In this document: positions 1-56,709 of the stretch, one piece after another
Layout of the letters: every line of letters begins with the position of its first letter
Numbering within the stretch: the stretch's first letter is position 1
IMG/VR virus record: IMGVR_UViG_3300047276_000460
Location: 1 to 56,709 of that record
Length of the DNA stretch: 56,709 nt
Origin: a virus
Lineage: Duplodnaviria > Caudoviricetes
Strand: one strand, 5' to 3'
The notes under the pieces: generated by a model
What the model saw: only the letters and a program-made list of their open reading frames with translations
Told to the model about the DNA's origin: nothing
Databases searched by the model: none
Program-made: the position numbers and the translations under genes

Positions 1-167
1 TTGAGATCGGCAGCCACGGCAGCCATCAGGGCCGCGTTGGGGTGGGCGCCCAGCGACGCCGGACGGTCGTAGAAGTCGCCGGTCGCGATGTCGTAGAACG
101 TGCCGTTATCGACGATGCGCTCCAGCTCGGCTGCGGCCTCGGCGTAGTAGTCGGGGTATTCGACGTC
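1..167. repeat. Terminal direct repeat / circular assembly overlap (copy 1)
   Basis: 1-167 is identical to 56543-56709 except G40 vs A56582. Confidence 0.95.
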
Positions 168-278
168 GATGTTGTCGGTGCAGTGCCCCTCGACGCGAGC
201 GAGATGCTCGGGCTGGTACAGGCCGTTGTCGAGGCAGGTGCGATAGAGTACCTTGGCGAATTGATCGGCGGTCATCAT
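1..278 (-). CDS. Hypothetical early protein, 5' part (continues across the join into 56542-56455)
   Basis: ATG at 278 with GAAGGGAG SD downstream of promoter cassette; frame MMTADQFAKVLYRTC... stays open through the terminal overlap to TGA at 56455. Confidence 0.8.
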   Translation of the reverse strand, partial: MMTADQFAKVLYRTCLDNGLYQPEHLARVEGHCTDNIDVEYPDYYAEAAAELERIVDNGTFYDIATGDFYDRPASLGAHPNAALMAAVAADL

Positions 279-294
279 GTGATTGGCTCCCTTC

Positions 295-359
295 GTTGCT
301 GACACAGCCTCTTTGCCAGAGGCAGGGGGGTATTGCAACCCCCCTGTTGCGATTATTTT
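295..359 (-). promoter_or_regulatory. Early promoter cassette PE1
   Basis: - strand: AAAATAATCGCAACAGGGGGG TTGCAA-17nt-CAAAGA-6nt-GTCAGCAAC-GAAGGGAG; internal IR GCCTCT/AGAGGC. Confidence 0.75.
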
Positions 360-760
360 AGATCGGCTTCCTTTTTCGGCACCGAGACTGGCCGCGTGCC
401 GTGCTCGATGTCGTGGCTGTCGCAGAGCCTTTGCAGGAAGCCCACAAGCCCCGAGAGATAGCGGATGTAGTCTCGCTCCGCACGGGCGACGGTCACGGGC
501 AGCGTGTAGCCCAGTGCGACCATCCTGCGCTCGACGCGGCGGAGGGCCGTGCCGACGTACGCCACCCTGACCTTGGCGCGATCCGCCCAGTCATAGTCCT
601 CGTCGCTGTGGTCCTCGATCATGTTGTGCGCCGCGATCTGCGACTTCATCACGTCGAACAGATCGACGATCTCGTCGTGCCACTGGAGCAGCGTTGCCTC
701 GCTGGTCTCCTGCTGGATGGCGTGCCGCTCAGGCAGATCGAATTTGCTTTTCTCAGTCAT
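353..760 (-). CDS. Hypothetical protein (135 aa, helical)
   Basis: ORF with GGAG SD and GC3-rich codons; stop lies in the UP-like tract of PE1. Confidence 0.75.
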   Translation of the reverse strand: MTEKSKFDLPERHAIQQETSEATLLQWHDEIVDLFDVMKSQIAAHNMIEDHSDEDYDWADRAKVRVAYVGTALRRVERRMVALGYTLPVTVARAERDYIRYLSGLVGFLQRLCDSHDIEHGTRPVSVPKKEADLK

Positions 761-830
761 ATTTCAGTTGCTCCAAGATTTGCAGGAGGACGATGAGGAT
801 GCCGCCAAGCAGCGCGTTGGTGAGTGCCAT
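753..830 (-). CDS. Small hydrophobic peptide (MALTNALLGGILIVLLQILEQLKYD)
   Basis: Manually translated; GGGGAGG SD upstream; fills the gap between neighbouring ORFs. Confidence 0.5.
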   Translation of the reverse strand: MALTNALLGGILIVLLQILEQLKYD

Positions 831-831
831 G

Positions 832-936
832 TCAGCGGCCCTCCCCTGACAGCGCGCTGACGGCGGCGATCCCGGCGAGGACGATCAGCAGGCCGAAGGC
901 CTCGAGGCTGACGTAGGGCGACAGGTCGAAGATCAT
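832..936 (-). CDS. Small membrane peptide (MIFDLSPYVSLEAFGLLIVLAGIAAVSALSGEGR)
   Basis: ATGA overlap with upstream gene; single hydrophobic stretch. Confidence 0.55.
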   Translation of the reverse strand: MIFDLSPYVSLEAFGLLIVLAGIAAVSALSGEGR

Positions 937-1223
937 GCCAGCCCCCCGTGCCGGTGGATGAACTTGTTCACGACCGAGACGGGCACGAAGCTGTACGGCG
1001 TGTCCTTGCTGCCGTCGCCGAAGCTGCGCGGGTAGATCGCGCGACCGCTCGGGCCAGCGATGCACCACACCTCGACGCAGCCCCATGGACCCCTGTCGTC
1101 GCGCGGCGAGCAGTAATGGAACTTGCTGGCCTGCACGCTCATCCTCGTGCCGTCGGCGCAGGAGAGCCACGGGCGCACAGGCCCGCTGTACTTGGCGAGG
1201 TATTCGTGGACGTAGTCTTGCAT
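933..1223 (-). CDS. Conserved phage hypothetical protein
   Basis: CADG..MSVQAS.FHYCSPR motif typical of small phage early proteins; AGGAGG SD. Confidence 0.75.
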   Translation of the reverse strand: MQDYVHEYLAKYSGPVRPWLSCADGTRMSVQASKFHYCSPRDDRGPWGCVEVWCIAGPSGRAIYPRSFGDGSKDTPYSFVPVSVVNKFIHRHGGLA

Positions 1224-1226
1224 GGC

Positions 1227-1430
1227 TCAGGCCTCCTCGATGTTGGAGAGCGGGACGCGGATGCCGTAGTGGTCGGCGTCCCAGCGCTCGATGCTGTTGC
1301 GTGGGAATATCGACGGATCGACCCAGCGGTGTTCGGTCTCGCCAACTATGCGCTGCGTGCGCGCGCCTGCCGGTACGGTGACGGTCAGGCCATTGCCGAA
1401 GGTGTGGGTGAAGGTGTTCTTGACGATCAT
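1227..1430 (-). CDS. Hypothetical protein (67 aa)
   Basis: AGGAGG SD; flanked by 17-bp direct repeats. Confidence 0.7.
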   Translation of the reverse strand: MIVKNTFTHTFGNGLTVTVPAGARTQRIVGETEHRWVDPSIFPRNSIERWDADHYGIRVPLSNIEEA

Positions 1431-1442
1431 GGCTCAGGCCTC

Positions 1443-1700
1443 CTACATGGATGTTTGGTTGATGATGTACACAGCCTCGGCCATGATCTCGTCGTACAGC
1501 TTGCGCATCGCTTTCAGGCGGTCGTAGTGCGCCTCACGGTCGGCGGTGCAGGCGACGGCGTTGCCGGGGTAGTCCCTGCCGTTCGGCGTGGCCTGCTTGA
1601 GCGCCTCGATGGCGTCGTTGATCAAGTCCAGAGCCTTGAGACGCGGCTTGAGCAGGTCGTCCTTGCTGCTGCCGTTGATGTTGAGCTGGGGCGTAATCAT
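1443..1700 (-). CDS. Hypothetical protein (MITPQLNINGSS...)
   Basis: ATG at 1700 preceded by ACAGGAGACACCGAC leader. Confidence 0.75.
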   Translation of the reverse strand: MITPQLNINGSSKDDLLKPRLKALDLINDAIEALKQATPNGRDYPGNAVACTADREAHYDRLKAMRKLYDEIMAEAVYIINQTSM

Positions 1701-1720
1701 GTCGGTGTCTCCTGTGTTGT

Positions 1721-1736
1721 GGGGGCCGAAGCCCCC
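1721..1736 (-). other. GGGGGC-UUCG-GCCCCC tetraloop hairpin (copy 1)
   Basis: Perfect 6-bp stem with C(UUCG)G loop, intergenic; identical copies at 2883-2898 (-) and 12603-12618 (+). Confidence 0.7.
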
Positions 1737-1747
1737 GAGATTGGTGG

Positions 1748-1936
1748 TCAAGCGGCGTTGCCAGTCCACATGCGAAGGTTGGCGCGGCGACCAAGCAGTA
1801 CGCATGCCTCATAGCTGCGCGGCGTATCGTAGATCGTAGCCCGATCCCAATTGGCTGGCGGATTGTTGCGGGTTTCCAAGACGATTGCGCGAAGCTGGTC
1901 GTCGGTCATATCGTGCAGGTCGTTGAAGTTGGTCAT
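1748..1936 (-). CDS. Hypothetical protein (MTNFNDLHDM...)
   Basis: First ORF after PE2, ACAGGAG SD. Confidence 0.7.
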   Translation of the reverse strand: MTNFNDLHDMTDDQLRAIVLETRNNPPANWDRATIYDTPRSYEACVLLGRRANLRMWTGNAA

Positions 1937-1951
1937 GTCGTGTGCTCCTGT

Positions 1952-2016
1952 GTTGCTGACATCCCCTCTCTGGCAGAAGCCGAGAGGGGATGCAACCCCC
2001 CAGTTGAAATTATTTT
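1952..2016 (-). promoter_or_regulatory. Early promoter cassette PE2
   Basis: AAAATAATTTCAACTGGGGGG TTGCAT-17nt-CAGAGA-6nt-GTCAGCAAC-ACAGGAG; 11-bp IR CATCCCCTCTC/GAGAGGGGATG. Confidence 0.8.
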
Positions 2017-2588
2017 CGGTCTGCGTACGGCGAGACGCCGTTGAGCCTGAAGTTGCGCTCATTGCGGAAGGCCGCGCCTTTCATCTTGCGGATGGCGCGC
2101 CTCTCGATCTGGTGTACCCTATTTCTGTGGACCCCCTCCTCCTGCCCGATGTCTTCGTACGTCCGCTCCTCCAGCCGGGCAGTGACGATGCGCTTCTCGC
2201 GGTCCCCCAAGGTGCTCATGAGGTGCTCCAACTCCCTGCGCTGCCAGACTTGGCGCTCAGCGCTTGAGCTTGCGAGCATGGCCATCGTCGGCTCATCGAC
2301 GAACGTCTCCATCGAGTTCTTCTCCAGCCGCATCGTGCGTTGCGCGTCGGTGAACAGGTCGTCTGGATCGCAGCGGAGGACAGCCGCGATGCGATGGGCG
2401 GTGTCCGTATAGTCGTCGCGCCGTTCGCTGTAGGCGGGCCGCTTCATGGCGATGATCTCAACCACCGATACGTAGGACACGCCCGCCATGTCGGCGAGTT
2501 GCTTGGCGGATGTCACATTGCACTCGCGCATGCGCGAAAGGATGCGCGCGTTGCGTACAGTGATCTTGACGGCATAGTCTTGGGTCAT
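2010..2588 (-). CDS. HTH (XRE-like) plus sigma70 region 4-like transcription regulator
   Basis: N-term SAKQLADMAGVSYVSV helix-turn-helix; C-term RTYEDIGQEEGVHRNRVHQIERRAIRKMK resembles sigma region 4.2 (TLEEVG..F.VTRERIRQIE.KALRKLR). Confidence 0.75.
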   Translation of the reverse strand: MTQDYAVKITVRNARILSRMRECNVTSAKQLADMAGVSYVSVVEIIAMKRPAYSERRDDYTDTAHRIAAVLRCDPDDLFTDAQRTMRLEKNSMETFVDEPTMAMLASSSAERQVWQRRELEHLMSTLGDREKRIVTARLEERTYEDIGQEEGVHRNRVHQIERRAIRKMKGAAFRNERNFRLNGVSPYADRK

Positions 2589-2589
2589 G

Positions 2590-2853
2590 TCAGCCCTCCC
2601 TGACCGCGCGAATGTGGCCGCTGAGGTTCGCTCTCGCGATGGGCAGGTTGAGGTCGTCCGAGAGGGCGCAGTCGCTCTCCTCGTCGTAGACGGACAGATC
2701 GCGAAGGTGGGCTGCGACGGCGATCATGCGCGCCGCGCCTGCCGTGCCGATGCTGATCTGCTTGTCGCGCTGCCAGACGCTGTACGCGCCGCTCAGCTCG
2801 GGACGGATGACGACGTCGAAGCCGTGGAAGGTGTTCGGGTTGGTTACGGGCAT
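2590..2853 (-). CDS. Hypothetical protein (87 aa)
   Basis: ACAGGAGAC SD; in-strand with neighbours. Confidence 0.7.
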   Translation of the reverse strand: MPVTNPNTFHGFDVVIRPELSGAYSVWQRDKQISIGTAGAARMIAVAAHLRDLSVYDEESDCALSDDLNLPIARANLSGHIRAVREG

Positions 2854-2882
2854 TGGTACTGTCTCCTGTGGTGGTGGTGGGT

Positions 2883-2898
2883 GGGGGCCGAAGCCCCC
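2883..2898 (-). other. GGGGGC-UUCG-GCCCCC tetraloop hairpin (copy 2)
   Basis: Identical 16-mer, intergenic, no U-tract. Confidence 0.7.
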
Positions 2899-2904
2899 GG
2901 TTGG

Positions 2905-3288
2905 TTAGAAGTTGTAATCGTACTTGCGGACCGCGCCGTTGGCGATGAACTGGCGGCTCTTGCAGCCCCAGAGCTTGTCCGAGCCGTAGTAGCGGCTCTT
3001 GACCAGCCGCAGGGTCAGGCGGCCTTCGCCGACGCCGTCGTACAGCCAAGTCTGCTCGTCTTGGTTGGTGCAGTGACCGGCGAAGCCACCGGGGATTATG
3101 TTGGGCTGCCAGTTGGGGTCGCGCTTGGTCTGCACTGGGGCGACCGTGATGGTCGATGCGGTGCGGCTCACGACGACCCACGGCGTGGTGTCCGAGTACA
3201 TGGTCTCGGTCAGGTACTCACCCTCGGGCAGGCCGATGACGTTGGTGGTGAAACGGTCGTAGGCGCGGACGGGCTTGTTGGTGTTCAT
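2905..3288 (-). CDS. Hypothetical protein (MNTNKPVRAYDRF...)
   Basis: GAAGGGAGACACCGAC leader; GC3-rich codons. Confidence 0.75.
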   Translation of the reverse strand: MNTNKPVRAYDRFTTNVIGLPEGEYLTETMYSDTTPWVVVSRTASTITVAPVQTKRDPNWQPNIIPGGFAGHCTNQDEQTWLYDGVGEGRLTLRLVKSRYYGSDKLWGCKSRQFIANGAVRKYDYNF

Positions 3289-3302
3289 GTCGGTGTCTCC
3301 CT

Positions 3303-3434
3303 TCACTTCGCGAGTTGAGCGTAGAGCTTGCGCTGGTAGGCCTTGAGCGCGGTGAGGCTGCCGTGGCCGCGCTTGTGGGTCTCGATCAGACTGCTGATCT
3401 TGAGAAGCTCAGCGATGATGTCGTTCTGGGTCAT
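3303..3434 (-). CDS. Small hypothetical protein (43 aa, MTQNDIIAELLKISS...)
   Basis: Manually translated; first ORF after PE3, GGAG SD. Confidence 0.6.
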   Translation of the reverse strand: MTQNDIIAELLKISSLIETHKRGHGSLTALKAYQRKLYAQLAK

Positions 3435-3451
3435 GTCGTTTGCTCCGTTTC

Positions 3452-3523
3452 GTTTCTGACAAAGCCTCTCTGCCAGAGGTCAAAAAGGATTGCAACCCCC
3501 CTGTTGAAAAATAGTTGAAAAAT
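3452..3523 (-). promoter_or_regulatory. Early promoter cassette PE3
   Basis: TTTTTCAACAGGGGGG TTGCAA-17nt-CAGAGA-6nt-GTCAGAAAC; IR CCTCT/AGAGG. Confidence 0.75.
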
Positions 3524-3524
3524 T

Positions 3525-3845
3525 CTGCAAGTGGCCTGTTTTGCCGGTCGAGGCTGCAACAAGTGCAACAAATAGAAAATGGCGGAAAACTGCGGAATGC
3601 AACATTCATCTCAGGGGTTGAATGTTGCAACAAGTTGCAGTTGTTGCAGGGGTGCTGGTAAAGTTTTGCAAGTGCTGAAACCCGCAGAAAACCGCCAAAA
3701 ATTGGGGTTTTGGGGCTGCAACAAGTGCAACAAGTTGCCAACAAGTTGCACAAGTTGCAATGCAATCACCGGTAATAAGACTTCGTCTTATCCGGTTGTT
3801 GCGTTGCGTTGTTGCAGGTTGCGGATGCTGATGTTGCAAAGTTTT
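3525..3845. repeat. AT-richer non-coding array of TGCAAC/GTTGCA repeats (candidate origin or packaging region)
   Basis: 20-bp direct repeat at 3552-3571 and 3714-3733; tandem CAAGTTGC units 3731-3760; 11-bp IR 3598-3608/3619-3629; lies between the divergent early and late arms. Confidence 0.8.
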
Positions 3846-3888
3846 TCGGGCGGGTTTTTCGGGCAGAAATGGCCCCAGATCGCATGCC

Positions 3889-3917
3889 TTGAATTGGCGT
3901 CGTGCAGGGTGTACATG
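3889..3917 (+). promoter_or_regulatory. Putative sigma70-like promoter for the packaging/late operon
   Basis: TTGAAT-17nt-TACATG, 45 nt upstream of terS ATG. Confidence 0.5.
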
Positions 3918-3962
3918 GGTCGCATCACTGGAAGCCCTGTCACGATACGGAGCACGCAGACT

Positions 3963-4400
3963 ATGACCGGACGCCCTAGCACCTACACTGAAGAGATGGG
4001 AAACCTCATCTGTGACAAGCTCACGGAGGGGCTGAGCCTGCGGCGCATCTGCAAGAGCGAGGAGTTCCCGAACGCTTCGACTGTGTACGTGTGGCTGGAT
4101 CGCTTCCCCGCCTTCGCCGAGCAGTATGCCCGCGCGCGCGAAGCCGCCACGGAGGACATGCTCGAGGAGATGCTCGAGATCGCCGACGACCCGCTGCTCG
4201 AGGCGCAGGACAAACGCGTGCGCATCGACACGCGCAAGTGGGCCATGGGCAAGCTCAAGCCGAAGAAGTACGGCGAGAAGCAGACCGTCGATGTCGGCAA
4301 CAAGGACGGCGAGGCGCTGAAGGTCGAGGGTAACGTCGATACGGCTGCGCTCGTGAGCAGCCTCGCCGAAGCCCTGCGCACGCAGAAGGCCGACAAGTGA
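3963..4400 (+). CDS. terS: Terminase small subunit (Sf6/P22-like)
   Basis: MTGRPSTYTEE..ICD.L.EG.SLR.IC HTH, FAEQYARARE, RIDTRKW.MGKL.PKKYG motifs; position upstream of terL. Confidence 0.88.
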   Translation: MTGRPSTYTEEMGNLICDKLTEGLSLRRICKSEEFPNASTVYVWLDRFPAFAEQYARAREAATEDMLEEMLEIADDPLLEAQDKRVRIDTRKWAMGKLKPKKYGEKQTVDVGNKDGEALKVEGNVDTAALVSSLAEALRTQKADK

Positions 4401-4735
4401 TCCGTGTCCGCGAGCACGGCACCCCTGTGCCGCGCGGCATCAGCCAGTCGAGCAACGAACGGTATGCTGATCTCTGGATCAGCACGGCGCTGTTCAGCCT
4501 GAACCTGCGCTGGGTGAAGCCCGAGCGCCGCCTCATCGTCAACTGCCACCGCAAGGCGGTCGGCCCGTGGCGTCGCATCCGCGAGCTGGAGCGCCGCGCC
4601 GACAGCCTCGAGCATGAGGTGCTCGCCCTCGAGCACGCCCTCGGCCAGTCGAACGAACGCTACGACCGTATCCGCGACACCAACGCGCAGCTTCGCGAGA
4701 CGCTGACGCTCTATCGGAACGACGCCCGCGCGTGA
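4397..4735 (+). CDS. Hypothetical protein with C-terminal coiled coil
   Basis: GTGA overlaps with both terS and terL. Confidence 0.7.
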   Translation: MIRVREHGTPVPRGISQSSNERYADLWISTALFSLNLRWVKPERRLIVNCHRKAVGPWRRIRELERRADSLEHEVLALEHALGQSNERYDRIRDTNAQLRETLTLYRNDARA

Positions 4736-6210
4736 CGCTCATCCTCCCCCGTGCCGAGCCGGAGGTGCTTCTCGCGCAGCTCACGCCTGAGCAGCGCGTC
4801 TACCTCGACTGGCAGCGGCGCTGGGCGGCGACCGCGCGCGCCAGCCAGCTCATCCCCGTCGGCGACTGGACCGAGTGCGGCGTGCTCGCCGGGCGCGGCT
4901 TCGGCAAGACGCGCGTCGGCGCCGAGTGGATCACGCGCGCCGCGTACGAAGACCCGAGCGGCTTCGACAGCGCCGTGATCGCGCCGACCTATCAGGACGT
5001 GAAGTTCACATGCTTCGAGGGCGAGAGCGGCATCCTGTCCGTCCTGCCGCCCGAGCTGCTCGTCGAGTACAACAAGTCCGACATGGTCATCAAAATGCGC
5101 AACGTCGCGGGTGGCGTCAGCACGCTGCGCGGCTTCACGGCTGAGAAGCCGGAGCGACTGCGCGGGCCGCAGCACTGCCGTGGCTGGTTCGACGAGCTGG
5201 CCGCGTGGTCGTACGACGAGGACACATGGGACATGGCCATGTTCGGCATGCGCCTCGGCCCCAACCCGCAGGTGCTCTGGACGACGACGCCGAAGCCGAA
5301 GGGCATCGTCCGCAAGCTGACTGCCCCGAAAGAGGGCAGGCTGATCGTGCGCGGCGCGACGTACGACAACCGCGCCAACCTGCCGGACAGCTTCTTCAAG
5401 CAGCTCGAGCAGTACGAGGGCACGACCATCGGTCGGCAGGAGCTGTACGGCGAGCTGATCGACCCGGAGGAGAGCGGCATCATCAAGCGGAGCTGGCTCA
5501 ACCTGTGGCCAGCCAAGCGCGTCCTGCCCAAGTTCGACTGGATCATCATGTCGCTCGACACGGCGTACACCGAGAAGAGCGTCGACAAGAAGGGCGACCC
5601 CGACCCGACGGCGTGCGGCGTCTGGGGCGTCTTCCAGTACAAGGGTATGAGCCACATCATGCTGCTCGACTGCTGGGAGGACCACCTCGGCCTGCCCGAC
5701 CTGATGAAGCGCACGAAGAAGGAACTGAACGTGCGCTACGGCGACGACGGCGATCAGGCCCTCATCAAGCCCATGTTCGGCAGCTCGAAGCCGATCACGT
5801 CGGGCCGCAAGCCGGACATCCTGCTGATCGAGGACAAGGGCAGCGGCATCAGCCTGCGCCAGATGCTCGAGCGCGAGGGGATCGAGGCGTACGCGTACAA
5901 CCCCGGTCGCGCCGACAAGCTGACGCGGCTGCACATCGTCAGCCCCATCTTCGCCCAGAAGCGCGTCTGGGTGCCGGAGAGCGACAGGACGCCCGGACGC
6001 CCGCGCACGTGGTGCGAGCCGCTCATCGCGCAGCTCTGCGCCTTCACTGGCGAGGGCAGCATCAAGCACGACGACCACGTCGATCAGACGACGCAGGCGC
6101 TCCGGCTGTGCATGGACAAGCGCATGATTGACCTGACCCGCAAGCCCAAGGATGCGGACAAAGGTGACAGACCGCCGCCGACTGTGGTATCGAACCCGTA
6201 CGCGGCATAA
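4732..6210 (+). CDS. terL: Terminase large subunit
   Basis: Walker A AGRGFGKTR, RLRGPQH, Walker B WFDELAAW, motif III TTTPK, nuclease SLDTA, IEDKGSG, KHDDHVD. Confidence 0.95.
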   Translation: MTLILPRAEPEVLLAQLTPEQRVYLDWQRRWAATARASQLIPVGDWTECGVLAGRGFGKTRVGAEWITRAAYEDPSGFDSAVIAPTYQDVKFTCFEGESGILSVLPPELLVEYNKSDMVIKMRNVAGGVSTLRGFTAEKPERLRGPQHCRGWFDELAAWSYDEDTWDMAMFGMRLGPNPQVLWTTTPKPKGIVRKLTAPKEGRLIVRGATYDNRANLPDSFFKQLEQYEGTTIGRQELYGELIDPEESGIIKRSWLNLWPAKRVLPKFDWIIMSLDTAYTEKSVDKKGDPDPTACGVWGVFQYKGMSHIMLLDCWEDHLGLPDLMKRTKKELNVRYGDDGDQALIKPMFGSSKPITSGRKPDILLIEDKGSGISLRQMLEREGIEAYAYNPGRADKLTRLHIVSPIFAQKRVWVPESDRTPGRPRTWCEPLIAQLCAFTGEGSIKHDDHVDQTTQALRLCMDKRMIDLTRKPKDADKGDRPPPTVVSNPYAA

Positions 6211-6222
6211 GAGGACACCCCG

Positions 6223-8736
6223 ATGGAAGACGACGACCAGCAGGATTACGGCGAGATGATCGAGCTTGAAGGCTCGGATCAGCCCGACGTCGAGGACACC
6301 GAAGACGGCGGCGCCATCGTGCGTCTCGACGAGGAAAACCCGAAGGCTGGCGAGAGCGAGTTCTACGCCAACCTCGCCGACGGCGTCATCCCCGAGCACG
6401 AGCTGACGCGCCTGTCGTCACGTCTCCTCGACCTTGTCAGCAAGGACAAGGACGCGCGCAAGAAGCGCGACGAGCAGTACGACGAGGGTCTGCGCCGCAC
6501 CGGCCTCGGCGACGACGCGCCCGGCGGCGCGGACTTCCAAGGCGCGTCGAAGGTCGTCCACCCGATGCTGACCGAGGCCTGCGTCGACTTCGCGGCGCGC
6601 GCCATGAAAGAAATCTTCCCCGCCACCGGCCCCGTGAAGTCGTTCGTGCCGGGCAAGGAGACCGACAAGAAGCTGGCCAAGGCCGACCGCAAGACGACGC
6701 TCCTCAACTGGCAGATGACCGTCCAGTGCCCCGAGGTGCGCGCGGAGCTGGAGCAGCTCATGACGCAGGTGCCGCTCGGCGGCGCGCAGTACATGAAGCT
6801 GGGCTGGGACGAGGCGAAAAACCGCCCGACGTTCCTCTTCGTCGCCATCGACGACATGTACCTGCCGTTCGCAGCCACCAACTTCTACACCGCGCAGCGC
6901 AAGACGCACGTCCAGTACCTGACGCAGCTTGACTACGAGCAGCGCGTCAAGAGCGGCATGTACCGCGACGTCGATCTGGCCCCGGCTGGCATGGAGCCGG
7001 AGATGTCGGTCGCGGCGCAGTCGAACGACAAGATCGAGGGCCGCGAGCAGACCAGCTATAACGAGGACGGCCTGCGCATCGTCTACGAGGTCTACGCAAT
7101 CGCCGACATCGAAGGCGACGGCGCGGCGCCGTACATCATCACCATCGACAAGACGTCGGGTAAGGTGCTCGCGATCTACCGCAACTGGGAAGAAGACGAC
7201 GAGCAGCAGGAAGAACTGCTCTGGTTCGTTGAGTGGCCGTTCATCCCGTGGCGCGGCGCATACCCGATTGGCCTGCCGCACATGATCGGCGGCCTGAGCG
7301 GTGCCGCGACGGGCGCGCTGCGTGCGCTCCTCGACAGCGCGCACATCAACAACAGCCAGACGATGCTCAAGCTCAAGGGCGGCACGGCGGGCGGCCAGAG
7401 CCTGTCGATCCAGCCGACGCAGACCATTGAGATTGAAGGCGGCCTCAACGTCGATGACGTGCGCAAGCTGGCCATGCCGCTGCCGTACAACCCGCCCAGC
7501 CCCGTGCTGTTCCAGTTGCTCGGCTTCCTCGTCGATGCAGGGCGCGGCGTCGTCCGCACGGCGCTCGAGGACATCGCCGACCAGAACCCGAACGCGCCGG
7601 TCGGCACGACGCTCGCCAAGATCGAGCAGGGCATGGTCGTGTTTTCGGCCATCCACGGTCGTCTGCACGACGCCATGGCGCGGATGCTGCGCATCCTGCA
7701 CCGTCTCAACGGCATGTATCTCGACGACGAAAAGCTCGAGCATGAGGCTGGCGAGGAACTGGCGACACGCGCCGACTTCGACGGCCCGCTCGACGTCGTG
7801 CCGGTGTCGGACCCGAACATCTTCTCCGAGGCGCAGCGCTTCGCGCAGGTGCAGGCCGTCGCCCAGCGCGCGGCCGCGATGCCGCAGCTCTACAACCCGC
7901 GCAAGGTCGAGGAGCGGCTGCTCGAGACGCTGAAAGTCCCGAACTACAAGGAACTGCTCGCTCCGGCCATGGAGCCGAAGGAGCAGAACGCGGTCAACGA
8001 GAACGTCGCCGCGACGCTCGGCCGACCGATCACGGCCTTCCCCGATCAGGACCACATCGCGCACATCAAGACGCACCTTGCCTACCTGCTGTCGCCGAAC
8101 TTCGGCATGTCGCCCCTGATCGCCCCCACGTTCATCCCCGTGATCCTGAACCACCTCAAGGAACACATCGCGCTCTGGTACGCGGCGAGCGTCTTCGAGG
8201 TGTCGAACGAGGCGCTCGGCGACGATCTTGGCGACATCATGAAGGAACTGGGCAAGGACGCCGAGAGCCGCAAGAGCCTCGACCAGATGCTTGCCGAGGC
8301 TGGCGCGGTCGTCGTGCAGGGTGGCAACGACGTCTTCGGCGCGCTGCCCCCAGTCATCCAGCAGGCGCAGCAGGTCATGCAGCAGTTTGCACCGCAGCCC
8401 ATGCAAGACCCGCGCGTCGCGCTCGAGGGGCAGAAACTTCAGGTGCAGGCGCGGCGCGACGAGCAGCAGACGCAACTCGAGCAGCAACGGCTCCAGCTTC
8501 AGGCGCAGGACAGCCAGCAGGACAGCCGGATCGACGCGGCCGAGCTGCAAGCGCGCATCGCCATCGAGGCGCAGCGCCAGCAGGCCGAGGACGCGCGCAA
8601 GGCCGCCGAGCTGCAAGCGCGCATGGCCATGAACACCGACGACAACCGCACGGCGATTGACCTCGCCTCGGCGGAAATCGCGTCGGGCGAAAAGATCGCA
8701 GTGTCAACCGGCACTGGGATTAACCCCAACCCGTAA
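6223..8736 (+). CDS. Portal protein with Q-rich C-terminal coiled-coil barrel
   Basis: Directly follows terL; 837 aa; VHPMLTEAC.DF.ARA motif; long helical Q/A/E-rich tail as in P22-like portals. Confidence 0.85.
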   Translation: MEDDDQQDYGEMIELEGSDQPDVEDTEDGGAIVRLDEENPKAGESEFYANLADGVIPEHELTRLSSRLLDLVSKDKDARKKRDEQYDEGLRRTGLGDDAPGGADFQGASKVVHPMLTEACVDFAARAMKEIFPATGPVKSFVPGKETDKKLAKADRKTTLLNWQMTVQCPEVRAELEQLMTQVPLGGAQYMKLGWDEAKNRPTFLFVAIDDMYLPFAATNFYTAQRKTHVQYLTQLDYEQRVKSGMYRDVDLAPAGMEPEMSVAAQSNDKIEGREQTSYNEDGLRIVYEVYAIADIEGDGAAPYIITIDKTSGKVLAIYRNWEEDDEQQEELLWFVEWPFIPWRGAYPIGLPHMIGGLSGAATGALRALLDSAHINNSQTMLKLKGGTAGGQSLSIQPTQTIEIEGGLNVDDVRKLAMPLPYNPPSPVLFQLLGFLVDAGRGVVRTALEDIADQNPNAPVGTTLAKIEQGMVVFSAIHGRLHDAMARMLRILHRLNGMYLDDEKLEHEAGEELATRADFDGPLDVVPVSDPNIFSEAQRFAQVQAVAQRAAAMPQLYNPRKVEERLLETLKVPNYKELLAPAMEPKEQNAVNENVAATLGRPITAFPDQDHIAHIKTHLAYLLSPNFGMSPLIAPTFIPVILNHLKEHIALWYAASVFEVSNEALGDDLGDIMKELGKDAESRKSLDQMLAEAGAVVVQGGNDVFGALPPVIQQAQQVMQQFAPQPMQDPRVALEGQKLQVQARRDEQQTQLEQQRLQLQAQDSQQDSRIDAAELQARIAIEAQRQQAEDARKAAELQARMAMNTDDNRTAIDLASAEIASGEKIAVSTGTGINPNP

Positions 8737-8748
8737 AGGACTGGACCA

Positions 8749-8892
8749 ATGGCGACCAAGAACGACGCCGTGTTGAGCAAGGGCAAGAGCACCGGCCCGA
8801 TCAACGCGGAAAACACCAACATGCACAAGCTCATGAAGATGGGCATGCAGCCGAAAACCGAAGTGTCGGGCGGTAAAAAGACCCCCGCATGA
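8749..8892 (+). CDS. Small basic protein (47 aa, MATKNDAVLSKGKSTGPINAENTNMHKLMKMG...)
   Basis: Manually translated; AAAGGA SD; ATGA overlap with next ORF. Confidence 0.65.
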   Translation: MATKNDAVLSKGKSTGPINAENTNMHKLMKMGMQPKTEVSGGKKTPA

Positions 8893-9083
8893 GGATAGAG
8901 ACCCTGCTTCAGCGCTTGGAGGCAGAGCAAGCAAAGTTTGCTCATGAAGCGCTGTCGCAGCCTGCTGGACGCGACCCCTTCGCGTATGGGCAGGCCGTCG
9001 GCATGTACGCGGGCCTCGAGCATGCAAAGCGCACCCTGATCGACCTCGTGGCCGAGAGGGAGCGCAAAGACTTCAACCTCTAA
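8889..9083 (+). CDS. Hypothetical head-module protein (64 aa)
   Basis: Y...VG.Y.GL motif typical of the small gene preceding phage co-chaperonins; overlap-coupled. Confidence 0.7.
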   Translation: MRIETLLQRLEAEQAKFAHEALSQPAGRDPFAYGQAVGMYAGLEHAKRTLIDLVAERERKDFNL

Positions 9084-9102
9084 CCCTGCGAAAGGAGCAC
9101 AC

Positions 9103-9531
9103 ATGCAGGAACTTGGTAACAAGGTTGAGTTTGGCTATGACAACGCGGACGAGGCGTTCCCGCCTTGCGATCCGGGCGTCACGCCATTTGGCAGCCGCGT
9201 CCTGTGCCAGATCAGGACGCCGAAGCAGAAGACGAAGGGCGGGATCATCCTGACCTCCGACACGCGTGAGACCGACGCGTGGAACACGCAAATCGCGAAG
9301 GTGATTGGCGTGGGCGAACTGGCGTTCCACAACCGCACGACAGGCGAGCCGTGGCCCGAGGGGTCGTGGTGTACCGTGGGCGACTTCGTCCGCGTGCCCA
9401 AGTACGGCGGCGACCGCTGGACTGTCAAAACCGCTGACGGCCAAGACGAAGCTCTTGTCGTCATTTTCAACGACCTCGACTTGATCGGCAAAGTGACGGG
9501 CGATCCGCTCGCCATGAAGGCGTTCATCTAG
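9103..9531 (+). CDS. groES: GroES-like co-chaperonin
   Basis: P.GSRVL, KTKGGIILT mobile loop, AKVIGVG, VGDFV.V.KYGG, IFNDLDLIG match the Cpn10 pattern. Confidence 0.85.
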   Translation: MQELGNKVEFGYDNADEAFPPCDPGVTPFGSRVLCQIRTPKQKTKGGIILTSDTRETDAWNTQIAKVIGVGELAFHNRTTGEPWPEGSWCTVGDFVRVPKYGGDRWTVKTADGQDEALVVIFNDLDLIGKVTGDPLAMKAFI

Positions 9532-9559
9532 TCGATAAGGCTACTAAAGGGAGCCGGTT

Positions 9560-10498
9560 ATGAGTGACCAGAACCAACTGACTGAACAAGACGACGACGA
9601 GCTGATCCCCGTCGAAACCGCACCGGAAGCTGAGGCGGAGGCAGGCAACGAGCCTGAAGAAGCCGAAGAGACCGAGGAGGAAGAGGACGAGGGCGACGAG
9701 CGTCTCGCCGAAAGCGACGACGACCACGACGAGGAAGTCTCCGCCAATCGCAAGCGGCGCCAGAAGCGTCGCGAGGTGCAGAAGCGCGCCAAGGAAAACG
9801 CCCAGCGTGAGATCGAGATGCTGCGCCAGATCAACGCCGATCTGGCCCGCCGCGTTTCGGCAATCGAGACGCACACGGCCAACAGCAACGCCCAGACCCT
9901 CGACCAGCGTCTCGCGCAGGCGGTGAACGAGGTTCAGCAGGCGGAGCACATCATCGCCAAGGCGACGGAGCAGGGCAACGGCGACGACGTCGTCGCGGCC
10001 ATGCGCCTCCGCGATCAGGCGATTGCCAACGCGCAGCAGCTTCAGGCGGCCAAGCAGCAGTTTGAGCAAGCCCGGCAGCAGGCGACGCAGCCGCGCGTCG
10101 ATCCGGCTGTCGTCAACTACGCCAAGCAGTGGATGGACGCCAACCCGTGGTACGACCCGCAGGGCGGCGACCGCGACAGCGCGCTGACGAAGGGCATCGA
10201 CAATGAGCTTGCGCGCGAGGGCTACAACCCTGCCACGCGCGAGTATTGGGAGGAGCTGACGGCACGCGTCGCGGATGCGATTGGTGGCGACGAACCCGCC
10301 CCCGCTGCGCGTCCGAAACGCAAGGCCCCGCCGACCGGAAATACGCGGGAGCACGCGCCGGTTAGCACCAAGAAAGAAATCTACGTGACACCTGAGCGGA
10401 AACAGGCTATGATTGATGCTGGAGTGTGGGATGACCCCGCGCTTCGCCAACGCTATCTGAAGGCGTATCAGTCGTATGACAATGGTTCGGCTCGCTGA
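9560..10498 (+). CDS. Capsid scaffolding-like protein
   Basis: Acidic N-terminus, long coiled coil, W...NPWY motif; position between portal and capsid. Confidence 0.7.
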   Translation: MSDQNQLTEQDDDELIPVETAPEAEAEAGNEPEEAEETEEEEDEGDERLAESDDDHDEEVSANRKRRQKRREVQKRAKENAQREIEMLRQINADLARRVSAIETHTANSNAQTLDQRLAQAVNEVQQAEHIIAKATEQGNGDDVVAAMRLRDQAIANAQQLQAAKQQFEQARQQATQPRVDPAVVNYAKQWMDANPWYDPQGGDRDSALTKGIDNELAREGYNPATREYWEELTARVADAIGGDEPAPAARPKRKAPPTGNTREHAPVSTKKEIYVTPERKQAMIDAGVWDDPALRQRYLKAYQSYDNGSAR

Positions 10499-10515
10499 TT
10501 AAGGAGTGAGACAAC

Positions 10516-11067
10516 ATGACGAATGCTACTGAAGATACACGCTTGAAGAAGCTGGACATTGACATTGCTGCTCGGCGCGACACGCGCCGGTCTGAGGATC
10601 GCAACGTGACCGAGGACCGTGCCTTGAGCGAAGACGACCGGCTTGAGATGTTCAGGAACCAACTTTTCAATGACGCACTTCCTGATTTGCCGGAACTGCC
10701 CGGATATCACATGTGCTGGTTGACCACGCAAAATCCGCGTGACCCCATCCACCGCCGTATGCAGCTCGGTTACGAGCCGGTGCGGCCGGAAGAAATTCCG
10801 GGGATGGAGTACGCCTCGATCAAGACTGGCGAATGGCAGGGCTTCATCGGGGTCAACGAGATGCTGGCGTTTAAGCTGCCCTTGAGCCTCTACAACAGGT
10901 TCATGCAGGAAGCTCACCACGACGCTCCGTTGAGGGAAGAGGACAAGCTCGCCGAAGTCGCGGAGATTATGCGCGAACAGGCTGAGCGTGCGGGCACCAC
11001 CATGTTTGAGGGCGACGGAATGGCGGAAATGCGTTCGTTCAACCCCCGCGCGCCACAGGAGTGGTAG
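10516..11067 (+). CDS. Conserved head-module hypothetical protein
   Basis: AAGGAG SD; PGYH.CWL...R..LGYEPV pattern; head cluster. Confidence 0.7.
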   Translation: MTNATEDTRLKKLDIDIAARRDTRRSEDRNVTEDRALSEDDRLEMFRNQLFNDALPDLPELPGYHMCWLTTQNPRDPIHRRMQLGYEPVRPEEIPGMEYASIKTGEWQGFIGVNEMLAFKLPLSLYNRFMQEAHHDAPLREEDKLAEVAEIMREQAERAGTTMFEGDGMAEMRSFNPRAPQEW

Positions 11068-11100
11068 CGGGGTCGTCCAACCAACAAGAGGTATAAGGCT

Positions 11101-11667
11101 ATGTCTTCGGTTTCCCAGCCGTTCGGCCTCCGCCCCGTTTACTCGCCGAGTGGTGTGGTTCGCCCCACCGCTTACTCGATCCTCACGGGCTACGCGTCGA
11201 ACATTTTCCAGAACCAGCCGGTCAAGATCATTCCGTCTTCGACCGGCGAAGGCACCATCGGTGTGGCCGCCATCGGCGACCGCTTCATCGGCACCTTCCA
11301 AGGCGTTGAGTTCACGGACACGGACGGTCGCCGTCGCGTTTCCAACAAGTGGACCGCATCGACCGCAGCGACCGACATCGTTGCGTACGTCACGCTTGAC
11401 CCGACCATCGTTTACGAAATCCAGAGCAACGCTGCCCTGAACGTGACCGACATCGGCAAGCAGTACGACTTCACCACCGTCGGCACTGGCTCGACTGTGG
11501 TCGGCATCAGCCAGATGATGCTGGACGTCGCTTCGGCTGCTGCGAACGCAAGCCTCCGCCTGATCGGCATCACGCCCGGTCCCGACAACAACTGGGGCGA
11601 TAACTACGTCATCGCTCAGGTCCAGATCAGCGAACATCAGAACGTCGCTGACGTGGCCGCATACTAA
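11101..11667 (+). CDS. Putative capsid decoration/cement protein
   Basis: PFGLRPV start, beta-rich, immediately upstream of MCP, highly biased codon usage. Confidence 0.65.
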   Translation: MSSVSQPFGLRPVYSPSGVVRPTAYSILTGYASNIFQNQPVKIIPSSTGEGTIGVAAIGDRFIGTFQGVEFTDTDGRRRVSNKWTASTAATDIVAYVTLDPTIVYEIQSNAALNVTDIGKQYDFTTVGTGSTVVGISQMMLDVASAAANASLRLIGITPGPDNNWGDNYVIAQVQISEHQNVADVAAY

Positions 11668-11680
11668 GGAGGGCTGACAC

Positions 11681-12595
11681 ATGGCTACCCCAATGCGGAG
11701 TACTGATTTCCGCGCCATCGTTGAACCGATCCTCAACGAGGAGTTCAACGGCATCTACGATCAGCGTGCTGACGAATGGTCGCAGGTCTTCAAGGAGTTC
11801 AAGGGCATCCCCCGGAACTACCACGAAGAGCCTGTCCTGTTCGGCTTCGGTGCTGCACCGGAACTGCCGGACGGCATGCCGGTCACATACCAGTCTGGTG
11901 GCGTGCTCTTCATTCAGCGCTACGTCTACAAGGTCTACGGCCTTGCATTCGCGCTGACGAAGGTCCTCGTCGAAGACGGCGATCACATCCGTATCGGTCA
12001 GACCTACGCGCGTCACCTCGCGCAGTCGCTGATCGAAACCAAGGAAACCCTTGGTGCGAACATCCTCAACCGCGCCTTCAACAGCGCGTATGCAGGGGGC
12101 GACGGCAAGTCGCTCGTCGCGACGGATCACCCGATTGCCACCGGCACCTTCTCCAACCAGCTCTCGACCGCTGCGAACCTTTCGCAGACGTCGCTTGAGC
12201 AGCTCCTCATTCAAATCCGCAACGCCGTCGACAACAACGGCAAGCGCATTCGTCTGACGCCGAAGAAGATCGTTTCTGGCCCCAGCAACGTCTTCCAAGC
12301 CGAGGTTCTGCTGAAGAGCGCCCTGCGCGCAGGCACCGCGAACAACGACATCAACCCCGTCAAGTCGATGGGGCTGCTGGACGATGGTCAGGCCAACCTG
12401 TCGCGTATCACCTCGACGACCGCATGGTGGGTCCAGACGGACGCGCCGGAAGGCCTCAAGCTCGCGATGCGTCGCGGCCTCGAGAAGTCGATGGAAGGTG
12501 ACTTCGAAACCGACAGCATGCGCTACAAGGCCACCGAGCGTTACGCGTTCGGCTGGACCGACCCGCGCGGCGTGTACGGCACGGCTGGCATCTAA
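11681..12595 (+). CDS. Major capsid protein (Mu gpT-like HK97 fold)
   Basis: AAGGAGG SD; GGDGKSL..TDHP and YKATERYAFGWTDPRGVYG C-terminal motifs; 304 aa; followed by hairpin. Confidence 0.85.
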   Translation: MATPMRSTDFRAIVEPILNEEFNGIYDQRADEWSQVFKEFKGIPRNYHEEPVLFGFGAAPELPDGMPVTYQSGGVLFIQRYVYKVYGLAFALTKVLVEDGDHIRIGQTYARHLAQSLIETKETLGANILNRAFNSAYAGGDGKSLVATDHPIATGTFSNQLSTAANLSQTSLEQLLIQIRNAVDNNGKRIRLTPKKIVSGPSNVFQAEVLLKSALRAGTANNDINPVKSMGLLDDGQANLSRITSTTAWWVQTDAPEGLKLAMRRGLEKSMEGDFETDSMRYKATERYAFGWTDPRGVYGTAGI

Positions 12596-12602
12596 CCGGG
12601 AT

Positions 12603-12618
12603 GGGGGCTTCGGCCCCC
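12603..12618 (+). terminator. UUCG hairpin after MCP (weak terminator or mRNA stabiliser)
   Basis: GGGGGC-TTCG-GCCCCC followed by pyrimidine tract TCCCTTCTTC. Confidence 0.55.
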
Positions 12619-12643
12619 TCCCTTCTTCATCAGGAGAAAACAG

Positions 12644-13087
12644 ATGTCTCAGACGACATGGAGCGGCCCGCTCGCATCCGGTGACAAGAACGCAGGCGAA
12701 AGCGGCGGCCCGAATATCGGCCTCGCCGTCCTCTCGCAGACGGTCCTCATCAACTTCGATGCGACGCTGGTCCAGAACGCCACCACGTATCTGCCCGCGC
12801 AGTCCCAGATCGTTGACATCGTTGTTGACGGCCTCACGGCCTACAACAGCGCGACCTCCGCGACCCTCTCGGTCGGCACCACTTCCGGTGGCACCGAGTA
12901 CGTCAGCGGCGTCAACGTCAAGACGACTGGCCGCAAGTCGAACGGCTATTCCGCCGCGCAGCTTGCCGCCATGGACGGCATCGGCACGAACACGACGGTG
13001 GTCGCCACGGTCACGTCTGTTGGCCAGCCCACGGCTGGTCAGGTCCGCGTCACGTACCTGTACGTGCAGACAACGGCCGATGACTGA
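12644..13087 (+). CDS. Putative virion (head-associated) protein
   Basis: CAGGAGA SD; T/G/S-rich beta protein following MCP. Confidence 0.7.
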   Translation: MSQTTWSGPLASGDKNAGESGGPNIGLAVLSQTVLINFDATLVQNATTYLPAQSQIVDIVVDGLTAYNSATSATLSVGTTSGGTEYVSGVNVKTTGRKSNGYSAAQLAAMDGIGTNTTVVATVTSVGQPTAGQVRVTYLYVQTTADD

Positions 13088-13108
13088 TCGCTGAAAAAGT
13101 GATATAGG

Positions 13109-13159
13109 CTAGGGGCTGCTGGCTGGATTGGGAGTTCCCGGTCGAAAGGCAGCCCCTAG
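13109..13159 (+). other. Intergenic stem-loop (11-bp perfect stem, structured loop)
   Basis: CTAGGGGCTGC (13109-13119) / GCAGCCCCTAG (13149-13159); preceded by ATGACT-17nt-TATAGG. Confidence 0.65.
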
Positions 13160-13176
13160 TTTTAGAGGACAATACG

Positions 13177-13581
13177 ATGGCTGACGCAGTTACCTCCCAG
13201 ACGATCTTCGACGGTGAGCGCGAAGCCGTCATGAAATTCACGAACATTTCTGACGGCACTGGCGAAACCGCTGTGCTCAAGGTCGATGTTTCCGCTCTCG
13301 CGAAGAGTTCCTTCAACAAGGCTTGTGACGGGGTCACACTCGACCGCATCCACGCCTCGATCAACGGCATGTCCGTTTCGCTCCTCTGGGACGCTGACAC
13401 CGACGTTCCGGCCGTGATCCTCGCGCCGGGCATGTACACTTTTGACCACGGCAAGCGCATCCAGCTTCCGAACAACGCAGGCACCGGCAAGACCGGCAAC
13501 ATCCTGTTCACCACCATCGGCGCATCGGCTGGGGACACGTACTCCATCGTGCTCGAGATGGTGAAATCCTACGCCGACTGA
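13177..13581 (+). CDS. Conserved virion-module hypothetical protein
   Basis: GAGGA SD; MADAVTSQTI.DG.R..VMKFTNISDGTGE.AV.KVDVSAL. Confidence 0.75.
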   Translation: MADAVTSQTIFDGEREAVMKFTNISDGTGETAVLKVDVSALAKSSFNKACDGVTLDRIHASINGMSVSLLWDADTDVPAVILAPGMYTFDHGKRIQLPNNAGTGKTGNILFTTIGASAGDTYSIVLEMVKSYAD

Positions 13582-14297
13582 TGCCTAGCGCGTACGGCCC
13601 CTCGGCATTCAGCGAGACGCTCCAGCGCGCCCAGCGTGACATGCAGGACGTGCTGGGCATGAACGTGCGTCCGATGCCAGCGCAGCAGCCGCGACCGCAG
13701 GTCAATGCCCAGATTATGCCACAGGGCATGCACGTCGGCGCGCAGGTGCCTATGGGCCAGAACCAAATGCAGCTCGGCATGCAGACGCGGGGCCTCACGC
13801 CGCAGAACTTTTCCGCGCAGTACACGCAGCCGAACCAGAGTTTCGGCCTGAACTACCAGCCCCAGAACAACGGCTTGACGGCCTCGTACACGCGCCGCTT
13901 CCAAGAGGGCGGCCTCGCCACGTCGCTGAGTAACGATCCTGACCGACATTTGCGTGAGGAAGAGTTTGTCAGCGCCCGCAACACGTACATGCGCGACATG
14001 GTCGGCAAGCCACGCGCCAAAGGCGGCCTCGCCATGGCAGAAGGCGGGGGCGCGTGGACGCGCAAGGAAGGCCAGAACCCCGAAGGCGGCTTGAACGCTA
14101 AGGGCCGAGCCTCCTTGCGCGCCCAAGGCCACGACATCAAGCCTCCGGTCTCGGCCAAGCAGGCGAAGAAATCGCCCAAGGCCGCCGCACGCCGCAAGTC
14201 ATTTTGCGCGCGGATGAGTGGAATGCCGGGACCGATGAAGGATGAGAAGGGCCGTCCAACCCGCAAGGCCCTGTCGCTCCGCAAGTGGGACTGTTGA
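13581..14297 (+). CDS. Composite protein: Q/M-rich N-terminus plus basic DUF6321-like C-terminus
   Basis: AWTRKEGQNPEGGLNAKGRAS...RRKSFCARMSG...LRKWDC recognised as DUF6321-like; repeated xxGGL motifs. Confidence 0.7.
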   Translation: MPSAYGPSAFSETLQRAQRDMQDVLGMNVRPMPAQQPRPQVNAQIMPQGMHVGAQVPMGQNQMQLGMQTRGLTPQNFSAQYTQPNQSFGLNYQPQNNGLTASYTRRFQEGGLATSLSNDPDRHLREEEFVSARNTYMRDMVGKPRAKGGLAMAEGGGAWTRKEGQNPEGGLNAKGRASLRAQGHDIKPPVSAKQAKKSPKAAARRKSFCARMSGMPGPMKDEKGRPTRKALSLRKWDC

Positions 14298-14298
14298 C

Positions 14299-15054
14299 AT
14301 GCCAAGTCCGCGCGCACGTGTTGCAAAAGCAGTGATTGACTGGGTTGCAGATGCCGCAGAACGTCTCGCCAATCGTGATTTGTTTGCCGCAAAAAGTGTT
14401 GTCCGCGAGGGGAGTGCGCCTCGGCGCGTGTATACCGGTACATCGAAGGACAAAGATTTTACGGCGTTTCGGGTACCTCGGAATGGCACTTGGTTCGCTG
14501 CCGATCCGAAGGAGGCTTCAGCGTACGCACTTCAAAATGATAGCATGGATTGGAAACGAGACCCAACTGGTCCAAATCCGTGGTCGATGAAAGAAACTAA
14601 TCGCGCTTCACGTGTGATGCCCGCGTATCTGAACATCCAAAACCCCATGCGATACCCCAATCCTAGTGATATGCACGAGCACGTGATGAGCCTCGCCGGG
14701 CAGAACTACAAGCGAGGCCAAGGCATGCTGTTCGATCAACTGCGTGCTAAGGGACATGATGGCGTCATTTTGGGCGATGACGATGTTTTCGTCGTGCTGC
14801 GCGACCCTACCCAAATTAAATCCGCAATCGGAAATCGTGGGACATTTGATCCCCGCGAAAAAGATATTCATAAGGCGCGAGGCGGCCTCGCTGTGAAGCC
14901 CGTCTGGGGCAAGAAGCGCCCCAAAGACCTCGGGAAGCCGAAGAGCCTCTCCGTCAAAAAGAAAGCCGCAGCCAAGCGTCGTGCTGAAGCCGCTGGCCGA
15001 CCCTATCCAAATCTCGTCGATAATATGGCTGTCGCGCGCAAGAAAGGTAAGTGA
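14299..15054 (+). CDS. ADP-ribosyltransferase-like (ART-PolyVal-like) domain fused to a basic C-terminal peptide
   Basis: VY[T]GT..DF..F, G.WFA.DP..AS.YA, VMP.YL...NP, GHDGVI, VV..P.QIKSAIGN.G.FD..DI pattern; C-term KPVW.K.RPK.LGK...AGRPYPNLVDNM. Confidence 0.7.
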   Translation: MPSPRARVAKAVIDWVADAAERLANRDLFAAKSVVREGSAPRRVYTGTSKDKDFTAFRVPRNGTWFAADPKEASAYALQNDSMDWKRDPTGPNPWSMKETNRASRVMPAYLNIQNPMRYPNPSDMHEHVMSLAGQNYKRGQGMLFDQLRAKGHDGVILGDDDVFVVLRDPTQIKSAIGNRGTFDPREKDIHKARGGLAVKPVWGKKRPKDLGKPKSLSVKKKAAAKRRAEAAGRPYPNLVDNMAVARKKGK

Positions 15055-15055
15055 C

Positions 15056-15574
15056 ATGGACGGTTTCAAGAACAGCACGAAAACGCAGTACATGAAGGGC
15101 GGAGCCTGTGACGGCTACGCCAAGGGCGGCAGCGTCAAGGGCGCAGCCAAGATCGCCAAGGTCATGGGCGAGTTCAAGTCCGGCAAGCTGCACAGCGGCT
15201 CGAAGAAAGGCCCCGAAGTCACCAACCCGAAGCAGGCCGTCGCCATCGCCTTGAGCGAGGCGCGCAAGGCCGGTGCCAAGGTGCCGATGAAAAAGGGTGG
15301 CGGCGGCTCGGTCGAAGCTGACGACGTCCTGATGTCGCGCATGTCGAAGGATGAGATGGCGCAGGGTGCCAAGGGTGTCCGCATGGCGCGCGAGCGCATG
15401 TCCAAGGAGCGCATTAACGTGCCCGCGAAAAAGCTGCCGCCGAAGGCAGTTCCCGTCGCGCCGAAGCGCCCGCTGGTTGAGGCGAAGGGCTACGGTCCTG
15501 CGTCCAGCCTGAGCATTCCGTTGAAAAAGGGCGGCCTGTCCGCGATGCCGAAAGGCAAAGGCGGCAAATGCTGA
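15056..15574 (+). CDS. Basic protein with DUF6496-like segment
   Basis: KIAKVMGEFKSGKLHSGSKKGP.VT..KQA.AIALSEARKAG; several KGG motifs. Confidence 0.7.
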   Translation: MDGFKNSTKTQYMKGGACDGYAKGGSVKGAAKIAKVMGEFKSGKLHSGSKKGPEVTNPKQAVAIALSEARKAGAKVPMKKGGGGSVEADDVLMSRMSKDEMAQGAKGVRMARERMSKERINVPAKKLPPKAVPVAPKRPLVEAKGYGPASSLSIPLKKGGLSAMPKGKGGKC

Positions 15575-15582
15575 ACGGGGGT

Positions 15583-15622
15583 GGGCGGTTGGCTTGATGC
15601 CGACCGCCCGATCCTGTATAAG
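15583..15622 (+). promoter_or_regulatory. Putative promoter with -35 in the loop of an 11-bp hairpin
   Basis: TTGATG(15594)-17nt-TATAAG(15617); stem GGGCGGTTGGC/GCCGACCGCCC. Confidence 0.55.
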
Positions 15623-15686
15623 ACCCGCGCCAGAGATGTTCGCCTCAAGTGGCGAGCTGCTGCGATGACCAAGCGAGCAACATCTT

Positions 15687-16673
15687 ATGGCCTATAGCGG
15701 CACCGTATCTCAGACTGTTTTCAACACCCGCAAGGTGATCGACAACGCCGTGCGGCGGTGCAAACTGACTGCGCAGCAGATCAGTGCCGAGCATCTCGAC
15801 ATCGCGAACGATCAGCTCTACCTCTTGCTGTCGAGCCTCTCCAATCGCGGCATTCAACTCTGGTGCATCGAAAAGCAAATCTACCCGCTGTATAACGGCG
15901 TGGGCGACATCACACTCGATGTCGGCACCCTCGACGTCCTCAACAGCAACCTGCGCTGGCTGCAACAGGTCACCGGCATCAATTACGACACGGCGACGTA
16001 CCGCGAGGTGGACTTCACGTCTCCAGCGTTCGTGACGACGGTTGGCGTCCTCTGGGCGGCTGCATCCGTGCCGCTGGTGCTTGAGCGGAGCGATGACAAC
16101 GTCATTTGGGAGACCGTGCAAACTGAAACCCCTTCAGCAACAGCGGGGCAGTGGACTTGGTTCGATCTCGAAAGCAGCGTAGCCTCACGGTACTTCCGCG
16201 TGCGGGCAACCAGCGGCACCCTCGGTTTCAGTCAGATTTACCTCGGAAACACGCCGACGGAAATCCCGCTCGCGCGGATGAACAGGGACGATTACACGAA
16301 CCTGCCGAACAAGAGCTTCCAGTCGAACAGGCCGTTGCAGTATTGGTTTGACCGACAGGTTCAGCAGCCGATCATGCACCTCTGGCCGGTCCCGAACGAG
16401 CAGGCCGAACTTTACCAGATCGTCCTCTGGCGTCAGCGCTACATCATGGACGTCGGCAGCATGACGCAGCAGATTGAGGTGCCGCAGCGTTGGTACGAAG
16501 CTATCGTCGCCATGCTCGCGGCACGGCTCGCAATGGAGTACGTCGAAGTCGATGCGCAGCTCATTCCGATGCTCGACCAGAAGGCCACAGAAGCCCTCTA
16601 TTACGCGCAACAGGAAGAGCAGGACAACAGCCCGATCATGATCGCGCCCAACATCTCGATGTACACCCGCTGA
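15687..16673 (+). CDS. Head-tail adaptor-like protein with inserted beta-sandwich (F5/8-like) segment
   Basis: I.NA.RRC...A...L.LLL..L.NRGI.LW, RDDY.NLPNK, LWPVP, VP.RWYEAI motifs; WETVQ..RYFRVRAT insert. Confidence 0.6.
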   Translation: MAYSGTVSQTVFNTRKVIDNAVRRCKLTAQQISAEHLDIANDQLYLLLSSLSNRGIQLWCIEKQIYPLYNGVGDITLDVGTLDVLNSNLRWLQQVTGINYDTATYREVDFTSPAFVTTVGVLWAAASVPLVLERSDDNVIWETVQTETPSATAGQWTWFDLESSVASRYFRVRATSGTLGFSQIYLGNTPTEIPLARMNRDDYTNLPNKSFQSNRPLQYWFDRQVQQPIMHLWPVPNEQAELYQIVLWRQRYIMDVGSMTQQIEVPQRWYEAIVAMLAARLAMEYVEVDAQLIPMLDQKATEALYYAQQEEQDNSPIMIAPNISMYTR

Positions 16674-16903
16674 TGCCGGTTGAGGGCTATCTCGACACAC
16701 GCGGCAAGCAGTGGCTGGCGGTTGGCCTGTGCGACAGGTGCAAGCGGAAGTTTCCGCTCGAGGAACTGTGGAGCGACCGCAACAACCCCGGCCTGAAGGT
16801 GTGCCGCGACGACCTCGACGAGTACGACCCGTGGCGACTTCCGGTGCGCGAGGGCGAGCAAATCGCCCTGCGCTACCCGCGTCCAGATGTGGCGCTCGAC
16901 TGA
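16673..16903 (+). CDS. Small CxxC zinc-binding protein (paralog 1)
   Basis: CDRCKRKFPL...PGLKVC..D.D.YDPWRLP; TGATG coupling. Confidence 0.7.
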   Translation: MPVEGYLDTRGKQWLAVGLCDRCKRKFPLEELWSDRNNPGLKVCRDDLDEYDPWRLPVREGEQIALRYPRPDVALD

Positions 16904-17223
16904 TGCCGCTGTATCTCAATACGCGCGGGCGCACCTCGCTCGGGATCGGCATCTGCTCGCGCTGTAGCCGCAAGTTCCCGCTCGACCTGCTCCAGCCGGA
17001 CCCGAATTACCCCGGCCTGCGCGTGTGCGACAAAGACAAGGACCATTTCGATCCGTACCGGCTTCCTGCGCGGCAGCCGGACAACATCGGCCTCCCGTTT
17101 TCGCGCCCAGACGTACCAATCCCCACCAACCCTGCGGGCGTCATCGCGCAGAACGAAGACCAGTTTCTCATCACCGAGGACAACGACGATTTCATCATTT
17201 TCTTCGAGGATGAAGAACTGTGA
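16903..17223 (+). CDS. Small CxxC zinc-binding protein (paralog 2) with acidic tail
   Basis: CSRCSRKFPL...PGLRVC..D.D.FDPYRLP; TGATG coupling. Confidence 0.7.
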   Translation: MPLYLNTRGRTSLGIGICSRCSRKFPLDLLQPDPNYPGLRVCDKDKDHFDPYRLPARQPDNIGLPFSRPDVPIPTNPAGVIAQNEDQFLITEDNDDFIIFFEDEEL

Positions 17224-20200
17224 GCGTTCCTACAAATCTCATCCCGACCAAGATCACTGGGCTGCCTGAGTACGACGGCACGAGCCAGTTGGGCTTTTTC
17301 CCCTATGTCCTTGAGGGCCGCACGTACAAGGTTCAGTTCGCCCAGATCGCGGCGACAAGCGCGGTGCCGCCGACGCGGTCGATCAATACAGGCGTCGGTC
17401 TCGCAGGTGGCGGCAACCTCACGCAGGACCGGACGATCTACATCGCGAATGAGGGCGTCGGGTACGCCCAACTCAATAAAAGCGGCGTCGTGGCGGGTAC
17501 TTACGGCAATGCGCTTAACGTCCCAGCGATCACGGTGGACGATACCGGCCGCGTCACCAGCGTCGTCTCGACGCCAATTGTGCTGCCGCAGTACGTTCCA
17601 ACGTCGCGCACCATCACCGCAGGCACCGGCCTGTCGGGTGGCGGCGACCTGAGCACCAACCGCACGCTTTCTATCAATTTCTCGAGCGCGACGCCGCAAC
17701 CGCTGGGCGTTGCCACCGCAGGGTCAGGCACACAGGCAGCGCGGGACGACCACGTTCACCCCGCCGTCGATCTGTCCGACATCACGGAGACCCAAGGCGT
17801 GCTCCCCTTGGCCCGTGGCGGCACCGGCAACGCTCTGTCTCCCGTTGTCGGTGCCGTAGCCTATTCGAGCAGCGACAAGCTGTATCTGACGCCGACAGCA
17901 GGCAACGCTGGGCAGGTGCTGACGTCGGCGGGCGGCGTCGGCGCCCCGTACTGGCAGACGATCACAGGCACCGGCACCGTGACGAGCGTCAACCTGACGG
18001 CTGGCACTGGAATTAGCGTGGCTGGCGGCCCGATCACGACGGCAGGGTCGATTACGGTCACCAACACCGCCCCGGATCAGATCGTCTCGCTGACGGGCGC
18101 GGGGACGACCACCGTCACCGGCACATACCCTAATTTTACGATCACCTCGACGGACGCATACGGCGGCACCGTGACGTCTGTCGCCATGACTGTGCCGACA
18201 GGCTTGCAGGTCACAGGCTCGCCCATCACGACTAGCGGCACGTTGGCCGTGTCGCTCCAGAGCGGGTACTCCATCCCCACGACGGCAAGTCAAGCCAACT
18301 GGGACACGGCCTACACCGACCGCTTGAAGTGGGACGGCGGTGCGACGGGTCTCGTTGCGGCAACGGGCCGCACGTCCCTCGGTGCGACCACCGTCGGCGG
18401 CAACTTCTTCACGCTGACCAACCCATCGGCCATCACTTTCCCGCGCATCAATGCCGACAACACGGTCAGCGCGCTCGACGCGGCCTCCTTCCGCACGGCC
18501 ATCGGTGCAGGCACTGGCAGCGGCACCGTGACGTCTGTCAATGTCTCGGGCAACACCACCGGCCTGACGTTCACGGGTGGCCCGATCACGACGTCCGGCA
18601 CCCTGACGCTGGGTGGCACCCTTGTGGTGGCGAACGGCGGCACAGGGGCGACGACGGCTGCCGGTGCGCGCACGAACCTCGGCGCTGCGGCCTCTGGGGC
18701 GAACAGCGACATCACGTCGATGTCGGGCATCACCGGCTCTATCGGCTCGCCGACATACATCCAGTTCGGAAACGGCTCAGGCACCACGCTGGCTGCGGGC
18801 CGCATGTGGTACGACCAGACCACCGGCTCGCTCAACATGGGCATGGGCGGCGGGAACATCACGCAGCAGATCGGCGAAGAGCTGTTCGTCTACGGCAAGG
18901 CGTCTGCGGCCATCACTGACAGCCCCCTCCAGATCGTCTACCAGACGGGCACTGTCGGCGCGTCGGGCGTCATCACCTTCGCCCCGACGGTCGCGGGGAT
19001 CACTGACGGCAACATGATCGTCGGGGTGGCGACGGAAAACATCGCGCTCAACGGCTTCGGCCGCGTGACGTCGTTCGGCATCGTCCATGGCATCACGACC
19101 AACGGCACCGCGTACGGCGAGGTCTGGGCTGACGGCGACGTCATCTGGTACAACCCAGTCACCGGCAACCCGACCAACGTCAAGCCGGTTGCGCCGAACA
19201 TCAAGGTGCAGGTCGGCATCCTCATCAAGGCGGGCAGCGGCGGCTCGGGGTCCATTCAGGTCGAGGTCAATCACGGCTCGGTCCTCGGCGGCACCGACAG
19301 CAACGTGCAGATCACGAGCGTCGCGAACAACGACCTTTTGCAGTACAGCAGCTCGCTCGGCTACTGGCGCAACGTCGCGCTGACGTCCACGGCTGTGACG
19401 TCTTTCAGCGGCGGCACGACCGGCCTCACGCCCTCCAGCGCGACGACGGGTGCAATCACGCTCGGCGGCACGCTCAACGTCGCCAATGGCGGCACAGGCC
19501 AGACTAGCTACACCAACGGCCAGCTCCTGATCGGTAACACTACCGGCAACACGCTGACAAAGGCGACGTTGACGGCAGGAACGAACATCAGCATCACCAA
19601 CGGCGCAGGCTCCATCACGATCAATGCGACGGACCAGTACACCGGCACGGTGACATCTGTCGCAGCTTCCGGGGGTACGACCGGGCTGACATTCACCGGC
19701 TCGCCGATCACGACGTCCGGCACGATCACGCTGGCGGGAACGCTGGGCGTCGCCAACGGTGGCACCGGAGCGACGACGCTCACCTCGGGCTATTTGGTCA
19801 AGGGCAATGGCGCGTCGGCGGTCAGCGCGTCTGTTGTGTACGACAACGGCACGAACGTCGGCATCGGTACGAGTTCGCCGAGCGCGAAGCTGCACGTTCG
19901 CCCTACGACCGACGTGAACCATCTGTTTTCGTTCTCGGGCGCTGCCGCGACGTATCTGGCCGTCAACGACGCCAGTTCGGCCTACGTCGATTGCCTCAAG
20001 TACGCGAATACGTTCCAGTTTTACACTGCCTCCACAGAGCGGATGCGCATTCTCGCCTCGGGCAACGTCGGGGTCGGGACGAGTTCGCCCAACTCTAAGC
20101 TGGAGGTTTTTGGCGGAAACGTCCGCTCCGCACTCGCAAGCGCGTCGAGTGCAACCCTGCGCGGCTTCGTCATGGCCTCGGACAGCACCGAGTTTGCCAG

Positions 20201-21464
20201 CCTCAAGGCGGAGGCATCCTCGGGTGAAACGCGCCTCACCTCTGGGTTCACGGCATTTGGTGGGTACACGACGTTCTACACCAATGGCTCCGAACGCGCC
20301 CGCATCGACAGCAGCGGCAACGTCGGGATCGGAACGACCAGCCCCTCATCCTTCGGCGGGTACACCAGCCTCACTGTCAGCAACCCCACAAATGGTGGTT
20401 TGGTTGAGGCGACAAACGGAACTCGCACGATCCGAATGCAGTCGCAGGCATCGGGCAGCGCGCTGATCGGAACGACCACCTCGCACAGCCTTGGCATCAT
20501 GACCGCTGGCGTGGAGCGGGTCACCCTCGATACCAGCGGCAACGTGGGGATCGCAACCACGACACCACAGCGCCCCCTGCACGTCTTTTATGACAGCGCG
20601 GTCACAGGTCAGTACACGATGGTCTTGCAGGGGAGGACTGGCGGCTACGGTGCAGGCGTCAGCTTCCAATCAAACCTGACTGGTGGATCGCTCGCCGAAA
20701 TGGCGCGCATCACGGCTGACGGCGAAGACGCATGGAACACGACCGCATCGACGCAAGATGCTGGCCTGCGCTTCTACACGTCGCTTGATGGCACGGTCGC
20801 TGAGAAAATGCGGATCACCTCAGCGGGCAACGTCGGGATTGGGACGACTGCGCCTAGCTACACGCTGGATGTCCGCACTAACGCGAGCAACGCACTGCGT
20901 GTTGGCTCCTCAAGCAACGCTTTTGGTACACTCCTGTCATGGGACAATCCATCGGGCGAAGCGCGCCTCACGTCACTGGGGGCCTATTCTCTTACATTCG
21001 GCACCAACTCCACTGAGCGCATGCGCATCGACAGCAGCGGCAACGTCGGGATCGGGACGAGTTCTCCGGTTAGTAAGCTGCACGTCAACACGTCAACAGG
21101 GGCTATCTACTCCACTACCGGAAACGATGCGGGTGGAACCCAAATCGGTGTTGACACCTCAGGTGTCTCTGTTCTGTCCGCCTATGCCACCAATGCAATT
21201 CGCTTTGGTTACAACAGCGGCTCGACCTTTGTTGAGACAATGCGCCTCAGTGCCAGCGGCAATCTCAGCATCGGGACAACTTCGCCGGGGACTGGCACCA
21301 TCCTTGATGTACAGTCCACCACAAAGGGCGTGCGCTTCCCGAACATGACGACGACGCAGAAAAACGCGATCACGCCTGCGGCTGGCACCGTTGTCTTCGA
21401 CACCACGCTTGGCAAGCTGTGCCTCTACACTGGTGCGGCGTGGCAGACGATTACCTCAGCTTAA
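17220..21464 (+). CDS. Long tail fibre protein
   Basis: 1414 aa G/T/S-rich; GTVTSV..SGGTTGLTF.G.PITTSGT and ERMRIDSSGNVGIGT.SP repeats. Confidence 0.88.
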   Translation: MSVPTNLIPTKITGLPEYDGTSQLGFFPYVLEGRTYKVQFAQIAATSAVPPTRSINTGVGLAGGGNLTQDRTIYIANEGVGYAQLNKSGVVAGTYGNALNVPAITVDDTGRVTSVVSTPIVLPQYVPTSRTITAGTGLSGGGDLSTNRTLSINFSSATPQPLGVATAGSGTQAARDDHVHPAVDLSDITETQGVLPLARGGTGNALSPVVGAVAYSSSDKLYLTPTAGNAGQVLTSAGGVGAPYWQTITGTGTVTSVNLTAGTGISVAGGPITTAGSITVTNTAPDQIVSLTGAGTTTVTGTYPNFTITSTDAYGGTVTSVAMTVPTGLQVTGSPITTSGTLAVSLQSGYSIPTTASQANWDTAYTDRLKWDGGATGLVAATGRTSLGATTVGGNFFTLTNPSAITFPRINADNTVSALDAASFRTAIGAGTGSGTVTSVNVSGNTTGLTFTGGPITTSGTLTLGGTLVVANGGTGATTAAGARTNLGAAASGANSDITSMSGITGSIGSPTYIQFGNGSGTTLAAGRMWYDQTTGSLNMGMGGGNITQQIGEELFVYGKASAAITDSPLQIVYQTGTVGASGVITFAPTVAGITDGNMIVGVATENIALNGFGRVTSFGIVHGITTNGTAYGEVWADGDVIWYNPVTGNPTNVKPVAPNIKVQVGILIKAGSGGSGSIQVEVNHGSVLGGTDSNVQITSVANNDLLQYSSSLGYWRNVALTSTAVTSFSGGTTGLTPSSATTGAITLGGTLNVANGGTGQTSYTNGQLLIGNTTGNTLTKATLTAGTNISITNGAGSITINATDQYTGTVTSVAASGGTTGLTFTGSPITTSGTITLAGTLGVANGGTGATTLTSGYLVKGNGASAVSASVVYDNGTNVGIGTSSPSAKLHVRPTTDVNHLFSFSGAAATYLAVNDASSAYVDCLKYANTFQFYTASTERMRILASGNVGVGTSSPNSKLEVFGGNVRSALASASSATLRGFVMASDSTEFASLKAEASSGETRLTSGFTAFGGYTTFYTNGSERARIDSSGNVGIGTTSPSSFGGYTSLTVSNPTNGGLVEATNGTRTIRMQSQASGSALIGTTTSHSLGIMTAGVERVTLDTSGNVGIATTTPQRPLHVFYDSAVTGQYTMVLQGRTGGYGAGVSFQSNLTGGSLAEMARITADGEDAWNTTASTQDAGLRFYTSLDGTVAEKMRITSAGNVGIGTTAPSYTLDVRTNASNALRVGSSSNAFGTLLSWDNPSGEARLTSLGAYSLTFGTNSTERMRIDSSGNVGIGTSSPVSKLHVNTSTGAIYSTTGNDAGGTQIGVDTSGVSVLSAYATNAIRFGYNSGSTFVETMRLSASGNLSIGTTSPGTGTILDVQSTTKGVRFPNMTTTQKNAITPAAGTVVFDTTLGKLCLYTGAAWQTITSA

Positions 21465-21477
21465 AGGAGAAACTGAT

Positions 21478-21807
21478 ATGCCTACCACGTACACTTGGGC
21501 CGTCGTGCAGATGGACGCCTACCCCGAAGCCGATGGCGAAACCGATGTGGTCTTCATGGTACATTGGCTGCTCTCCGGCACGGACGGCACGTACGCTGGC
21601 TCCGTCTACGGCACGCAGTCTGTGTCGCTCGACCCGGCTGCGCCGTTCACGCCCTATGCCGCTCTCACTGAGGCGCAGGTCATCGGCTGGGTGCAGGGCG
21701 CGATGGGCGAAGAGCAGGTTGCCGCTTACGAAGCCAACGTCGCGCAGCAGATTGCAGACCAGATCAATCCTCCGGTGATCACGCCGCCGCTTCCGTGGAG
21801 CGCATAA
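21478..21807 (+). CDS. Tail-fibre-associated protein (DUF7936-like)
   Basis: AAAGGAG SD; TYTW...MD.YP..DVV..VHW...F.PY..LTE..V.GWV pattern, follows fibre. Confidence 0.65.
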   Translation: MPTTYTWAVVQMDAYPEADGETDVVFMVHWLLSGTDGTYAGSVYGTQSVSLDPAAPFTPYAALTEAQVIGWVQGAMGEEQVAAYEANVAQQIADQINPPVITPPLPWSA

Positions 21808-22169
21808 TGATCGAGCAACTCATCAGCCGTGTCTTTTACGCGCGCAACGTCGCCCACTACGAGCACTGGCGCGCGACAGGCACAGGCAGTTTCTCCCGCC
21901 ACATGGCTCTTGGGAGCTTTTACGAAGAAGTCATCGAGGCAATTGACGATCTCGTTGAGGCCTATCAGGGCGCCTTCGATCTCATCGGCAGCATTCCTGC
22001 GCCTGAAGCTCCGAAGAACGATATTCTGAAGCTCTTGCAGGCCGACGCCGACTGGATCGAAGAAAACCACGAGGACATCTGTAAGGGTAATCGTGCTGTC
22101 GCAAACTTGATCGACAGTCTGACAGGCGTGTACCTTTCGACGATCTACAAACTGCGCAATCTGAAGTAA
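21807..22169 (+). CDS. Ferritin-like protein (DUF5856-like)
   Basis: H..HW....SF..H.ALG.FYE....ID.LVEAYQG, final YKL..L; four-helix pattern. Confidence 0.7.
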   Translation: MIEQLISRVFYARNVAHYEHWRATGTGSFSRHMALGSFYEEVIEAIDDLVEAYQGAFDLIGSIPAPEAPKNDILKLLQADADWIEENHEDICKGNRAVANLIDSLTGVYLSTIYKLRNLK

Positions 22170-22180
22170 GGGTGGGTGAA

Positions 22181-22438
22181 ATGGACTTTCAGGTGTTGTT
22201 CAACGTCGCGGTGTGCGTCGCTGGTTTCTTCGGAGGTTGGACGCTCAACCGAATTTACACGGCCATTGACCGGCTCGACAGCGACGTGAGAACGATGCCT
22301 CTTACGTACGTCTCTAAGGACGATTTCAAGGATGCGATCCGCGACTTGAAGGATGACATGCACGCGGGCTTCGACAAGATCGACACCAATATCGGCACGC
22401 TCTTCAAACGCCTCGACCGCAAGGAAGACAAGCAGTGA
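22181..22438 (+). CDS. Membrane protein (holin/antiholin candidate)
   Basis: One N-terminal TM segment, coiled-coil tail; directly upstream of endolysin. Confidence 0.6.
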   Translation: MDFQVLFNVAVCVAGFFGGWTLNRIYTAIDRLDSDVRTMPLTYVSKDDFKDAIRDLKDDMHAGFDKIDTNIGTLFKRLDRKEDKQ

Positions 22439-22974
22439 CAGCCGCCAACTTCAAGCCCAGCTTGAAGGAACTTCTGCACCATGAAGGTGGTTTCGTTAAC
22501 CATCCGGCTGATCCGGGTGGGATGACGAACCTTGGCGTCACGCGCGAGACATACGAGGGGTGGGTCGGGCATCCTGTGAACGAAGCGATCATGCGCAAAC
22601 TCACGCCCGAACTTGTCGGCCCGCTGTACAAGAAGAAGTATTGGGACGTGCTGCGTTGCGACGCGCTCCCGACGGGCCTTGATCTGTGCGTTTTTGACTT
22701 CGGCGTGAACGCCGGAACCAGCCGATCTGGACGGTATCTACAGAGGCTCGTGGGAGCCACGCCTGACGGCGTCGTCGGGCCAGCCACAGTGCAGGCGGTC
22801 GAAACCAAACGCGCAACCGTCGGCACGGTCGCCCTGATCGAGCAGTTCCAAGAGGCGCGCCGCTCGTACTATCGCCAGCTTCCGACGTTCCCGACATTCG
22901 GTCGCGGCTGGCTGCGCCGCGTCGATGAAGTTGAGCGGACGGCCAAAAAGATGGCAAAAGAGGGTATCAAGTGA
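22435..22974 (+). CDS. Endolysin, glycoside hydrolase family 108 with PG-binding domain
   Basis: HEGGFVNHPADPGGMTNLGVT catalytic motif, FDFGVNAG, DGVVGPAT, FGRGWLRRV. Confidence 0.93.
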   Translation: MTAANFKPSLKELLHHEGGFVNHPADPGGMTNLGVTRETYEGWVGHPVNEAIMRKLTPELVGPLYKKKYWDVLRCDALPTGLDLCVFDFGVNAGTSRSGRYLQRLVGATPDGVVGPATVQAVETKRATVGTVALIEQFQEARRSYYRQLPTFPTFGRGWLRRVDEVERTAKKMAKEGIK

Positions 22975-23195
22975 CAATGCTCGGTGCCTTCGAAGAGAAA
23001 ACGCGGCGCTTTATCCGACTGTGGTGGCGCCCGATTACCTGCATTGGGATCGCGGGTGGCGTCGTGCTGAACGCAGTCATTCTTCCCGCGATCAGCGGCG
23101 AACCTATCAATATGACCGACTTTGCGGCGACGATTGCAGCTTGCGCTACCGCGTTTGCAGTTCGGGAATGGGGGAAGATCAATGGGGCTGAGTAG
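22971..23195 (+). CDS. Holin-like membrane protein
   Basis: WRP motif plus two hydrophobic segments; within lysis cassette. Confidence 0.6.
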   Translation: MTMLGAFEEKTRRFIRLWWRPITCIGIAGGVVLNAVILPAISGEPINMTDFAATIAACATAFAVREWGKINGAE

Positions 23196-23586
23196 GACGT
23201 TTGCTATCTACATCGCACTGGCGGTCTTCGCAGCGGGGCTGACGGTCGGGTGGACCGTTCGCGCATGGCGCTGCAATGCGGCGTACGCAAGTGCTACGGA
23301 CAAGGCCCTCAAGGCCAAAACCAAAAAGCAAGAGGTGGTTGATGATGTCTCCCAAATTTACGAAGAGACCCGCGCCAGCAACGACATTGGCACCGTCGAA
23401 CGGACCAACACCATCCGTGAAATTTACAGGACGGCGCCTGCGGCTCCTGCCGATTGCGCTGCTCCCGATGCTGTTCGCAGGGTGCTCGAAGGTGGTGTCA
23501 GTGCAGCCAATGCCGGAGCCTCCGGCCAACCTGTCAGCGCCGTGCCCGCCTCTCGCAACTCCGCCGAACCCACTGAACGACCCTGA
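23182..23586 (+). CDS. Inner-membrane spanin (Rz-like)
   Basis: N-terminal TM, helical periplasmic part, overlapping lipoprotein gene in another frame. Confidence 0.75.
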   Translation: MGLSRTFAIYIALAVFAAGLTVGWTVRAWRCNAAYASATDKALKAKTKKQEVVDDVSQIYEETRASNDIGTVERTNTIREIYRTAPAAPADCAAPDAVRRVLEGGVSAANAGASGQPVSAVPASRNSAEPTERP

Positions 23587-23689
23587 TCGGGCGATCTGGG
23601 AGGGCGAACTGATTTCAAAATACGCGGACTGCGCCGTCCGGCACCGGCTGGCGGTGGACGCGTGGCGCAAATCTTTGCGCGTGCGCTGA
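23417..23689 (+). CDS. Outer-membrane spanin lipoprotein (Rz1-like)
   Basis: Signal MKFTGRRLRLLPIALLPMLFAG-C lipobox, Pro-rich PPANL..PCPPL, Y..CA.RH. Confidence 0.75.
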   Translation: MKFTGRRLRLLPIALLPMLFAGCSKVVSVQPMPEPPANLSAPCPPLATPPNPLNDPDRAIWEGELISKYADCAVRHRLAVDAWRKSLRVR

Positions 23690-23705
23690 CACACTGGAGA
23701 TACAA

Positions 23706-24728
23706 ATGCCCGCTCAAATTTTCACCGATGACGAGTTCATCACCGCGTGGCAGCGCGCGAATGGCAGCCCAAAAAAGGTCGCGGCTCTGCTCAACACATC
23801 CGAGCGCCGCGTCTACCAGCGCAGGGTGGATTTGGCGAATAGGGGCGTCGTCCTGAAAAGCACGCCGCCCAACAATCGCACCACGACCAAGTGGTCCAGC
23901 GATGACGTGGGTCGCGCATATACGCGGCAGCTCGATCTCGATGTTGACACTGGCTGCGTCATCGCTTTTTCGGACGCGCACTGGTGGCCCAATCAGGAAC
24001 GTACGGTCGCGAATGAGGCGCTTCTGCTGCTGATTAAGGCCCTCAAGCCTCGCGCGGTGTTCGCGAATGGCGACATGTTTGACGGCGCGAGGGTCAGCCG
24101 TCACGCACCGCTTGGGTGGAGCGATCTGCCGACGGTGAAGGAAGAACTCGAAATTTGCCAAGATCGACTGGCCGAGATCGAAGATGTTCTACCGAAGGGG
24201 TGTCGCAAGATTTGGAACGTCGGGAACCACGACGCGCGATTTGACCGGGCGCTGTGCATGAACGCGGCGGAATACGAGGGTGTCGTCAGCCGCCTCGACG
24301 ACAAGTTTGATCGCTGGGATTTTACGTGGTCAACGATGATTAACGAAAATGTGATGGTTAAACATCGCTATCACAACGGCATCCACGCGACCTACAATAA
24401 CACCCTGAAGTCTGGCCGCTCCATCGTCACGGGACACCTTCACCGCCTCGCCGTGACGCCATGGGCCGACTATAACGGGCGTCGGTATGGTGTTGACACG
24501 GGCACGCTTGCGAACCCGCATGGCCCGCAGTTTGACTATTCCGAGAACAACCCCTCTCCTCACACATCCGGATTTGCGGTCCTGAATTTCAAGGATCGAA
24601 TGCTGCTGCCTCCCGAGTTGGTCGAAGTCATCAACGGCAAAGCCTATTTTCGGGCTGAATGCGTTTTCGACGGCACTGACGCAGGCATGCAAAGTGTTTC
24701 TGTCCAAACAGCCAAAAAGCGAGTATAG
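23706..24728 (+). CDS. Calcineurin-like metallophosphoesterase with N-terminal HTH
   Basis: SDAHW, NGDMFD, GNHD, KH, GHLH motifs. Confidence 0.85.
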   Translation: MPAQIFTDDEFITAWQRANGSPKKVAALLNTSERRVYQRRVDLANRGVVLKSTPPNNRTTTKWSSDDVGRAYTRQLDLDVDTGCVIAFSDAHWWPNQERTVANEALLLLIKALKPRAVFANGDMFDGARVSRHAPLGWSDLPTVKEELEICQDRLAEIEDVLPKGCRKIWNVGNHDARFDRALCMNAAEYEGVVSRLDDKFDRWDFTWSTMINENVMVKHRYHNGIHATYNNTLKSGRSIVTGHLHRLAVTPWADYNGRRYGVDTGTLANPHGPQFDYSENNPSPHTSGFAVLNFKDRMLLPPELVEVINGKAYFRAECVFDGTDAGMQSVSVQTAKKRV

Positions 24729-24737
24729 AGGTTCGGT

Positions 24738-25391
24738 ATGGCCACGACGATGACATTCGAGACGCTCAAGCAGGACGTCCGCCGCTATCTTGAGCGCGGT
24801 GCCACGATGGCGTCCGACGCCGTCGTCTACGAGCAAATCCCGCGCCTGATCAATCTCGCCGAGCGCCGCATCGCCCGCGAGCTGAAGGTCGAAGGCTTCA
24901 TCAACGTGGTCACCGGCACGCTGATCGCGGGCCAGTCCGTATATGATAAGCCGGATCGCTGGCGCGACACGGTGTCTATGTCCATCGGCACTGGTGCCTC
25001 GAATGATGAGCGCAAGACGCTCTTCACGCGCGTATACGAGTACCTTCGGACCTACTGGCCGAATGCGACGCAGACAGGCGAGCCTGTCTTCTACAGCGAT
25101 TACGATTACTCGCACTGGCTGATCGCGCCGACGCCGGACCAGAATTATCCGTTCGAAATCTTGTATTACGAACTTCCGCCGCTTCTCGACGACGCTGTCC
25201 AGACCAACTGGATTACGGAGTACGCCCCGCAGCTTCTGCTCTACGGCACGCTGCTGGAGGCGACACCGTTCCTCAAGAACGACGAGCGCATCCCGGTCTG
25301 GCAGAACATGTATGACCGCGCGGCGGCCATGCTCAACGGTGAAGACCTCGGTAAAATTCTCGACCGCGCTTCTGTGCGCAAGGAGGCATAG
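24738..25391 (+). CDS. Tail adaptor protein (podovirus gp4/gp11-like)
   Basis: IP.LI.LAE.RI.R.L, APTPDQ.Y..E..YY, P.LLLYG.L.EA.PFLKNDER motifs. Confidence 0.75.
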   Translation: MATTMTFETLKQDVRRYLERGATMASDAVVYEQIPRLINLAERRIARELKVEGFINVVTGTLIAGQSVYDKPDRWRDTVSMSIGTGASNDERKTLFTRVYEYLRTYWPNATQTGEPVFYSDYDYSHWLIAPTPDQNYPFEILYYELPPLLDDAVQTNWITEYAPQLLLYGTLLEATPFLKNDERIPVWQNMYDRAAAMLNGEDLGKILDRASVRKEA

Positions 25392-25393
25392 AA

Positions 25394-28093
25394 ATGTCCG
25401 GCAACTCTTTCACTCAGGTCTTTGGCGGCACGACGATCTATCCGTCCGACGTCTCGTACCTTGCGCTCACTCTCAGCGCAGACACCATGCTCGAATGGCC
25501 GCTGGAGGCCACGGCGGGTAACAATCTCGTCGCGCGCATCATCGACGTCACACCGACGGGCGTGTTCACCATTTTCATGCCGGACGCGACGCAGGTCTCC
25601 GTCGGGCAGACGGTCCTGTTCAACAACCTCGGCCCCAACATCGTCACGGTCGATACCGCCGCCGGGAACGCGATCCTGAGCATGAACCCCGGCGAGCAGT
25701 GGCAAATTTACCTGACGGACAACACGACCGTCGCGGGGACGTGGCGCACGTTCCGGTACGGTGCGGCCACGGCGCAGGCGCAGGCCTCGGCGCTCGCTGG
25801 CCCCGGCATCGTCGCGCTCGGCTCGGTCCTCGCGCAGAACGCCGAAGTCGTTGACTTCTCCTCGACGCCGGTCACGGTGACGACTGCCGACCGCGCCAAG
25901 ACGTTCGTCTGGACGGGTGCGCTCGGCACGCTGGTGCTGCCGACCGCCGTGTCGGCTACCGACGGCTGGTTTATCAACCTGCGCAACAGCGGCTCCGGCG
26001 ATCTCGTCGTGGACCCCGCAGGGTCGGAAAGCATCAACGGCGCGAGCACGCTCACTTTGCAGCCGGGCGACAGCGCCAGCATCGTGACGGACGGCGTGCA
26101 GTGGTACACCATCGGCCTCGGGCAGCAGGCGGTCTTCGCCTTCGATTACACGTCGGTCGCGGTGACTGGCGGCACGTATACCCTGTCAGGCTCAGAACTG
26201 AACCGCATCGCGTATAAGTTCACAGGCGCCCTTTCGAGCAATGTCACGGTCGTCGTGCCTGCGACGGTGCAGCAATACTGGATCAATAACGCCACGACGG
26301 GCAGCTACACACTGTCGGTCCTTGCGGCAGGCAGCGCATCCCCTGTCGTTGTCGCCCAGAACACGACGGGTATCTACTACTGCGATGGCACCAACATCAT
26401 CGCCGCGACGACGGCTGCCGCCTTCGCTGGCGTCGTCGGCATCTCGCAAGGCGGCACTGGCGCGACGACCGCGCCGTCCGCGTTGACCAACCTCGGCGGC
26501 ACCGGCATCGGCACGTCGGTCTTCACGGCTGCCACGACGGCTGCCGCGCGCACGGCCATCGCCGCAGCGGCCTCGGGCGCGAACAGCGACATCACGTCGC
26601 TGACTGGCCTGACGACGCCCCTGAGCGTCGCACAGGGCGGCACAGGCTCCTCCACGGCTGCTGGAGCGCGCACGAACCTTGGCGCGGCTGCGTCGGGCAG
26701 CAACAGCGACATCACCGCCCTGACGGCGTCTGGAGGCATCCAGATCGGCGCACCGACTGGTGGCGCACAGGGCACGGGCACCATCAACGCGACGGGTCTG
26801 TTCATCAACGGCGTCGGTGTCGGCACCGGCTCCGGCTCCGTAACGAGCGTCGGCATGACGGTGCCCGCGTTCCTGAGCGTGACCGGCTCGCCCGTCACAA
26901 CCAGCGGCACGCTCGCCGTCTCGCTGTCGGGCACGGCTCTCCCTGTCGCCAACGGCGGCACGGGCCAGACCTCGTACACCGATGGGCAGCTCCTGATCGG
27001 CAACAGCGCGGGCAACACCCTGACGAAGAGCACGCTGACGGCTGGCTCGGGCATCTCGATTACCAACGGCGGTGGCTCGATCACGATTTCGTCCACGGCA
27101 GGCAGCGGCACCGTGACGTCGGTCTCGGGCAGCGGCGGCACGACGGGCCTCACCCTGACTGGCGGCCCGATCACGACATCGGGCACGCTCACTATCGGCG
27201 GCACGCTTGCCGTCGCGTCAGGCGGCACGGGCGCGGCGACTGCTTCAGGTGCCCGTCTCAACCTTGGCGCAGCGGCATCGGGCGCGAACAGCGACATCAC
27301 GTCCCTCAGCAACCTGTCCACGCCTCTCAGCATCGCGCAGGGCGGTACGGGCGCGTCTACGGCGGCTGGCGCGCGTTCGGCGATCTCCGCAGCGGCCTCG
27401 GGCGCAAACAGCGACATCACGGCACTGAGCGGCCTCACGACGGCTTTGTCGGTCGGGCAGGGCGGCACCGGCTCCACCACCGCGAGCGGTGCGCGCACGA
27501 ACCTCGGCGCGACGTCCATCGGCGCCTCAATGTTTACGCTGGCCGACCCGAGCGCCGTGACGTTCCCGCGCTTCAACGCAGACAATACGATCTCCGCATT
27601 GGACGCCGCGTCCTTCCGCACGGCCATCGGCGCGGGCACCAGCTCGACGACCGGCACGGTCACCTCGGTCAGCGGCACCGGCTCGGCCAACGGTCTCAGC
27701 CTGTCCGGCACGGTCACGACCTCGGGCAACATCACGCTCAGTGGCTCTGTCACCTCGGTCGCGACCGGCGCGACCATCGACGGTGTCACCATCGGCTACC
27801 GCAACATCCCACGCTCGACCACGAGCGGCACGGCGACGACCGGCGATGTCGGCAAGGTCATCGCGGTCTCGGCTGGCATCACCATCCCCAACGCGACCTT
27901 CGCGGCTGGCGACGCGGTCTCAATCTATAACGACAGCGCCTCCTCGGTTACGATCACGCAGGGCGCCAGCCTCACGCTTCGTCAGGCGGGCACGACCAAC
28001 ACCGGCAACCGCACGCTGGCCGCACGCGGCATGGCGACGATCTGGTTCAACGGCGCGAGCGAGGCGATCATTTCGGGCGCGGGGGTGAGCTGA
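25394..28093 (+). CDS. Second tail fibre/spike-like protein
   Basis: 899 aa G/T/S/A-rich; GARTNLGAAASGANSDITSL repeats shared with 17220-21464. Confidence 0.75.
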   Translation: MSGNSFTQVFGGTTIYPSDVSYLALTLSADTMLEWPLEATAGNNLVARIIDVTPTGVFTIFMPDATQVSVGQTVLFNNLGPNIVTVDTAAGNAILSMNPGEQWQIYLTDNTTVAGTWRTFRYGAATAQAQASALAGPGIVALGSVLAQNAEVVDFSSTPVTVTTADRAKTFVWTGALGTLVLPTAVSATDGWFINLRNSGSGDLVVDPAGSESINGASTLTLQPGDSASIVTDGVQWYTIGLGQQAVFAFDYTSVAVTGGTYTLSGSELNRIAYKFTGALSSNVTVVVPATVQQYWINNATTGSYTLSVLAAGSASPVVVAQNTTGIYYCDGTNIIAATTAAAFAGVVGISQGGTGATTAPSALTNLGGTGIGTSVFTAATTAAARTAIAAAASGANSDITSLTGLTTPLSVAQGGTGSSTAAGARTNLGAAASGSNSDITALTASGGIQIGAPTGGAQGTGTINATGLFINGVGVGTGSGSVTSVGMTVPAFLSVTGSPVTTSGTLAVSLSGTALPVANGGTGQTSYTDGQLLIGNSAGNTLTKSTLTAGSGISITNGGGSITISSTAGSGTVTSVSGSGGTTGLTLTGGPITTSGTLTIGGTLAVASGGTGAATASGARLNLGAAASGANSDITSLSNLSTPLSIAQGGTGASTAAGARSAISAAASGANSDITALSGLTTALSVGQGGTGSTTASGARTNLGATSIGASMFTLADPSAVTFPRFNADNTISALDAASFRTAIGAGTSSTTGTVTSVSGTGSANGLSLSGTVTTSGNITLSGSVTSVATGATIDGVTIGYRNIPRSTTSGTATTGDVGKVIAVSAGITIPNATFAAGDAVSIYNDSASSVTITQGASLTLRQAGTTNTGNRTLAARGMATIWFNGASEAIISGAGVS

Positions 28094-28707
28094 TGAGCGG
28101 CATCCACATGGCGCTGCTGGGTGCTGCGGGGTTTACCCCTGTCACCAACATCTACACTTCCGGTACCGCTGCGACCGAAACGGTGCCTACGGGGGCCACG
28201 CAAGTCGTCATCACCGTGGACGGCGGTGGCGGCGCTGGCGGGTACAATGGGACGACCCTCGGGGGCGGCGGTGGCGGTGGTGGCCGCACCGTCAAAACTA
28301 TCGCGGTCACGGGCGGTAACACGCTGACGTACACCGTGGGGGGCACGACGGTCGGGCGCAGCACCGCAGGCACAGGGGGCACCGGCAAGACGTCCACAGT
28401 GACTGGCACTGTTTCTGGCGGCTCGGTGAGCTTGACCGCAAATGGCGGCGCTGGTGGGAGCGCAGGGGGCGGCGGCGCGGGAGGCACAGCTACCGGCGGC
28501 GACACCAACACCTCGGGCGGCGCGGGCCTCGACATCACAGGCGACGGCATTGGGGGCAGTGGCGCGAGTGGCGCGTCAGGGGGCGTCTACACCGGCACTA
28601 TCAACGGCTCCGCGCCGGGTGGCGGCGGGGGCGGAAGCGGCCCGGACGCAGGCGGCGTGACCTCCGGCACTGGCGCTCGCGGCCAAGTTCAGTTCGCCTA
28701 CACGTAA
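28093..28707 (+). CDS. Glycine-rich tail-associated protein
   Basis: GGGGAGG/GGGGGGG repeats; follows fibre; TGATG coupling. Confidence 0.75.
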   Translation: MSGIHMALLGAAGFTPVTNIYTSGTAATETVPTGATQVVITVDGGGGAGGYNGTTLGGGGGGGGRTVKTIAVTGGNTLTYTVGGTTVGRSTAGTGGTGKTSTVTGTVSGGSVSLTANGGAGGSAGGGGAGGTATGGDTNTSGGAGLDITGDGIGGSGASGASGGVYTGTINGSAPGGGGGGSGPDAGGVTSGTGARGQVQFAYT

Positions 28708-28718
28708 GGATCAGCATA

Positions 28719-30491
28719 GTGGCCGACAACGTCATCCAGATCAGATCGCTTCCCGGCATCAAGCGGGACGGTACGCGCTTCGAGGGCGACCAGTATGTGG
28801 ACGGCCAGTGGGTGCGCTTCCAGCGCGGTCTGCCGCGCAAGATGGGCGGCTATCGCTCGATCAACAAGTTCCTTCAGGGGCTGCCGCGCACACTGAACGA
28901 GTACACTCAGAACCTGTTGACTTACATCCACGCAGGCTCGGCCAACAAGGTCGAGCGTTTCTATATCGACGGCACGTACAACACGAGTGTCATCAGCGAC
29001 CGCACGCCGGGTGCCCTCGCCGCAAACGACGCCAACCTCTGGCAGTTTGACGTCGGCTACGACACCACGAACGGCAACCAGATCGTGGCGCAGGTCGCGC
29101 CGAACCTGAACTGCATCTGCAACAGCGACGGCGGCCAACTCTTCGTCGGCGACCTCCTCGGAACGTCGGCACTGACGCCCGTCACAGCGGTCCCCGCGAA
29201 CTTCAACGTGACTGGCGGCGTCGTGACGCTGCCACCGTACACGGTCGCCTTCGGGAACGACGGCTACGTTGCGTGGTCGGTGCCGAACAGTCCAGCCGAC
29301 TTTACCGGCTCAGGCGCAGGCAACGCATTCGTCACGGGCCAGAAGATCGTGCGCGGCATGCCGCTGCGCGGCGGCCCCGGCAACAGCCCCTCGGGCCTTC
29401 TCTGGTCGGCCGATAGCCTCGTCCGCATGACGTATATCGGCGGCACGGCAGTCTTCCAGTTTGACACAATCAGCACGCAGACGTCGATCATGTCGGCGCA
29501 GTCGGTCATCGAGTACGACGGCGTGTTCTACTGGCTCGGCACTGACCGCTTCTTGTCGTTCAACGGCGTCGTTCGCGAGGTCGAGAACAACATGAACCAG
29601 AACTTTTTCTTCGACAATCTCAACTACCAGTACCGCCAGAAGGTGTTCGCCTTCAAGGTGCCGCGCTTCGGTGAAATTTGGTGGTGCTTCCCGCTCGGTA
29701 CAAGCACGGAGCCGAACCACGCTATCGTGTACAACGTGCGCGAGAACATCTGGTACGACACCGAGTTGCCAAACGGTGGTCGCGGTGCGGGCATCTTCCC
29801 TGCCGTCTTCCGCAAGCCGCTCCTGTCTGGCGTGGAGCCGCAAGACTACCAAGCGACAGCCGTCGCTATCGCGGCGGCGGGCACAGGCTACGCCGTCGGC
29901 AACACCCTTACCGTGTCTGGCGGCATCGGCAGCATCGACGTCGAACTGACGGTCACGACGGTCAGCGGTGGTGGCGGTGTGACGGGCGTCACGCTGTCGA
30001 ACGCGGGCAGCTACACGACCACTCCGTCCAACCCAGTGTCGGTGACGGGAGGCGCGGGCAGCGGCGCGACGTTCAACTTGACCTTCGTGCAGCCGTACAA
30101 GTTTTGGGTCCACGAAGTCGGCACGGACGAGATCGATGGCACTGCCGTCAACCCCATCCAGAGCTATTTCGAAACGGCGGACCTGTCGCTACCGGTGCAG
30201 TCTCAGACGAACAAGGCCATTCAGGTGCTGATGATGGAGCCTGACTTCGTGCAGTCTGGTGACATGACAGTTCAGGTCATGGGTCGCGCCAACGCTCGCG
30301 CCCCTGAAGTGAACGGCGAGCAGAAGACGATCTACGAAAATCCGCAGACGCCGCAGGAGCAGGTGGTCTATTTCAAGGAGGAGCGGCGCGAGCTGCGCTT
30401 CCGTTTCGAGAGCAACACCGTCGGCGGAGATTACCAGATGGGTCTCATCCTCGCGCACGTCCAGCCCGGCGACGGCACGGTCATCGGGTAA
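28719..30491 (+). CDS. Tail nozzle / DNA stabilisation protein (P22 gp10/T7 gp12-like)
   Basis: PGIKRDG, WVRF.RG.P.K.GG start, beta-propeller-like composition, FGEIWW.FP; G/T-rich insertion. Confidence 0.7.
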   Translation: MADNVIQIRSLPGIKRDGTRFEGDQYVDGQWVRFQRGLPRKMGGYRSINKFLQGLPRTLNEYTQNLLTYIHAGSANKVERFYIDGTYNTSVISDRTPGALAANDANLWQFDVGYDTTNGNQIVAQVAPNLNCICNSDGGQLFVGDLLGTSALTPVTAVPANFNVTGGVVTLPPYTVAFGNDGYVAWSVPNSPADFTGSGAGNAFVTGQKIVRGMPLRGGPGNSPSGLLWSADSLVRMTYIGGTAVFQFDTISTQTSIMSAQSVIEYDGVFYWLGTDRFLSFNGVVREVENNMNQNFFFDNLNYQYRQKVFAFKVPRFGEIWWCFPLGTSTEPNHAIVYNVRENIWYDTELPNGGRGAGIFPAVFRKPLLSGVEPQDYQATAVAIAAAGTGYAVGNTLTVSGGIGSIDVELTVTTVSGGGGVTGVTLSNAGSYTTTPSNPVSVTGGAGSGATFNLTFVQPYKFWVHEVGTDEIDGTAVNPIQSYFETADLSLPVQSQTNKAIQVLMMEPDFVQSGDMTVQVMGRANARAPEVNGEQKTIYENPQTPQEQVVYFKEERRELRFRFESNTVGGDYQMGLILAHVQPGDGTVIG

Positions 30492-30727
30492 TGTCCGTCA
30501 ACCCAATCGGCCTGACATTGCGCCAGTGGGCGGACGCTGCTATACTGACGACAAGTGACGCTTGGGCTTTCGGGAAATTGACCGACGAGACCAAGTGGCA
30601 AGACTGGGCGGTAGGATTTGTACGCGCGTCTCCCTTTACGCAGCGCGTCCTCCCTGATCCATATCAATTCGATGATTGGCGGGACTGGGCGATGCGAGTT
30701 TATCCGATGCTTGAGGAACAGAACTGA
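30491..30727 (+). CDS. Small Trp-rich hypothetical protein
   Basis: TAATG coupling; PDPY.F.DW.DWA motif. Confidence 0.7.
   Translation: MSVNPIGLTLRQWADAAILTTSDAWAFGKLTDETKWQDWAVGFVRASPFTQRVLPDPYQFDDWRDWAMRVYPMLEEQN
30518..30546 (+). promoter_or_regulatory. Putative internal promoter for the ejection-protein genes
   Basis: TTGCGC-17nt-TATACT with TG extended -10. Confidence 0.5.
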
Positions 30728-32730
30728 TGCCGTTCGGTGAACTTCCGCTTGCCGCGCAGGCGGCGTTTCTCAGCGCCGAAACCCCGAAAGGCGTGCAGAT
30801 CGCGGCGCCTTTGACCAACAAAGGCAGCGAAACTGGCTGGGGTTCGGACAACACGTTCTCTTACATGGGAGGCCCGATCCGCGTCACCGACCGCAGCGGC
30901 AACGTGCTCTTCAGCGGCGAGGGGCCAGAAGCCGCCGCGCAGGCTGTGAAGTTCGCCCAGAACCTGAGCGACACGATGGGCCCGGCGGCTGCGTGGGACA
31001 TCCAGCAGGGCGAGCGCACCATCAACCCGGACGGGACCGTGGGCGGCACGCGCTGGATTTCAGGGCCGACGGACGTCAAAGATAGTGATGTCGGCCCGCT
31101 CGGCCTTGCTCTCGACATCGGGCTGCCCATCGCCATGAACGCCTTGCTTCCGGGGTCTGGCTTCCTTGGGCAAGCTCTCGGCAAGGTCGGCGCGACGATG
31201 GCAGCGAGCGGCCTCGGGTCTGCGCTCTCTGGCGCAGTTCAGGGTAAAAGCCTCAGCGACATTGCCACGTCTGCGGGGCTTTCCGCAGCGACGGCGGGCC
31301 TTCTCAAAGGCACGCCCATCGGCGGCTATCTTGATAAGGCCATCGGCAGCATCCCCGTCGTCGGCGACGTGGCCAAGGAGATCGCCAAGGTCGGCGGCAC
31401 GAGCGCCGCCGCGAATGCCGTTGGCGACGAAATCATCGTCAATGCGCTCCCGTCACTCGCGTCGTCTGTGGTGCCGAGCCTCGTTGCGCCGACGCTGGCC
31501 AGCAGCATCGCTTCAAAGTACCCGACATACCAGCCGACGACGCAGTCGTCGCTTCTGGATCAGCCCGCAGCCCCATCGAACGCGCCTGCGTATAATCCGC
31601 TGGAAGACATCACGGCTACGGGCATGCGGCTTCCGAGCATCACTACGCCGTTTGTTCCGGCTGCCAGCAATCTGTTTTCTCAGGCCCAGTATTCTGGTGG
31701 CGAAAACGTGCGCGACACCCAGCAATCGCCGACCAATGAGCAGCAAGAGCCGGTCGATGATGCTTCGAACATCATCGTGACGGCACAGAACTCGGTCAAC
31801 CCGTCTCTGCTTCTTTCAGGCGTTCCGGGCGCGCTGTCGACGAACGTGTTCGGGAGCAAGGTTACTCCTGAAGGCGACATTGTCGCGACGGCAGAGAAAG
31901 CTCCTAAGACGTCTCTGACGCTCTCGGGTGTCCCGAGCGTTCTCGATCTGGCGAAGACAACATACCCGAACTACACGCCGCCCACCGATGTGACTACCGG
32001 GCCTGACATCACGGTCACGGCTAAGGATAGTTCTTTCTTGCTGCCGAGCGTGGCGAGTGCAATCGCGAACCAGACGCTGCCTGCACTGACGCAGAACCCG
32101 GCTTCGCAAACGCCCGAGGCGAGCAAGAAGTCGGACCTCGACAAGATCGTCGAATACCTTCGTCTCGCCGGTCTGGGCACGAGCCTCATCGGGGGTCTGC
32201 TCGGTAGTGGAAGCAAGCCCGGCACTGCGGGCACGATCCCCGCAGGTCTCGGCGGCGGCCTCAATCCGGTCTTCTCGGCCAAGCTCCCTGCGGCCAATCT
32301 GCCCGGCGCGTCGACCGACTTCGCCGTGCGCCCCGCCAGCGAGATCGGAACAGCCAACGGTGCGACCCGCGACTGGAACAAATACGGCTTCTCGCCCGAG
32401 GCCAGCTTCTTCACCTATGTGCCGAAGCGCGGGTATGCGCATGGCGGATATTCGCACGGCGGCCCGCGTGAGCCTCGGACTGACTTCGCCGTGCGCGGCC
32501 CCGGCGACGGGCGCAGCGACGACATCCCAGCCGTCCTGTCGGACGGCGAGTATGTCATGGACGCAGAGACCGTCGCCCTCCTCGGCAACGGCTCGAGCAA
32601 GGCGGGCGCAGATGCGCTCGACCGCTTCCGCGTGAACATTCGTAAACACAAGGGCGCGCAGCTTGCCAAGGGCAAGTTCAGCGTCGATGCAAAGCAGCCA
32701 GAACGCTATCTGGCCGGAGGACGTACCTAA
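30727..32730 (+). CDS. Internal virion / ejection protein 1
   Basis: Gly/Ala hydrophobic helices, D[IV][ITV]V[TN]A repeats, C-term V.GPGDGRSDDIPA.LSDGEYV..A.TV domain. Confidence 0.65.
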   Translation: MPFGELPLAAQAAFLSAETPKGVQIAAPLTNKGSETGWGSDNTFSYMGGPIRVTDRSGNVLFSGEGPEAAAQAVKFAQNLSDTMGPAAAWDIQQGERTINPDGTVGGTRWISGPTDVKDSDVGPLGLALDIGLPIAMNALLPGSGFLGQALGKVGATMAASGLGSALSGAVQGKSLSDIATSAGLSAATAGLLKGTPIGGYLDKAIGSIPVVGDVAKEIAKVGGTSAAANAVGDEIIVNALPSLASSVVPSLVAPTLASSIASKYPTYQPTTQSSLLDQPAAPSNAPAYNPLEDITATGMRLPSITTPFVPAASNLFSQAQYSGGENVRDTQQSPTNEQQEPVDDASNIIVTAQNSVNPSLLLSGVPGALSTNVFGSKVTPEGDIVATAEKAPKTSLTLSGVPSVLDLAKTTYPNYTPPTDVTTGPDITVTAKDSSFLLPSVASAIANQTLPALTQNPASQTPEASKKSDLDKIVEYLRLAGLGTSLIGGLLGSGSKPGTAGTIPAGLGGGLNPVFSAKLPAANLPGASTDFAVRPASEIGTANGATRDWNKYGFSPEASFFTYVPKRGYAHGGYSHGGPREPRTDFAVRGPGDGRSDDIPAVLSDGEYVMDAETVALLGNGSSKAGADALDRFRVNIRKHKGAQLAKGKFSVDAKQPERYLAGGRT

Positions 32731-33779
32731 TGCCGCTCACCGATTTCCTCTCTGAAGGTTCGCCTATTCCGGCAGGCTCCGCCGTCAAGTCGCTCACCAC
32801 GCAGACGGTGCTGCCCGAGTGGTATACCAATTATGCTATGCAGCTTCTGGCGAACCAGCAGGCCGCGTCGGCGCGGCCCTACGAGACGGCGCCGATGCCC
32901 CGCATCGCGGACTTCACGCCGGAACAGCGTCAGGCCTTCGGGATGACTGGGCAGGCGGCGACCGCCTACCAGCCCGCGCTGACGACGGCGACGCAGGCGA
33001 CGCAGGGCGCTCTGACCGCGCCGGGCGGCCTCGCGACGGCGCAGCCTTATATCAACAAGGCGGCTGAGAGCACTGTCGCCAACATCGGGCAGTACATGAA
33101 CCCGTACACCGAGCAGGTCGTCAATCGCATCGCCGACCTCGGCGGGCGCAACCTGCGCGAGACGATCATGCCCGAGATCGAAGGCCGCTACATTCGCGCC
33201 GGGCAGCTTGGCTACGGCCCGAGCGGCGGTGCGGCGGGTACGCCGAGCGGCATGCTGACCGACACCGCGCGTGCCGTCCGCGACGTCCAGAGCGACATCC
33301 TCGGCAAGCAGAGCGAGGCGCTGCGCGCGGGCTACAGCGAGGCTGCGGGCCTCTCCGCTGCCGATCTGACACGGCTGGGCAATCTCGGAACGACTGCCGG
33401 AAACCTTCAGGGCAACGACATCGCGCGCCAGCTCGAGGCGGCGCAGCAGCTCGGCGGCCTCGGCTCGGCGGCGCAGAGCCTCGGCCTCAAGGGCGCAGAA
33501 GCTGTCGGCGGGGTCGGCACGCAGCAGCAGGCCCTCAACCAGAAGAACCTCGACCTCGCCTACGCGGACTTCCTGCGCCAGCAGGGCTACCCGCAGGAGC
33601 AGATCGACAAGGCTCTCGGTACCTACGGCGCACTGGCGGGCACCATGCCCAAGGCGACGACCGAGCAGGGCATCGTGCCCATGGGCGTACCCGAAACGCC
33701 CCCGAGCACGGCGGAGACCATCGGCGGCACGCTCACGGGGCTGGGGTCGATCTTGGCCGCTCTCAAAAAGGGCGTCTAG
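32730..33779 (+). CDS. Internal virion / ejection protein 2
   Basis: T.LPEWY..Y, YMNPY..QV, Q/A/G-rich, hydrophobic Gly-rich C-terminus. Confidence 0.65.
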   Translation: MPLTDFLSEGSPIPAGSAVKSLTTQTVLPEWYTNYAMQLLANQQAASARPYETAPMPRIADFTPEQRQAFGMTGQAATAYQPALTTATQATQGALTAPGGLATAQPYINKAAESTVANIGQYMNPYTEQVVNRIADLGGRNLRETIMPEIEGRYIRAGQLGYGPSGGAAGTPSGMLTDTARAVRDVQSDILGKQSEALRAGYSEAAGLSAADLTRLGNLGTTAGNLQGNDIARQLEAAQQLGGLGSAAQSLGLKGAEAVGGVGTQQQALNQKNLDLAYADFLRQQGYPQEQIDKALGTYGALAGTMPKATTEQGIVPMGVPETPPSTAETIGGTLTGLGSILAALKKGV

Positions 33780-33839
33780 GGCGTGACGCCGCGCGATCAA
33801 AATGTTATGAACACCTAGTCTGCGAGAGTTGAGGCACCA

Positions 33840-34493
33840 ATGGAAGACGACACTGAAACTCAGTACGGGATGCCCGACGCGACGGAGCAGGACGCAGGCT
33901 TCGCTGTCGGCCCCAAGGCGGACGAGTACGCCGACTGGGAGGCCCGACAGGCCGACTTCGCGCGGCGCGCCTCTCAGCAGCGCCTCCAGCAGTTCAGCGA
34001 CGCCAAGCAGTACATCGAGCGGGCCTATCGCGGCCCGAGCACGTCGGAGCAGCTTATGGCGATCTCGCAGGCGCTCCTCGCGCCGCGTCGCTATCGCGGC
34101 TTTGCAGGCACCATGTCCAAGCTGGTGCCCGCCTTTGGCGGCATTCAGGAGGCCCAGCGCAAGGCCGAGCAGCAGCGCGCGCAGGCCCTGATGCAGCTCC
34201 AGCAGCAATACCAGACCGGCGAGACGACTGCCGAAGGTGAAGGGCTGAAGAACCAGCTCGCCGTCATCAAGGCTCGGGCCGCTGCGAACAAGCCGATGTG
34301 GGCACGCACGGTCAACCCGGACACGAACGAAGTCACGATGACGCCGATCTATCCGAACCAGCAGCCGAGCGGCGGGGCGAACATCCCCGTCATCCGCAAC
34401 AAAGCAGAGCTTGCCAAGCTGCCGCCCAACATCAGGTTCTTCATCGCCGCAGATGATCCGACGCAGACACCGCGCCGCGTGCCCGGAAGGTAA
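33840..34493 (+). CDS. Internal virion protein 3
   Basis: Helical Q-rich ORF in ejection cluster; GAGG SD; GTGACG-17-TATGAA upstream. Confidence 0.6.
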   Translation: MEDDTETQYGMPDATEQDAGFAVGPKADEYADWEARQADFARRASQQRLQQFSDAKQYIERAYRGPSTSEQLMAISQALLAPRRYRGFAGTMSKLVPAFGGIQEAQRKAEQQRAQALMQLQQQYQTGETTAEGEGLKNQLAVIKARAAANKPMWARTVNPDTNEVTMTPIYPNQQPSGGANIPVIRNKAELAKLPPNIRFFIAADDPTQTPRRVPGR

Positions 34494-34498
34494 GAAAC

Positions 34499-37237
34499 AT
34501 GGCTGAGACGAAAAACTGGTACGAGGACTACCCCGAGGCGGGGTCGGCGCCTACGCCGCGCGGCATCGTCGTGCAGCCCGGCTCGGCCACGAAGGGCCGC
34601 AAGGCCGCCGCCGAGACCACGAGCGCCGAGGTGGAAGCCGCCAAGGACGTCCGCACGCTGAATGCCATCATCCAGAAGGCGCAGGCAGAGGGCGACAAGG
34701 CCGTCGTCGAACTCGCGAAGGCCAAGGTCGACCTTCTCAAGTCGCAGAAGGATTTGGAAGCGGGGCCTCCCAAGACAGCTACCGAGATTGAACTTGCCGC
34801 GAAGAAGGAGAGCGCGAAGCAGCGCGCCGCCGTCGTCCGCTCGCAAATGCTCAACTCTATCCAGCTCTACAAGCAGGACATTCAAGGGCAGCCCGCGTCG
34901 CGTGCATTCGGCGCCATGGAGCGGATGGACAAGCCGACTTTTGGCGGCATCGTTCCGGCCATCCCTGCATATGAGCGCTTCACGGCGACGAACGCTGCGA
35001 TCCTCCCGTTGATCCGCCCTCTCGTCGCACAGTCGGCTAAGGAAGGCGACAGCGACAAGGAAATGCAGGTCTTCCAGTCGTACATTCCCGAGGCGGGGGA
35101 CAGCGACGCCACCATCGAACAGAAGTACGCCATGCTCGACACCCTGATCGCGGGCATGGCCGAAGGCCGCCCGCCGTCGGAAGTGATCGGCATGGGCGTG
35201 AAGCCGCGCGGCATCGGCGAGATCGAGAACTCGATCCGCGAGGAGTTGGACCCCAACAAGGTGCGTGGCTACCGCCTGCCGCAGTCTACTGAGGGCAAAA
35301 TTCGCGCCCTGTACGAGCAGGGCAAGCTGACGCCGCAGGCATACGCCGACCTCGTCACGACGGGCGCTATCGAGGCTGGCATCGTACCCGACGACGCGTT
35401 CAAGGCGGACGCTCTCGCAAAGGGAGAAGGCACCGTCAAAGCTATGCAGGCTGGCGCGCCCTTTGGCGGCATCAGCTACGAGGACGTGGACAAGTCCGCG
35501 CGCCAGAGCATGACGATCCCGGAGACGGGCCTCTCCTTTGCGCTGAACCTGCCCGTCAACGCGGTGCAAACCTTCGCAGAGACGGGCAAAGCCCTGACGA
35601 CCGACTTGCCGAAGACTGTCCAGACCATCGGCAATCTTGCGGGCGATGCGCTCGGCATCACGGACGGCGAGACGCTGAAGGCCCTCGGCGAGCATTACGC
35701 CAACCAGTATGGCACTGCGGAAGGCTTCCAGACAGCCCTCGCAGAGAAGCCGTTTGAAGTGCTGCTTGACGCCACGACTGTGGCAGGCGCACTCGGCGCG
35801 GCTGGCAAAGTCGCCAAGGCGACCGAGCTGAGCAACATGCTCGACCCCGTCAAACTCAGCGCGCGCGTCGCCAAACTTCCGGTCGACATCGCAACGGGCG
35901 GTGTCAAGCTGGCTGGCGAAGCGACTGCGCAGGGTCTCGGCCTCTCGACGGGCGCTGGCGGTGAAGCCATCAAGGAGGCGGTCAAGGCCGGTCGTGCCGG
36001 TGGGGCGCGGGGCGCTACGTTCTTGGATTACATGCGTGGTGGCGGCGACCCTGAAGACATCGTCGGTATGGCGCGTGAGGCCATCAAGAACATGCGCGAG
36101 GAGGCCTCGCAGCGCTACCGTACGGGTTTTGCCGACGTCCAGAAGGACAAGGCGCTTGTCGACTTCGATCCAATCTTCAAGCGTCTGGCGAAGATCAAGG
36201 ACCGCGCATATATCGGCGACAAGGTGCGCAATCCGTCGGCGGCTGCGGTCTATGACAAGGCCAAAGACATTATCACGGACTGGTACAACAGCGACCCTGA
36301 CAAGTATCACACCCCCGAGGGCATGGACGGTCTCAAGCAGCGTCTGGGCGAACTGGACAACACCTTCTCCATCGAGAATAACCGCCGCGCAGCCTCCATC
36401 GCAAAGAGCCTCTATGGCGAGGTGCGGCAGGCTATCGCGGAGCAGGTGCCGACGTACTCGAAGGTGATGAAAGATTACGAGGACGCCGCCAAGACTTTGG
36501 GTGAGATCGAAACGACGCTCTCACTGAAGCCGGGGGCGCCCATCGACCGTTCGATGCGCACGTTGCAGTCTCTGATCGGGCGGAACGTCTCCTCCCGTCG
36601 CGCGCAGCTCGGCTCGAAACTCGAAGAGGCGGGCGCCTCCGAACTCATGCCCGCGCTCGCGGGCGAGCAGCTCTCTGCGAAACTGCCACGCGGCCTCAGC
36701 CAAGCCGGTGCTGGTCTTGGTGGGGTAACGCTTGGTGCTCTCGGCCTCAAGTACCTTCCTGCGCTCGCGGCCACGTCGCCCCGCCTCGTGGGCGAAGCGG
36801 CTTACAAAATTGGGCAGGGCGTCGGCGCAGTCGAGCGCGGAGCCGCGCCCGTGATCGCAGGGCTTACCGAGCGGGCGCAGCCGTTCACGGATGCGCTTCC
36901 CGGACTGCTCGAGAAGTACGCGCAAAACCGCTTGCCGGTGCAGGGCGGCATGGCCGCGTTGCAGGGCATCGAGGGCGCGCAGAAGCCGTCACCTTTGGAG
37001 AATATTCCTCCAGTCAGCCAAGAGACGGTCATGCCGTCCGAACCTGCTGGAATTGCGCCGCCTACCGATAAGCCGGGCGCTGTCATGTTCGAAGGCCGGG
37101 CAGTCGAATACGACCCCGCGACGGACACCTATGTCGAGCTGAAGACTGGGCGCCGCGTCCGCAATCTGGAAGACCTGACCAAGCCGGAAGGCATGTATCG
37201 CGGTGGCCTGATGGCCCTCGCGAGGAAGTACGGCTGA
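34499..37237 (+). CDS. Large ejection / DNA-transfer protein (P22 gp16-like)
   Basis: 912 aa helical; H.PEG.D.LKQ, MPALAG..LS...PRGL, SPRLVGEAAY motifs. Confidence 0.65.
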   Translation: MAETKNWYEDYPEAGSAPTPRGIVVQPGSATKGRKAAAETTSAEVEAAKDVRTLNAIIQKAQAEGDKAVVELAKAKVDLLKSQKDLEAGPPKTATEIELAAKKESAKQRAAVVRSQMLNSIQLYKQDIQGQPASRAFGAMERMDKPTFGGIVPAIPAYERFTATNAAILPLIRPLVAQSAKEGDSDKEMQVFQSYIPEAGDSDATIEQKYAMLDTLIAGMAEGRPPSEVIGMGVKPRGIGEIENSIREELDPNKVRGYRLPQSTEGKIRALYEQGKLTPQAYADLVTTGAIEAGIVPDDAFKADALAKGEGTVKAMQAGAPFGGISYEDVDKSARQSMTIPETGLSFALNLPVNAVQTFAETGKALTTDLPKTVQTIGNLAGDALGITDGETLKALGEHYANQYGTAEGFQTALAEKPFEVLLDATTVAGALGAAGKVAKATELSNMLDPVKLSARVAKLPVDIATGGVKLAGEATAQGLGLSTGAGGEAIKEAVKAGRAGGARGATFLDYMRGGGDPEDIVGMAREAIKNMREEASQRYRTGFADVQKDKALVDFDPIFKRLAKIKDRAYIGDKVRNPSAAAVYDKAKDIITDWYNSDPDKYHTPEGMDGLKQRLGELDNTFSIENNRRAASIAKSLYGEVRQAIAEQVPTYSKVMKDYEDAAKTLGEIETTLSLKPGAPIDRSMRTLQSLIGRNVSSRRAQLGSKLEEAGASELMPALAGEQLSAKLPRGLSQAGAGLGGVTLGALGLKYLPALAATSPRLVGEAAYKIGQGVGAVERGAAPVIAGLTERAQPFTDALPGLLEKYAQNRLPVQGGMAALQGIEGAQKPSPLENIPPVSQETVMPSEPAGIAPPTDKPGAVMFEGRAVEYDPATDTYVELKTGRRVRNLEDLTKPEGMYRGGLMALARKYG

Positions 37238-39234
37238 TGCCCGGAAGTCTCTCCGTCCGCAAGAAAAGCGCGGCAGCCGCGAAACGCAAGGCGGCGATCA
37301 CACAGGGTCAGGGTCTATCGACCCGCAGGCCCGGTGTGATCGAGACGCTGTACGATTACCTCGACCGTCCCGTCGAGGCGTACTACCGCGCAACGGGCGC
37401 CGATCCGCGCACCGCGTATCAGGAGAGCAAGAAGCTGTCCGGCGGGATCGAGAACCTTTTCAGCCCGCAGTCGGGCGAGCGCGTCCTTCGAGGCACCGCC
37501 AACCCCGACGACTATGTCAACGCCGGGCTGATGCTCGCCCCCTTCGCCGCGAAGCCTGTCGCTCGCGCGCTGAAGGCCGGTGTCAAAGCTGTCGCCCCCG
37601 GCGTCGTCCGCGCAGGTGAGCGCGCGATCAAGTACGCCGCCCGTCCCTCGTACCTGAGCGACAAGGCCGTCGTGAAGGCTGTCCGCGAAGGCCGCGCTGC
37701 CGACCGCGCACTGGCCGCCAAGCCGACGTACGTCCGCAGCGAGAGCGGGCCGTTCCTGAACGTCGCACGCGCCGACGTCGAGCCGCAGATTGTACCGGAA
37801 GCCAAGGCCGCTGCGTCCTTGGACGCGCTGCGTACGATCCTGCGTAACCCTGAGACCAATCCGGCTGCGCGTGCAGCCGAGGAGTACACGCTCGCCAATC
37901 TCGGGCGCCGCTACGACGTCAACGCGCCTGCGCCGGGCACCTCCCTTGAGAAGCAGAGCGGCATCGCCCGCGCCTTCGAGGCAGGTGTGGAAGGCTCGCC
38001 GGAGTATAAGAGCGCCGTCTTCGAAGCGTACGGCAACCAAATGCCGGACGTCGTCGAGCAGGCGGGCGCGCAAAACTACGACCAGCTCAAGGAAGCAGCG
38101 TATCGACAACTTGGCAAGGAGACGCAGGCGCAGTTTGCGTCGCTGCCCGTCCGCACGCGCTACCACTACGGCGCGGGCGAGTACGCGACGCCGAGCGCGA
38201 TGCTGCGCGACGTGCTGGGCGAAGGCAACCTCAACGTCTACCGGGGCGGCGATCCGCACGAGTTTCTGAACGACGTTGACCCCGACACAGGCCTGAGCCT
38301 GAACGAGATGTTCCGCGCGGTCCACGACTTCTACGGCCATGGTACCACTGGCACGACGTTCCGTCCGGGCGGTGAAGAGGCTGCGTACGCGTCGCACGGC
38401 CAGATGATGTCTCCGCTGGCGCAAATGGCCCTTCTCGCGGAGACGCGCGGCCAGAACAGCCTCGTCAACTATTCGCCGCTCAACGCCGAGCTGACGGCGC
38501 AGATGAACAGCATTCGCCGCCGCATCGAGCAGTTGAACCTCGGCGACCGCATGCGCGGCCAGCCGGGCGCGAGCGCTGCCGAGATCGGCGATCTCAACCG
38601 GCAGTTGCGCGAGCTGGGCGCGCAGACGCAGTACGCGCCACAGGCGACGCTTCTGCTGCCCCCCGAGTACCTCCCGGCAGATACCAAGGGCGGCATCCCC
38701 GAATACCTGCGCGACGTCATCAAACCCCGTGCGCCGACCGGGCCGGAGCGCGCCGTGCATCTCAGCCGCGTGGACGATCTGACCGCAACCGACCCGGCGT
38801 TCTACGGCACCGGCCATCGCGGCCTCGACTGGGCCGTGCGCGGCGCGAAGGGATCGCCTGCCGAGAAAACGAGCTTCTATCTCGGGCCGACGGGCACCGT
38901 CGTCCCTGAGAGCATGGTCGCCGAACAGGCGCCGTTCGCCTATGAGACGAGCCTCAAGGGTCTCTATGACGTCGGCGAAGACCCCGAGAAGCTGGTCACG
39001 CTGGCGAAGGCGTGGAACAGGCCCATGGGCGAGCGCGACCGGATCGCGCCGTACATTCCCGACCTGATGCGCATGGCCCGCGAGTACGGCTACAGCGGCG
39101 TGCGCAATCCTGATTTCGGCGGCTTCGGGCAGGCGGCAGCGGACGTGTTCGATCCGGTCGAGCTGCTGCGTCGGATCGAGCGAGGCCCGAGCGGCTACGC
39201 CGAGGGCGGTATTGTTGAGGAGACCTGCGCGTGA
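37237..39234 (+). CDS. Polyvalent-type protein: HDxxGH domain plus C-terminal ART-like domain
   Basis: FRAVHDFYGH..GEE.AY..H..M.SPLA..ETRGQNS.VN; then VHLS..DP.FYGTG, SFY, LYD, GYSGV. Confidence 0.55.
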   Translation: MPGSLSVRKKSAAAAKRKAAITQGQGLSTRRPGVIETLYDYLDRPVEAYYRATGADPRTAYQESKKLSGGIENLFSPQSGERVLRGTANPDDYVNAGLMLAPFAAKPVARALKAGVKAVAPGVVRAGERAIKYAARPSYLSDKAVVKAVREGRAADRALAAKPTYVRSESGPFLNVARADVEPQIVPEAKAAASLDALRTILRNPETNPAARAAEEYTLANLGRRYDVNAPAPGTSLEKQSGIARAFEAGVEGSPEYKSAVFEAYGNQMPDVVEQAGAQNYDQLKEAAYRQLGKETQAQFASLPVRTRYHYGAGEYATPSAMLRDVLGEGNLNVYRGGDPHEFLNDVDPDTGLSLNEMFRAVHDFYGHGTTGTTFRPGGEEAAYASHGQMMSPLAQMALLAETRGQNSLVNYSPLNAELTAQMNSIRRRIEQLNLGDRMRGQPGASAAEIGDLNRQLRELGAQTQYAPQATLLLPPEYLPADTKGGIPEYLRDVIKPRAPTGPERAVHLSRVDDLTATDPAFYGTGHRGLDWAVRGAKGSPAEKTSFYLGPTGTVVPESMVAEQAPFAYETSLKGLYDVGEDPEKLVTLAKAWNRPMGERDRIAPYIPDLMRMAREYGYSGVRNPDFGGFGQAAADVFDPVELLRRIERGPSGYAEGGIVEETCA

Positions 39235-40529
39235 GCCTGAAAAGCAAACTGGTTACTGGGGCGATTGACGCGCTGGAAAACGCCATCGAGCAGTTCGCCG
39301 TAAAAACTGGCGAAAAGAAAGTGGCCAAAGCCGCAACCCCTGCCGCAAAACGCGTCGCACGCGTCGAGACCAAGCCTGCCGCGAAAGCCGATTTTGCAGT
39401 GGCTCGCAAGGCCCCGAACATCATCAAACGCGTTTCTGGCGCGGAGAAGCGCGCGCCCAGCCGCGCTGGTTTCAGCCGCGAAGAGGCCGCACAGCGTTAT
39501 CCGCAAGTCGGCGAGCCGGTCATCAAGATTAACGAGAAAGGCAAACCGTATAACGCCAAAGGCCCTAGCGCGGAAGGTACGGCCCTCTCGAAGGAGATGG
39601 CGCGCGTCACTTCCGAGATGAAGGACGAAGGCTACACGCCTTTCTTCAACCCCGAAGATCGGTACTATGTCAATCCCGCCGATTACCCCCTTGTTGGGGA
39701 TACGCTCGATGTCGTGCCCGCGACACAGCCCACCTTCGACAAGTACGAGGCGCTGGCAAACGATCCTGACGCAGTGGCTCGACTGCTCGCCGCGTACGAT
39801 CTCGGGTCTGAATACCCCGGCGCGAAGCAGTGGTACGCGACGGGTCAACTTGAAGATGCGTTCAAGCAAGGCCTTGGCGCGGACGAAGGTCGTAGCATGT
39901 ACAAGAAGCGGTTCGCCGATGCCATGGCGGCCACGACTGGCGGCATGGACCCCGACGCCAATTTCCGCCTTGCGCACTACATGAACTATTTAGCCAAGAA
40001 CGGCGAGCCGACCCCTATCGCTTCGTGGGAACTTCCCTATCCGATTGGCGGCGGCAAGTACGGGGTGATGCCGAACGTCGCGCAGTACGAAGGGATCATC
40101 AACCGAGGCGGAGGTCTCACCGTCGCCAACCCCAAACGCTTTAACTTTTCCGGTGACTTCCTCGGCCACCTCGACCGCGCCACTTTGGATGAGCAGATGC
40201 TGGGTGCATGGGACGAAAAGATGAAATCGCCGCCGAGCGGTACTTACGGGGTCTATCAGCGCGCTTTGAACAAGTTGGCAAGTCAGCTTGGTGTCGCGCC
40301 CGCCGAAGCGCAAGACGTTATGTGGGCGGGCATCAAACTGCCGAAAGCTAAGCCCGGATCGTACACCCCGCGCCCGATGATCGACATCGTCAACGATGCC
40401 ATCGAGCGCACATCACGCCTGACCGGCTTGTCGCCGGATCAAGTCGTCGAAGAGGGCATCGTCAAGGCCAAACGCCCAGTGTTTGCTGAGGGCGGTCTCG
40501 CGGAGTTGGCGAGCAAATACGCCGACTGA
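39231..40529 (+). CDS. HhH-glycosylase-like (DUF7178-like) protein
   Basis: WY, AATT..D..AN, PK.FNF..D.LG....TLD..M, Y...L..LA..LG..PA.AQ..W pattern. Confidence 0.5.
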   Translation: MSLKSKLVTGAIDALENAIEQFAVKTGEKKVAKAATPAAKRVARVETKPAAKADFAVARKAPNIIKRVSGAEKRAPSRAGFSREEAAQRYPQVGEPVIKINEKGKPYNAKGPSAEGTALSKEMARVTSEMKDEGYTPFFNPEDRYYVNPADYPLVGDTLDVVPATQPTFDKYEALANDPDAVARLLAAYDLGSEYPGAKQWYATGQLEDAFKQGLGADEGRSMYKKRFADAMAATTGGMDPDANFRLAHYMNYLAKNGEPTPIASWELPYPIGGGKYGVMPNVAQYEGIINRGGGLTVANPKRFNFSGDFLGHLDRATLDEQMLGAWDEKMKSPPSGTYGVYQRALNKLASQLGVAPAEAQDVMWAGIKLPKAKPGSYTPRPMIDIVNDAIERTSRLTGLSPDQVVEEGIVKAKRPVFAEGGLAELASKYAD

Positions 40530-40532
40530 GGG

Positions 40533-40742
40533 TTAGCCTGCCAACTCCCTTGCCGCCCGCTTGATCTGCGCGGCGATGTTTAGTGTCGCCCGGCGGTTGC
40601 TCTCGCCAAACTTGCCATTTGCTGGCATGATACCGACGAAGCGACCGCCGACTATGATCTTGAGGTGCCGCGACCCCCGCTCGAGGGACCACGGCTGGCC
40701 GCACCCATCCAGCGCGGCCTGTACCTCCCTCGGCATCTTCAT
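40533..40742 (-). CDS. HicA-like small protein
   Basis: W.LERGSRHLKI..GG..V..P: alpha-beta-beta-beta-alpha layout with a G-S-x-H motif. Confidence 0.45.
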   Translation of the reverse strand: MKMPREVQAALDGCGQPWSLERGSRHLKIIVGGRFVGIMPANGKFGESNRRATLNIAAQIKRAARELAG

Positions 40743-41140
40743 TTCGCTTTCTCTCTGGCGATGATGCGGCTGCCGAAGAAGACGACTTTCTCGGCGTCAT
40801 AGGTGGCGCTGTCCTGCCCCGGCTTGCCGTGGCCCTGCCGCAGCGCTGCGATGCGCCACGCGGCCTTGAAGACGTTCGCGACGTCGTACTCCATGTTGAG
40901 CGCCTCGATGATGTCGTTGCACTCCGCCATGTACGGCTCGCCGCCGGACGTCGGTGCCTTGACTTCGATCTTGTAATAGTCCGACGATCCGCCGGTCAGC
41001 TTGCGCCCATCCGCGCGGCTGGCGTCGCGCCCCGGATTGATGTCGAGATGCCCAGCGTAGCACGCCTCCATCGCGGTCAGATTGTCGTGCATGCTCCAGC
41101 ACTTTGTGCAGGTGTAGATGGTGTCCTGCAGTCGCTTCAT
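40739..41140 (-). CDS. DUF3310 / T7 gp1.7-like nucleotide kinase-like protein
   Basis: GG..DYY, EC.DIIEAL.M....NVFKA.WR, K......D..K pattern. Confidence 0.6.
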   Translation of the reverse strand: MKRLQDTIYTCTKCWSMHDNLTAMEACYAGHLDINPGRDASRADGRKLTGGSSDYYKIEVKAPTSGGEPYMAECNDIIEALNMEYDVANVFKAAWRIAALRQGHGKPGQDSATYDAEKVVFFGSRIIAREKAK

Positions 41141-42504
41141 TTCGATCCCTTCCGTTTCATCGCCTCGAGCAGCACCGCCTGCACGCTCTTTTTCGATTGT
41201 AGGCGCTCGAAGACCATCTCGTCGACGGTGTCCTTCGCCATAATCATGTGGATGAACACGGGCCGGTCGAGGCCCGCCTGCGCCTGCCGCATCGGCCCGA
41301 TGCGCTCGATGATCTGCATATATTCTTCAAGGTTCCAGTTCAGGCCGAAGAAGGCAAGGATGTTGCCGCCCTCGGCAAGGTTCAGACCGTGCCCGGCTGA
41401 CGCGGGGTGCGCCAGCAGCAGGTCGATCTTGCCCGCGTTCCAGTCTTTGATCGTCTGCGGGTCGGCGTCCAGTACGCGCGCCTTCGGATAGCGCCCGCGC
41501 AGCCGCGCCAAGTCGCTCTTGAAGTTGTACGCGACGAGGACAGGCGTCCCGTTGGCCTCCTCGATCACGCTGTCGAGGGCGTGCAGCTTGGCGTCGTGTA
41601 CCGCCTCCCACTTGCCCTCGTCATCGACGTAGATCGCGCCGTTGGCGAGCTGGAGGCACTTCACGGTGCGCGCAGCGGCGTTGACGGCGTCGATCTCGTA
41701 CTCGCCGATCTGGGCGAACATGTCCTTCTCCATCTCGTCGTACAGCCGCCTGACAGGGCCGTTCAGCTCGACGTAGATGCGGTTGACGATAGGCTCGTCC
41801 ACCGGCAGGCCCTCGACGGTCAGGCAGATGTCGCGCAGCAGGCCCTCAATCTCGGTCTGGGCGTGCGGCATCGGCTCGATGCTGTACCCATCCCAACCCT
41901 TGCGAAACCAGCGCTCCTCGAAGGCGCTGAACGTCTTGCCGAGGCGGGCGCCCCGGTCGAGGAACCATGTCTGCCCCCACAGGTCTTTGACGCCATTGGC
42001 GCCGGGCGTCCCTGTGAGGCCGATGAAGCGCTTTACGTGCGTGTGGGCTACCTTACCCAGTGCGCGGGCGCGCTTGCTGCCCTGACGCAGCCTGAAGGAC
42101 TTCAGGCGGGTAAATTCGTCGGCCACGACCGTCTTGAAGGGCCATTCCTCGCCGACGGTCTCGGCCAGCCAGACGAGGTTGTCATAGTTCATGGTGTATA
42201 TGTCCGCCTCCGCCGCGAGCGCTCGCTCGCGCTGCATCGCCGTGCCGGTGATGACGCTGACGCTCAGGTGCTTGAGGTGGTCCCACTTCGCCACTTCCTC
42301 GGGCCATGTGCTGCGCGCGACGCGTAGCGGCGCGAGGACGAGCATCGGGTAGACGTCGTCGATCAGCGACAGGTTGTCGAGCGCCGTCAGCGTCGTGACC
42401 GTCTTCCCGCCGCCCATGGGCATCCATAGGGCGCAGCGGGGCAAGTCGTACAGCCACTGCATCGCAGGGAGCTGGTAGTCGTGCGGGACGAAGGTTTTCG
42501 TCAC
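41137..42504 (-). CDS. SNF2-family helicase
   Basis: MPMGGGKT, VADEFT, GLTGTP, HPASAGHGLNL, Q..ERI motifs; GTG start at 42504. Confidence 0.92.
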   Translation of the reverse strand: MTKTFVPHDYQLPAMQWLYDLPRCALWMPMGGGKTVTTLTALDNLSLIDDVYPMLVLAPLRVARSTWPEEVAKWDHLKHLSVSVITGTAMQRERALAAEADIYTMNYDNLVWLAETVGEEWPFKTVVADEFTRLKSFRLRQGSKRARALGKVAHTHVKRFIGLTGTPGANGVKDLWGQTWFLDRGARLGKTFSAFEERWFRKGWDGYSIEPMPHAQTEIEGLLRDICLTVEGLPVDEPIVNRIYVELNGPVRRLYDEMEKDMFAQIGEYEIDAVNAAARTVKCLQLANGAIYVDDEGKWEAVHDAKLHALDSVIEEANGTPVLVAYNFKSDLARLRGRYPKARVLDADPQTIKDWNAGKIDLLLAHPASAGHGLNLAEGGNILAFFGLNWNLEEYMQIIERIGPMRQAQAGLDRPVFIHMIMAKDTVDEMVFERLQSKKSVQAVLLEAMKRKGSK

Positions 42505-42680
42505 TGGCAGTCCTCGCAGACGTGGACCCACTCGCCGTCGTCGAGGCGCGCGGCCCCGCCGTGCAGCTTGTACTCCTCCAGCGCGTCGCGGAAGTCGAGG
42601 CTGTCCGCCTCGAAGGTCTCGCCGCACTCGTCGCAGGTGAACGTCGTCGTGCGGTCGGCGTAGTTTTTGCGAAAGCTCAT
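42501..42680 (-). CDS. Small CxxC...CxxC zinc-finger protein
   Basis: TCDECG...HVCEDC. Confidence 0.7.
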   Translation of the reverse strand: MSFRKNYADRTTTFTCDECGETFEADSLDFRDALEEYKLHGGAARLDDGEWVHVCEDCQ

Positions 42681-42681
42681 C

Positions 42682-42846
42682 TTACCAGTCCCTCGGTGTT
42701 GGATTGCGTTCCCACGACCGCTGCTCGTGCTCGCCGAGCTGGTCCCACGTACGGCGCAGCGCCTTCGTGCTGGTCCGGTAGTACGGCTTGCGGCGGCAGT
42801 CCTCTTCATAGGCGGTCTGGCCGGGGGTCTTTTTGGGTTCGGGCAT
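42682..42846 (-). CDS. Hypothetical protein (MPEPKKTPGQTAYE...)
   Basis: First ORF after PE4; CAGGAGACACCGAC leader. Confidence 0.65.
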   Translation of the reverse strand: MPEPKKTPGQTAYEEDCRRKPYYRTSTKALRRTWDQLGEHEQRSWERNPTPRDW

Positions 42847-42861
42847 GTCGGTGTCTCCTGA

Positions 42862-42920
42862 GTTGCTGACCAACTCCATATGGCAGATCAACTAGCTGGT
42901 TGCAAGCGTTTTTGTATTTT
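42862..42920 (-). promoter_or_regulatory. Promoter cassette PE4 (direct-repeat copy A)
   Basis: TTGCAA-17nt-CATATG-6nt-GTCAGCAAC-TCAGGAG; 42852-42905 matches 43647-43700 at 49/54. Confidence 0.8.
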
Positions 42921-43484
42921 CCGGCGCGATTTGCGAGTGAGGCCCTTTGCGAACCGCAGTTTGCCGGGCGTTTTTAGCTGCACGTACCCCAGCGCCTCAA
43001 TTTCAGCCTTGCGGAGAGATCGGCTTCCCGAGTGGAAAGCGCGCCGCGATACGATGACGCCTTGAGCGTCGCGGTATGCGCGGTTTTCTTCGCACTGGCC
43101 CAGCGCGACCCAACTGGCGGCGCGATACACACCCCCAGTGTGTCCGGCATTGGGGTCCGCGTAAGAGACAATGCCCTGCACCGAAGGGAACGCGCTGCGG
43201 AAAACCGAAAGGCTTTCGGAAATCGCGCGGCTGAGCAAGTTCCGCTCGTGCCCGTCTGGTGCCCAAAGCCGCGAGAGTTCCCAAACCGCGTTGTCTTCAC
43301 CGAGAAGCCATCGGCTGATGTTCTTGTTGGCGGGGATCGAGTACACCACGATGGCGCTCCCGTACCGAACGTAGAACGACTTACCGCTGGGCACGCTGCG
43401 TGTGTAATGGTTTTCGCAAATAGTCTCTTGCGCGCGGACCCGGTCAGCGCCTTCCAATATCTGCGGAGCAAGGGTTTCTTGCAT
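42888..43484 (-). CDS. mom: Mom-family (GNAT-fold) DNA adenine modification enzyme
   Basis: NHY, ELSRLW..D...RN..S..IS.SL, IVSYADP..GH.G.VY.A..W..LG: the Mu Mom-like signature. Confidence 0.75.
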   Translation of the reverse strand: MQETLAPQILEGADRVRAQETICENHYTRSVPSGKSFYVRYGSAIVVYSIPANKNISRWLLGEDNAVWELSRLWAPDGHERNLLSRAISESLSVFRSAFPSVQGIVSYADPNAGHTGGVYRAASWVALGQCEENRAYRDAQGVIVSRRAFHSGSRSLRKAEIEALGYVQLKTPGKLRFAKGLTRKSRRKIQKRLQPAS

Positions 43485-43485
43485 A

Positions 43486-43641
43486 TCACGGCCTTCCTAC
43501 AAGGTCCGCCGCGCGCCGCAACTGTTCGATGATTTCCTGCACCGATGCGCCTTCGCGCATACGATCCTCGGCCCAATACGCCAGATCGAGGTGAACTTCT
43601 TTGAGGTCTGAAAGCAAATTCTGCTTAGCGGTGGTGTCCAC
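43486..43641 (-). CDS. Small hypothetical protein (51 aa)
   Basis: GTG start after PE5 with CAGGAGAC SD. Confidence 0.6.
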   Translation of the reverse strand: MDTTAKQNLLSDLKEVHLDLAYWAEDRMREGASVQEIIEQLRRAADLVGRP

Positions 43642-43656
43642 GTTACTGTCTCCTGA

Positions 43657-43720
43657 GTTGCTGACCAGCATGGTATGGCAGATCAACTAGCTGGTTGCAA
43701 CCCCCTCGCGAACTTTTTTT
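43657..43720 (-). promoter_or_regulatory. Promoter cassette PE5 (direct-repeat copy B)
   Basis: TTGCAA-17nt-CATACC-6nt-GTCAGCAAC-TCAGGAG; IR ACCAGC/GCTGGT. Confidence 0.8.
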
Positions 43721-43983
43721 ACGATCTCGTCGATGTCCGCCTTCGACCGGGCGACAAACACCGGCACGCCGTCTCGCTCCATGCGCTCGATCTCGCGCTT
43801 CTGGGGGCTGCTCAGGACGTCGCCGTCGGCCTTGATCTCGACGAACGCGACGCAGGGCCACGTCCACCAGATGAAGCAGTCAGGGCAGCCCCTGCGGTTT
43901 TCCCAGCGCGCCTTGCGGTACTGGCCGCCGCTCTTCTGCACGACGTGCTTGAGGTGGTCCTGAAGGCGGCCTGCGGGGGTCAT
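43687..43983 (-). CDS. VRR-NUC nuclease
   Basis: G.PD, FVEIK, Q.RE..R motifs; typical position after PolA. Confidence 0.85.
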   Translation of the reverse strand: MTPAGRLQDHLKHVVQKSGGQYRKARWENRRGCPDCFIWWTWPCVAFVEIKADGDVLSSPQKREIERMERDGVPVFVARSKADIDEIVKKVREGVATS

Positions 43984-43985
43984 GC

Positions 43986-45944
43986 TCAGTCCTTCTTGTA
44001 GCGGTAGGTTTCGAAGCCCGCAGCCGCCAGCGGCAGCCCAGTCGCCCACGAGGGGTTGGTCGCCATCAGTGACGCCAAGGTCGCGTGTGTATAGTGTGTA
44101 TCGTCCGGCGTCTCGCAGATCAGCTCGTCATGGACGCGCAGCACGACAGGGTAGCCCGCCAGTTCGGCGTTGCGCATGCCGGTCATGAAGACGTCCCGCG
44201 CAACAGCCTGCACAATGTTCTCGACCAGCTTGCCGCCATAGGTGTCGAGCGTGTCCCACTTGCGCGTGTACTGGTTGAGGCCCTCGTACAGGATGCGGCC
44301 ATCCTCGTCGATGTACGGCTTGCGGTAGCTGAGATAGCGCCCCGAGGGCAGGCGGATGCGCAGCCACTGCGTCCCCTGCCGGTCGTACGTGATGCCGAAG
44401 CGCAGGTCGCGCACGACCGTGGTGCTGTCCGGCTCGCGGATCGCGGCCTTGGCTGCGTTCTCGACGTCGTACCAGAAGCGCTTGGTGTTGGGGTGCGCCG
44501 CACGCCACGCCCAGACGATGTTTTGAATTTCTTCGTCGTCCATGGTGCTGAACACTTCACCGCCCATCTTGCGGTATGCGCCGAGACCGCCTCCATAGCC
44601 TCCCGACAATTCGGGAACTTTGCCTTGGTTTTGGCGCTCCGCTTTCGTCACGTCGCCGGGGTCTTTGCCGAGGATGCGGCCCGCTGTGATCTTGTACAGG
44701 TCGTGACCGATGCCGTTGTCGTAATCCTTGAAGGCCTGCACCTTCCACGTCTCGCCCGCCAGCCACGCCAGCACGCGCCCTTCGATGTTCGACAGGTCGG
44801 CGACGGCCAGCTTGCAGCCCGGCGCGGCGACGATGCAGCCGCGCACGGCGGACGCGCACAGGTCCGAGACGTTGTCGAAGATCAGGTCTTCGCAGTCCGC
44901 CTTCATCGCCGCGATGCCCGCCTCGATCTCGTCCGCCTCCATGCTCGGGCGCGGCAGGTTCTGCGGCTGGAAGATGCGCCCGGCGTCGCGGCCAGTGCGC
45001 GCGGCGCCACAAAACTGGAGCGTGCCGCGCAGGCGGCTGTCGCTCGACGTCGCCTTCAGGAGCACCTTGTACTTGGCTGGGCTGGTCGCGGCGGCCTGCG
45101 CCCTGTTCTCGAGCAGGAGACGCACCGGCTGCGGCAGATCGCCCTTCAGGAGACCGGCGACGGTGTCTTTGGTGAGGTCCGGCACGACGAAGCCGTGTTC
45201 CTCTTCGAGGTGCTTCAGGAGCACCGCGCGCTGCGTCGTGGAGCGAACTATACCGTCGGTGGCAGCGGTGGCAGCAGCGGCCAGAGTTCCCGAAGCTCGT
45301 TGAAAAGCTCGTAGGGCTGAGGCTGCGAGGTCGAGGTCAATGGCGACACCACGGTCATTAATTCTCTGATCGAGTTCCCATAGTTCGCGCTCAAAGTGAC
45401 TGGTATTCCATGTGGGGAGGGCTGCATGTACGTAGCGCATCGCGTCCACATCGAGCCGGGCGTACTCGACGAAGGCTGCCCATTCGGTGGGGTGTGTGTC
45501 ACGCGTGGCCCTCCGCAGCTTCACGTTCTTGGGACGTGGCTTTGTGAAGAGCTGTATCAGCTTCTTGCCCTCTTTGTCTTTAGCCTTGTCGGTCGGCACG
45601 CCCAGAACGTCGCAGAGCATGCCGAGCGACGCCGGGAGGCTGTGCGCCAGCGCCTGCACCATCGTGTCGTGTACGCGCTCGACAGGCAGCTCCACGCCCC
45701 TGTGACGCAGCACGGTGCGGTCGAAGGCGCTGTTGTGGATGACGACGCGGTCGGCGCGGTCGATGAGGCTCTGGACGTCGCGCAGGTCGCGCAGGCCCTC
45801 GGTCATGTCCCAGACGGTGACAGGGTCGGTGTCCCACGCGAAGGCGACGAGGAGCACTTCCGCGTCCTCGGCATAGCGATGCGCGCCGTTGGTGATCGGC
45901 GTCTCGCTGTAGGTCTCGAGATCAAGGTGGAGTGTTGCTGACAT
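43986..45944 (-). CDS. polA: Family A DNA polymerase with 3'-5' exonuclease
   Basis: ExoI DLETYS, HNSAFDR, YARLDV; motif A DLSNIEGR; motif B RNQGKVPELSGGYG; motif C VHDELI. Confidence 0.95.
   Translation of the reverse strand: MSATLHLDLETYSETPITNGAHRYAEDAEVLLVAFAWDTDPVTVWDMTEGLRDLRDVQSLIDRADRVVIHNSAFDRTVLRHRGVELPVERVHDTMVQALAHSLPASLGMLCDVLGVPTDKAKDKEGKKLIQLFTKPRPKNVKLRRATRDTHPTEWAAFVEYARLDVDAMRYVHAALPTWNTSHFERELWELDQRINDRGVAIDLDLAASALRAFQRASGTLAAAATAATDGIVRSTTQRAVLLKHLEEEHGFVVPDLTKDTVAGLLKGDLPQPVRLLLENRAQAAATSPAKYKVLLKATSSDSRLRGTLQFCGAARTGRDAGRIFQPQNLPRPSMEADEIEAGIAAMKADCEDLIFDNVSDLCASAVRGCIVAAPGCKLAVADLSNIEGRVLAWLAGETWKVQAFKDYDNGIGHDLYKITAGRILGKDPGDVTKAERQNQGKVPELSGGYGGGLGAYRKMGGEVFSTMDDEEIQNIVWAWRAAHPNTKRFWYDVENAAKAAIREPDSTTVVRDLRFGITYDRQGTQWLRIRLPSGRYLSYRKPYIDEDGRILYEGLNQYTRKWDTLDTYGGKLVENIVQAVARDVFMTGMRNAELAGYPVVLRVHDELICETPDDTHYTHATLASLMATNPSWATGLPLAAAGFETYRYKKD
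45248..45502 (-). CDS. Candidate overprinted 84-aa gene nested in polA (+1 frame)
   Basis: GGAGG SD 7 nt before GTG; polA codons turn rare while the alternate frame is GC3-rich. Confidence 0.5.
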   Translation of the reverse strand: MTHTPPNGQPSSSTPGSMWTRCATYMQPSPHGIPVTLSANYGNSIRELMTVVSPLTSTSQPQPYELFNELRELWPLLPPLPPTV

Positions 45945-45948
45945 ATTT

Positions 45949-46040
45949 CCCTCTTTGTTTAGGTGAGCCGCGCGCGTGTCGTGTCAGCAACTGGGAGAGG
46001 GAGCACCCAAAGTGCGCGCGGCTCGCCTAAACAAAGTGGG
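45949..46040 (-). ncRNA. polA 5' leader: 23-bp stem-loop whose loop is antisense to the early-leader motif
   Basis: Arms 45953-45975 / 46014-46036 (22/23 WC); loop holds GTCAGCAACTGGGAGAGGGAG on the + strand. Confidence 0.6.
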
Positions 46041-46078
46041 CCGCAACCACATATAGCGGTTGCGGCCACTCTTGGCAA
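46039..46078 (-). promoter_or_regulatory. Dual terminator/promoter PE6 upstream of polA
   Basis: TTGCCA-17nt-TATATG with the -10 at the apex of the GGCCGCAACC/GGTTGCGGCC stem; followed by CTTTGTTT. Confidence 0.65.
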
Positions 46079-46336
46079 CTAAATCAGGTCGAGACCCAAA
46101 GCCGCCTTATAGACGTCAAGGATCGCCTCAAATTCCTGACGCTTTTCCTTGTCCATCTTACGGATGCGGACGACTTCGCGGAGCACCTTGCCGACATATC
46201 CACGGGCCTTCGCCTCGATGTAGATGTCCTTGATGTCATCCGCGATGCCCGCCTTCTCTTCCTCGAGACGCTCGATGCGCTCGACGAGGAGGCGAAGCTC
46301 GTCCGCCGCGACGCTGTTGTGCCCCGCGCCGCTCAT
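46079..46336 (-). CDS. gapR: GapR-like (DUF2312) nucleoid-associated protein
   Basis: LR..VERIERLEEEK..I..DIKDIY.EAK.RGY..K.LR..VR.RK.D signature. Confidence 0.88.
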   Translation of the reverse strand: MSGAGHNSVAADELRLLVERIERLEEEKAGIADDIKDIYIEAKARGYVGKVLREVVRIRKMDKEKRQEFEAILDVYKAALGLDLI

Positions 46337-46905
46337 CAGAAGAGGTCCGATGCGTCGGCGGCGAAGTCAGCGAAGTCGTCCTTCGACGCGACGCTGCCGC
46401 CGCCACCGAAGTTCTCGCCGTCTTCCGCGAACATCACGCCCGAGAGCGAGCAGTTGATCCGGCGACCCCATTTGTTGTCCTGCGCCCAGACATCGACCTT
46501 GGCGTTGACGATGGCGCCGCTGTAGATGAGACGCTTGATGTCGGACGTGTTGGTCACCTCCTCGGCCATGCGGTCGAACACCGTCGGGCGCGTCTTGGCG
46601 TTGCGCGCCGACAGATAGTGCTTGCCCGCGAAGCCGTTGTACGGCTCGCCAGTCTTCTTGTTGCGGTAGACCTTCTCGACGAGGCAAATCTTGCCGTCTT
46701 CCTTCAGCATCGAGACGACGCTGTCGGCCTTGTCCTTCCACTGGTCCTTCGCGACGGTCGCGATGGCGTCCAGCAGCGCCTTGTGGTGCTCGCCGTCGGG
46801 GGTGATGACGAACTTGGCGCCATAGGCAGGCTCACCTTCACCAAACGACTGCGGGGCGTCCAGCGCGGGGAATGCGATCTGGACCTTCTTCAGCATAACT
46901 TCCAT
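46336..46905 (-). CDS. ssb: Single-stranded DNA-binding protein (DUF2815-like)
   Basis: FP.L..P, YSG..VN, DNKWG.RIN..L.GV.F..DGE.FGGG, acidic tail ending in F. Confidence 0.85.
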   Translation of the reverse strand: MEVMLKKVQIAFPALDAPQSFGEGEPAYGAKFVITPDGEHHKALLDAIATVAKDQWKDKADSVVSMLKEDGKICLVEKVYRNKKTGEPYNGFAGKHYLSARNAKTRPTVFDRMAEEVTNTSDIKRLIYSGAIVNAKVDVWAQDNKWGRRINCSLSGVMFAEDGENFGGGGSVASKDDFADFAADASDLF

Positions 46906-46915
46906 TGTCAGTTCC

Positions 46916-48157
46916 TCAGTTCTCAGTTTCAACAAGATCGCCGAACCCTTCGGCGACCGGGGTAACGACCAGTTCTGGCCGCTTATCCGTGGCGGGTGCC
47001 ACAGATGGCTTGCCCTCGCTGCGCACGAGCAACGGCTCGATCTTCGCCCAGCGCTTGGGACTATCTTTCAGGAGCTTCTCCGCTTTCGTTGGTGACACGA
47101 GCTTCATCTCATACATCTCGTCCTGCCGCAACCGGAAAGACTTGAGCGTCGCTTCGGCCTCGGCTTCGTCGGCCCATGCGCGGTTGCCGCGACGGCCCTC
47201 GACGAGCTTCCAGCCGTCCACCTTCTGCCCGGCGAGCAGGCGGCGTTCCGCCTCGGCGCGGACGGCCTTGCACCAGTCTTCGACGAGGCCGACCTTCGAC
47301 ATGGCAATCGGCAGGTAGTTGTCGCTGACCTGCATATCGACCTCGATAGGCACGAACGCGGCGAAGTCCTCCGGCGTGGCGGGCGAGTGCGTCTCGCCGC
47401 CGACGTTGAGCATGATCTCCTCGCGCAGCGCGGGGCAGATCGCCTTGGCGCGGCAGAAGCGGCACTGCTTCTCGCCCGGCTCGAAGAAGCCCTGCGTGAT
47501 GCCGTCGTTGGCCGTCAGATCGAGGCTCTCCGCAAGCCGGACGCGATCCGCCGCCTCCCGCGCCTTCTCGCCGAACGCGCGCAGCTCGCCGACCGGCAGG
47601 ATATACTCGCTGACGTGGTTCAGGCGCGGCTGGTGAATGACCATCATCACCTCGGTGAAGTCGGCCAGCATGTCGAAGTCGTTCAGCGCGCCGAGGGCGT
47701 ACAGCATGAGCTGCGGGTTCTCTTCCGCATCCACCTTGACGCCCATGCCGAACTTGAGATCGACCACGACGAGCTGGTCGCCCCTGACGATGACGGCGTC
47801 GGCGGTGCCGAAGCTGTCAGGCTGCCCGATGACCGGCGAGAAGTCCACGCGCTGCTCGACCAGCAGGCTGCCGCCCTCGGCGTACTCCCGCACCAGCTTG
47901 GCGTAGTCGAGGACGTGATCGACCATGTCCTGTGTGATCTTGAACGTCGTGCCGTCGTCGAAGCTCCAGTCCTCGCCGACGTACAGGCTCAAGTCCCAGT
48001 TGGCCGACAGGTTGCCCGCAGCCAGCTCGTGCGCGAGGGTGCCTTCCTTCGCGTAGTCGCTGCCCTTGTCGGGGATGTCGGCCTCGAGGACGAGACTGCC
48101 GGGGCAGGCCATCCAGCGGTGTGCCCCCGAGGGGCTGAGTTTGGCGTGCGCGCTCAT
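46916..48157 (-). CDS. DUF2800 / Cas4-like PD-(D/E)xK exonuclease
   Basis: [43 protein letters not shown]...CP. Confidence 0.88.
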
Positions 48158-48603
48158 CACGCCAGCACTGCCTTCAGCTCGGCCATCAGCGCCGGGAGCT
48201 TCTCGGCGGCAACCTGCGTCACGCGCTCGGCACCATACTTCTGCACGATGGCGGCGGCTGCGGGCTTGCCGAGCTTGGCCACGGCGGCGAGGACGAGCGG
48301 CTGCACGTCGCGCACGACGTCGATCTCAGGCTCAGAAGCGGCCTCGGGCTTCTCGGATGCAGTCTGAGACGCTTCCGTCGGCCCAGAGGAGGCAGGTTCC
48401 GACGACGCGGTCTGGTCGTTTCCCTCCGGTGCTGCTTCAACGGTCGGCTCCTCGACCTTCGCCTTCGGCTTGCGCGTTGCGGCCTGCTTCACTTCCGGCA
48501 TCACCGGATCGGCGGCAGTCGTCTGAAACTGCGCGGCGAGGGCCAGCGTCTTGCCAGCCAGTTCGGACAGCGTCTCCGCCGTGATTTCGATACGATACGT
48601 CAT
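48157..48603 (-). CDS. Hypothetical replication-module protein
   Basis: Low-complexity linker plus helical C-terminal domain; conserved position before DUF2800. Confidence 0.75.
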
Positions 48604-48620
48604 TTATCTTGTCTCCGTTC

Positions 48621-48782
48621 TCAGTTGATGTCGTCGAGGTTGATGCCCGCGAGGACTGCACCGCCGATAATCGCCTCCAGCCGGTCGGCCAGTGCGACGG
48701 CCAGTTCGGCAGTCGGCTGGGTCCGTGCCTGCTCGATGAGGTCTTCATCGTACAGCATGCGGTAGTAATTCCTGTCGTCCAT
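48621..48782 (-). CDS. Small hypothetical protein (MDDRNYYRMLY...)
   Basis: GAGGAG SD after PE7. Confidence 0.65.
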   Translation of the reverse strand: MDDRNYYRMLYDEDLIEQARTQPTAELAVALADRLEAIIGGAVLAGINLDDIN

Positions 48783-48796
48783 GTGATCTCCTCTTC

Positions 48797-48846
48797 GTGC
48801 TGACAGGTGGGTGGTACAAGCGTCCAGTTGCATAAGTCAACTGTTC
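48797..48846 (-). promoter_or_regulatory. Promoter cassette PE7
   Basis: TTGACT-17/18nt-(G)TACCAC then GTCAGCAC-GAAGAGGAG; IR CAGTTG/CAACTG around -35. Confidence 0.6.
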
Positions 48847-50867
48847 TATTCGTGGAAAATAACGTAGCCGCTGCGGACTTCGAACGGGCCGTCCTTTTCG
48901 GAGCCGAGCTGCCTGATCGCGCGGCCCATGTCCTGACGGCGCGTGTCGCGCTTGTCGGGCGAGACCGGCGCGGGAAGCGCCTCGGCGCAGAGCGCCGCAA
49001 ACTCGACGAGGGGCATCATGTCGATCTTGGGGTCAACCGTGGCGATCATCTCGATGGCGTGCGTCTGGTACTTGCCGTACCGCTTCTGCTTGCCGCTCGG
49101 GGCCTCGCTCGGCACCGGCTTCGGCAGCTCGGCGTCGATGGCGACGCAGCTCGTGATCGGGTCGCCGTCGCGGTCGAAGCCCAGATCGACGATCTCCAGC
49201 TTGAAGCCCCATGCGAGATTGTCGTCGCCGTCCTTCATCTTCGTGACGCGCATCTCGCGCGCGCCGTTCTCGTGGCGCAGCACCTCCAGCTCGGCGTCCG
49301 CCGCAGCGCGCATGCCCGACCAGCCGCGTGCGCCCTTGCTGGCGTCCTTCCCGGCGTGGTGGATGAGCATGACCGTCGCGCCTGTCACGCGCGTCAGCGT
49401 GCGGCAGTTGCGCAGGGCGACGCCCATGTCCTCGCCGCTGTTCTCGTTCGCACCCGGCGTCATTTGGGCGAAGGTGTCGGCGATGATGAGGATCGGGTCG
49501 CCGCCTGCGGCTGCGATGGCGTCGAGCAGCTCGCCGATGTCGTCGCTGTCCATGATGTTCGGCGCGGCGGTGATGACGGCGAGGTCAACATCCTCGGGAT
49601 CGACCCCATGGACTTTGCAGGCCGCCTTGGTGCGCTTGCCGACACCCCCGCCGCCTTCCGCCGCGATGTACAGGACGCGACCGCGCTTCGTCTTGCGCCC
49701 GCGCCAGTCAACGCCGCGCGCGATGGCGAAGGCCATGTCGAGCGCCATGAAGCTCTTGCCGCTGCCCGAGGCGCCGTACAGGACGATCAGGTCATCCTGC
49801 GGCAGTACGCCCTTGATGATCCACTCGCTCGGCGGCCTGTTGGCCACGGCGTCGAGGGTCTCGATCTTGAACTTGCCCGAGAAGTTCTCCGGCGTGCGGA
49901 AGATGTCGCGCGGCTCCGCGCGTGCCATGATCTCCTGCCGCTTGGCCTCGTCAATCGGCGCCCGGCTCAGGGAGGCGACCATGTGCTTCACTGTCGCCAT
50001 GGTGACTTGCGGGCGCCTGTCACCCTTGCGCCGCTCGAAGCTCTCCCACTGCCCGCGCAGGGCCTCCTCGCTGGGGTATTTACCGCCGAGGCACGACCAG
50101 TCGTTCCACAGGTCGAAGCCGGTGTCGTCGCCCTGCGTCTCGTGGTGCAGGGCCATGCCGACGCGCACCCACTCGTCGCGGCCCATGTCGGGGTCGAGCT
50201 GGTCGAGCAGCGCCTCCATCTCCTCGACCTCGAGGCCGAGGGGCGGCTTGCGCCCGAGCATGAAGTCGTCGGGGTCGGCGGCCTGCGCCTCGCGCGGTCC
50301 GAAGCGGGCGGCGCACAGCGCCTCCACCTCGGGCGTCACCTTGGCGATGGTGGTGTCGTTGCCCATGATCTCGCACAGGTCGAAGACGTCGCCAGTGATC
50401 GTGACGAAGCCGCTCTCGCTGAACGTCTCGATCCCGTAGGGGTGGCCGGTGGTCGGCGACTTGCGGTTGGGGAAGTGCCCCTCGTAGACGCAGCGCAGGC
50501 CTTTGCCCGAGGGCGTCACCTCACTGTACGTCGATGCCGCGATCTGCGCGACGTCGGGCGGCACGTCGCCCTTGGCGTCGATGCAGTTGTCGAAGTCGAG
50601 GATGAGCAGGCCGTGCTCGGCGCGCGGGGCGAAGCCGAGGCCGTCGTAATAGCCGTCGCTGCTGGCCAGCGCCTCGCGCGCCTCGTCGAACGAGACCATG
50701 GCGCGGACGTCGTCCTCGGCGCCTTGCCGACCGGCGCGCTTGCGCCCGCTGGCGTAGTACGGAACCTTGCGAGGCTTCGCCTCGTCAGGGAATTGCTCGA
50801 AGCGCCACAGCAGCCACGCGCGGTGGCGGCGCAGTCCTTCGGGCACATTGCTGGTGGACGCTGACAC
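48846..50867 (-). CDS. Primase-helicase (AEP-like primase, PriCT-2, AAA_25/RepA-like helicase)
   Basis: KVPYY, LDFD, E.TPSGKGL, W.RVGMALH..W..WS..KY, YGASGSGKSF, IADT, IHHAGKD..ARGWS. Confidence 0.9.
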   Translation of the reverse strand: MSASTSNVPEGLRRHRAWLLWRFEQFPDEAKPRKVPYYASGRKRAGRQGAEDDVRAMVSFDEAREALASSDGYYDGLGFAPRAEHGLLILDFDNCIDAKGDVPPDVAQIAASTYSEVTPSGKGLRCVYEGHFPNRKSPTTGHPYGIETFSESGFVTITGDVFDLCEIMGNDTTIAKVTPEVEALCAARFGPREAQAADPDDFMLGRKPPLGLEVEEMEALLDQLDPDMGRDEWVRVGMALHHETQGDDTGFDLWNDWSCLGGKYPSEEALRGQWESFERRKGDRRPQVTMATVKHMVASLSRAPIDEAKRQEIMARAEPRDIFRTPENFSGKFKIETLDAVANRPPSEWIIKGVLPQDDLIVLYGASGSGKSFMALDMAFAIARGVDWRGRKTKRGRVLYIAAEGGGGVGKRTKAACKVHGVDPEDVDLAVITAAPNIMDSDDIGELLDAIAAAGGDPILIIADTFAQMTPGANENSGEDMGVALRNCRTLTRVTGATVMLIHHAGKDASKGARGWSGMRAAADAELEVLRHENGAREMRVTKMKDGDDNLAWGFKLEIVDLGFDRDGDPITSCVAIDAELPKPVPSEAPSGKQKRYGKYQTHAIEMIATVDPKIDMMPLVEFAALCAEALPAPVSPDKRDTRRQDMGRAIRQLGSEKDGPFEVRSGYVIFHE

Positions 50868-50892
50868 GATCTTCTCCCCCTGTCCCTACGAC

Positions 50893-51117
50893 TTAGTTGG
50901 TGGCGGGGGTCGAATTGGCTCCAAAGAACGCCGCGAGACGCGGGTCTACAAGGTCTGCGCGCGGGATGCCGTACACCTCTTCGATCTGCGCTGCGCGGGC
51001 GGTTGGCACCCAGCCCCGTGCGCTCCATTTGTAGACGATTTGGTGGCTCACGCCGAGAGCTGCGGCCAACTTTGCTGCGCCTCCGGCGCGCTCCACGGCG
51101 GACTTGATGCCTGTCAC
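50893..51117 (-). CDS. Cro-like HTH protein
   Basis: AV..AGG...LA..LGVS.Q.V.KW...G.VP..RA..IE...GIP...L. Confidence 0.85.
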   Translation of the reverse strand: MTGIKSAVERAGGAAKLAAALGVSHQIVYKWSARGWVPTARAAQIEEVYGIPRADLVDPRLAAFFGANSTPATN

Positions 51118-51147
51118 TTTGATATGCTCCTGTCTGGTTACTGCCCG

Positions 51148-51210
51148 GTGCTGACGAGGGCGAATGTCCGGTGTAGACGCTTCGCCCTCGTGAATGCAAC
51201 CATTGTTTTC
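51148..51210 (-). promoter_or_regulatory. Promoter cassette PE8 with 11-bp IR (possible Cro operator)
   Basis: TTGCAT-18nt-TACACC at the apex of ACGAGGGCGAA (51154-51164)/TTCGCCCTCGT (51181-51191); GTCAGCAC downstream. Confidence 0.6.
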
Positions 51211-51216
51211 TGATAC

Positions 51217-51444
51217 CTAGATGCGGACGACGCGCATCGGCTCGACGTTGTAGCCGCGCGCTGCGACGGCCTGCCGCATCATGACCGGCGTGAAGCCCCA
51301 CAGCTTCATCGCGACGCTGTACTCGCGCGTGATGGCTTGCAGCTCCTGTTCAGCGTCGCGCAGGGCGGCTGCCGCCTTGTCGCGCTTGGCGATGGCCTTG
51401 TGCGCACGCGTGACGATGGCGTTGATGGTCTTGGGGTCGCTCAC
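51217..51444 (-). CDS. Hypothetical protein
   Basis: GTGA overlap with upstream ORF; helical. Confidence 0.6.
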   Translation of the reverse strand: MSDPKTINAIVTRAHKAIAKRDKAAAALRDAEQELQAITREYSVAMKLWGFTPVMMRQAVAARGYNVEPMRVVRI

Positions 51445-51701
51445 TTCGCCGCCCCCTTCTTCATGATGCGGCCCGTCTTCGGGTCGCGGAAGTGCGCGCC
51501 CTTCAACTGGAAGCGCAGCTCGCCCTCGATCTTGCGGGCCTCGCTCAGCTTGCGGGTGAGGATTTCGTTGTCGGCTTTCAGCTTTGTGTTTTCGAGGAGG
51601 CGTTCGCCTGCGACGTCGTACCAGACCATGCCGTCCCGCGCGGTGGCAAGCAGACGTGCCTCCAGTTCGGCGATGCGGCTCCACGGCCAAATCTTAAACA
51701 T
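51441..51701 (-). CDS. Hypothetical protein with RDPKTGR motif
   Basis: GGAG SD; coiled coil. Confidence 0.65.
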   Translation of the reverse strand: MFKIWPWSRIAELEARLLATARDGMVWYDVAGERLLENTKLKADNEILTRKLSEARKIEGELRFQLKGAHFRDPKTGRIMKKGAAK

Positions 51702-51906
51702 TGTCTTCTCCCTTCATGCTCAGTTGTCTTTCGATCCGCTGCTCGATGTCCGCGCGCACGCCGGGGATGTCGAACATCAGGTTGATGAGCAGACCCTCCA
51801 GATAGCCAGCCTTGAAGCCGACCGATGCGATTGCGCCGAGGTTGTGGTCACCGCGCGCGTTCTCGACGAGCGCGGCGACCAGTTCTGCGTTTGACGGGGC
51901 GCTCAC
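51694..51906 (-). CDS. Hypothetical protein (70 aa)
   Basis: In-strand, overlaps next start. Confidence 0.6.
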   Translation of the reverse strand: MSAPSNAELVAALVENARGDHNLGAIASVGFKAGYLEGLLINLMFDIPGVRADIEQRIERQLSMKGEDNV

Positions 51907-51909
51907 CGC

Positions 51910-52221
51910 TCAGGCCTTCCGAGCCGAGACGGTGACGCGCGTGCTGCCCTTGACGGTCTTCTGGTTCTTGCTGAACCAGCGGCCATCGACGCCCAGCTCA
52001 CGGAGCTTGGCCTCTGCCGCCTTGGGGTCGAGCGTCTGGCGGTCTTCGGTGACCGAGACGGTGGCGCGGAAGGCAGCACCCTCGTGCGCGCCCGTGCCGA
52101 GCGCCTTGACTTCGTCGAGGAGGAAGGCCTCGACTTCCTTGAGTTCCGCGAGCTGCGCGCGGATCGCGCCGAGCCGGTCAACCGGGCTGATCGGGTCGAT
52201 GGTGAATGCAACTGCTGACAT
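51910..52221 (-). CDS. Hypothetical protein (103 aa)
   Basis: First ORF after PE9; GAAGGGAGAC SD. Confidence 0.75.
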   Translation of the reverse strand: MSAVAFTIDPISPVDRLGAIRAQLAELKEVEAFLLDEVKALGTGAHEGAAFRATVSVTEDRQTLDPKAAEAKLRELGVDGRWFSKNQKTVKGSTRVTVSARKA

Positions 52222-52238
52222 GTGGTGTCTCCCTTCGT

Positions 52239-52303
52239 GTTACTGACCATCCCCGTATAGGGGCGACAAATGGGGAGTGCAACCCCCCTGTTGAAATTAT
52301 TTT
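52239..52303 (-). promoter_or_regulatory. Promoter cassette PE9
   Basis: AAAATAATTTCAACAGGGGGG TTGCAC-17nt-TATACG-6nt-GTCAGTAAC; CCCC-TATAC-GGGG. Confidence 0.8.
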
Positions 52304-52692
52304 CACATGAGGTTGTACGCGTACCGGACGGCCTCGATCTGCTCCGCCTCGGTCATCGGGCCGTGCGTGCGCCCCGTCGCCAAGATCGCCTTGCAGAGAT
52401 CGCGCGAGCCGAATTTCATGTTGCGGACCATGGCGTCCATCTTCGCGTCGCGGTGCTCGACGCCCCGCGTGAGCAGGCTGAACGTCGATGGGCGCGGGGC
52501 CACGTTGCGGTCGGCCTTGGGCTTGGCAGGCTTGGCCGCCTTGGCCGCCTTGGCGACGGCAGGGGTCTTGACGCTCTGCGCGATGGCGGGGTGGGCCTTC
52601 TGCATCTCGGCGTAGCGCGCCTCGCGCTCGCGCTGCCGCTCGGCGAGCTGCTCGCGGGTCGGGCGGCGCACGCCCTTGGTGGTCTTGGTCAT
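52303..52692 (-). CDS. Basic hypothetical protein (AKAAKAAKPAKPK)
   Basis: GAGG SD; histone-like linker. Confidence 0.7.
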   Translation of the reverse strand: MTKTTKGVRRPTREQLAERQREREARYAEMQKAHPAIAQSVKTPAVAKAAKAAKPAKPKADRNVAPRPSTFSLLTRGVEHRDAKMDAMVRNMKFGSRDLCKAILATGRTHGPMTEAEQIEAVRYAYNLM

Positions 52693-52699
52693 GACTGCC

Positions 52700-52906
52700 T
52701 CACTTCGAGTAGAGTTGTTCAAGCATGTCGGCCAGCTTGTAGCGCGGCATACGGATGGCTTCCTGCCCGGTGTCGGACTGGACGGTGATGTTGACGCAGA
52801 GATTGTCGGCGAGCTGCGCGCCCTCGTGGTCGTCAACGGAGAAGCTCATGGCCTTGCTGCCGCTGGCGTCGCGACGGCTCAGGATGATCTTGCGGGTGGT
52901 GCTCAT
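52700..52906 (-). CDS. Hypothetical protein (68 aa)
   Basis: ATGA overlap; in-strand. Confidence 0.65.
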   Translation of the reverse strand: MSTTRKIILSRRDASGSKAMSFSVDDHEGAQLADNLCVNITVQSDTGQEAIRMPRYKLADMLEQLYSK

Positions 52907-53349
52907 TGGGGTTCTTTCTGTTCTAGGAGGGATTGAACGATCTGCCGGTCATCCCGCGCGCGGTCAAGTTTGCACTCGAGGACGTAGATCAGGCGGCGCC
53001 TGCGCTCGGCAAGTTGCGCGATGGCCTCAAGGGCTGTGAGGCTGGCCCACTGCTTGGCGCCGGGGCGCAGGTCCACCCACCGCAGCCCTGAGCCGCTCCA
53101 GATGTCCTTCATGGTTGCGCCGCAGGGCGTCCAGCGCTCAACTGGGAACGCCCACAACTCGATCTGGCCGTCCGTGACGCCATAGTGCTCACGGTCGGCA
53201 TCGACCGTGTAGCTGTAGCGCACGACGTCGGCGCGGATGAGCCAGCCCACCACGTCGGTGTAGTAGTAGCTGTGGCGGGCGATGGCCGCCTCCTCGGCGT
53301 CTGCGATGGTGGCATGGTCGCGCAGGGCGATGCCGTAAGCTAGTCTCAT
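52903..53349 (-). CDS. Hypothetical protein (MRLAYGIALR...)
   Basis: GGAGG SD; FPV.R.TP.G motif. Confidence 0.7.
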   Translation of the reverse strand: MRLAYGIALRDHATIADAEEAAIARHSYYYTDVVGWLIRADVVRYSYTVDADREHYGVTDGQIELWAFPVERWTPCGATMKDIWSGSGLRWVDLRPGAKQWASLTALEAIAQLAERRRRLIYVLECKLDRARDDRQIVQSLLEQKEPQ

Positions 53350-53357
53350 AGGGCCTC

Positions 53358-53690
53358 CTATGCAGCCAGACGGCTGCGGGGGTTGTCGTGGATGAAGTCG
53401 AGGAAGTCGGACGCGCTGCACGTCATGACGTACTTGAGGCGATCCCACTGGCGCTGCGACGGGCCGCTGTAGCCGGACGTCTCGGGCGTGTCGCGGTCGA
53501 GGATGACGGCCTTGTTGGTGTCGTCGAGGACGAAGATGCCGTTGTGCTCCGGGCCGATGAGGCCGAAGGCGTTGTACGCGCCTGCGATGCCGACGATGTA
53601 CTCGATCTCGCCGACCTTGCGGCGACGGACGGCGCCGTCCGCGTAGTGGTAGTTGCCGATGCAGTTGGCGATGCCGGATGCGTAAGACAT
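53358..53690 (-). CDS. Hypothetical protein (MSYASGIANC...)
   Basis: First ORF after PE10; ACAGGAG SD. Confidence 0.75.
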   Translation of the reverse strand: MSYASGIANCIGNYHYADGAVRRRKVGEIEYIVGIAGAYNAFGLIGPEHNGIFVLDDTNKAVILDRDTPETSGYSGPSQRQWDRLKYVMTCSASDFLDFIHDNPRSRLAA

Positions 53691-53704
53691 GGGGTAACTC
53701 CTGT

Positions 53705-53769
53705 GTTGCTGACCCACCCCATATAGCGACGGGGGTTGCGCATTGCAACCCCCCAGTTGAAATTATTTT
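53705..53769 (-). promoter_or_regulatory. Promoter cassette PE10
   Basis: AAAATAATTTCAACTGGGGGG TTGCAA-17nt-TATATG-6nt-GTCAGCAAC-ACAGGAG. Confidence 0.85.
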
Positions 53770-54074
53770 GTGTCTCCCAAGGCTGCGCTGACACCGCAGG
53801 TGCATTCTGCTCCTGTATAGTAACGAGCCGCACAAAGCGGTCCGCCTTGATGCTTCAGCGCCTCACGCAGCCGCTCGTTCTCCGCCTCAAGTGCGTCAAC
53901 CTTGGCATCGTGACGGCGGTACGTGTCCGCCTCGCGGTCAAGGATGGCCTTGATCTCCGCCGCTTGGGCTTCGATGCGGTCGGCCCCCAACCAAGGTGCC
54001 CAGTTTTCTGTTGGCGCAAAGCCTGACGCAGGGAGCATACTACGCAGCCATCCGCACAGTTCTTCGTCGGTCAT
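53763..54074 (-). CDS. Hypothetical protein (mosaic array)
   Basis: ADRIEA..REA.T..R.DAK.DALEAE module; ends AALGDTK. Confidence 0.65.
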   Translation of the reverse strand: MTDEELCGWLRSMLPASGFAPTENWAPWLGADRIEAQAAEIKAILDREADTYRRHDAKVDALEAENERLREALKHQGGPLCAARYYTGAECTCGVSAALGDTK

Positions 54075-54253
54075 TTCAAATTCTCCAGAAAGAGGCGCAG
54101 CTCATACGGAATGTCGGGCCGCGCGGGCTTGCCCTGCGATGGCAGGAAACGCTTGAGGTAGCTGGCCGGGATGCGGTTGCCTCCGACCACAGCGCAAGTG
54201 CAGCTACCGGGATATGCGCCGGTCACATCCTCGCAGTTGGGGTCGTGGATCAT
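54071..54253 (-). CDS. Hypothetical protein (MIHDPNC...)
   Basis: ATGA overlap with downstream ORF. Confidence 0.55.
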   Translation of the reverse strand: MIHDPNCEDVTGAYPGSCTCAVVGGNRIPASYLKRFLPSQGKPARPDIPYELRLFLENLK

Positions 54254-54633
54254 TTTAAATGCTCCCCTGCTTCGATGGCGTCTGCTGCTTGAGCGTGCGT
54301 GTCGCAAACAGGCTCCAAATTATCACCGCCGATTATTGGTTTCCGCATCCACGCCACGATCTTGGCGCGCTCTTCTGCGCCGTCATATCGCCGCCCGTCA
54401 TAGTAACCACGATCATATTGCGCTTGGCACTCAAGTCGCAGCTTCTCAATCTCCGCCTCAAGGGCATCAATCTTGGCGTCGTAGCGAGCGGTGGTTTCAG
54501 CTTCCCGATGCAGCGCGGTTTTGACTTCTGCTTCAAGGGCCTCGATGCGGTCTGCGGCTTTAAGGCATTTACCGTGGTGCGGCGGCATGGGGTCGCGCAG
54601 CCGCTCCACCAGCGCCTTTGCTTCATCAGTCAT
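54250..54633 (-). CDS. Hypothetical protein (mosaic array)
   Basis: Shares ADRIEA module with 53763 and EERAKIVAW/IEAG.HLK with 54630. Confidence 0.65.
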   Translation of the reverse strand: MTDEAKALVERLRDPMPPHHGKCLKAADRIEALEAEVKTALHREAETTARYDAKIDALEAEIEKLRLECQAQYDRGYYDGRRYDGAEERAKIVAWMRKPIIGGDNLEPVCDTHAQAADAIEAGEHLK

Positions 54634-54866
54634 TTCAAATGATCCCCTGCTTCGATTGCGCTGGCAACTACGTCTTCCGCGCTTCCGTCCATACTCAGCA
54701 CGATCTTATCGCTCCGCAGCCACGCCACGATCTTGGCGCGCTCTTCCATGCGGTGACGGGCGAAGGTTTCTGCGGTGAACACATGGCACTTGTCGCAAGT
54801 GCAAACCTCCACCTCATTCCATAGCTTTTCTGTTGCGTCCCAATCCGCCTGTGTAATCTCCGTCAT
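54630..54866 (-). CDS. Hypothetical protein (mosaic array)
   Basis: EERAKIVAW, IEAGDHLK; ATGA overlaps. Confidence 0.65.
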   Translation of the reverse strand: MTEITQADWDATEKLWNEVEVCTCDKCHVFTAETFARHRMEERAKIVAWLRSDKIVLSMDGSAEDVVASAIEAGDHLK

Positions 54867-55189
54867 TTCGCGTCTCCCAAGGCTGCGATTGCATCACGCT
54901 GACGATTGCCACAGCCACCATTAAGCCAATCCCGTGCAGCATCTTCCGATTGCGCAGATATGGCAGCGTATTGCTTTGCTCCGTTGTAATAAGCCAAGTC
55001 CTGCAATGCTTCACTTTTAGTTAGCGCCGCCTCAAGCTGCTCGATGCGCGCATCCCGCGCCGCGAGGGCTTCGGGGCCGTAGAGGGGTGTTTCGGTCCAG
55101 CCGTCCGGTCTTTTTGGCCATGTATGTTGCCTGAAGCCCACCCCAAGCACTGCGTTCGTGTAAAGCCACGCTATCGGTTCATCCGTCAT
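54863..55189 (-). CDS. Hypothetical protein (mosaic array)
   Basis: EPIAWLY...PLY module; ends AALGDAK. Confidence 0.65.
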   Translation of the reverse strand: MTDEPIAWLYTNAVLGVGFRQHTWPKRPDGWTETPLYGPEALAARDARIEQLEAALTKSEALQDLAYYNGAKQYAAISAQSEDAARDWLNGGCGNRQRDAIAALGDAK

Positions 55190-55383
55190 GCTTCACTCCT
55201 TGCGATCAGGGCTGCGGCGCACGTCCTGCATGGACTGTCAGGTGTAAAGCATTCGCCGCACAAATATTGCTTATTGCTACGCCAGTATTCGTATTCGCAT
55301 TCTTGCTGCATCGGTTTCGTTGGCGACGACTTCCTGATGAAAAACCTGCTCACGCGGCGGGCTAGGTCAATGAAACTAGTCAT
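55186..55383 (-). CDS. Small Cys-rich hypothetical protein
   Basis: CxxC...CxxC; ATGA overlaps. Confidence 0.55.
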   Translation of the reverse strand: MTSFIDLARRVSRFFIRKSSPTKPMQQECEYEYWRSNKQYLCGECFTPDSPCRTCAAALIARSEA

Positions 55384-55733
55384 TGCCCCACCTCCCGAAT
55401 TTCCAGACCGCGCGATTTGAGTTCATTGCGCAGGCAGGCTGCATAGCTTTCCGGATCACTCCCTGACCGCCCGTCCTGTAGCGCCTTAACAGCCTCCACA
55501 AGCGGGTCCGGCTTGGCGATGATGAAGTCCGCCACATCCTCACGGCTGACGCCATACGCGCTCATCAGATTTAGCATACGTTCACTCACTTCCTGCCGGA
55601 AAGCGTCTCGCTCGCGGATGAGGTGAAGGATAGTGTCGCGCAATTCGGCTTCGTCTACGTCATAGAAAGAGGCGTATTCGATAAAACCTACCTCATTCAC
55701 CAACGCCAGCGCCCGTGCTTCGATGTCGCTCAT
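55380..55733 (-). CDS. Hypothetical protein (MSDIEARALALVNE...)
   Basis: ATGA overlaps on both sides. Confidence 0.65.
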   Translation of the reverse strand: MSDIEARALALVNEVGFIEYASFYDVDEAELRDTILHLIRERDAFRQEVSERMLNLMSAYGVSREDVADFIIAKPDPLVEAVKALQDGRSGSDPESYAACLRNELKSRGLEIREVGQ

Positions 55734-56053
55734 TTCCCAAATCCCTCTTCCCAAAGTTCAATAGCGCGGAGGCAATCTTGCACGGCAGGGCCGTCATCCA
55801 TGCTGCCGCTGCGATACCTACTGCTGTTGGACCACACCAACACGTTTCGCGTCATCGCCTCCCGCGCACACAGCAGCTTCCGATCCACGGGCGGCTGCTC
55901 ATGCTTCAGGATCATGTCGCAGAGTGCGAGAAAATAGGGTCGCGCTGCTTTAGCGATACGCCCTGCCCGAAACTGCGCGGGTGTTAGACGGAAGCCCGCC
56001 CGCTTCGCGGCTTCGATCAGCACCCAGTCGGGCATGGTCTGTTCGTCGGTCAT
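55730..56053 (-). CDS. Hypothetical protein (107 aa)
   Basis: ATGA overlaps; PDWVLIEAAKR. Confidence 0.65.
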   Translation of the reverse strand: MTDEQTMPDWVLIEAAKRAGFRLTPAQFRAGRIAKAARPYFLALCDMILKHEQPPVDRKLLCAREAMTRNVLVWSNSSRYRSGSMDDGPAVQDCLRAIELWEEGFGK

Positions 56054-56451
56054 GACATCACCTTCGCGTCTTCATACGACCAGCCCTCTGGCGCAGCGCC
56101 CAGCGCCACATACGTGCGGATGCGGGCGGCGGCACCCTTGGGTGTGTTGTCGTAATATGTCCACCCCGAGCTAAACATATAGTCGAAGCAGCGGTCGGGC
56201 AGTCGGCCAAACACACGGTCGGCATAATCTCCCCAGTCAGTGTCCCCATAGACGCGGACGCCAGCAGACGGACCATGGCCGATGGCGCAGGCGACCGTGC
56301 CGCAGGTGGGCTTGTTCTGCGTCGTGATCCAGACGACATCGCCGTCTTCGTCCTTCATGTACTCGTACATGTCGAACCGCTCGTAGTCGTCCGGCAGCGT
56401 GTCGAGATACGCGGCCAGCTTGAGCAGGTTGGCTTTGTGCTTGGCTTTCAT
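56050..56451 (-). CDS. Hypothetical protein with CGTVACAIGH motif
   Basis: GGAG SD; LLKLA.YL..LP...FDM, CGT..C..G pattern common in phage early proteins. Confidence 0.75.
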   Translation of the reverse strand: MKAKHKANLLKLAAYLDTLPDDYERFDMYEYMKDEDGDVVWITTQNKPTCGTVACAIGHGPSAGVRVYGDTDWGDYADRVFGRLPDRCFDYMFSSGWTYYDNTPKGAAARIRTYVALGAAPEGWSYEDAKVMS

Positions 56452-56454
56452 GTC

Positions 56455-56709
56455 TCATTCTCCCTTTGAAATGGCGTTGCGGCTCTGCGCGTAGGCGGCG
56501 AGCTGTGCGTTGCGTGCGTCGATGATGACCTTGGTACCGAACTTGAGATCGGCAGCCACGGCAGCCATCAGGGCCGCGTTGAGGTGGGCGCCCAGCGACG
56601 CCGGACGGTCGTAGAAGTCGCCGGTCGCGATGTCGTAGAACGTGCCGTTATCGACGATGCGCTCCAGCTCGGCTGCGGCCTCGGCGTAGTAGTCGGGGTA
56701 TTCGACGTC
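56455..56709 (-). CDS. Hypothetical early protein, 3' part (start at 278 across the join)
   Basis: Frame continuous with 278-1; TGA at 56457-56455. Confidence 0.75.
   Translation of the reverse strand, partial: DVEYPDYYAEAAAELERIVDNGTFYDIATGDFYDRPASLGAHLNAALMAAVAADLKFGTKVIIDARNAQLAAYAQSRNAISKGE
56543..56709. repeat. Terminal direct repeat / circular assembly overlap (copy 2)
   Basis: Matches 1-167 with one mismatch. Confidence 0.95.

What the first reader, a model, noticed from the sequence alone, without database searches (positions are those of the whole stretch)
45248..45514. Overprinted gene inside DNA polymerase at the exonuclease-polymerase junction
Seen: in this stretch the PolA frame uses codons rare in this genome (CTA CGA GCT TTT CAA CGA GCT TCG GGA ACT ... 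GGT ATA GTT). The +1 frame reads in typical codons (TAC GAG CTT TTC AAC GAG CTT CGG GAA CTC TGG CCG CTG CTG ... TAG). That frame opens just after a TGA, has GGAGG (45514-45510, created by a rare AGG Arg codon) 7 nt before GTG 45502, and encodes 84 aa: a P/S/T-rich N-terminus and an amphipathic YELFNELRELWPLL helix. Normal PolA codon bias resumes after its stop. Inference: a real nested gene (or +1 frameshift tail yielding an exonuclease-only product) that standard annotation would miss.
Basis: partly seen in the sequence, partly recalled or inferred. Interest (0 to 1): 0.75.

Follow-up and report, generated by a model that had tools for sequence, protein, structure and literature searches.

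The report
Hidden gene inside phage DNA polymerase
A small second gene of about 80 codons is written in a shifted reading frame inside this phage's DNA polymerase gene and has been kept intact, with its own start signals, in dozens of distantly related phages, so it is very probably a real protein that ordinary annotation misses.

Summary
ORF 45248-45502 (-), 84 aa, lies in the +1 frame of a phage family-A DNA polymerase gene (43986-45944, -). GGAGG sits 7 nt before its GTG.

In this genome alone the open frame is not surprising: it stays open in 56% of synonymous shuffles. The polymerase codon bias there, however, is the lowest of 9,928 windows tested in 20 long genes.

The decisive evidence is comparative, from 40 non-redundant polymerase genes (below 90% nt identity, synonymous sites saturated):
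- The +1 core is stop-free in 40 of 40. Elsewhere in the gene a +1 window of that size is open in at most 44%.
- 39 of 40 have ATG or GTG at one of two positions 5 codons apart, each with its own GGAG-type Shine-Dalgarno.
- Synonymous variation falls to 0.775 of expectation, below every control window.
- The polymerase third-position GC dip occurs only in ORF carriers (mean -0.225 versus 0.000, p = 3e-19).
- All 32 of 32 members of a supported polymerase clade carry the ORF, and one origin is not rejected.

RNA structure, frameshift tail, spanin and lysis-protein readings were tested and not supported. The product is a small acidic protein with a beta-hairpin and a C-terminal amphipathic helix, and matches no known family or fold. 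Translation and function are untested.

The parts
43986..45944 (-). Host gene: phage family-A DNA polymerase with 3'-5' exonuclease domain, 652 aa (the ancestral frame)
   Evidence: Pfam DNA_pol_A E 3.7e-12 and DNA_pol_A_exo1 E 1.1e-05 (residues 56-176). PHROG_17 DNA polymerase E 2.2e-117.
45521..45523 (-). TGA in the +1 frame, 6 codons upstream of the nested start; closes the +1 frame from upstream
   Evidence: Read. The stop-to-start distance of 6 codons for WIN is.
45510..45514 (-). Shine-Dalgarno GGAGG, built from polymerase codons CGG AGG (the rare Arg codon AGG), 7 nt before the GTG
   Evidence: AGG is 16 of 556 Arg codons. GGAG[AG] stands at this place in all 17 class-A relatives. 13 of the window's 20 long ORFs have a GGAG/GAGG/AGGA match upstream.
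45500..45502 (-). GTG start codon of the nested gene (class-A start position)
   Evidence: Among the 39 relatives the same position holds GTG in 16 and ATG in 1.
45248..45502 (-). Nested +1-frame gene, 84 codons plus TAG stop (45250-45248); overlaps polymerase codons 148-232
   Evidence: Conserved in 40 non-redundant relatives. 28 database proteins of 44-109 aa match its profile at E 1e-36 to 2e-12.
45347..45406 (-). Residues 33-52 of the nested protein: predicted beta-hairpin (strands 33-41 and 44-52). Includes the conserved ELMTVVSP stretch, written over the polymerase's DQRINDRG with rare codons AGA ATT AAT CGT GGT
   Evidence: Two AlphaFold2 jobs gave the same topology, with pLDDT about 70-78 in this part. 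Codons read.
45275..45319 (-). Residues 62-76: predicted C-terminal amphipathic helix (E-L-x-x-E-L-x-[ED]-L-W-P-L motif). This is the part where the +1 residues are better conserved than the polymerase residues they overlap
   Evidence: Helix 62-72 and 62-76. E69 is invariant. L73 and W74 are invariant in A2 and at least 90% conserved in the 60-sequence set. In one search, L70 and L73 are 40 of 40 while the polymerase residue there varies among T, S and A. The +1/polymerase identity ratio is 1.01 over codons 213-224.
45270..45450 (-). Zone of depressed polymerase-frame codon bias (GC3 0.35-0.65, CAI 0.25-0.48)
   Evidence: Lowest CAI window in the genome set. The same dip is seen in all 47 ORF-bearing relatives and on average not in the 78 others.

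Best explanation
45248-45502 (-) is a genuine overprinted (nested) protein-coding gene in the +1 frame of the phage DNA polymerase gene.

Mechanism. Ribosomes start independently inside the polymerase mRNA at GTG 45502. They are guided by the GGAGG that the polymerase frame supplies through a rare AGG Arg codon. They read 84 codons to TAG 45250-45248. The polymerase frame is the older one, because it has homologues everywhere. The +1 frame arose within one polymerase lineage and has been kept by purifying selection. That selection forces the polymerase to use otherwise rare codons across its codons 148-232, which explains the codon-bias dip.

Product. It is a small soluble acidic protein (family median pI 4.4), rich in S, T, L and P. 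It has a poorly ordered N-terminal third, a beta-hairpin and a C-terminal amphipathic helix (E-L-x-x-E-L-x-E/D-L-W-P-L).

Shown and inferred. Frame conservation, start signals, synonymous constraint and clade distribution are shown. Actual translation is inferred. The function is a guess: the helix most likely docks the protein onto a partner, either a replisome component made from the same operon or a host protein. I would give that guess no more than about 1 in 3.
For: 1. Open frame. In 40 non-redundant polymerase genes (below 90% nt identity; this window plus 39 metagenomic or IMG/VR sequences) the +1 core (polymerase codons 153-224) has no stop in 40 of 40. The other frames give +2: 0 of 40, and antisense: 13, 21 and 0 of 40. 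Apart from two windows that merely overlap the ORF's upstream flank, any 72-codon +1 window elsewhere in the gene is open in at most 44% of sequences. Mean P(open) under synonymous shuffling is 0.295 per sequence.

2. Start signals. 17 relatives plus the window have GTG (16 plus the window) or ATG (1) at the class-A position, with GGAG[AG] 7 nt upstream. 21 have ATG (20) or GTG (1) five codons downstream, with GGGAGA or GGAGA about 9 nt upstream. Only 1 of 40 (L125) has neither. Among unique regions, start plus Shine-Dalgarno is present in 45 of 47 ORF carriers against 8 of 78 non-carriers.

3. Synonymous constraint.
   - Observed/expected synonymous codon differences are 0.775 over codons 148-232 against 1.008 for the rest. 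The lowest of 399 non-overlapping 85-codon windows is 0.871. Column permutation gives p <= 5e-5.
   - Third-position diversity is 0.325 against 0.488.

4. Conservation of the +1 protein.
   - The +1/polymerase identity ratio is 0.54-0.57 upstream of the starts, 0.79-1.01 inside the ORF and 0.61 after the stop.
   - In 40-codon windows the z-score is 3.5-5.2, against a maximum of 2.07 outside.
   - When both overlapped polymerase residues are identical, the +1 residue is identical in 77.3% of pairs against 60.2% elsewhere (maximum of 423 outside windows: 69.2%). Replacements are milder, with mean BLOSUM62 -0.76 against -1.22.
   - At 13 positions the +1 residue is better conserved than the polymerase residue.

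5. Natural control. GC3(region) minus GC3(gene) averages -0.225 in 47 carriers, all negative. It averages 0.000 in 78 non-carriers (Mann-Whitney p = 3e-19).

6. Phylogeny. On a polymerase tree built without the overlapped columns, 32 of 32 members of a supported clade (SH-aLRT 96) carry the ORF. The minimum number of changes is 2. The AU test does not reject one clade for all 34 carriers (p = 0.637; the constrained tree is 7.5 lnL better).

7. Independent gene calls. Gene callers in other assemblies called the same ORF with the same starts. 28 clusters match, all unnamed or 'hypothetical protein'.
Against: - There is no expression or translation evidence of any kind.
- In the window alone the ORF is not statistically unusual: P(open) = 0.56.
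- The carrier group was first picked by a peptide motif in the +1 frame. That is circular for the motif itself, although not for the other roughly 60 codons, the starts or the tree result.
- The sequences are related, so the counts are not independent events.
- The N-terminal half of the +1 peptide is partly dictated by conserved polymerase residues. Non-carrier polymerases translated in +1 also score up to 38 bits against the family profile.
- Within the ORF the +1 second positions are still more variable than its third positions (0.325 against 0.258). The +1 frame is therefore not the dominant constraint.
- The AlphaFold2 models have only moderate confidence (pLDDT 62.6 and 66.4, pTM 0.35 and 0.38).
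- No family, fold or partner gives a function.
Confidence: 0.85

Rival explanations
1. Programmed +1 ribosomal frameshift. Ribosomes translating the exonuclease domain slip into the +1 frame near the GGAGG and the rare AGG codon. They make an exonuclease-only protein with the 80-aa tail, so there is no separate small protein.
For: - A Shine-Dalgarno-like GGAGG and a rare AGG codon lie just upstream. From recall, both are known stimulators of frameshifting.
- In 12 of 39 relatives the +1 frame is open for 23 codons or more upstream of the start.
- One metagenomic protein (P0031, 212 aa) is an exonuclease N-terminus joined to the +1 peptide.
Against: - +1-frame stops lie 0-6 codons before the start in 16 of 39 sequences. 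In L117 a TAG directly abuts the ATG. Any shared shift site would therefore have to coincide with the start codon itself.
- 39 of 40 have ATG or GTG there. The Shine-Dalgarno moves with the start between two positions. That is what initiation requires and frameshifting does not.
- +1 conservation begins at the start codon rather than upstream: the ratio is 0.54-0.57 before it and 0.86 after it.
- I saw no slippery motif in the 21 nt between TGA and GTG (by eye).
- P0031 is one cluster on two contigs. It lacks about 14 polymerase codons at the joint, so it looks like a deletion or an assembly error.
Confidence: 0.04
2. Non-coding constraint. The conserved synonymous sites reflect an RNA structure or a DNA site (internal promoter, origin or regulatory site) inside the polymerase gene, and the open +1 frame is incidental.
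For: - Nucleotide conservation raises identity in the +2 frame as well.
- A sigma-70-like match lies at 45274-45247 (1 found against 0.2 expected).
Against: - RNAalifold on 24 carriers gave -10.83 kcal/mol over 255 columns, with a covariation term of -0.36. Only 1 of 26 pairs had a compensatory change.
- A non-coding element does not explain frame-specific stop avoidance: +1 is open in 40 of 40 and +2 in 0 of 40, with a mean of 6.3 stops.
- It does not explain a shared stop position, paired start and Shine-Dalgarno relocation, or milder amino-acid replacements in +1.
- The promoter-like match lies in the window-specific C-terminal extension and is not in the shared core.
Confidence: 0.04
3. 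Chance ORF plus a local composition anomaly. The segment could be a mosaic piece acquired from a lower-GC relative. Alternatively it could be a rare-codon cluster selected to pause translation at the exonuclease-polymerase domain boundary.
For: - ORFs of this length are common in this GC-rich genome. One search lists 42 ORFs of 50 aa or more between 43000 and 48000. P(open) = 0.56 for this one.
- The dip sits near a domain boundary (Pfam exonuclease match 56-176).
Against: - The dip is confined to ORF carriers. It is absent on average from 78 other polymerases that have the same domain boundary and similar polymerase residues.
- What is conserved is specific codons, not merely rare ones. CGA gives the invariant +1 Glu, and NCT plus CTG gives the +1 Leu-Trp pair.
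- Less biased codon use without constraint should raise synonymous diversity, but it is lowered.
- Synonymous sites outside the ORF are saturated within the clade (third-position diversity 0.49). An unameliorated transfer therefore cannot be old enough to be shared by the whole clade.
Confidence: 0.04

Closest known systems
Lambda Rz/Rz1 two-component spanin, embedded architecture (PMC6139136; passages read)
   Same: [quoted passage not shown] It is routinely missed by gene callers. The embedded product is rich in disorder-promoting residues such as Pro.
   Different: - Rz1 is an outer-membrane lipoprotein in the lysis cassette that binds Rz. The protein here has no lipobox (0 of 39) and no membrane segment.
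- This gene sits in a replication enzyme gene.
- No interaction with the host-gene product has been shown here.
phiX174 overprinted genes (E inside D, B and K inside A) and other de novo viral overprinted genes (recalled; reviews PMC8227390 and PMC3494269 seen as listing and abstract only)
   Same: A new frame is born inside an older gene. The novel protein is short, compositionally biased and taxonomically restricted. The older frame pays with unusual codon use.
   Different: Those cases are in tiny ssDNA or RNA genomes under strong size limits. This one is in a 56.7-kb dsDNA phage, inside a conserved catalytic enzyme. It has two alternative start sites across the clade.
POLG ORF-Y (POLGARF) in mammals (PMC7059407; abstract and outline read)
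   Same: An overlapping ORF lies inside a DNA polymerase gene. It arose de novo in one clade. It was detected through an alternative-frame coding signature plus reduced synonymous variation of the polymerase frame.
   Different: - That case is a eukaryotic nuclear gene with CUG initiation near the 5' end of the mRNA, supported by ribosome profiling and peptides.
- Here the signals are a bacterial-type Shine-Dalgarno with GTG or ATG in mid-gene, and there are no expression data.
- The two ORFs are not related. That POLG is a family-A polymerase is my recall.
Programmed frameshift products such as dnaX tau/gamma or prfB (recalled; review PMC5009743 seen in a search listing only)
   Same: A Shine-Dalgarno-like element and a rare codon lie inside a coding region just before a second open frame.
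   Different: No shared shift window exists and no slippery site was seen. A start codon is present in 39 of 40, and conservation begins at that start.

Membership tests
Same-strand embedded (overprinted) protein-coding gene | ORF lies wholly inside another gene, in a different frame on the same strand | tested here: met
   45248-45502 lies inside 43986-45944, offset +1.
Same-strand embedded (overprinted) protein-coding gene | The alternative frame is kept open across diverged homologues more than chance allows | tested here: met
   Open in 40 of 40 over the core, against at most 44% for +1 windows clear of the ORF and 0 of 40 for +2. Shuffle mean P(open) is 0.295.
Same-strand embedded (overprinted) protein-coding gene | Own translation-initiation signals (start codon plus ribosome-binding site) | tested here: met
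   GGAGG, 7 nt, then GTG in the window. Start plus Shine-Dalgarno in 39 of 40, at two co-varying positions. 45 of 47 carriers against 8 of 78 non-carriers.
Same-strand embedded (overprinted) protein-coding gene | Reduced synonymous variation of the host frame, confined to the overlap | tested here: met
   0.775 against 1.008, below all 399 control windows, p <= 5e-5. The boundaries match the ORF.
Same-strand embedded (overprinted) protein-coding gene | The product is actually translated (ribosome profiling, peptides) and has a phenotype | not testable with these tools
   No RNA, ribosome-profiling or proteome data could be reached. See Tried and rejected.
Programmed +1 ribosomal frameshift site | A conserved shift site, with the new frame open from that site in all members | tested here: not met
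   Upstream +1 stops lie 0-6 codons before the start in 16 of 39, and directly adjacent in L117. No slippery motif was seen.
o-spanin (Rz1-like embedded lipoprotein) | N-terminal lipoprotein signal with a lipobox Cys | tested here: not met
   A lipobox-like pattern in the first 30 residues was found in 0 of 39. The gene is in the replication module, not the lysis module.
Single-gene lysis protein (phiX174 E or MS2 L type) | A hydrophobic transmembrane segment | tested here: not met
   The best 19-residue Kyte-Doolittle window has a median of 0.83 and a maximum of 1.65, against a threshold I took as about 1.6. Median pI is 4.43.
Any curated protein family or solved fold, for the nested product | A significant profile or fold match | tested here: not met
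   - Pfam: 0 families for the window protein. Among 60 members, at most 2 match any one family, best E 0.029.
- PHROGs: 0. NCBIfam: 0 for 3 members.
- PDB sequences: 0 at E <= 1.
- Foldseek: 0 hits at E <= 0.001 in PDB (best 0.63) and in BFVD (best 0.28).
Family-A DNA polymerase with 3'-5' exonuclease (the host gene) | Matches to the polymerase and exonuclease domain profiles | tested here: met
   PF00476 scores 46.3 bits (cut-off 34.3) and PF01612 scores 25.7 bits (cut-off 23.6). PHROG_17 E 2.2e-117. No catalytic residue check was made.

The most novel reading that the evidence does not exclude
The exonuclease-polymerase junction of this phage polymerase family may be an old, recurrent home for a fast-evolving nested accessory gene.

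Besides the main clade, I saw the same class-A signal (AGGAG[AG], 7 nt, then GTG) with a long open +1 frame in several deep lineages, usually with a GC3 dip:
- L101, L124 and L145: all exactly 104 codons, with the same start and stop.
- L126, L139 and L143.
- L029 and L038.
- L059 and L176.

If these are one family, the gene predates much of the polymerase family's diversification and has been lost many times. By analogy with Rz/Rz1, physical embedding may keep a polymerase-binding or replisome-binding partner genetically welded to its polymerase allele.
Probability: 0.25. Interest if true: 0.85.

Novelty: new member of a known kind. Interest (0 to 1): 0.7.

Why it matters
- Well-supported embedded genes in dsDNA phages are few. 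From recall, spanins are the textbook case. I found none reported inside a phage DNA polymerase gene in four full-text searches.
- This case rests on unusually clean comparative evidence: 40 diverged sequences, sister lineages without the gene as a control, and two co-varying start sites.
- It is directly testable, because the start, the Shine-Dalgarno or a +1 stop can be changed without altering the polymerase protein.
- It adds a new orphan protein family to a widespread group of uncultured phages of about 56 kb.
- It gives a worked example of how a catalytic enzyme tolerates overprinting at a domain junction.
- It warns that 'synonymous' recoding or codon optimisation of phage polymerase genes can destroy a second gene.
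- It shows that a local collapse of codon bias is a usable single-genome flag for such genes.

Tried and rejected
Readings tested and not supported
- RNA structure as the cause of the constraint. RNAalifold on 24 carriers gave a weak fold and 1 of 26 compensatory pairs. Rejected.
- Frameshift tail. See the rival explanations; rejected.
- Spanin or lysis protein. No lipobox and no transmembrane segment.
- DNA-mimic idea. D plus E is only about 10% of residues, so I did not pursue it.

Searches for a family, fold or relatives
- Homology or fold for the product: Pfam, PHROGs, NCBIfam, PDB sequences, and Foldseek against PDB and BFVD gave nothing significant.
- Cultured phages: tblastn of the 84-aa protein against 50,697 phage records gave 8 records, all with E >= 3. 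The nearest cultured polymerases are Caulobacter phages RW, KcrB, RLK and GB2A, at 70.4% nt identity over 81%. They gave no tblastn match to the nested protein and have no feature annotated inside the polymerase.
- A profile search of the +1 translations of non-carriers cannot separate remote homologues from by-products of polymerase homology. 118 of the 140 loci that cover the region score at E <= 10, so I make no homology claim for the divergent lineages.
- Relatives of L145: 8 further polymerases examined lack the start, the Shine-Dalgarno and the dip. The 104-codon variant therefore stays at 3 sequences.
- Longer fused forms: 1 hit, P0031, read as a deletion or an assembly artefact.

Expression
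- no RNA holder listed. I did not lay reads, because the runs are kept as contigs, which cannot show translation.

I therefore could not confirm that the 28 database proteins all lie inside polymerase genes.

Literature limits
Genome-wide surveys of overlapping genes (PMC8903798, PMC7017920, PMC6188560; seen only as listing and abstract) may list this pair in tables that I could not see.

Rows dropped
- 3 of the first 143 loci did not cover the region.
- The tree used only unique polymerases of 600-760 aa (95 rows). Partial, split and insert-bearing genes were left out, and the columns for window residues 140-240 were removed.
- One search used the 26 of 40 sequences with 640 or more aligned codons.
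Full report
THE LOCUS

The window is a complete 56,709-bp, single-contig, phage-like genome of 63.3% GC.

On the minus strand, 43986-45944 encodes a 652-aa family-A DNA polymerase with a 3'-5' exonuclease domain. Pfam gives DNA_pol_A at E 3.7e-12 and DNA_pol_A_exo1 at E 1.1e-05 for residues 56-176. PHROG_17 'DNA polymerase' scores E 2.2e-117.

The gene sits in a replication module. The neighbours are a primase-helicase (48846-50867), an exonuclease (46916-48160), a gp2.5-like ssDNA-binding protein (46336-46935), an endonuclease-like gene (43687-44049), a Mom-like gene (42888-43484) and a helicase (41137-42627).

The nearest cultured relatives of the polymerase are Caulobacter phages RW, KcrB, RLK and GB2A, at 70.4% nucleotide identity over 81% of the gene.

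CHECKING THE OBSERVATION

- The ORF 45248-45502 (-) starts with GTG, has 84 codons and is in the +1 frame of the polymerase.
- The +1 frame is closed by TGA at 45523-45521.
- GGAGG lies at 45514-45510, 7 nt before the GTG, and uses the polymerase's AGG codon.

I built a codon table from 19 long ORFs (10,437 codons). In it the named codons are rare:
- ATA: 1 of 469 Ile codons.
- CTA: 5 of 830 Leu codons.
- AGA 2, AGG 16 and CGA 22 of 556 Arg codons.
- GGA: 47 of 1060 Gly codons.

In 20-codon windows the polymerase-frame GC3 falls to 0.35-0.55 and CAI to 0.25-0.38 between codons about 171 and 235. CAI is back at 0.85 by codon 236. The +1 frame has positive coding log-odds only for windows starting at codons 196-211.

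The 60-codon window at polymerase codons 174-233 has the lowest CAI (0.29) of 9,928 windows in 20 long genes. None of 9,335 windows in the other genes is lower.

The open frame alone is not remarkable. With synonymous codons permuted within the gene, the +1 frame stays open in 55.8% of 2,000 trials.

RELATIVES

Protein-guided scans gave the following.
- 57 loci in IMG/VR.
- 6 loci in genome contigs.
- 80 loci in metagenome contigs, kept from 121 confirmed.

Of these 143 loci, 140 cover the region.

A large group at 57-73% polymerase identity to the window over residues 100-280 has an open +1 frame of 70-164 codons there. The +1 peptides are alignable without gaps. Their consensus runs M-S-G ... 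S-S-N-T-P ... M-W-T-Q-C-E-T-Y ... G-T-I ... T-K-E-L-M-T-V-V-S-P-S ... S-E-L-x-x-E-L-x-E-L-W-P-L-V.

After removing sequences above 90% nucleotide identity, 40 remain, including the window.

TESTS ON THE 40 SEQUENCES

(a) Stops.
- Over the shared core (polymerase codons 153-224), +1 is stop-free in 40 of 40.
- +2 is stop-free in 0 of 40, with a mean of 6.3 stops.
- The three antisense frames are stop-free in 13, 21 and 0 of 40.
- 72-codon +1 windows starting at codons 145 and 157 are open in 97% and 95% of sequences. The next windows are open in 0%, because the stop position is shared.
- Apart from the two flank-overlapping windows at codons 145 and 157, the maximum anywhere else in the gene is 44%.
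- Over codons 148-226, 37 of 40 are open. The three exceptions have a stop just before the downstream start (L117) or a stop three codons earlier (L083, L079).
- Synonymous shuffling gives a mean P(open) of 0.295 per sequence.

(b) Starts.
- Class A is the window's position. It holds GTG in 16 relatives plus the window, and ATG in 1. All have GGAG[AG] 7 nt upstream, made from AGG/CGG plus AGA/AGG Arg codons.
- Class B lies five codons downstream. It holds ATG in 20 and GTG in 1. GGGAGA, GGAGA or GGGA lies about 9 nt upstream, made from the polymerase's Arg-Glu-Thr codons.
- One sequence (L125) has neither.
- Product lengths among the 38 relatives with a recognised start are 75 aa (19), 80 aa (16), and 72, 77 and 85 aa (1 each). 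The window's is 84 aa.
- Their stop codons are TGA 24, TAA 12 and TAG 2.
- The Shine-Dalgarno moving together with the start is what independent initiation predicts.

(c) Synonymous constraint.
- Codon differences among pairs that share the polymerase residue, against an amino-acid-specific expectation, are 0.775 over codons 148-232. The rest of the gene gives 1.008.
- The lowest of 399 non-overlapping 85-codon windows is 0.871.
- The best window overall starts at codon 157.
- Column permutation gives p <= 5e-5.
- Third-position nucleotide diversity is 0.325 against 0.488. The pos3/pos1 ratio is 1.26 against 1.76, with an outside minimum of 1.35.

(d) Conservation of the +1 protein relative to the polymerase.
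- The identity ratio is 0.57 in the 20 codons before the class-A start and 0.54 between the two starts.
- Inside the ORF it is 0.86, 0.79, 0.84 and 1.01 in successive blocks.
- After the stop it is 0.61.
- In 40-codon windows the excess over a regression on polymerase identity is z = 3.5-5.2. The maximum outside is 2.07. This used the 26 full-length sequences.
- When both overlapped polymerase residues are identical, the +1 residue is identical in 77.3% of pairs. Elsewhere it is 60.2%, and the maximum of 423 outside windows is 69.2%.
- +1 replacements are milder: mean BLOSUM62 is -0.76 against -1.22, with an outside maximum of -0.97.
- At 13 positions the +1 residue is clearly better conserved than the polymerase residue. 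One example is the +1 Leu at 40 of 40 where the polymerase has T17, S17 and A6, always written NCT.

(e) Natural control.
- Among unique regions, GC3(region) minus GC3(gene) averages -0.225 in 47 carriers, ranging from -0.357 to -0.055.
- It averages 0.000 in 78 non-carriers (Mann-Whitney p = 3e-19).
- Start plus Shine-Dalgarno is found in 45 of 47 carriers. The two exceptions are L107, which is truncated by the contig end, and L125.
- It is found in 8 of 78 non-carriers.
- Sister polymerases with similar residues at the same domain junction (for example L012 and L013) have +1 stops and no dip.

(f) Phylogeny.
- I built a maximum-likelihood tree of 95 unique full-length polymerases, with the overlapped columns removed.
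- It places 32 carriers in one supported clade (SH-aLRT 96) in which 32 of 32 carry the ORF.
- Two more carriers (L003, L087) sit in an adjacent unresolved group with two non-carriers.
- At least 2 changes are needed.
- An AU test does not reject a single clade of all 34 carriers. p = 0.637, and the constrained tree is 7.5 log-likelihood units better.
- Path lengths between the window and its nearest relatives are about 0.8 substitutions per site. The ORF has therefore survived long divergence.

RIVALS

- RNA structure. RNAalifold on 24 carriers gives -10.83 kcal/mol for 255 columns and a covariation term of -0.36. One of 26 pairs has a compensatory change.
- Frameshift tail. +1 stops lie 0-6 codons upstream of the start in 16 of 39, and in L117 the stop is adjacent to the start. 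There is no common shift window, and conservation begins at the start. A single 212-aa database protein joins the exonuclease N-terminus to the +1 peptide. It lacks about 14 polymerase codons at the joint and is a singleton cluster. I read it as a deletion or an assembly error.
- Pausing cluster or mosaic segment. These are contradicted by the carrier-only distribution of the dip and by lowered, not raised, synonymous diversity.

THE PRODUCT

- Composition of the family: S 13.4%, T 11.8%, L 11.3%, P 8.6%. Median pI is 4.43, and the window's protein has pI 6.0.
- There is no 19-residue hydrophobic window above a median of 0.83, and no lipobox in 0 of 39.
- Two AlphaFold2 runs, with 39 and 60 sequences, agree on the topology. 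Both show a beta-hairpin at 33-41 and 44-52, and a C-terminal helix at 62-72 (first run) or 62-76 (second run).
- Confidence is only moderate: pLDDT 62.6 and 66.4, pTM 0.35 and 0.38.
- The helix is amphipathic. Its hydrophobic moment is 1.45 against a shuffled mean of 0.78, and 5.1% of shuffles are as high.
- No Pfam, PHROG, NCBIfam, PDB-sequence, PDB-fold or BFVD-fold match is significant.
- Twenty-eight database clusters of 44-109 aa match the family profile at E 1e-36 to 2e-12. All are unnamed or 'hypothetical protein', and they use the same two start positions.
- tblastn against 50,697 cultured-phage records found nothing better than E = 3.

HOW IT MOST LIKELY WORKS

Shown: a second reading frame is under purifying selection, it has its own initiation signals, and it is confined to one polymerase lineage.

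Inferred: it is translated from the polymerase mRNA by internal initiation at GTG 45502.

Guess, at no more than about 1 in 3: the conserved acidic amphipathic C-terminal helix with its invariant Trp is a docking element. Its target would be a replisome protein or a host protein during the replication phase. Embedding would keep the gene co-inherited and co-expressed with its polymerase allele, as in Rz/Rz1. I could not test binding, because the complex predictor was unavailable.

COMPARISON AND NOVELTY

The architecture is that of known embedded genes.
- Lambda Rz1 lies in the +1 frame of Rz (PMC6139136, passages read).
- phiX174 E-in-D is the classic small-genome example (recalled).
- The evidence type parallels POLG ORF-Y (PMC7059407, abstract read).

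Four full-text searches returned no report of a nested gene in a phage DNA polymerase gene. Supplementary tables of genome-wide overlap surveys could not be seen.

I rate this a new member of a known kind. The genetic trick is known, while the gene, its protein family and its location are new.

WIDER PATTERN (partly followed)

Outside the main clade, several deep lineages carry AGGAG[AG]-type Shine-Dalgarno plus GTG at the same class-A position, with a long open +1 frame. Six of the 8 non-carriers that have a start plus Shine-Dalgarno show a GC3 dip greater than 0.1.
- L101, L124 and L145: 104 codons each, with identical start and stop positions. GC3 (region/gene) is 0.59/0.70, 0.55/0.70 and 0.48/0.64.
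- L126, L139 and L143.
- L029 and L038.
- L059 and L176.

Eight further relatives of L145 lack all of these features.

Profile scores cannot tell homology from polymerase-imposed similarity. Whether these are one old gene family or repeated births at the same site therefore remains open.

VERDICT

- Observation: confirmed.
- Nested-gene interpretation: supported, at about 0.85.
- Function: unknown.
- Experimental translation evidence: lacking.
- Interest: 0.7.

Noticed in passing
L101, L124 and L145 (polymerase region aligned to window 45248-45502): A second nested +1 ORF family. All three have AGGAG[AG], 7 nt, then GTG at the same position as the window's start. All are exactly 104 codons with the same stop position. 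All have a polymerase GC3 dip (0.59/0.70, 0.55/0.70, 0.48/0.64) and a shared W..LL.QL...HAPA motif. Eight further relatives of L145 lack it.
   Followed up: partly
L126/L139/L143, L029/L030/L033/L038, L059, L176 (same polymerase region): More lineages have a Shine-Dalgarno plus GTG at the class-A position and open +1 frames of 73-98 codons. Several have GC3 dips of -0.18 to -0.23. L029 and L038 end in L-W-P-x-S-K-S-D. Homology to the main family could not be separated from polymerase-imposed similarity.
   Followed up: partly
P0031 (212-aa database protein): The polymerase exonuclease N-terminus (to about residue 138) is joined directly to the nested +1 peptide. About 14 polymerase codons are missing at the joint. 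It is one cluster on two contigs. It is probably a deletion variant or an assembly error, not evidence of frameshifting.
   Followed up: partly
L125 (class-B start position): This is the only one of 40 carriers without ATG, GTG or TTG at either start position. It has ACG where the others have ATG, yet the rest of the ORF is intact. It could be a non-canonical start, a recent loss or a sequencing error.
   Followed up: no
L041, L062, L188, L195, L205, L207, L212; Caulobacter phage RW (L144 1487-4369): Some relatives have polymerase genes about 300 codons longer (977 aa in L041 and L062; 2.88 kb in phage RW). This suggests an in-frame insert such as an intein. The insert was not examined.
   Followed up: no
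L045-L056 (IMG/VR loci): In a dozen relatives the longest polymerase-frame ORF is only 237-426 codons, while the protein match spans the whole polymerase over 2.1-2.6 kb. The polymerase there is split or interrupted. The cause was not examined.
   Followed up: no
window 46039-46067 (-): A terminator-like hairpin (12 pairs, 9 G-C, T-rich tail) lies between the small PHROG_4212 gene and the polymerase start. The polymerase may therefore begin a transcription unit of its own.
   Followed up: no
window 45247-45274 (-): A sigma-70-like match (CTGCCA, 16 nt, TATAGT; 9 of 12) lies in the window-specific C-terminal extension of the nested ORF. It is not in the part shared with relatives.
   Followed up: no
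window 42448-42627 (-) and 21060-21240 (+): These are the next-lowest CAI windows in the genome set. The first is the first 60 codons of ORF 41137-42627 (CAI 0.31). The PHROG helicase match begins at residue 43, so the true start is probably further downstream. The second is codons about 1281-1340 of ORF 17220-21464 (CAI 0.37), which is unexplained.
   Followed up: no

What the first reader, a model, noticed from the sequence alone, without database searches (positions are those of the whole stretch)
45930..46078. polA leader hairpin displays the antisense of the common early-transcript 5' end and of its own start codon: candidate RNA-RNA switch
Seen: downstream of promoter/terminator PE6 the polA leader folds into a 23-bp stem (45953-45975/46014-46036, extendable by CCC/GGG over the SD) with a 38-nt loop. 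On the mRNA the loop reads ..GCUCCCUCUCCCAGUUGCUGACAC.., the reverse complement of GUGUCAGCAAC-UGGGAG-AGGGAGC. This matches the predicted 5' ends plus SD of the cassette transcripts (GUCAGCAAC-UCAGGAG, -ACAGGAGC, -GAAGGGAGC). polA itself starts AUGUCAGCAAC (10-nt complement, 45934-45943), and the primase and 52221 genes start (G/A)UGUCAGC. It is the only intergenic copy of the motif I saw in inverted orientation. Established: P1 C4 and P4 CI RNAs control several targets through short shared complementary boxes, and long stems are RNase III substrates. Inference: the leader, or a processed sRNA, silences all early mRNAs in trans through a shared 5' barcode, and/or early 5' ends act as triggers releasing the polA SD/AUG, coupling early shut-off to replication. 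Alternative: both stem irregularities are G-U pairs on the + strand, so an antisense RNA could present the motif as a protein decoy. The cis pseudoknot may be sterically strained.
Basis: partly seen in the sequence, partly recalled or inferred. Interest (0 to 1): 0.85.

Follow-up and report, generated by a model that had tools for sequence, protein, structure and literature searches.

The report
Anti-leader RNA hairpin before phage polA
An uncultured water phage and dozens of relatives carry, just ahead of their DNA polymerase gene, a conserved RNA hairpin whose open loop is the mirror image of the short leader that starts the phage's early messages and changes in step with it, which points to an untested RNA-to-RNA control of early genes and replication.

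Summary
Between the gapR-like gene and polA, the minus strand holds a terminator-like hairpin (T1). A 23-position stem follows (H2: 22 pairs plus one C.A) with a 38-nt loop. The loop contains the exact reverse complement of GUCAGCAAC plus an anti-SD run.

H2 is not a local oddity. 43 distinct homologues came from IMG/VR contigs, and 15 of 80 loci fetched through GapR alone also carry it. The stem shows strong covariation (98% of cells paired, 13 of 22 pairs changed on both sides). Wobble pairs favour the mRNA strand (G.U 33 cells, A.C 3).

Five leader variants (GUCAGCAAC, AUCAGCAAC, AUCAAGCAAG, AUCAACAAC, ACCAACAAC) each go with the matching loop. One locus (L150) is a counter-example. In the AUCAGCAAC clade the loop also covaries with the start region of the gene next to it.

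My best reading (0.55) is an mRNA-leader hairpin that hides the SD and displays an anti-leader loop for RNA-RNA pairing. Which way the control runs is unknown, and I saw no RNA data. The antisense-decoy alternative is disfavoured.

H2 matches no Rfam family, and none of my four answered paper searches listed such an element. Earlier notes of this scan describe the same kind of element on other genomes.

The parts
46079..46336 (-). gapR-like gene (85 aa) directly upstream
   Evidence: Pfam GapR_DNA-bd, E 4.6e-31. The same gene precedes the element in relatives.
46050..46078 (-). sigma-70-type promoter-like site: TTGCCA (46078-46073), 17 nt, TATATG (46055-46050). The -10 lies in the T1 loop.
   Evidence: Read from the sequence. 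It has the same geometry as the cassettes. No TSS data exist, so the predicted start near 46043-46042 is inferred.
46029..46067 (-). T1: intrinsic-terminator-like hairpin (12 bp, 5-nt loop) with tail CACUUUGUUU. The tail is also the start of the H2 5' arm.
   Evidence: Listed first among the terminator-like sites. A strong hairpin with a pyrimidine tail sits at this place in all relatives that have enough upstream sequence.
46014..46036 (-). H2 5' arm
   Evidence: covariation.
45976..46013 (-). H2 apical loop (38 nt). It carries the anti-SD run GCUCCCUCUCCC and the anti-leader GUUGCUGAC(AC).
   Evidence: The 3' five nt of the motif have unpaired probability of at least 0.97. No difference was listed here in the contigs of 4 metagenome runs.
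45953..45975 (-). H2 3' arm. It runs into the SD GAGGGA (45953-45948).
45934..45944 (-). polA start region AUGUCAGCAAC. Ten nt (45943-45934) are complementary to the loop.
43986..45944 (-). polA, family A DNA polymerase (652 aa)
   Evidence: Pfam DNA_pol_A and DNA_pol_A_exo1.
295..303 (-). Early cassette leader GUCAGCAAC. This is one of seven; the others lie at 1952-1960, 3452-3460 (GUCAGAAAC), 42862-42870, 43657-43665, 52239-52247 (GUCAGUAAC) and 53705-53713.
   Evidence: Each cassette reads TTGCA[ATC], 17 nt, hexamer, 6 nt, motif, SD, start codon.
50860..50869 (-). Start region of the primase-like gene, UCGUGUCAGC. Ten nt are complementary to the 3' part of the loop.
52214..52221 (-). AUGUCAGC start of a 103-aa ORF

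Best explanation
H2 is a conserved structured element of the mRNA leader, in the sense strand, that heads the polymerase part of the replication module in a large group of uncultured phages.

Its long stem buries the Shine-Dalgarno sequence of the next gene. Its apical loop displays, largely single-stranded, the complement of the 5' leader that all early sigma-70-type transcripts of the same phage share, from position +1 through the SD. In several clades, this window included, the loop also complements the start-codon region of the gene behind H2.

The loop therefore works by RNA-RNA base pairing. It pairs in trans with early 5' leaders and in cis with its own translation initiation region. 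The two partners use overlapping loop bases, so they should exclude each other.

Shown here: the structure, its conservation, the strand that folds, and the co-evolution of loop with leader and of loop with start region.

Inferred: that the leaders are really the 5' ends of the transcripts; that pairing happens in the cell; and what it does. Possible outcomes are shut-off of early translation, activation of polA translation when early leaders occupy the loop, or both after RNase III cuts the 22-29-bp stem and frees the SD together with a small hairpin RNA.
For: (1) Structure. Alignment A1 holds 43 distinct homologues. 98.0% of 943 cells pair. 13 of 22 pairs changed on both sides. 0 of 500 shuffles reach any of the five measures. 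Slid controls pair at 41-59%.

(2) Strand. In the 22 stem pairs there are 33 G.U cells and 3 A.C cells in the mRNA sense. Model R1 scores the sense strand higher at every locus with both strands listed above 25 bits (window: 70.7 vs 48.1 bits); the weak L043 hit (23.1 vs 21.0) goes the other way.

(3) A sample not chosen on the hairpin. All eleven polA loci L004-L014 carry H2 upstream of polA, in L009 with a Mom-like gene between; L037 and L017 carry it further upstream. 15 of 80 loci fetched through GapR carry it.

(4) Loop and leader change together.
- Window: GUCAGCAAC in 5 cassettes exactly and 2 with one change, and in the loop.
- AUCAGCAAC clade, 27 loci, 233 kb: 37 sense copies outside H2, 0 antisense copies outside H2, and the loop is the antisense copy.
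- AUCAAGCAAG clade: 5 cassettes, all with the extra A, and so has the loop.
- L171: 3 copies of AUCAACAAC (two behind cassette-type promoters) and a matching loop.
- L186/L188/L250: 1, 1 and 3 cassettes with ACCAACAAC and matching loops.
- L037: leader and loop share CAGCAACGAAGG.
- The three single-base differences between clades are transitions that can pass through a G.U intermediate.
- In L112 and L170 the leader G faces a loop U.

(5) A clade with a different shared motif. In the L010-type phages the shared motif is GGGACAACC, placed before start codons, including those of genes inside operons. The only antisense copy is in the H2 loop. This is hard to explain by a promoter or operator.

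(6) Pairing in cis. Loop GAUAC goes with start region xUAUCAGC-AUG in 15 of 17 sequences. Loop GAUAAC goes with UUAUCAGC-AUG in 8 of 10, and the other 2 have no such motif. L061 and L121 are the same outside the loop tip and the start region, apart from the few bases 5' of the stem.

(7) Purifying selection. Contigs from 4 metagenome runs differ from the window on both outer arms, in a compensatory way, and in the polA N-terminus. No difference was listed at 45962-46027.

(8) The motif is predicted to be mostly unpaired, with mean probability 0.51-0.81 in 9 representatives.

(9) In the window, six of the seven sites on the minus strand with an exact complement of 10 nt or more to the loop are four cassettes, the polA start and the primase start. 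The seventh, at 36503, lies in the late region.
Against: There is no RNA evidence at all. No TSS, no transcript ends and no processing sites are known, and no RNA holder was listed for this DNA.

The TSS assignment rests only on the spacing from the -10 hexamers, several of which are poor matches.

L150 is a counter-example. Its one visible cassette reads ACCAACAAC while its loop complements AUCAGCAAC, giving 7 of 9 pairs with two A.C mismatches. Cassette 3460 of the window and the L007 cassette each carry one change that is not wobble-compatible.

The same co-variation would arise if one protein read the motif on double-stranded DNA in either orientation.

Whole-loop duplex energies for the cassettes run from -24 to -32 kcal/mol, against a background of -18.6 +/- 4.6. 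They are not unique: several coding windows score better, down to -41.

A cis pseudoknot across a 23-bp stem with a 9-nt linker is geometrically tight. This is my estimate, not a computation.

Relatives with short loops (Caulobacter phage RW, L039, L205) keep the T1 + hairpin + SD layout without any anti-leader. So the core job of the stem does not need the loop motif.

The 43-sequence set was filtered for pairing: at least 7 of 10 outer pairs and at least 6 of 7 inner pairs. This inflates the percentage paired, though not the two-sided changes.
Confidence: 0.55

Rival explanations
1. H2 is only a cis-acting stem: an RNase III processing site, a 5' stabiliser or a translational lock on the SD. 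The loop's likeness to the leader has no pairing role. It could be a relic of a duplicated or inverted cassette leader, or a site for an RNA-binding factor.
For: The T1 + long hairpin + SD layout is kept in relatives whose loop is short and carries no motif: RW, L039 and L205. The stems are 22-29 bp, which is long enough for RNase III (recalled knowledge). The SD lies in or next to the 3' arm in every homologue.
Against: A relic would decay. Instead the loop motif follows five different leader variants. It is invariant where neighbouring loop bases and the outer stem vary. A factor that binds the leader RNA would not bind its complement.
Confidence: 0.22
2. The motif is a double-stranded DNA site for a phage or host protein, such as a repressor sitting on +1 of every early promoter. 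The copy in the polA leader is one more such site in reverse orientation, and the hairpin is incidental.
For: Co-variation of all copies in a genome is what a changing DNA-binding specificity would also give. The promoters carry further repeated DNA words: TGCAA/TTGCA inverted repeats in the spacers, and a dense GCAAC/GTTGC array at 3525-3860. So DNA-binding regulators clearly act in this region.
Against: The site sits in the apical loop of a stem that covaries, with wobble pairs on one strand only. The inverted copy also keeps an SD-like purine run that a DNA site does not need. In the L010-type clade the shared motif lies at start codons of genes inside operons, not at promoters. L112 and L170 show leader G against loop U, which is a wobble in RNA but a mismatch between two DNA sites. 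In 233 kb of the AUCAGCAAC clade no other reversed copy exists.
Confidence: 0.13
3. An antisense (+ strand) transcript folds into the mirror hairpin and shows the leader itself as a decoy for a protein or for ribosomes.
For: The conserved C.A mismatch (42 of 43 sequences) would be a G.U pair on the + strand.
Against: The variable stem positions show 33 G.U and 3 A.C cells in the mRNA sense, so the + strand would carry the mismatches. By eye I saw no cassette-type -35/-10 upstream of the motif on the + strand, in the window or in the AUCAGCAAC clade (sequences). The 14-codon + strand ORF behind the SD-like run in the window is not kept in L004 or L008 (read).
Confidence: 0.04
4. Chance resemblance in a GC-rich intergenic palindrome.
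For: A 9-mer match in one 134-nt spacer, found post hoc, is not very improbable on its own.
Against: The same relation recurs in independent clades with different motif variants. The loop is the only reversed copy in 233 kb of relatives.
Confidence: 0.02

Closest known systems
C4 antisense RNA of phages P1/P7 (immI operon c4-icd-ant)
   Same: A regulatory RNA encoded at the head of the operon it controls. It acts through short complementary boxes that include a ribosome-binding region. I saw passages of PMC8198154 stating that full repression of ant needs C4 antisense RNA and naming a C4 binding site. It cites Citron and Schuster 1990, which I did not read. That the boxes differ between heteroimmune P1 and P7 is recalled.
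   Different: There was no Rfam hit to any family at gathering score, c4 (RF01695, accession recalled) included. Here the candidate targets are the 5' ends of many separate early transcripts. The element sits in front of polA in phages that look lytic. No processed RNA has been shown.
CI immunity RNA of satellite phage P4 (recalled, no paper read)
   Same: A leader-derived RNA whose one box pairs with several complementary sites on the phage's own transcripts.
   Different: P4 CI causes premature termination and confers prophage immunity. Here the complement covers +1 to the SD, which suggests control of translation. Processing is unknown.
Start-associated sequences (SAS) of Cluster K mycobacteriophages
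   Same: A short asymmetric motif placed just before many non-structural gene starts, in one orientation. [quoted passage not shown] The authors leave open whether an RNA or a protein reads it (passages of PMC3203893). The L010-type motif GGGACAACC behaves like an SAS.
   Different: The host phylum and the motif differ. In that paper no hairpin is described around the reversed copy, and no loop-motif covariation is reported in the passages I saw. Supplements were not available to me.
Translational operator of T4/RB69 DNA polymerase (gp43)
   Same: A hairpin just upstream of, and overlapping, the ribosome-binding site of a phage DNA polymerase gene. It is used for translational repression (passages of PMC3014915).
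   Different: The T4 operator is a 16-18-base hairpin-loop bound by a family B polymerase. H2 is a 22-29-bp stem with a 30-50-nt loop in front of a family A polymerase. In relatives it often precedes other genes.
RNase III processing hairpins of T7 early mRNA; C-rich anti-SD loops of Staphylococcus RNAIII-type sRNAs; anti-antisense activation of rpoS by DsrA (all recalled)
   Same: Long intercistronic stems with internal mismatches, CUCC/UCCC loops that pair with SDs, and trans RNAs that open a self-inhibited leader.
   Different: None has been tested here. They serve as models for the steps I infer, not as families this element belongs to.

Membership tests
Any Rfam 15 family (including c4 antisense RNA) | Covariance-model score at or above the family's gathering score | tested here: not met
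   There were 0 matches in the whole window at gathering score. At E up to 10 in 45800-46200 only chance-level hits appeared: mir-610 at 27.3 bits against a cut-off of 90, and sucC at 14 against 50.
H2 'anti-leader hairpin' family (defined here, model R1) | A match to the covariance model built from 43 homologues: arms GGCGAGSCGCG / CGCGSCUCACC with a C.A mismatch, and an outer stem that covaries | tested here: met
   The window scores 70.7 bits, E 2.3e-19, on the minus strand. The window was part of the seed, so it matches by construction. The independent hits are the 15 GapR-derived loci, L037 and L017.
H2 'anti-leader hairpin' family | Position: after a gapR-like gene and a terminator-like hairpin, with the 3' arm abutting the SD of the next gene | tested here: met
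H2 'anti-leader hairpin' family | The loop is complementary to the 5' motif shared by the phage's own early genes | tested here: met
   for the window; for relatives; the exception is L150.
Intrinsic (Rho-independent) terminator, for T1 | A GC-rich hairpin followed by a U-rich tract on the transcribed strand | tested here: met
   12 pairs, 9 of them GC, 5-nt loop, tail CACTTTGTTT. The scan as a whole is not enriched (13 found, 12.4 expected), and function was not tested.
RNase III substrate | About 20 bp or more of double-stranded RNA (recalled), with cleavage shown | not testable with these tools
   The stem length criterion is met: 22 pairs here and 22-29 in relatives. No cleavage data exist.
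Trans-acting antisense RNA (C4/CI-like) | A discrete stable RNA species, with target regulation that depends on complementarity | not testable with these tools
   Complementarity and co-variation are shown. The RNA species and the regulation are not. No RNA run holds this DNA.
T4 gp43-type autogenous operator | The polymerase binds its own leader hairpin | not tested
   Only the position matches. H2 also precedes genes other than polA in 21 of 43 homologues (in one more, L124, no following ORF was found), which argues against a polymerase-specific operator.

The most novel reading that the evidence does not exclude
These phages run an RNA-only 'barcode' circuit. Every early message starts with the same short tag. 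A single hairpin loop in the leader of the replication operon reads that tag by base pairing. Tag binding and binding to the operon's own start region exclude each other. The hairpin could therefore time the hand-over from early expression to DNA replication. The tag-loop pairs have diversified into at least five lock-and-key classes, which would insulate related phages from each other during co-infection, much as immunity or incompatibility classes do.
Probability: 0.3. Interest if true: 0.85.

Novelty: new variant of a known kind. Interest (0 to 1): 0.72.

Why it matters
If the pairing is real, this is a simple, protein-free way for a phage to address all its early messages at once through a shared 5' tag and to tie them to the start of replication.

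The element is widespread in uncultured phages from fresh water, sediment, groundwater and wastewater, so it would define a new and common class of phage riboregulator.

It would also offer an explanation for shared start- or leader-associated motifs whose function has stayed open, such as the SAS of Cluster K mycobacteriophages.

The natural set of co-varying tag-loop classes would be a ready-made collection of orthogonal RNA switches.

The claim can be tested directly with reporter fusions and compensatory mutations.

Tried and rejected
Rfam: no family at gathering score, and only chance-level hits at E up to 10.

blastn of the H2 region (from the window and from L004) against 50,697 GenBank phage records found no match. 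So I found no cultured carrier of the long-loop form. Caulobacter phage RW has only a short-loop hairpin at this place, and R1 gave no hit in it at E up to 1.

Sequencing runs: no RNA holder was listed. The four runs I laid are contigs and show neither ends nor strand.

A small + strand ORF (14 codons behind the SD-like run in the loop) is not kept in L004 or L008, so I dropped it (read).

+ strand promoter: I saw no cassette-like -35/-10 upstream of the inverted motif. This was checked by eye only.

Invertible segment, integron attC or origin readings: the orientation is the same in all homologues, the GTTTAGG/CCTAAAC ends of the window are not conserved, and the outer stem covaries freely. 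I dropped these readings.

Whole-loop duplex energies do not single out the cassettes. Exact complements of 10 nt or more do so better.

The pattern NCAGCAACNNNNGG in the records of L037 and L017 was badly chosen, because the cassettes read GAAGGA at that place. It told me nothing about their cassettes.

Rows dropped: of the 48 hairpin candidates that passed my filter, I left out 5. L101, L109 and L111 look like chance matches inside coding sequence. L110 and L117 share the arms but have a different loop, TTTT/AAAA flanks and no start codon behind them. The other matches of the pattern scan (75 distinct cores) failed the pairing filter.

Paper searches returned no description of this element. 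The search is by exact words in open-access text only, so this is weak evidence that it is not in print.
Full report
WHAT IS THERE. The window is a complete or nearly complete IMG/VR phage record of 56,709 nt (estimated 98% complete) with a 167-nt terminal direct repeat. The finding lies in the replication module, which is read on the minus strand. In order, the module holds:
- a primase-like gene (PriCT_2 + AAA_25), 50867-48846;
- a DUF2800/PD-(D/E)XK gene;
- an Enc34-type ssDNA-binding gene;
- a GapR-like gene, 46336-46079;
- the 134-nt spacer in question;
- family A polA, 45944-43986;
- a Mom-like gene and an SNF2 helicase.

Read 5' to 3' on the minus strand, the spacer holds four things:
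- a promoter-like TTGCCA, 17 nt, TATATG;
- T1, a 12-bp terminator-like hairpin at 46067-46039 with tail CACUUUGUUU;
- H2, with arms 46036-46014 and 45975-45953 (22 pairs plus one C.A) and a 38-nt loop;
- the SD GAGGGA and the AUG.

The fold is far more stable than shuffles (-78.3 against -47.9 +/- 3.7 kcal/mol, z -8.2).

The loop carries GUUGCUGAC and GCUCCCUCUCCC. These are the complement of GUCAGCAAC plus an SD-like run. Seven cassettes on the minus strand have the fixed geometry TTGCA[ATC], 17 nt, hexamer, 6 nt, GUCAG[C/A/U]AAC, SD, start codon. With that spacing, the first base of the motif, a purine, is the expected transcription start. This is an inference; no TSS data exist.

The loop is the only intergenic reversed copy of the motif. 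One detail is wrong: only the C.A irregularity would become G.U on the + strand.

IT IS A CONSERVED ELEMENT. Loci fetched through the polA protein show the same layout: gapR-like stop, T1, long stem, SD, start codon. All eleven loci L004-L014 have it upstream of polA (in L009 a Mom-like gene lies between); L037 and L017 have it further upstream.

Many of these are chance matches in GC-rich coding DNA.
- 48 candidates passed a pairing filter.
- I dropped 5 of them; they are listed under Tried and rejected.
- 43 distinct homologues remained.

On their alignment, 98.0% of 943 cells pair and 13 of 22 pairs show changes on both sides. No shuffle out of 500 reaches the observed values, and slid controls pair at 41-59%. 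The filter inflates the percentage paired but not the two-sided changes.

As a sample not chosen on the hairpin, I fetched 80 loci through GapR. Covariance model R1 finds H2 in 15 of them. The sense strand scores higher than the antisense strand at every locus with both strands listed above 25 bits; the weak L043 hit (23.1 vs 21.0) goes the other way.

Contigs of four metagenome runs that carry close relatives of the window differ on both outer arms. The differences are compensatory: the outer stem reads CCCUCGUUUC/GAAACGAGGG there. The contigs also differ in the first codons of polA. No difference was listed at 45962-46027, which is the inner stem and the whole loop. That call notes that 8 further differences were not shown.

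WHICH MOLECULE FOLDS. In the 22 stem pairs there are 33 G.U cells, spread over at least a dozen lineage and column combinations, and only 3 A.C cells in the mRNA sense. On the opposite strand those G.U pairs would be A.C mismatches. Neither a pure double-stranded DNA palindrome nor an antisense RNA predicts this asymmetry. It points to the minus-strand RNA.

One non-canonical position is itself conserved: C.A in 42 of 43 sequences and U.U in one. I cannot explain it. It may be a recognition feature or a way of placing a cleavage.

THE LOOP FOLLOWS THE LEADER.
- Window: leader GUCAGCAAC and loop complement GUCAGCAAC.
- AUCAGCAAC clade (27 loci, 233 kb): 37 sense copies of ATCAGCAAC outside H2, most of them in cassette context. 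There are 0 antisense copies outside H2. The loop is the antisense copy.
- AUCAAGCAAG clade (L065, L066, L112, L161, L170): five cassettes in three records read ATCAAGCAAG (four) or ATCAAGCAAC (one). The loops complement AUCAAGCAA(G/A), with the same extra A. Where the loop has U opposite the leader's last G (L112, L170), the pair is a wobble.
- L171: three copies of AUCAACAAC (two of them behind cassette-type promoters), and the loop is GUUGUUGAU.
- L186, L188, L250 (found through GapR): 1, 1 and 3 cassettes with ACCAACAAC, and the loop is GUUGUUGGU. L007 is similar: one cassette ACCAACAAA, with loop complement ACCAACAAC.
- L037: cassette and loop complement share CAGCAACGAAGG.
- L010-type clade: there is no +1 motif. 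Instead many start regions, including those of genes inside operons, share the extended SD GGGACAACC. The conserved loop block is its complement, AUGGUUGUCCC. It is again the only antisense copy.
- Against: the one visible cassette of L150 reads ACCAACAAC, but its loop complements AUCAGCAAC. Cassette 3460 of the window and the L007 cassette each have one change that is not wobble-compatible.

In every long-loop class the loop also keeps a CUCC/UCCC run a few bases 5' of the anti-leader. The loop therefore mirrors a whole 5' UTR, from +1 through the SD.

THE LOOP ALSO FOLLOWS ITS OWN START REGION. In the AUCAGCAAC clade the gene behind H2 begins ...(G)UAUCAGC-AUG or ...UUAUCAGC-AUG.
- Loops with GAUAC: 15 of 17 have the first form, 1 has the second and 1 has neither.
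- Loops with GAUAAC: 8 of 10 have the second form, and 2 have no such motif.

L061 and L121 are the same outside the loop tip and the start region, apart from the few bases 5' of the stem. Both loop types occur with the same outer stems and in front of the same kinds of genes.

In the window the analogous cis complement is UGUCAGCAAC over the AUG, which is 10 nt. The primase start region complements another 10 nt of the loop. The leader uses GUUGCUGA(C/U) and the start region uses GCUGA(C/U)A(A)C, so the two partners overlap.

HOW IT MOST LIKELY WORKS. What is shown is a sense-strand RNA hairpin under selection, with its SD at the foot of the stem. Its loop co-evolves with the shared early leader and, in some clades, with its own start region. 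The loop is predicted to be mostly unpaired.

My inference is that the hairpin keeps the next gene poorly translated, and that the loop pairs either with that gene's start region or with the 5' UTRs of early messages. Three outcomes are possible, and I cannot choose among them:
- early messages are blocked at their SD once leader-bearing RNA accumulates;
- early leaders occupy the loop and relieve the self-inhibition of the replication gene;
- RNase III cuts the long stem, freeing the SD and releasing the upper hairpin as a small RNA.

Relatives with short loops keep T1 + stem + SD. So the stem has a basic cis role, and the anti-leader loop is an addition.

In 21 of 43 homologues the gene right behind H2 is not polA. 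It is a 97-100-aa protein in 16, a roughly 220-aa protein in 4 and a Mom-like protein in 1; in one more, L124, no ORF was found. This argues against a polymerase-specific operator. It suggests instead that H2 marks the head of an operon into which genes get inserted.

RIVALS. A double-stranded DNA site read by a protein would give the same co-variation, and I cannot exclude it (0.13). Several things speak against it: the strand asymmetry, the kept anti-SD run, the L010-type case, the wobble cases and the absence of any other reversed copy. A purely cis stem whose loop is a relic (0.22) does not explain why the loop tracks five leader variants. The antisense-decoy idea (0.04) conflicts with the wobble counts.

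COMPARISON WITH WHAT IS KNOWN.
- It works most like the leader-encoded antisense RNAs of P1/P7 (C4) and P4 (CI), which use short boxes against several sites on the phage's own transcripts (otherwise recalled). It is not a member of those families, since no Rfam family reaches its threshold.
- The shared motif resembles the start-associated sequences of Cluster K mycobacteriophages. Their reader is unknown, and four of those genomes hold a single reversed copy (PMC3203893 passages).
- The position before a polymerase gene recalls the T4 gp43 operator (PMC3014915 passages).
- I found no cultured phage with the long-loop element, and none of my four answered paper searches listed one.

EARLIER NOTES OF THIS SCAN. 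Earlier AI notes describe the same kind of element on other genomes: e1-5811705, e1-6241794, e1-6276416 and e1-6266505. I treated them as leads only.

VERDICT. I class it as a new variant of a known kind, with interest 0.72.

Noticed in passing
window 1-167 and 56543-56709: A 167-nt terminal direct repeat, 99% identical. It is either a true DTR or an assembly overlap of a circular or permuted genome.
   Followed up: no
window 3525-3860 (between the last early cassette and the late genes): A dense array of TTGCAAC / CTTGTTGCA words in both orientations. The related TGCAA-N7-TTGCA inverted repeat sits in the -35/-10 spacer of cassettes in relatives. It looks like operators or iterons for a DNA-binding protein.
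   Followed up: partly
relatives, last codons of the gapR-like gene (e.g. L104, L091, L112); window 46098-46120: A near-consensus promoter, TTGGCA/T, 17 nt, TATAAG/TATAGG, is built into the ALG.DL codons at the end of gapR. It would start transcription at the foot of T1. By my regex, 26 of 38 rows with enough upstream sequence have it. In the window this -10 has decayed, and a second promoter-like site overlaps T1 instead.
   Followed up: partly
loci L061, L091, L063 etc.; L120, L151, L171, L140; L009: Genes are inserted between H2 and polA in relatives: a 97-100-aa protein (MKLTIPQIR..., no Pfam hit), a roughly 220-aa protein (MIKAIETRYKGY..., no Pfam hit) and a Mom-like protein. The start region that pairs with the loop travels with H2, not with the gene.
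   Followed up: partly
alignment A1 columns 18/91; window 46025 / 45964: A conserved non-canonical C.A (42 of 43 sequences, U.U in L008) inside the otherwise invariant GGCGAG/CUCACC part of the stem. It is unexplained.
   Followed up: partly
L037 (56.4-kb contig): The polA match stops at residue 447 of 652 in this otherwise close relative. This may be an insertion such as an intein, an intron or a homing gene, or a frame break.
   Followed up: no
window 42852-42905 and 43647-43700: Two cassettes, 49 of 54 nt identical, bracket a small ORF and the Mom-like gene (PF25680, E 3.8e-22). Another Mom-like gene sits right behind H2 in L009.
   Followed up: no
window 2210-2262 and 820-872, minus strand: Coding stretches whose predicted duplex with the whole loop (-40 to -41 kcal/mol) is stronger than that of any cassette. 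They are G-rich segments facing the C-rich half of the loop, and are probably due to composition.
   Followed up: no
runs X1-X20: Half or more of the sampled 31-letter words of window 44500-47500 are held by runs labelled fresh water, estuary, sediment, groundwater, wastewater and drinking water, so close relatives appear widespread. Only four runs were laid.
   Followed up: partly
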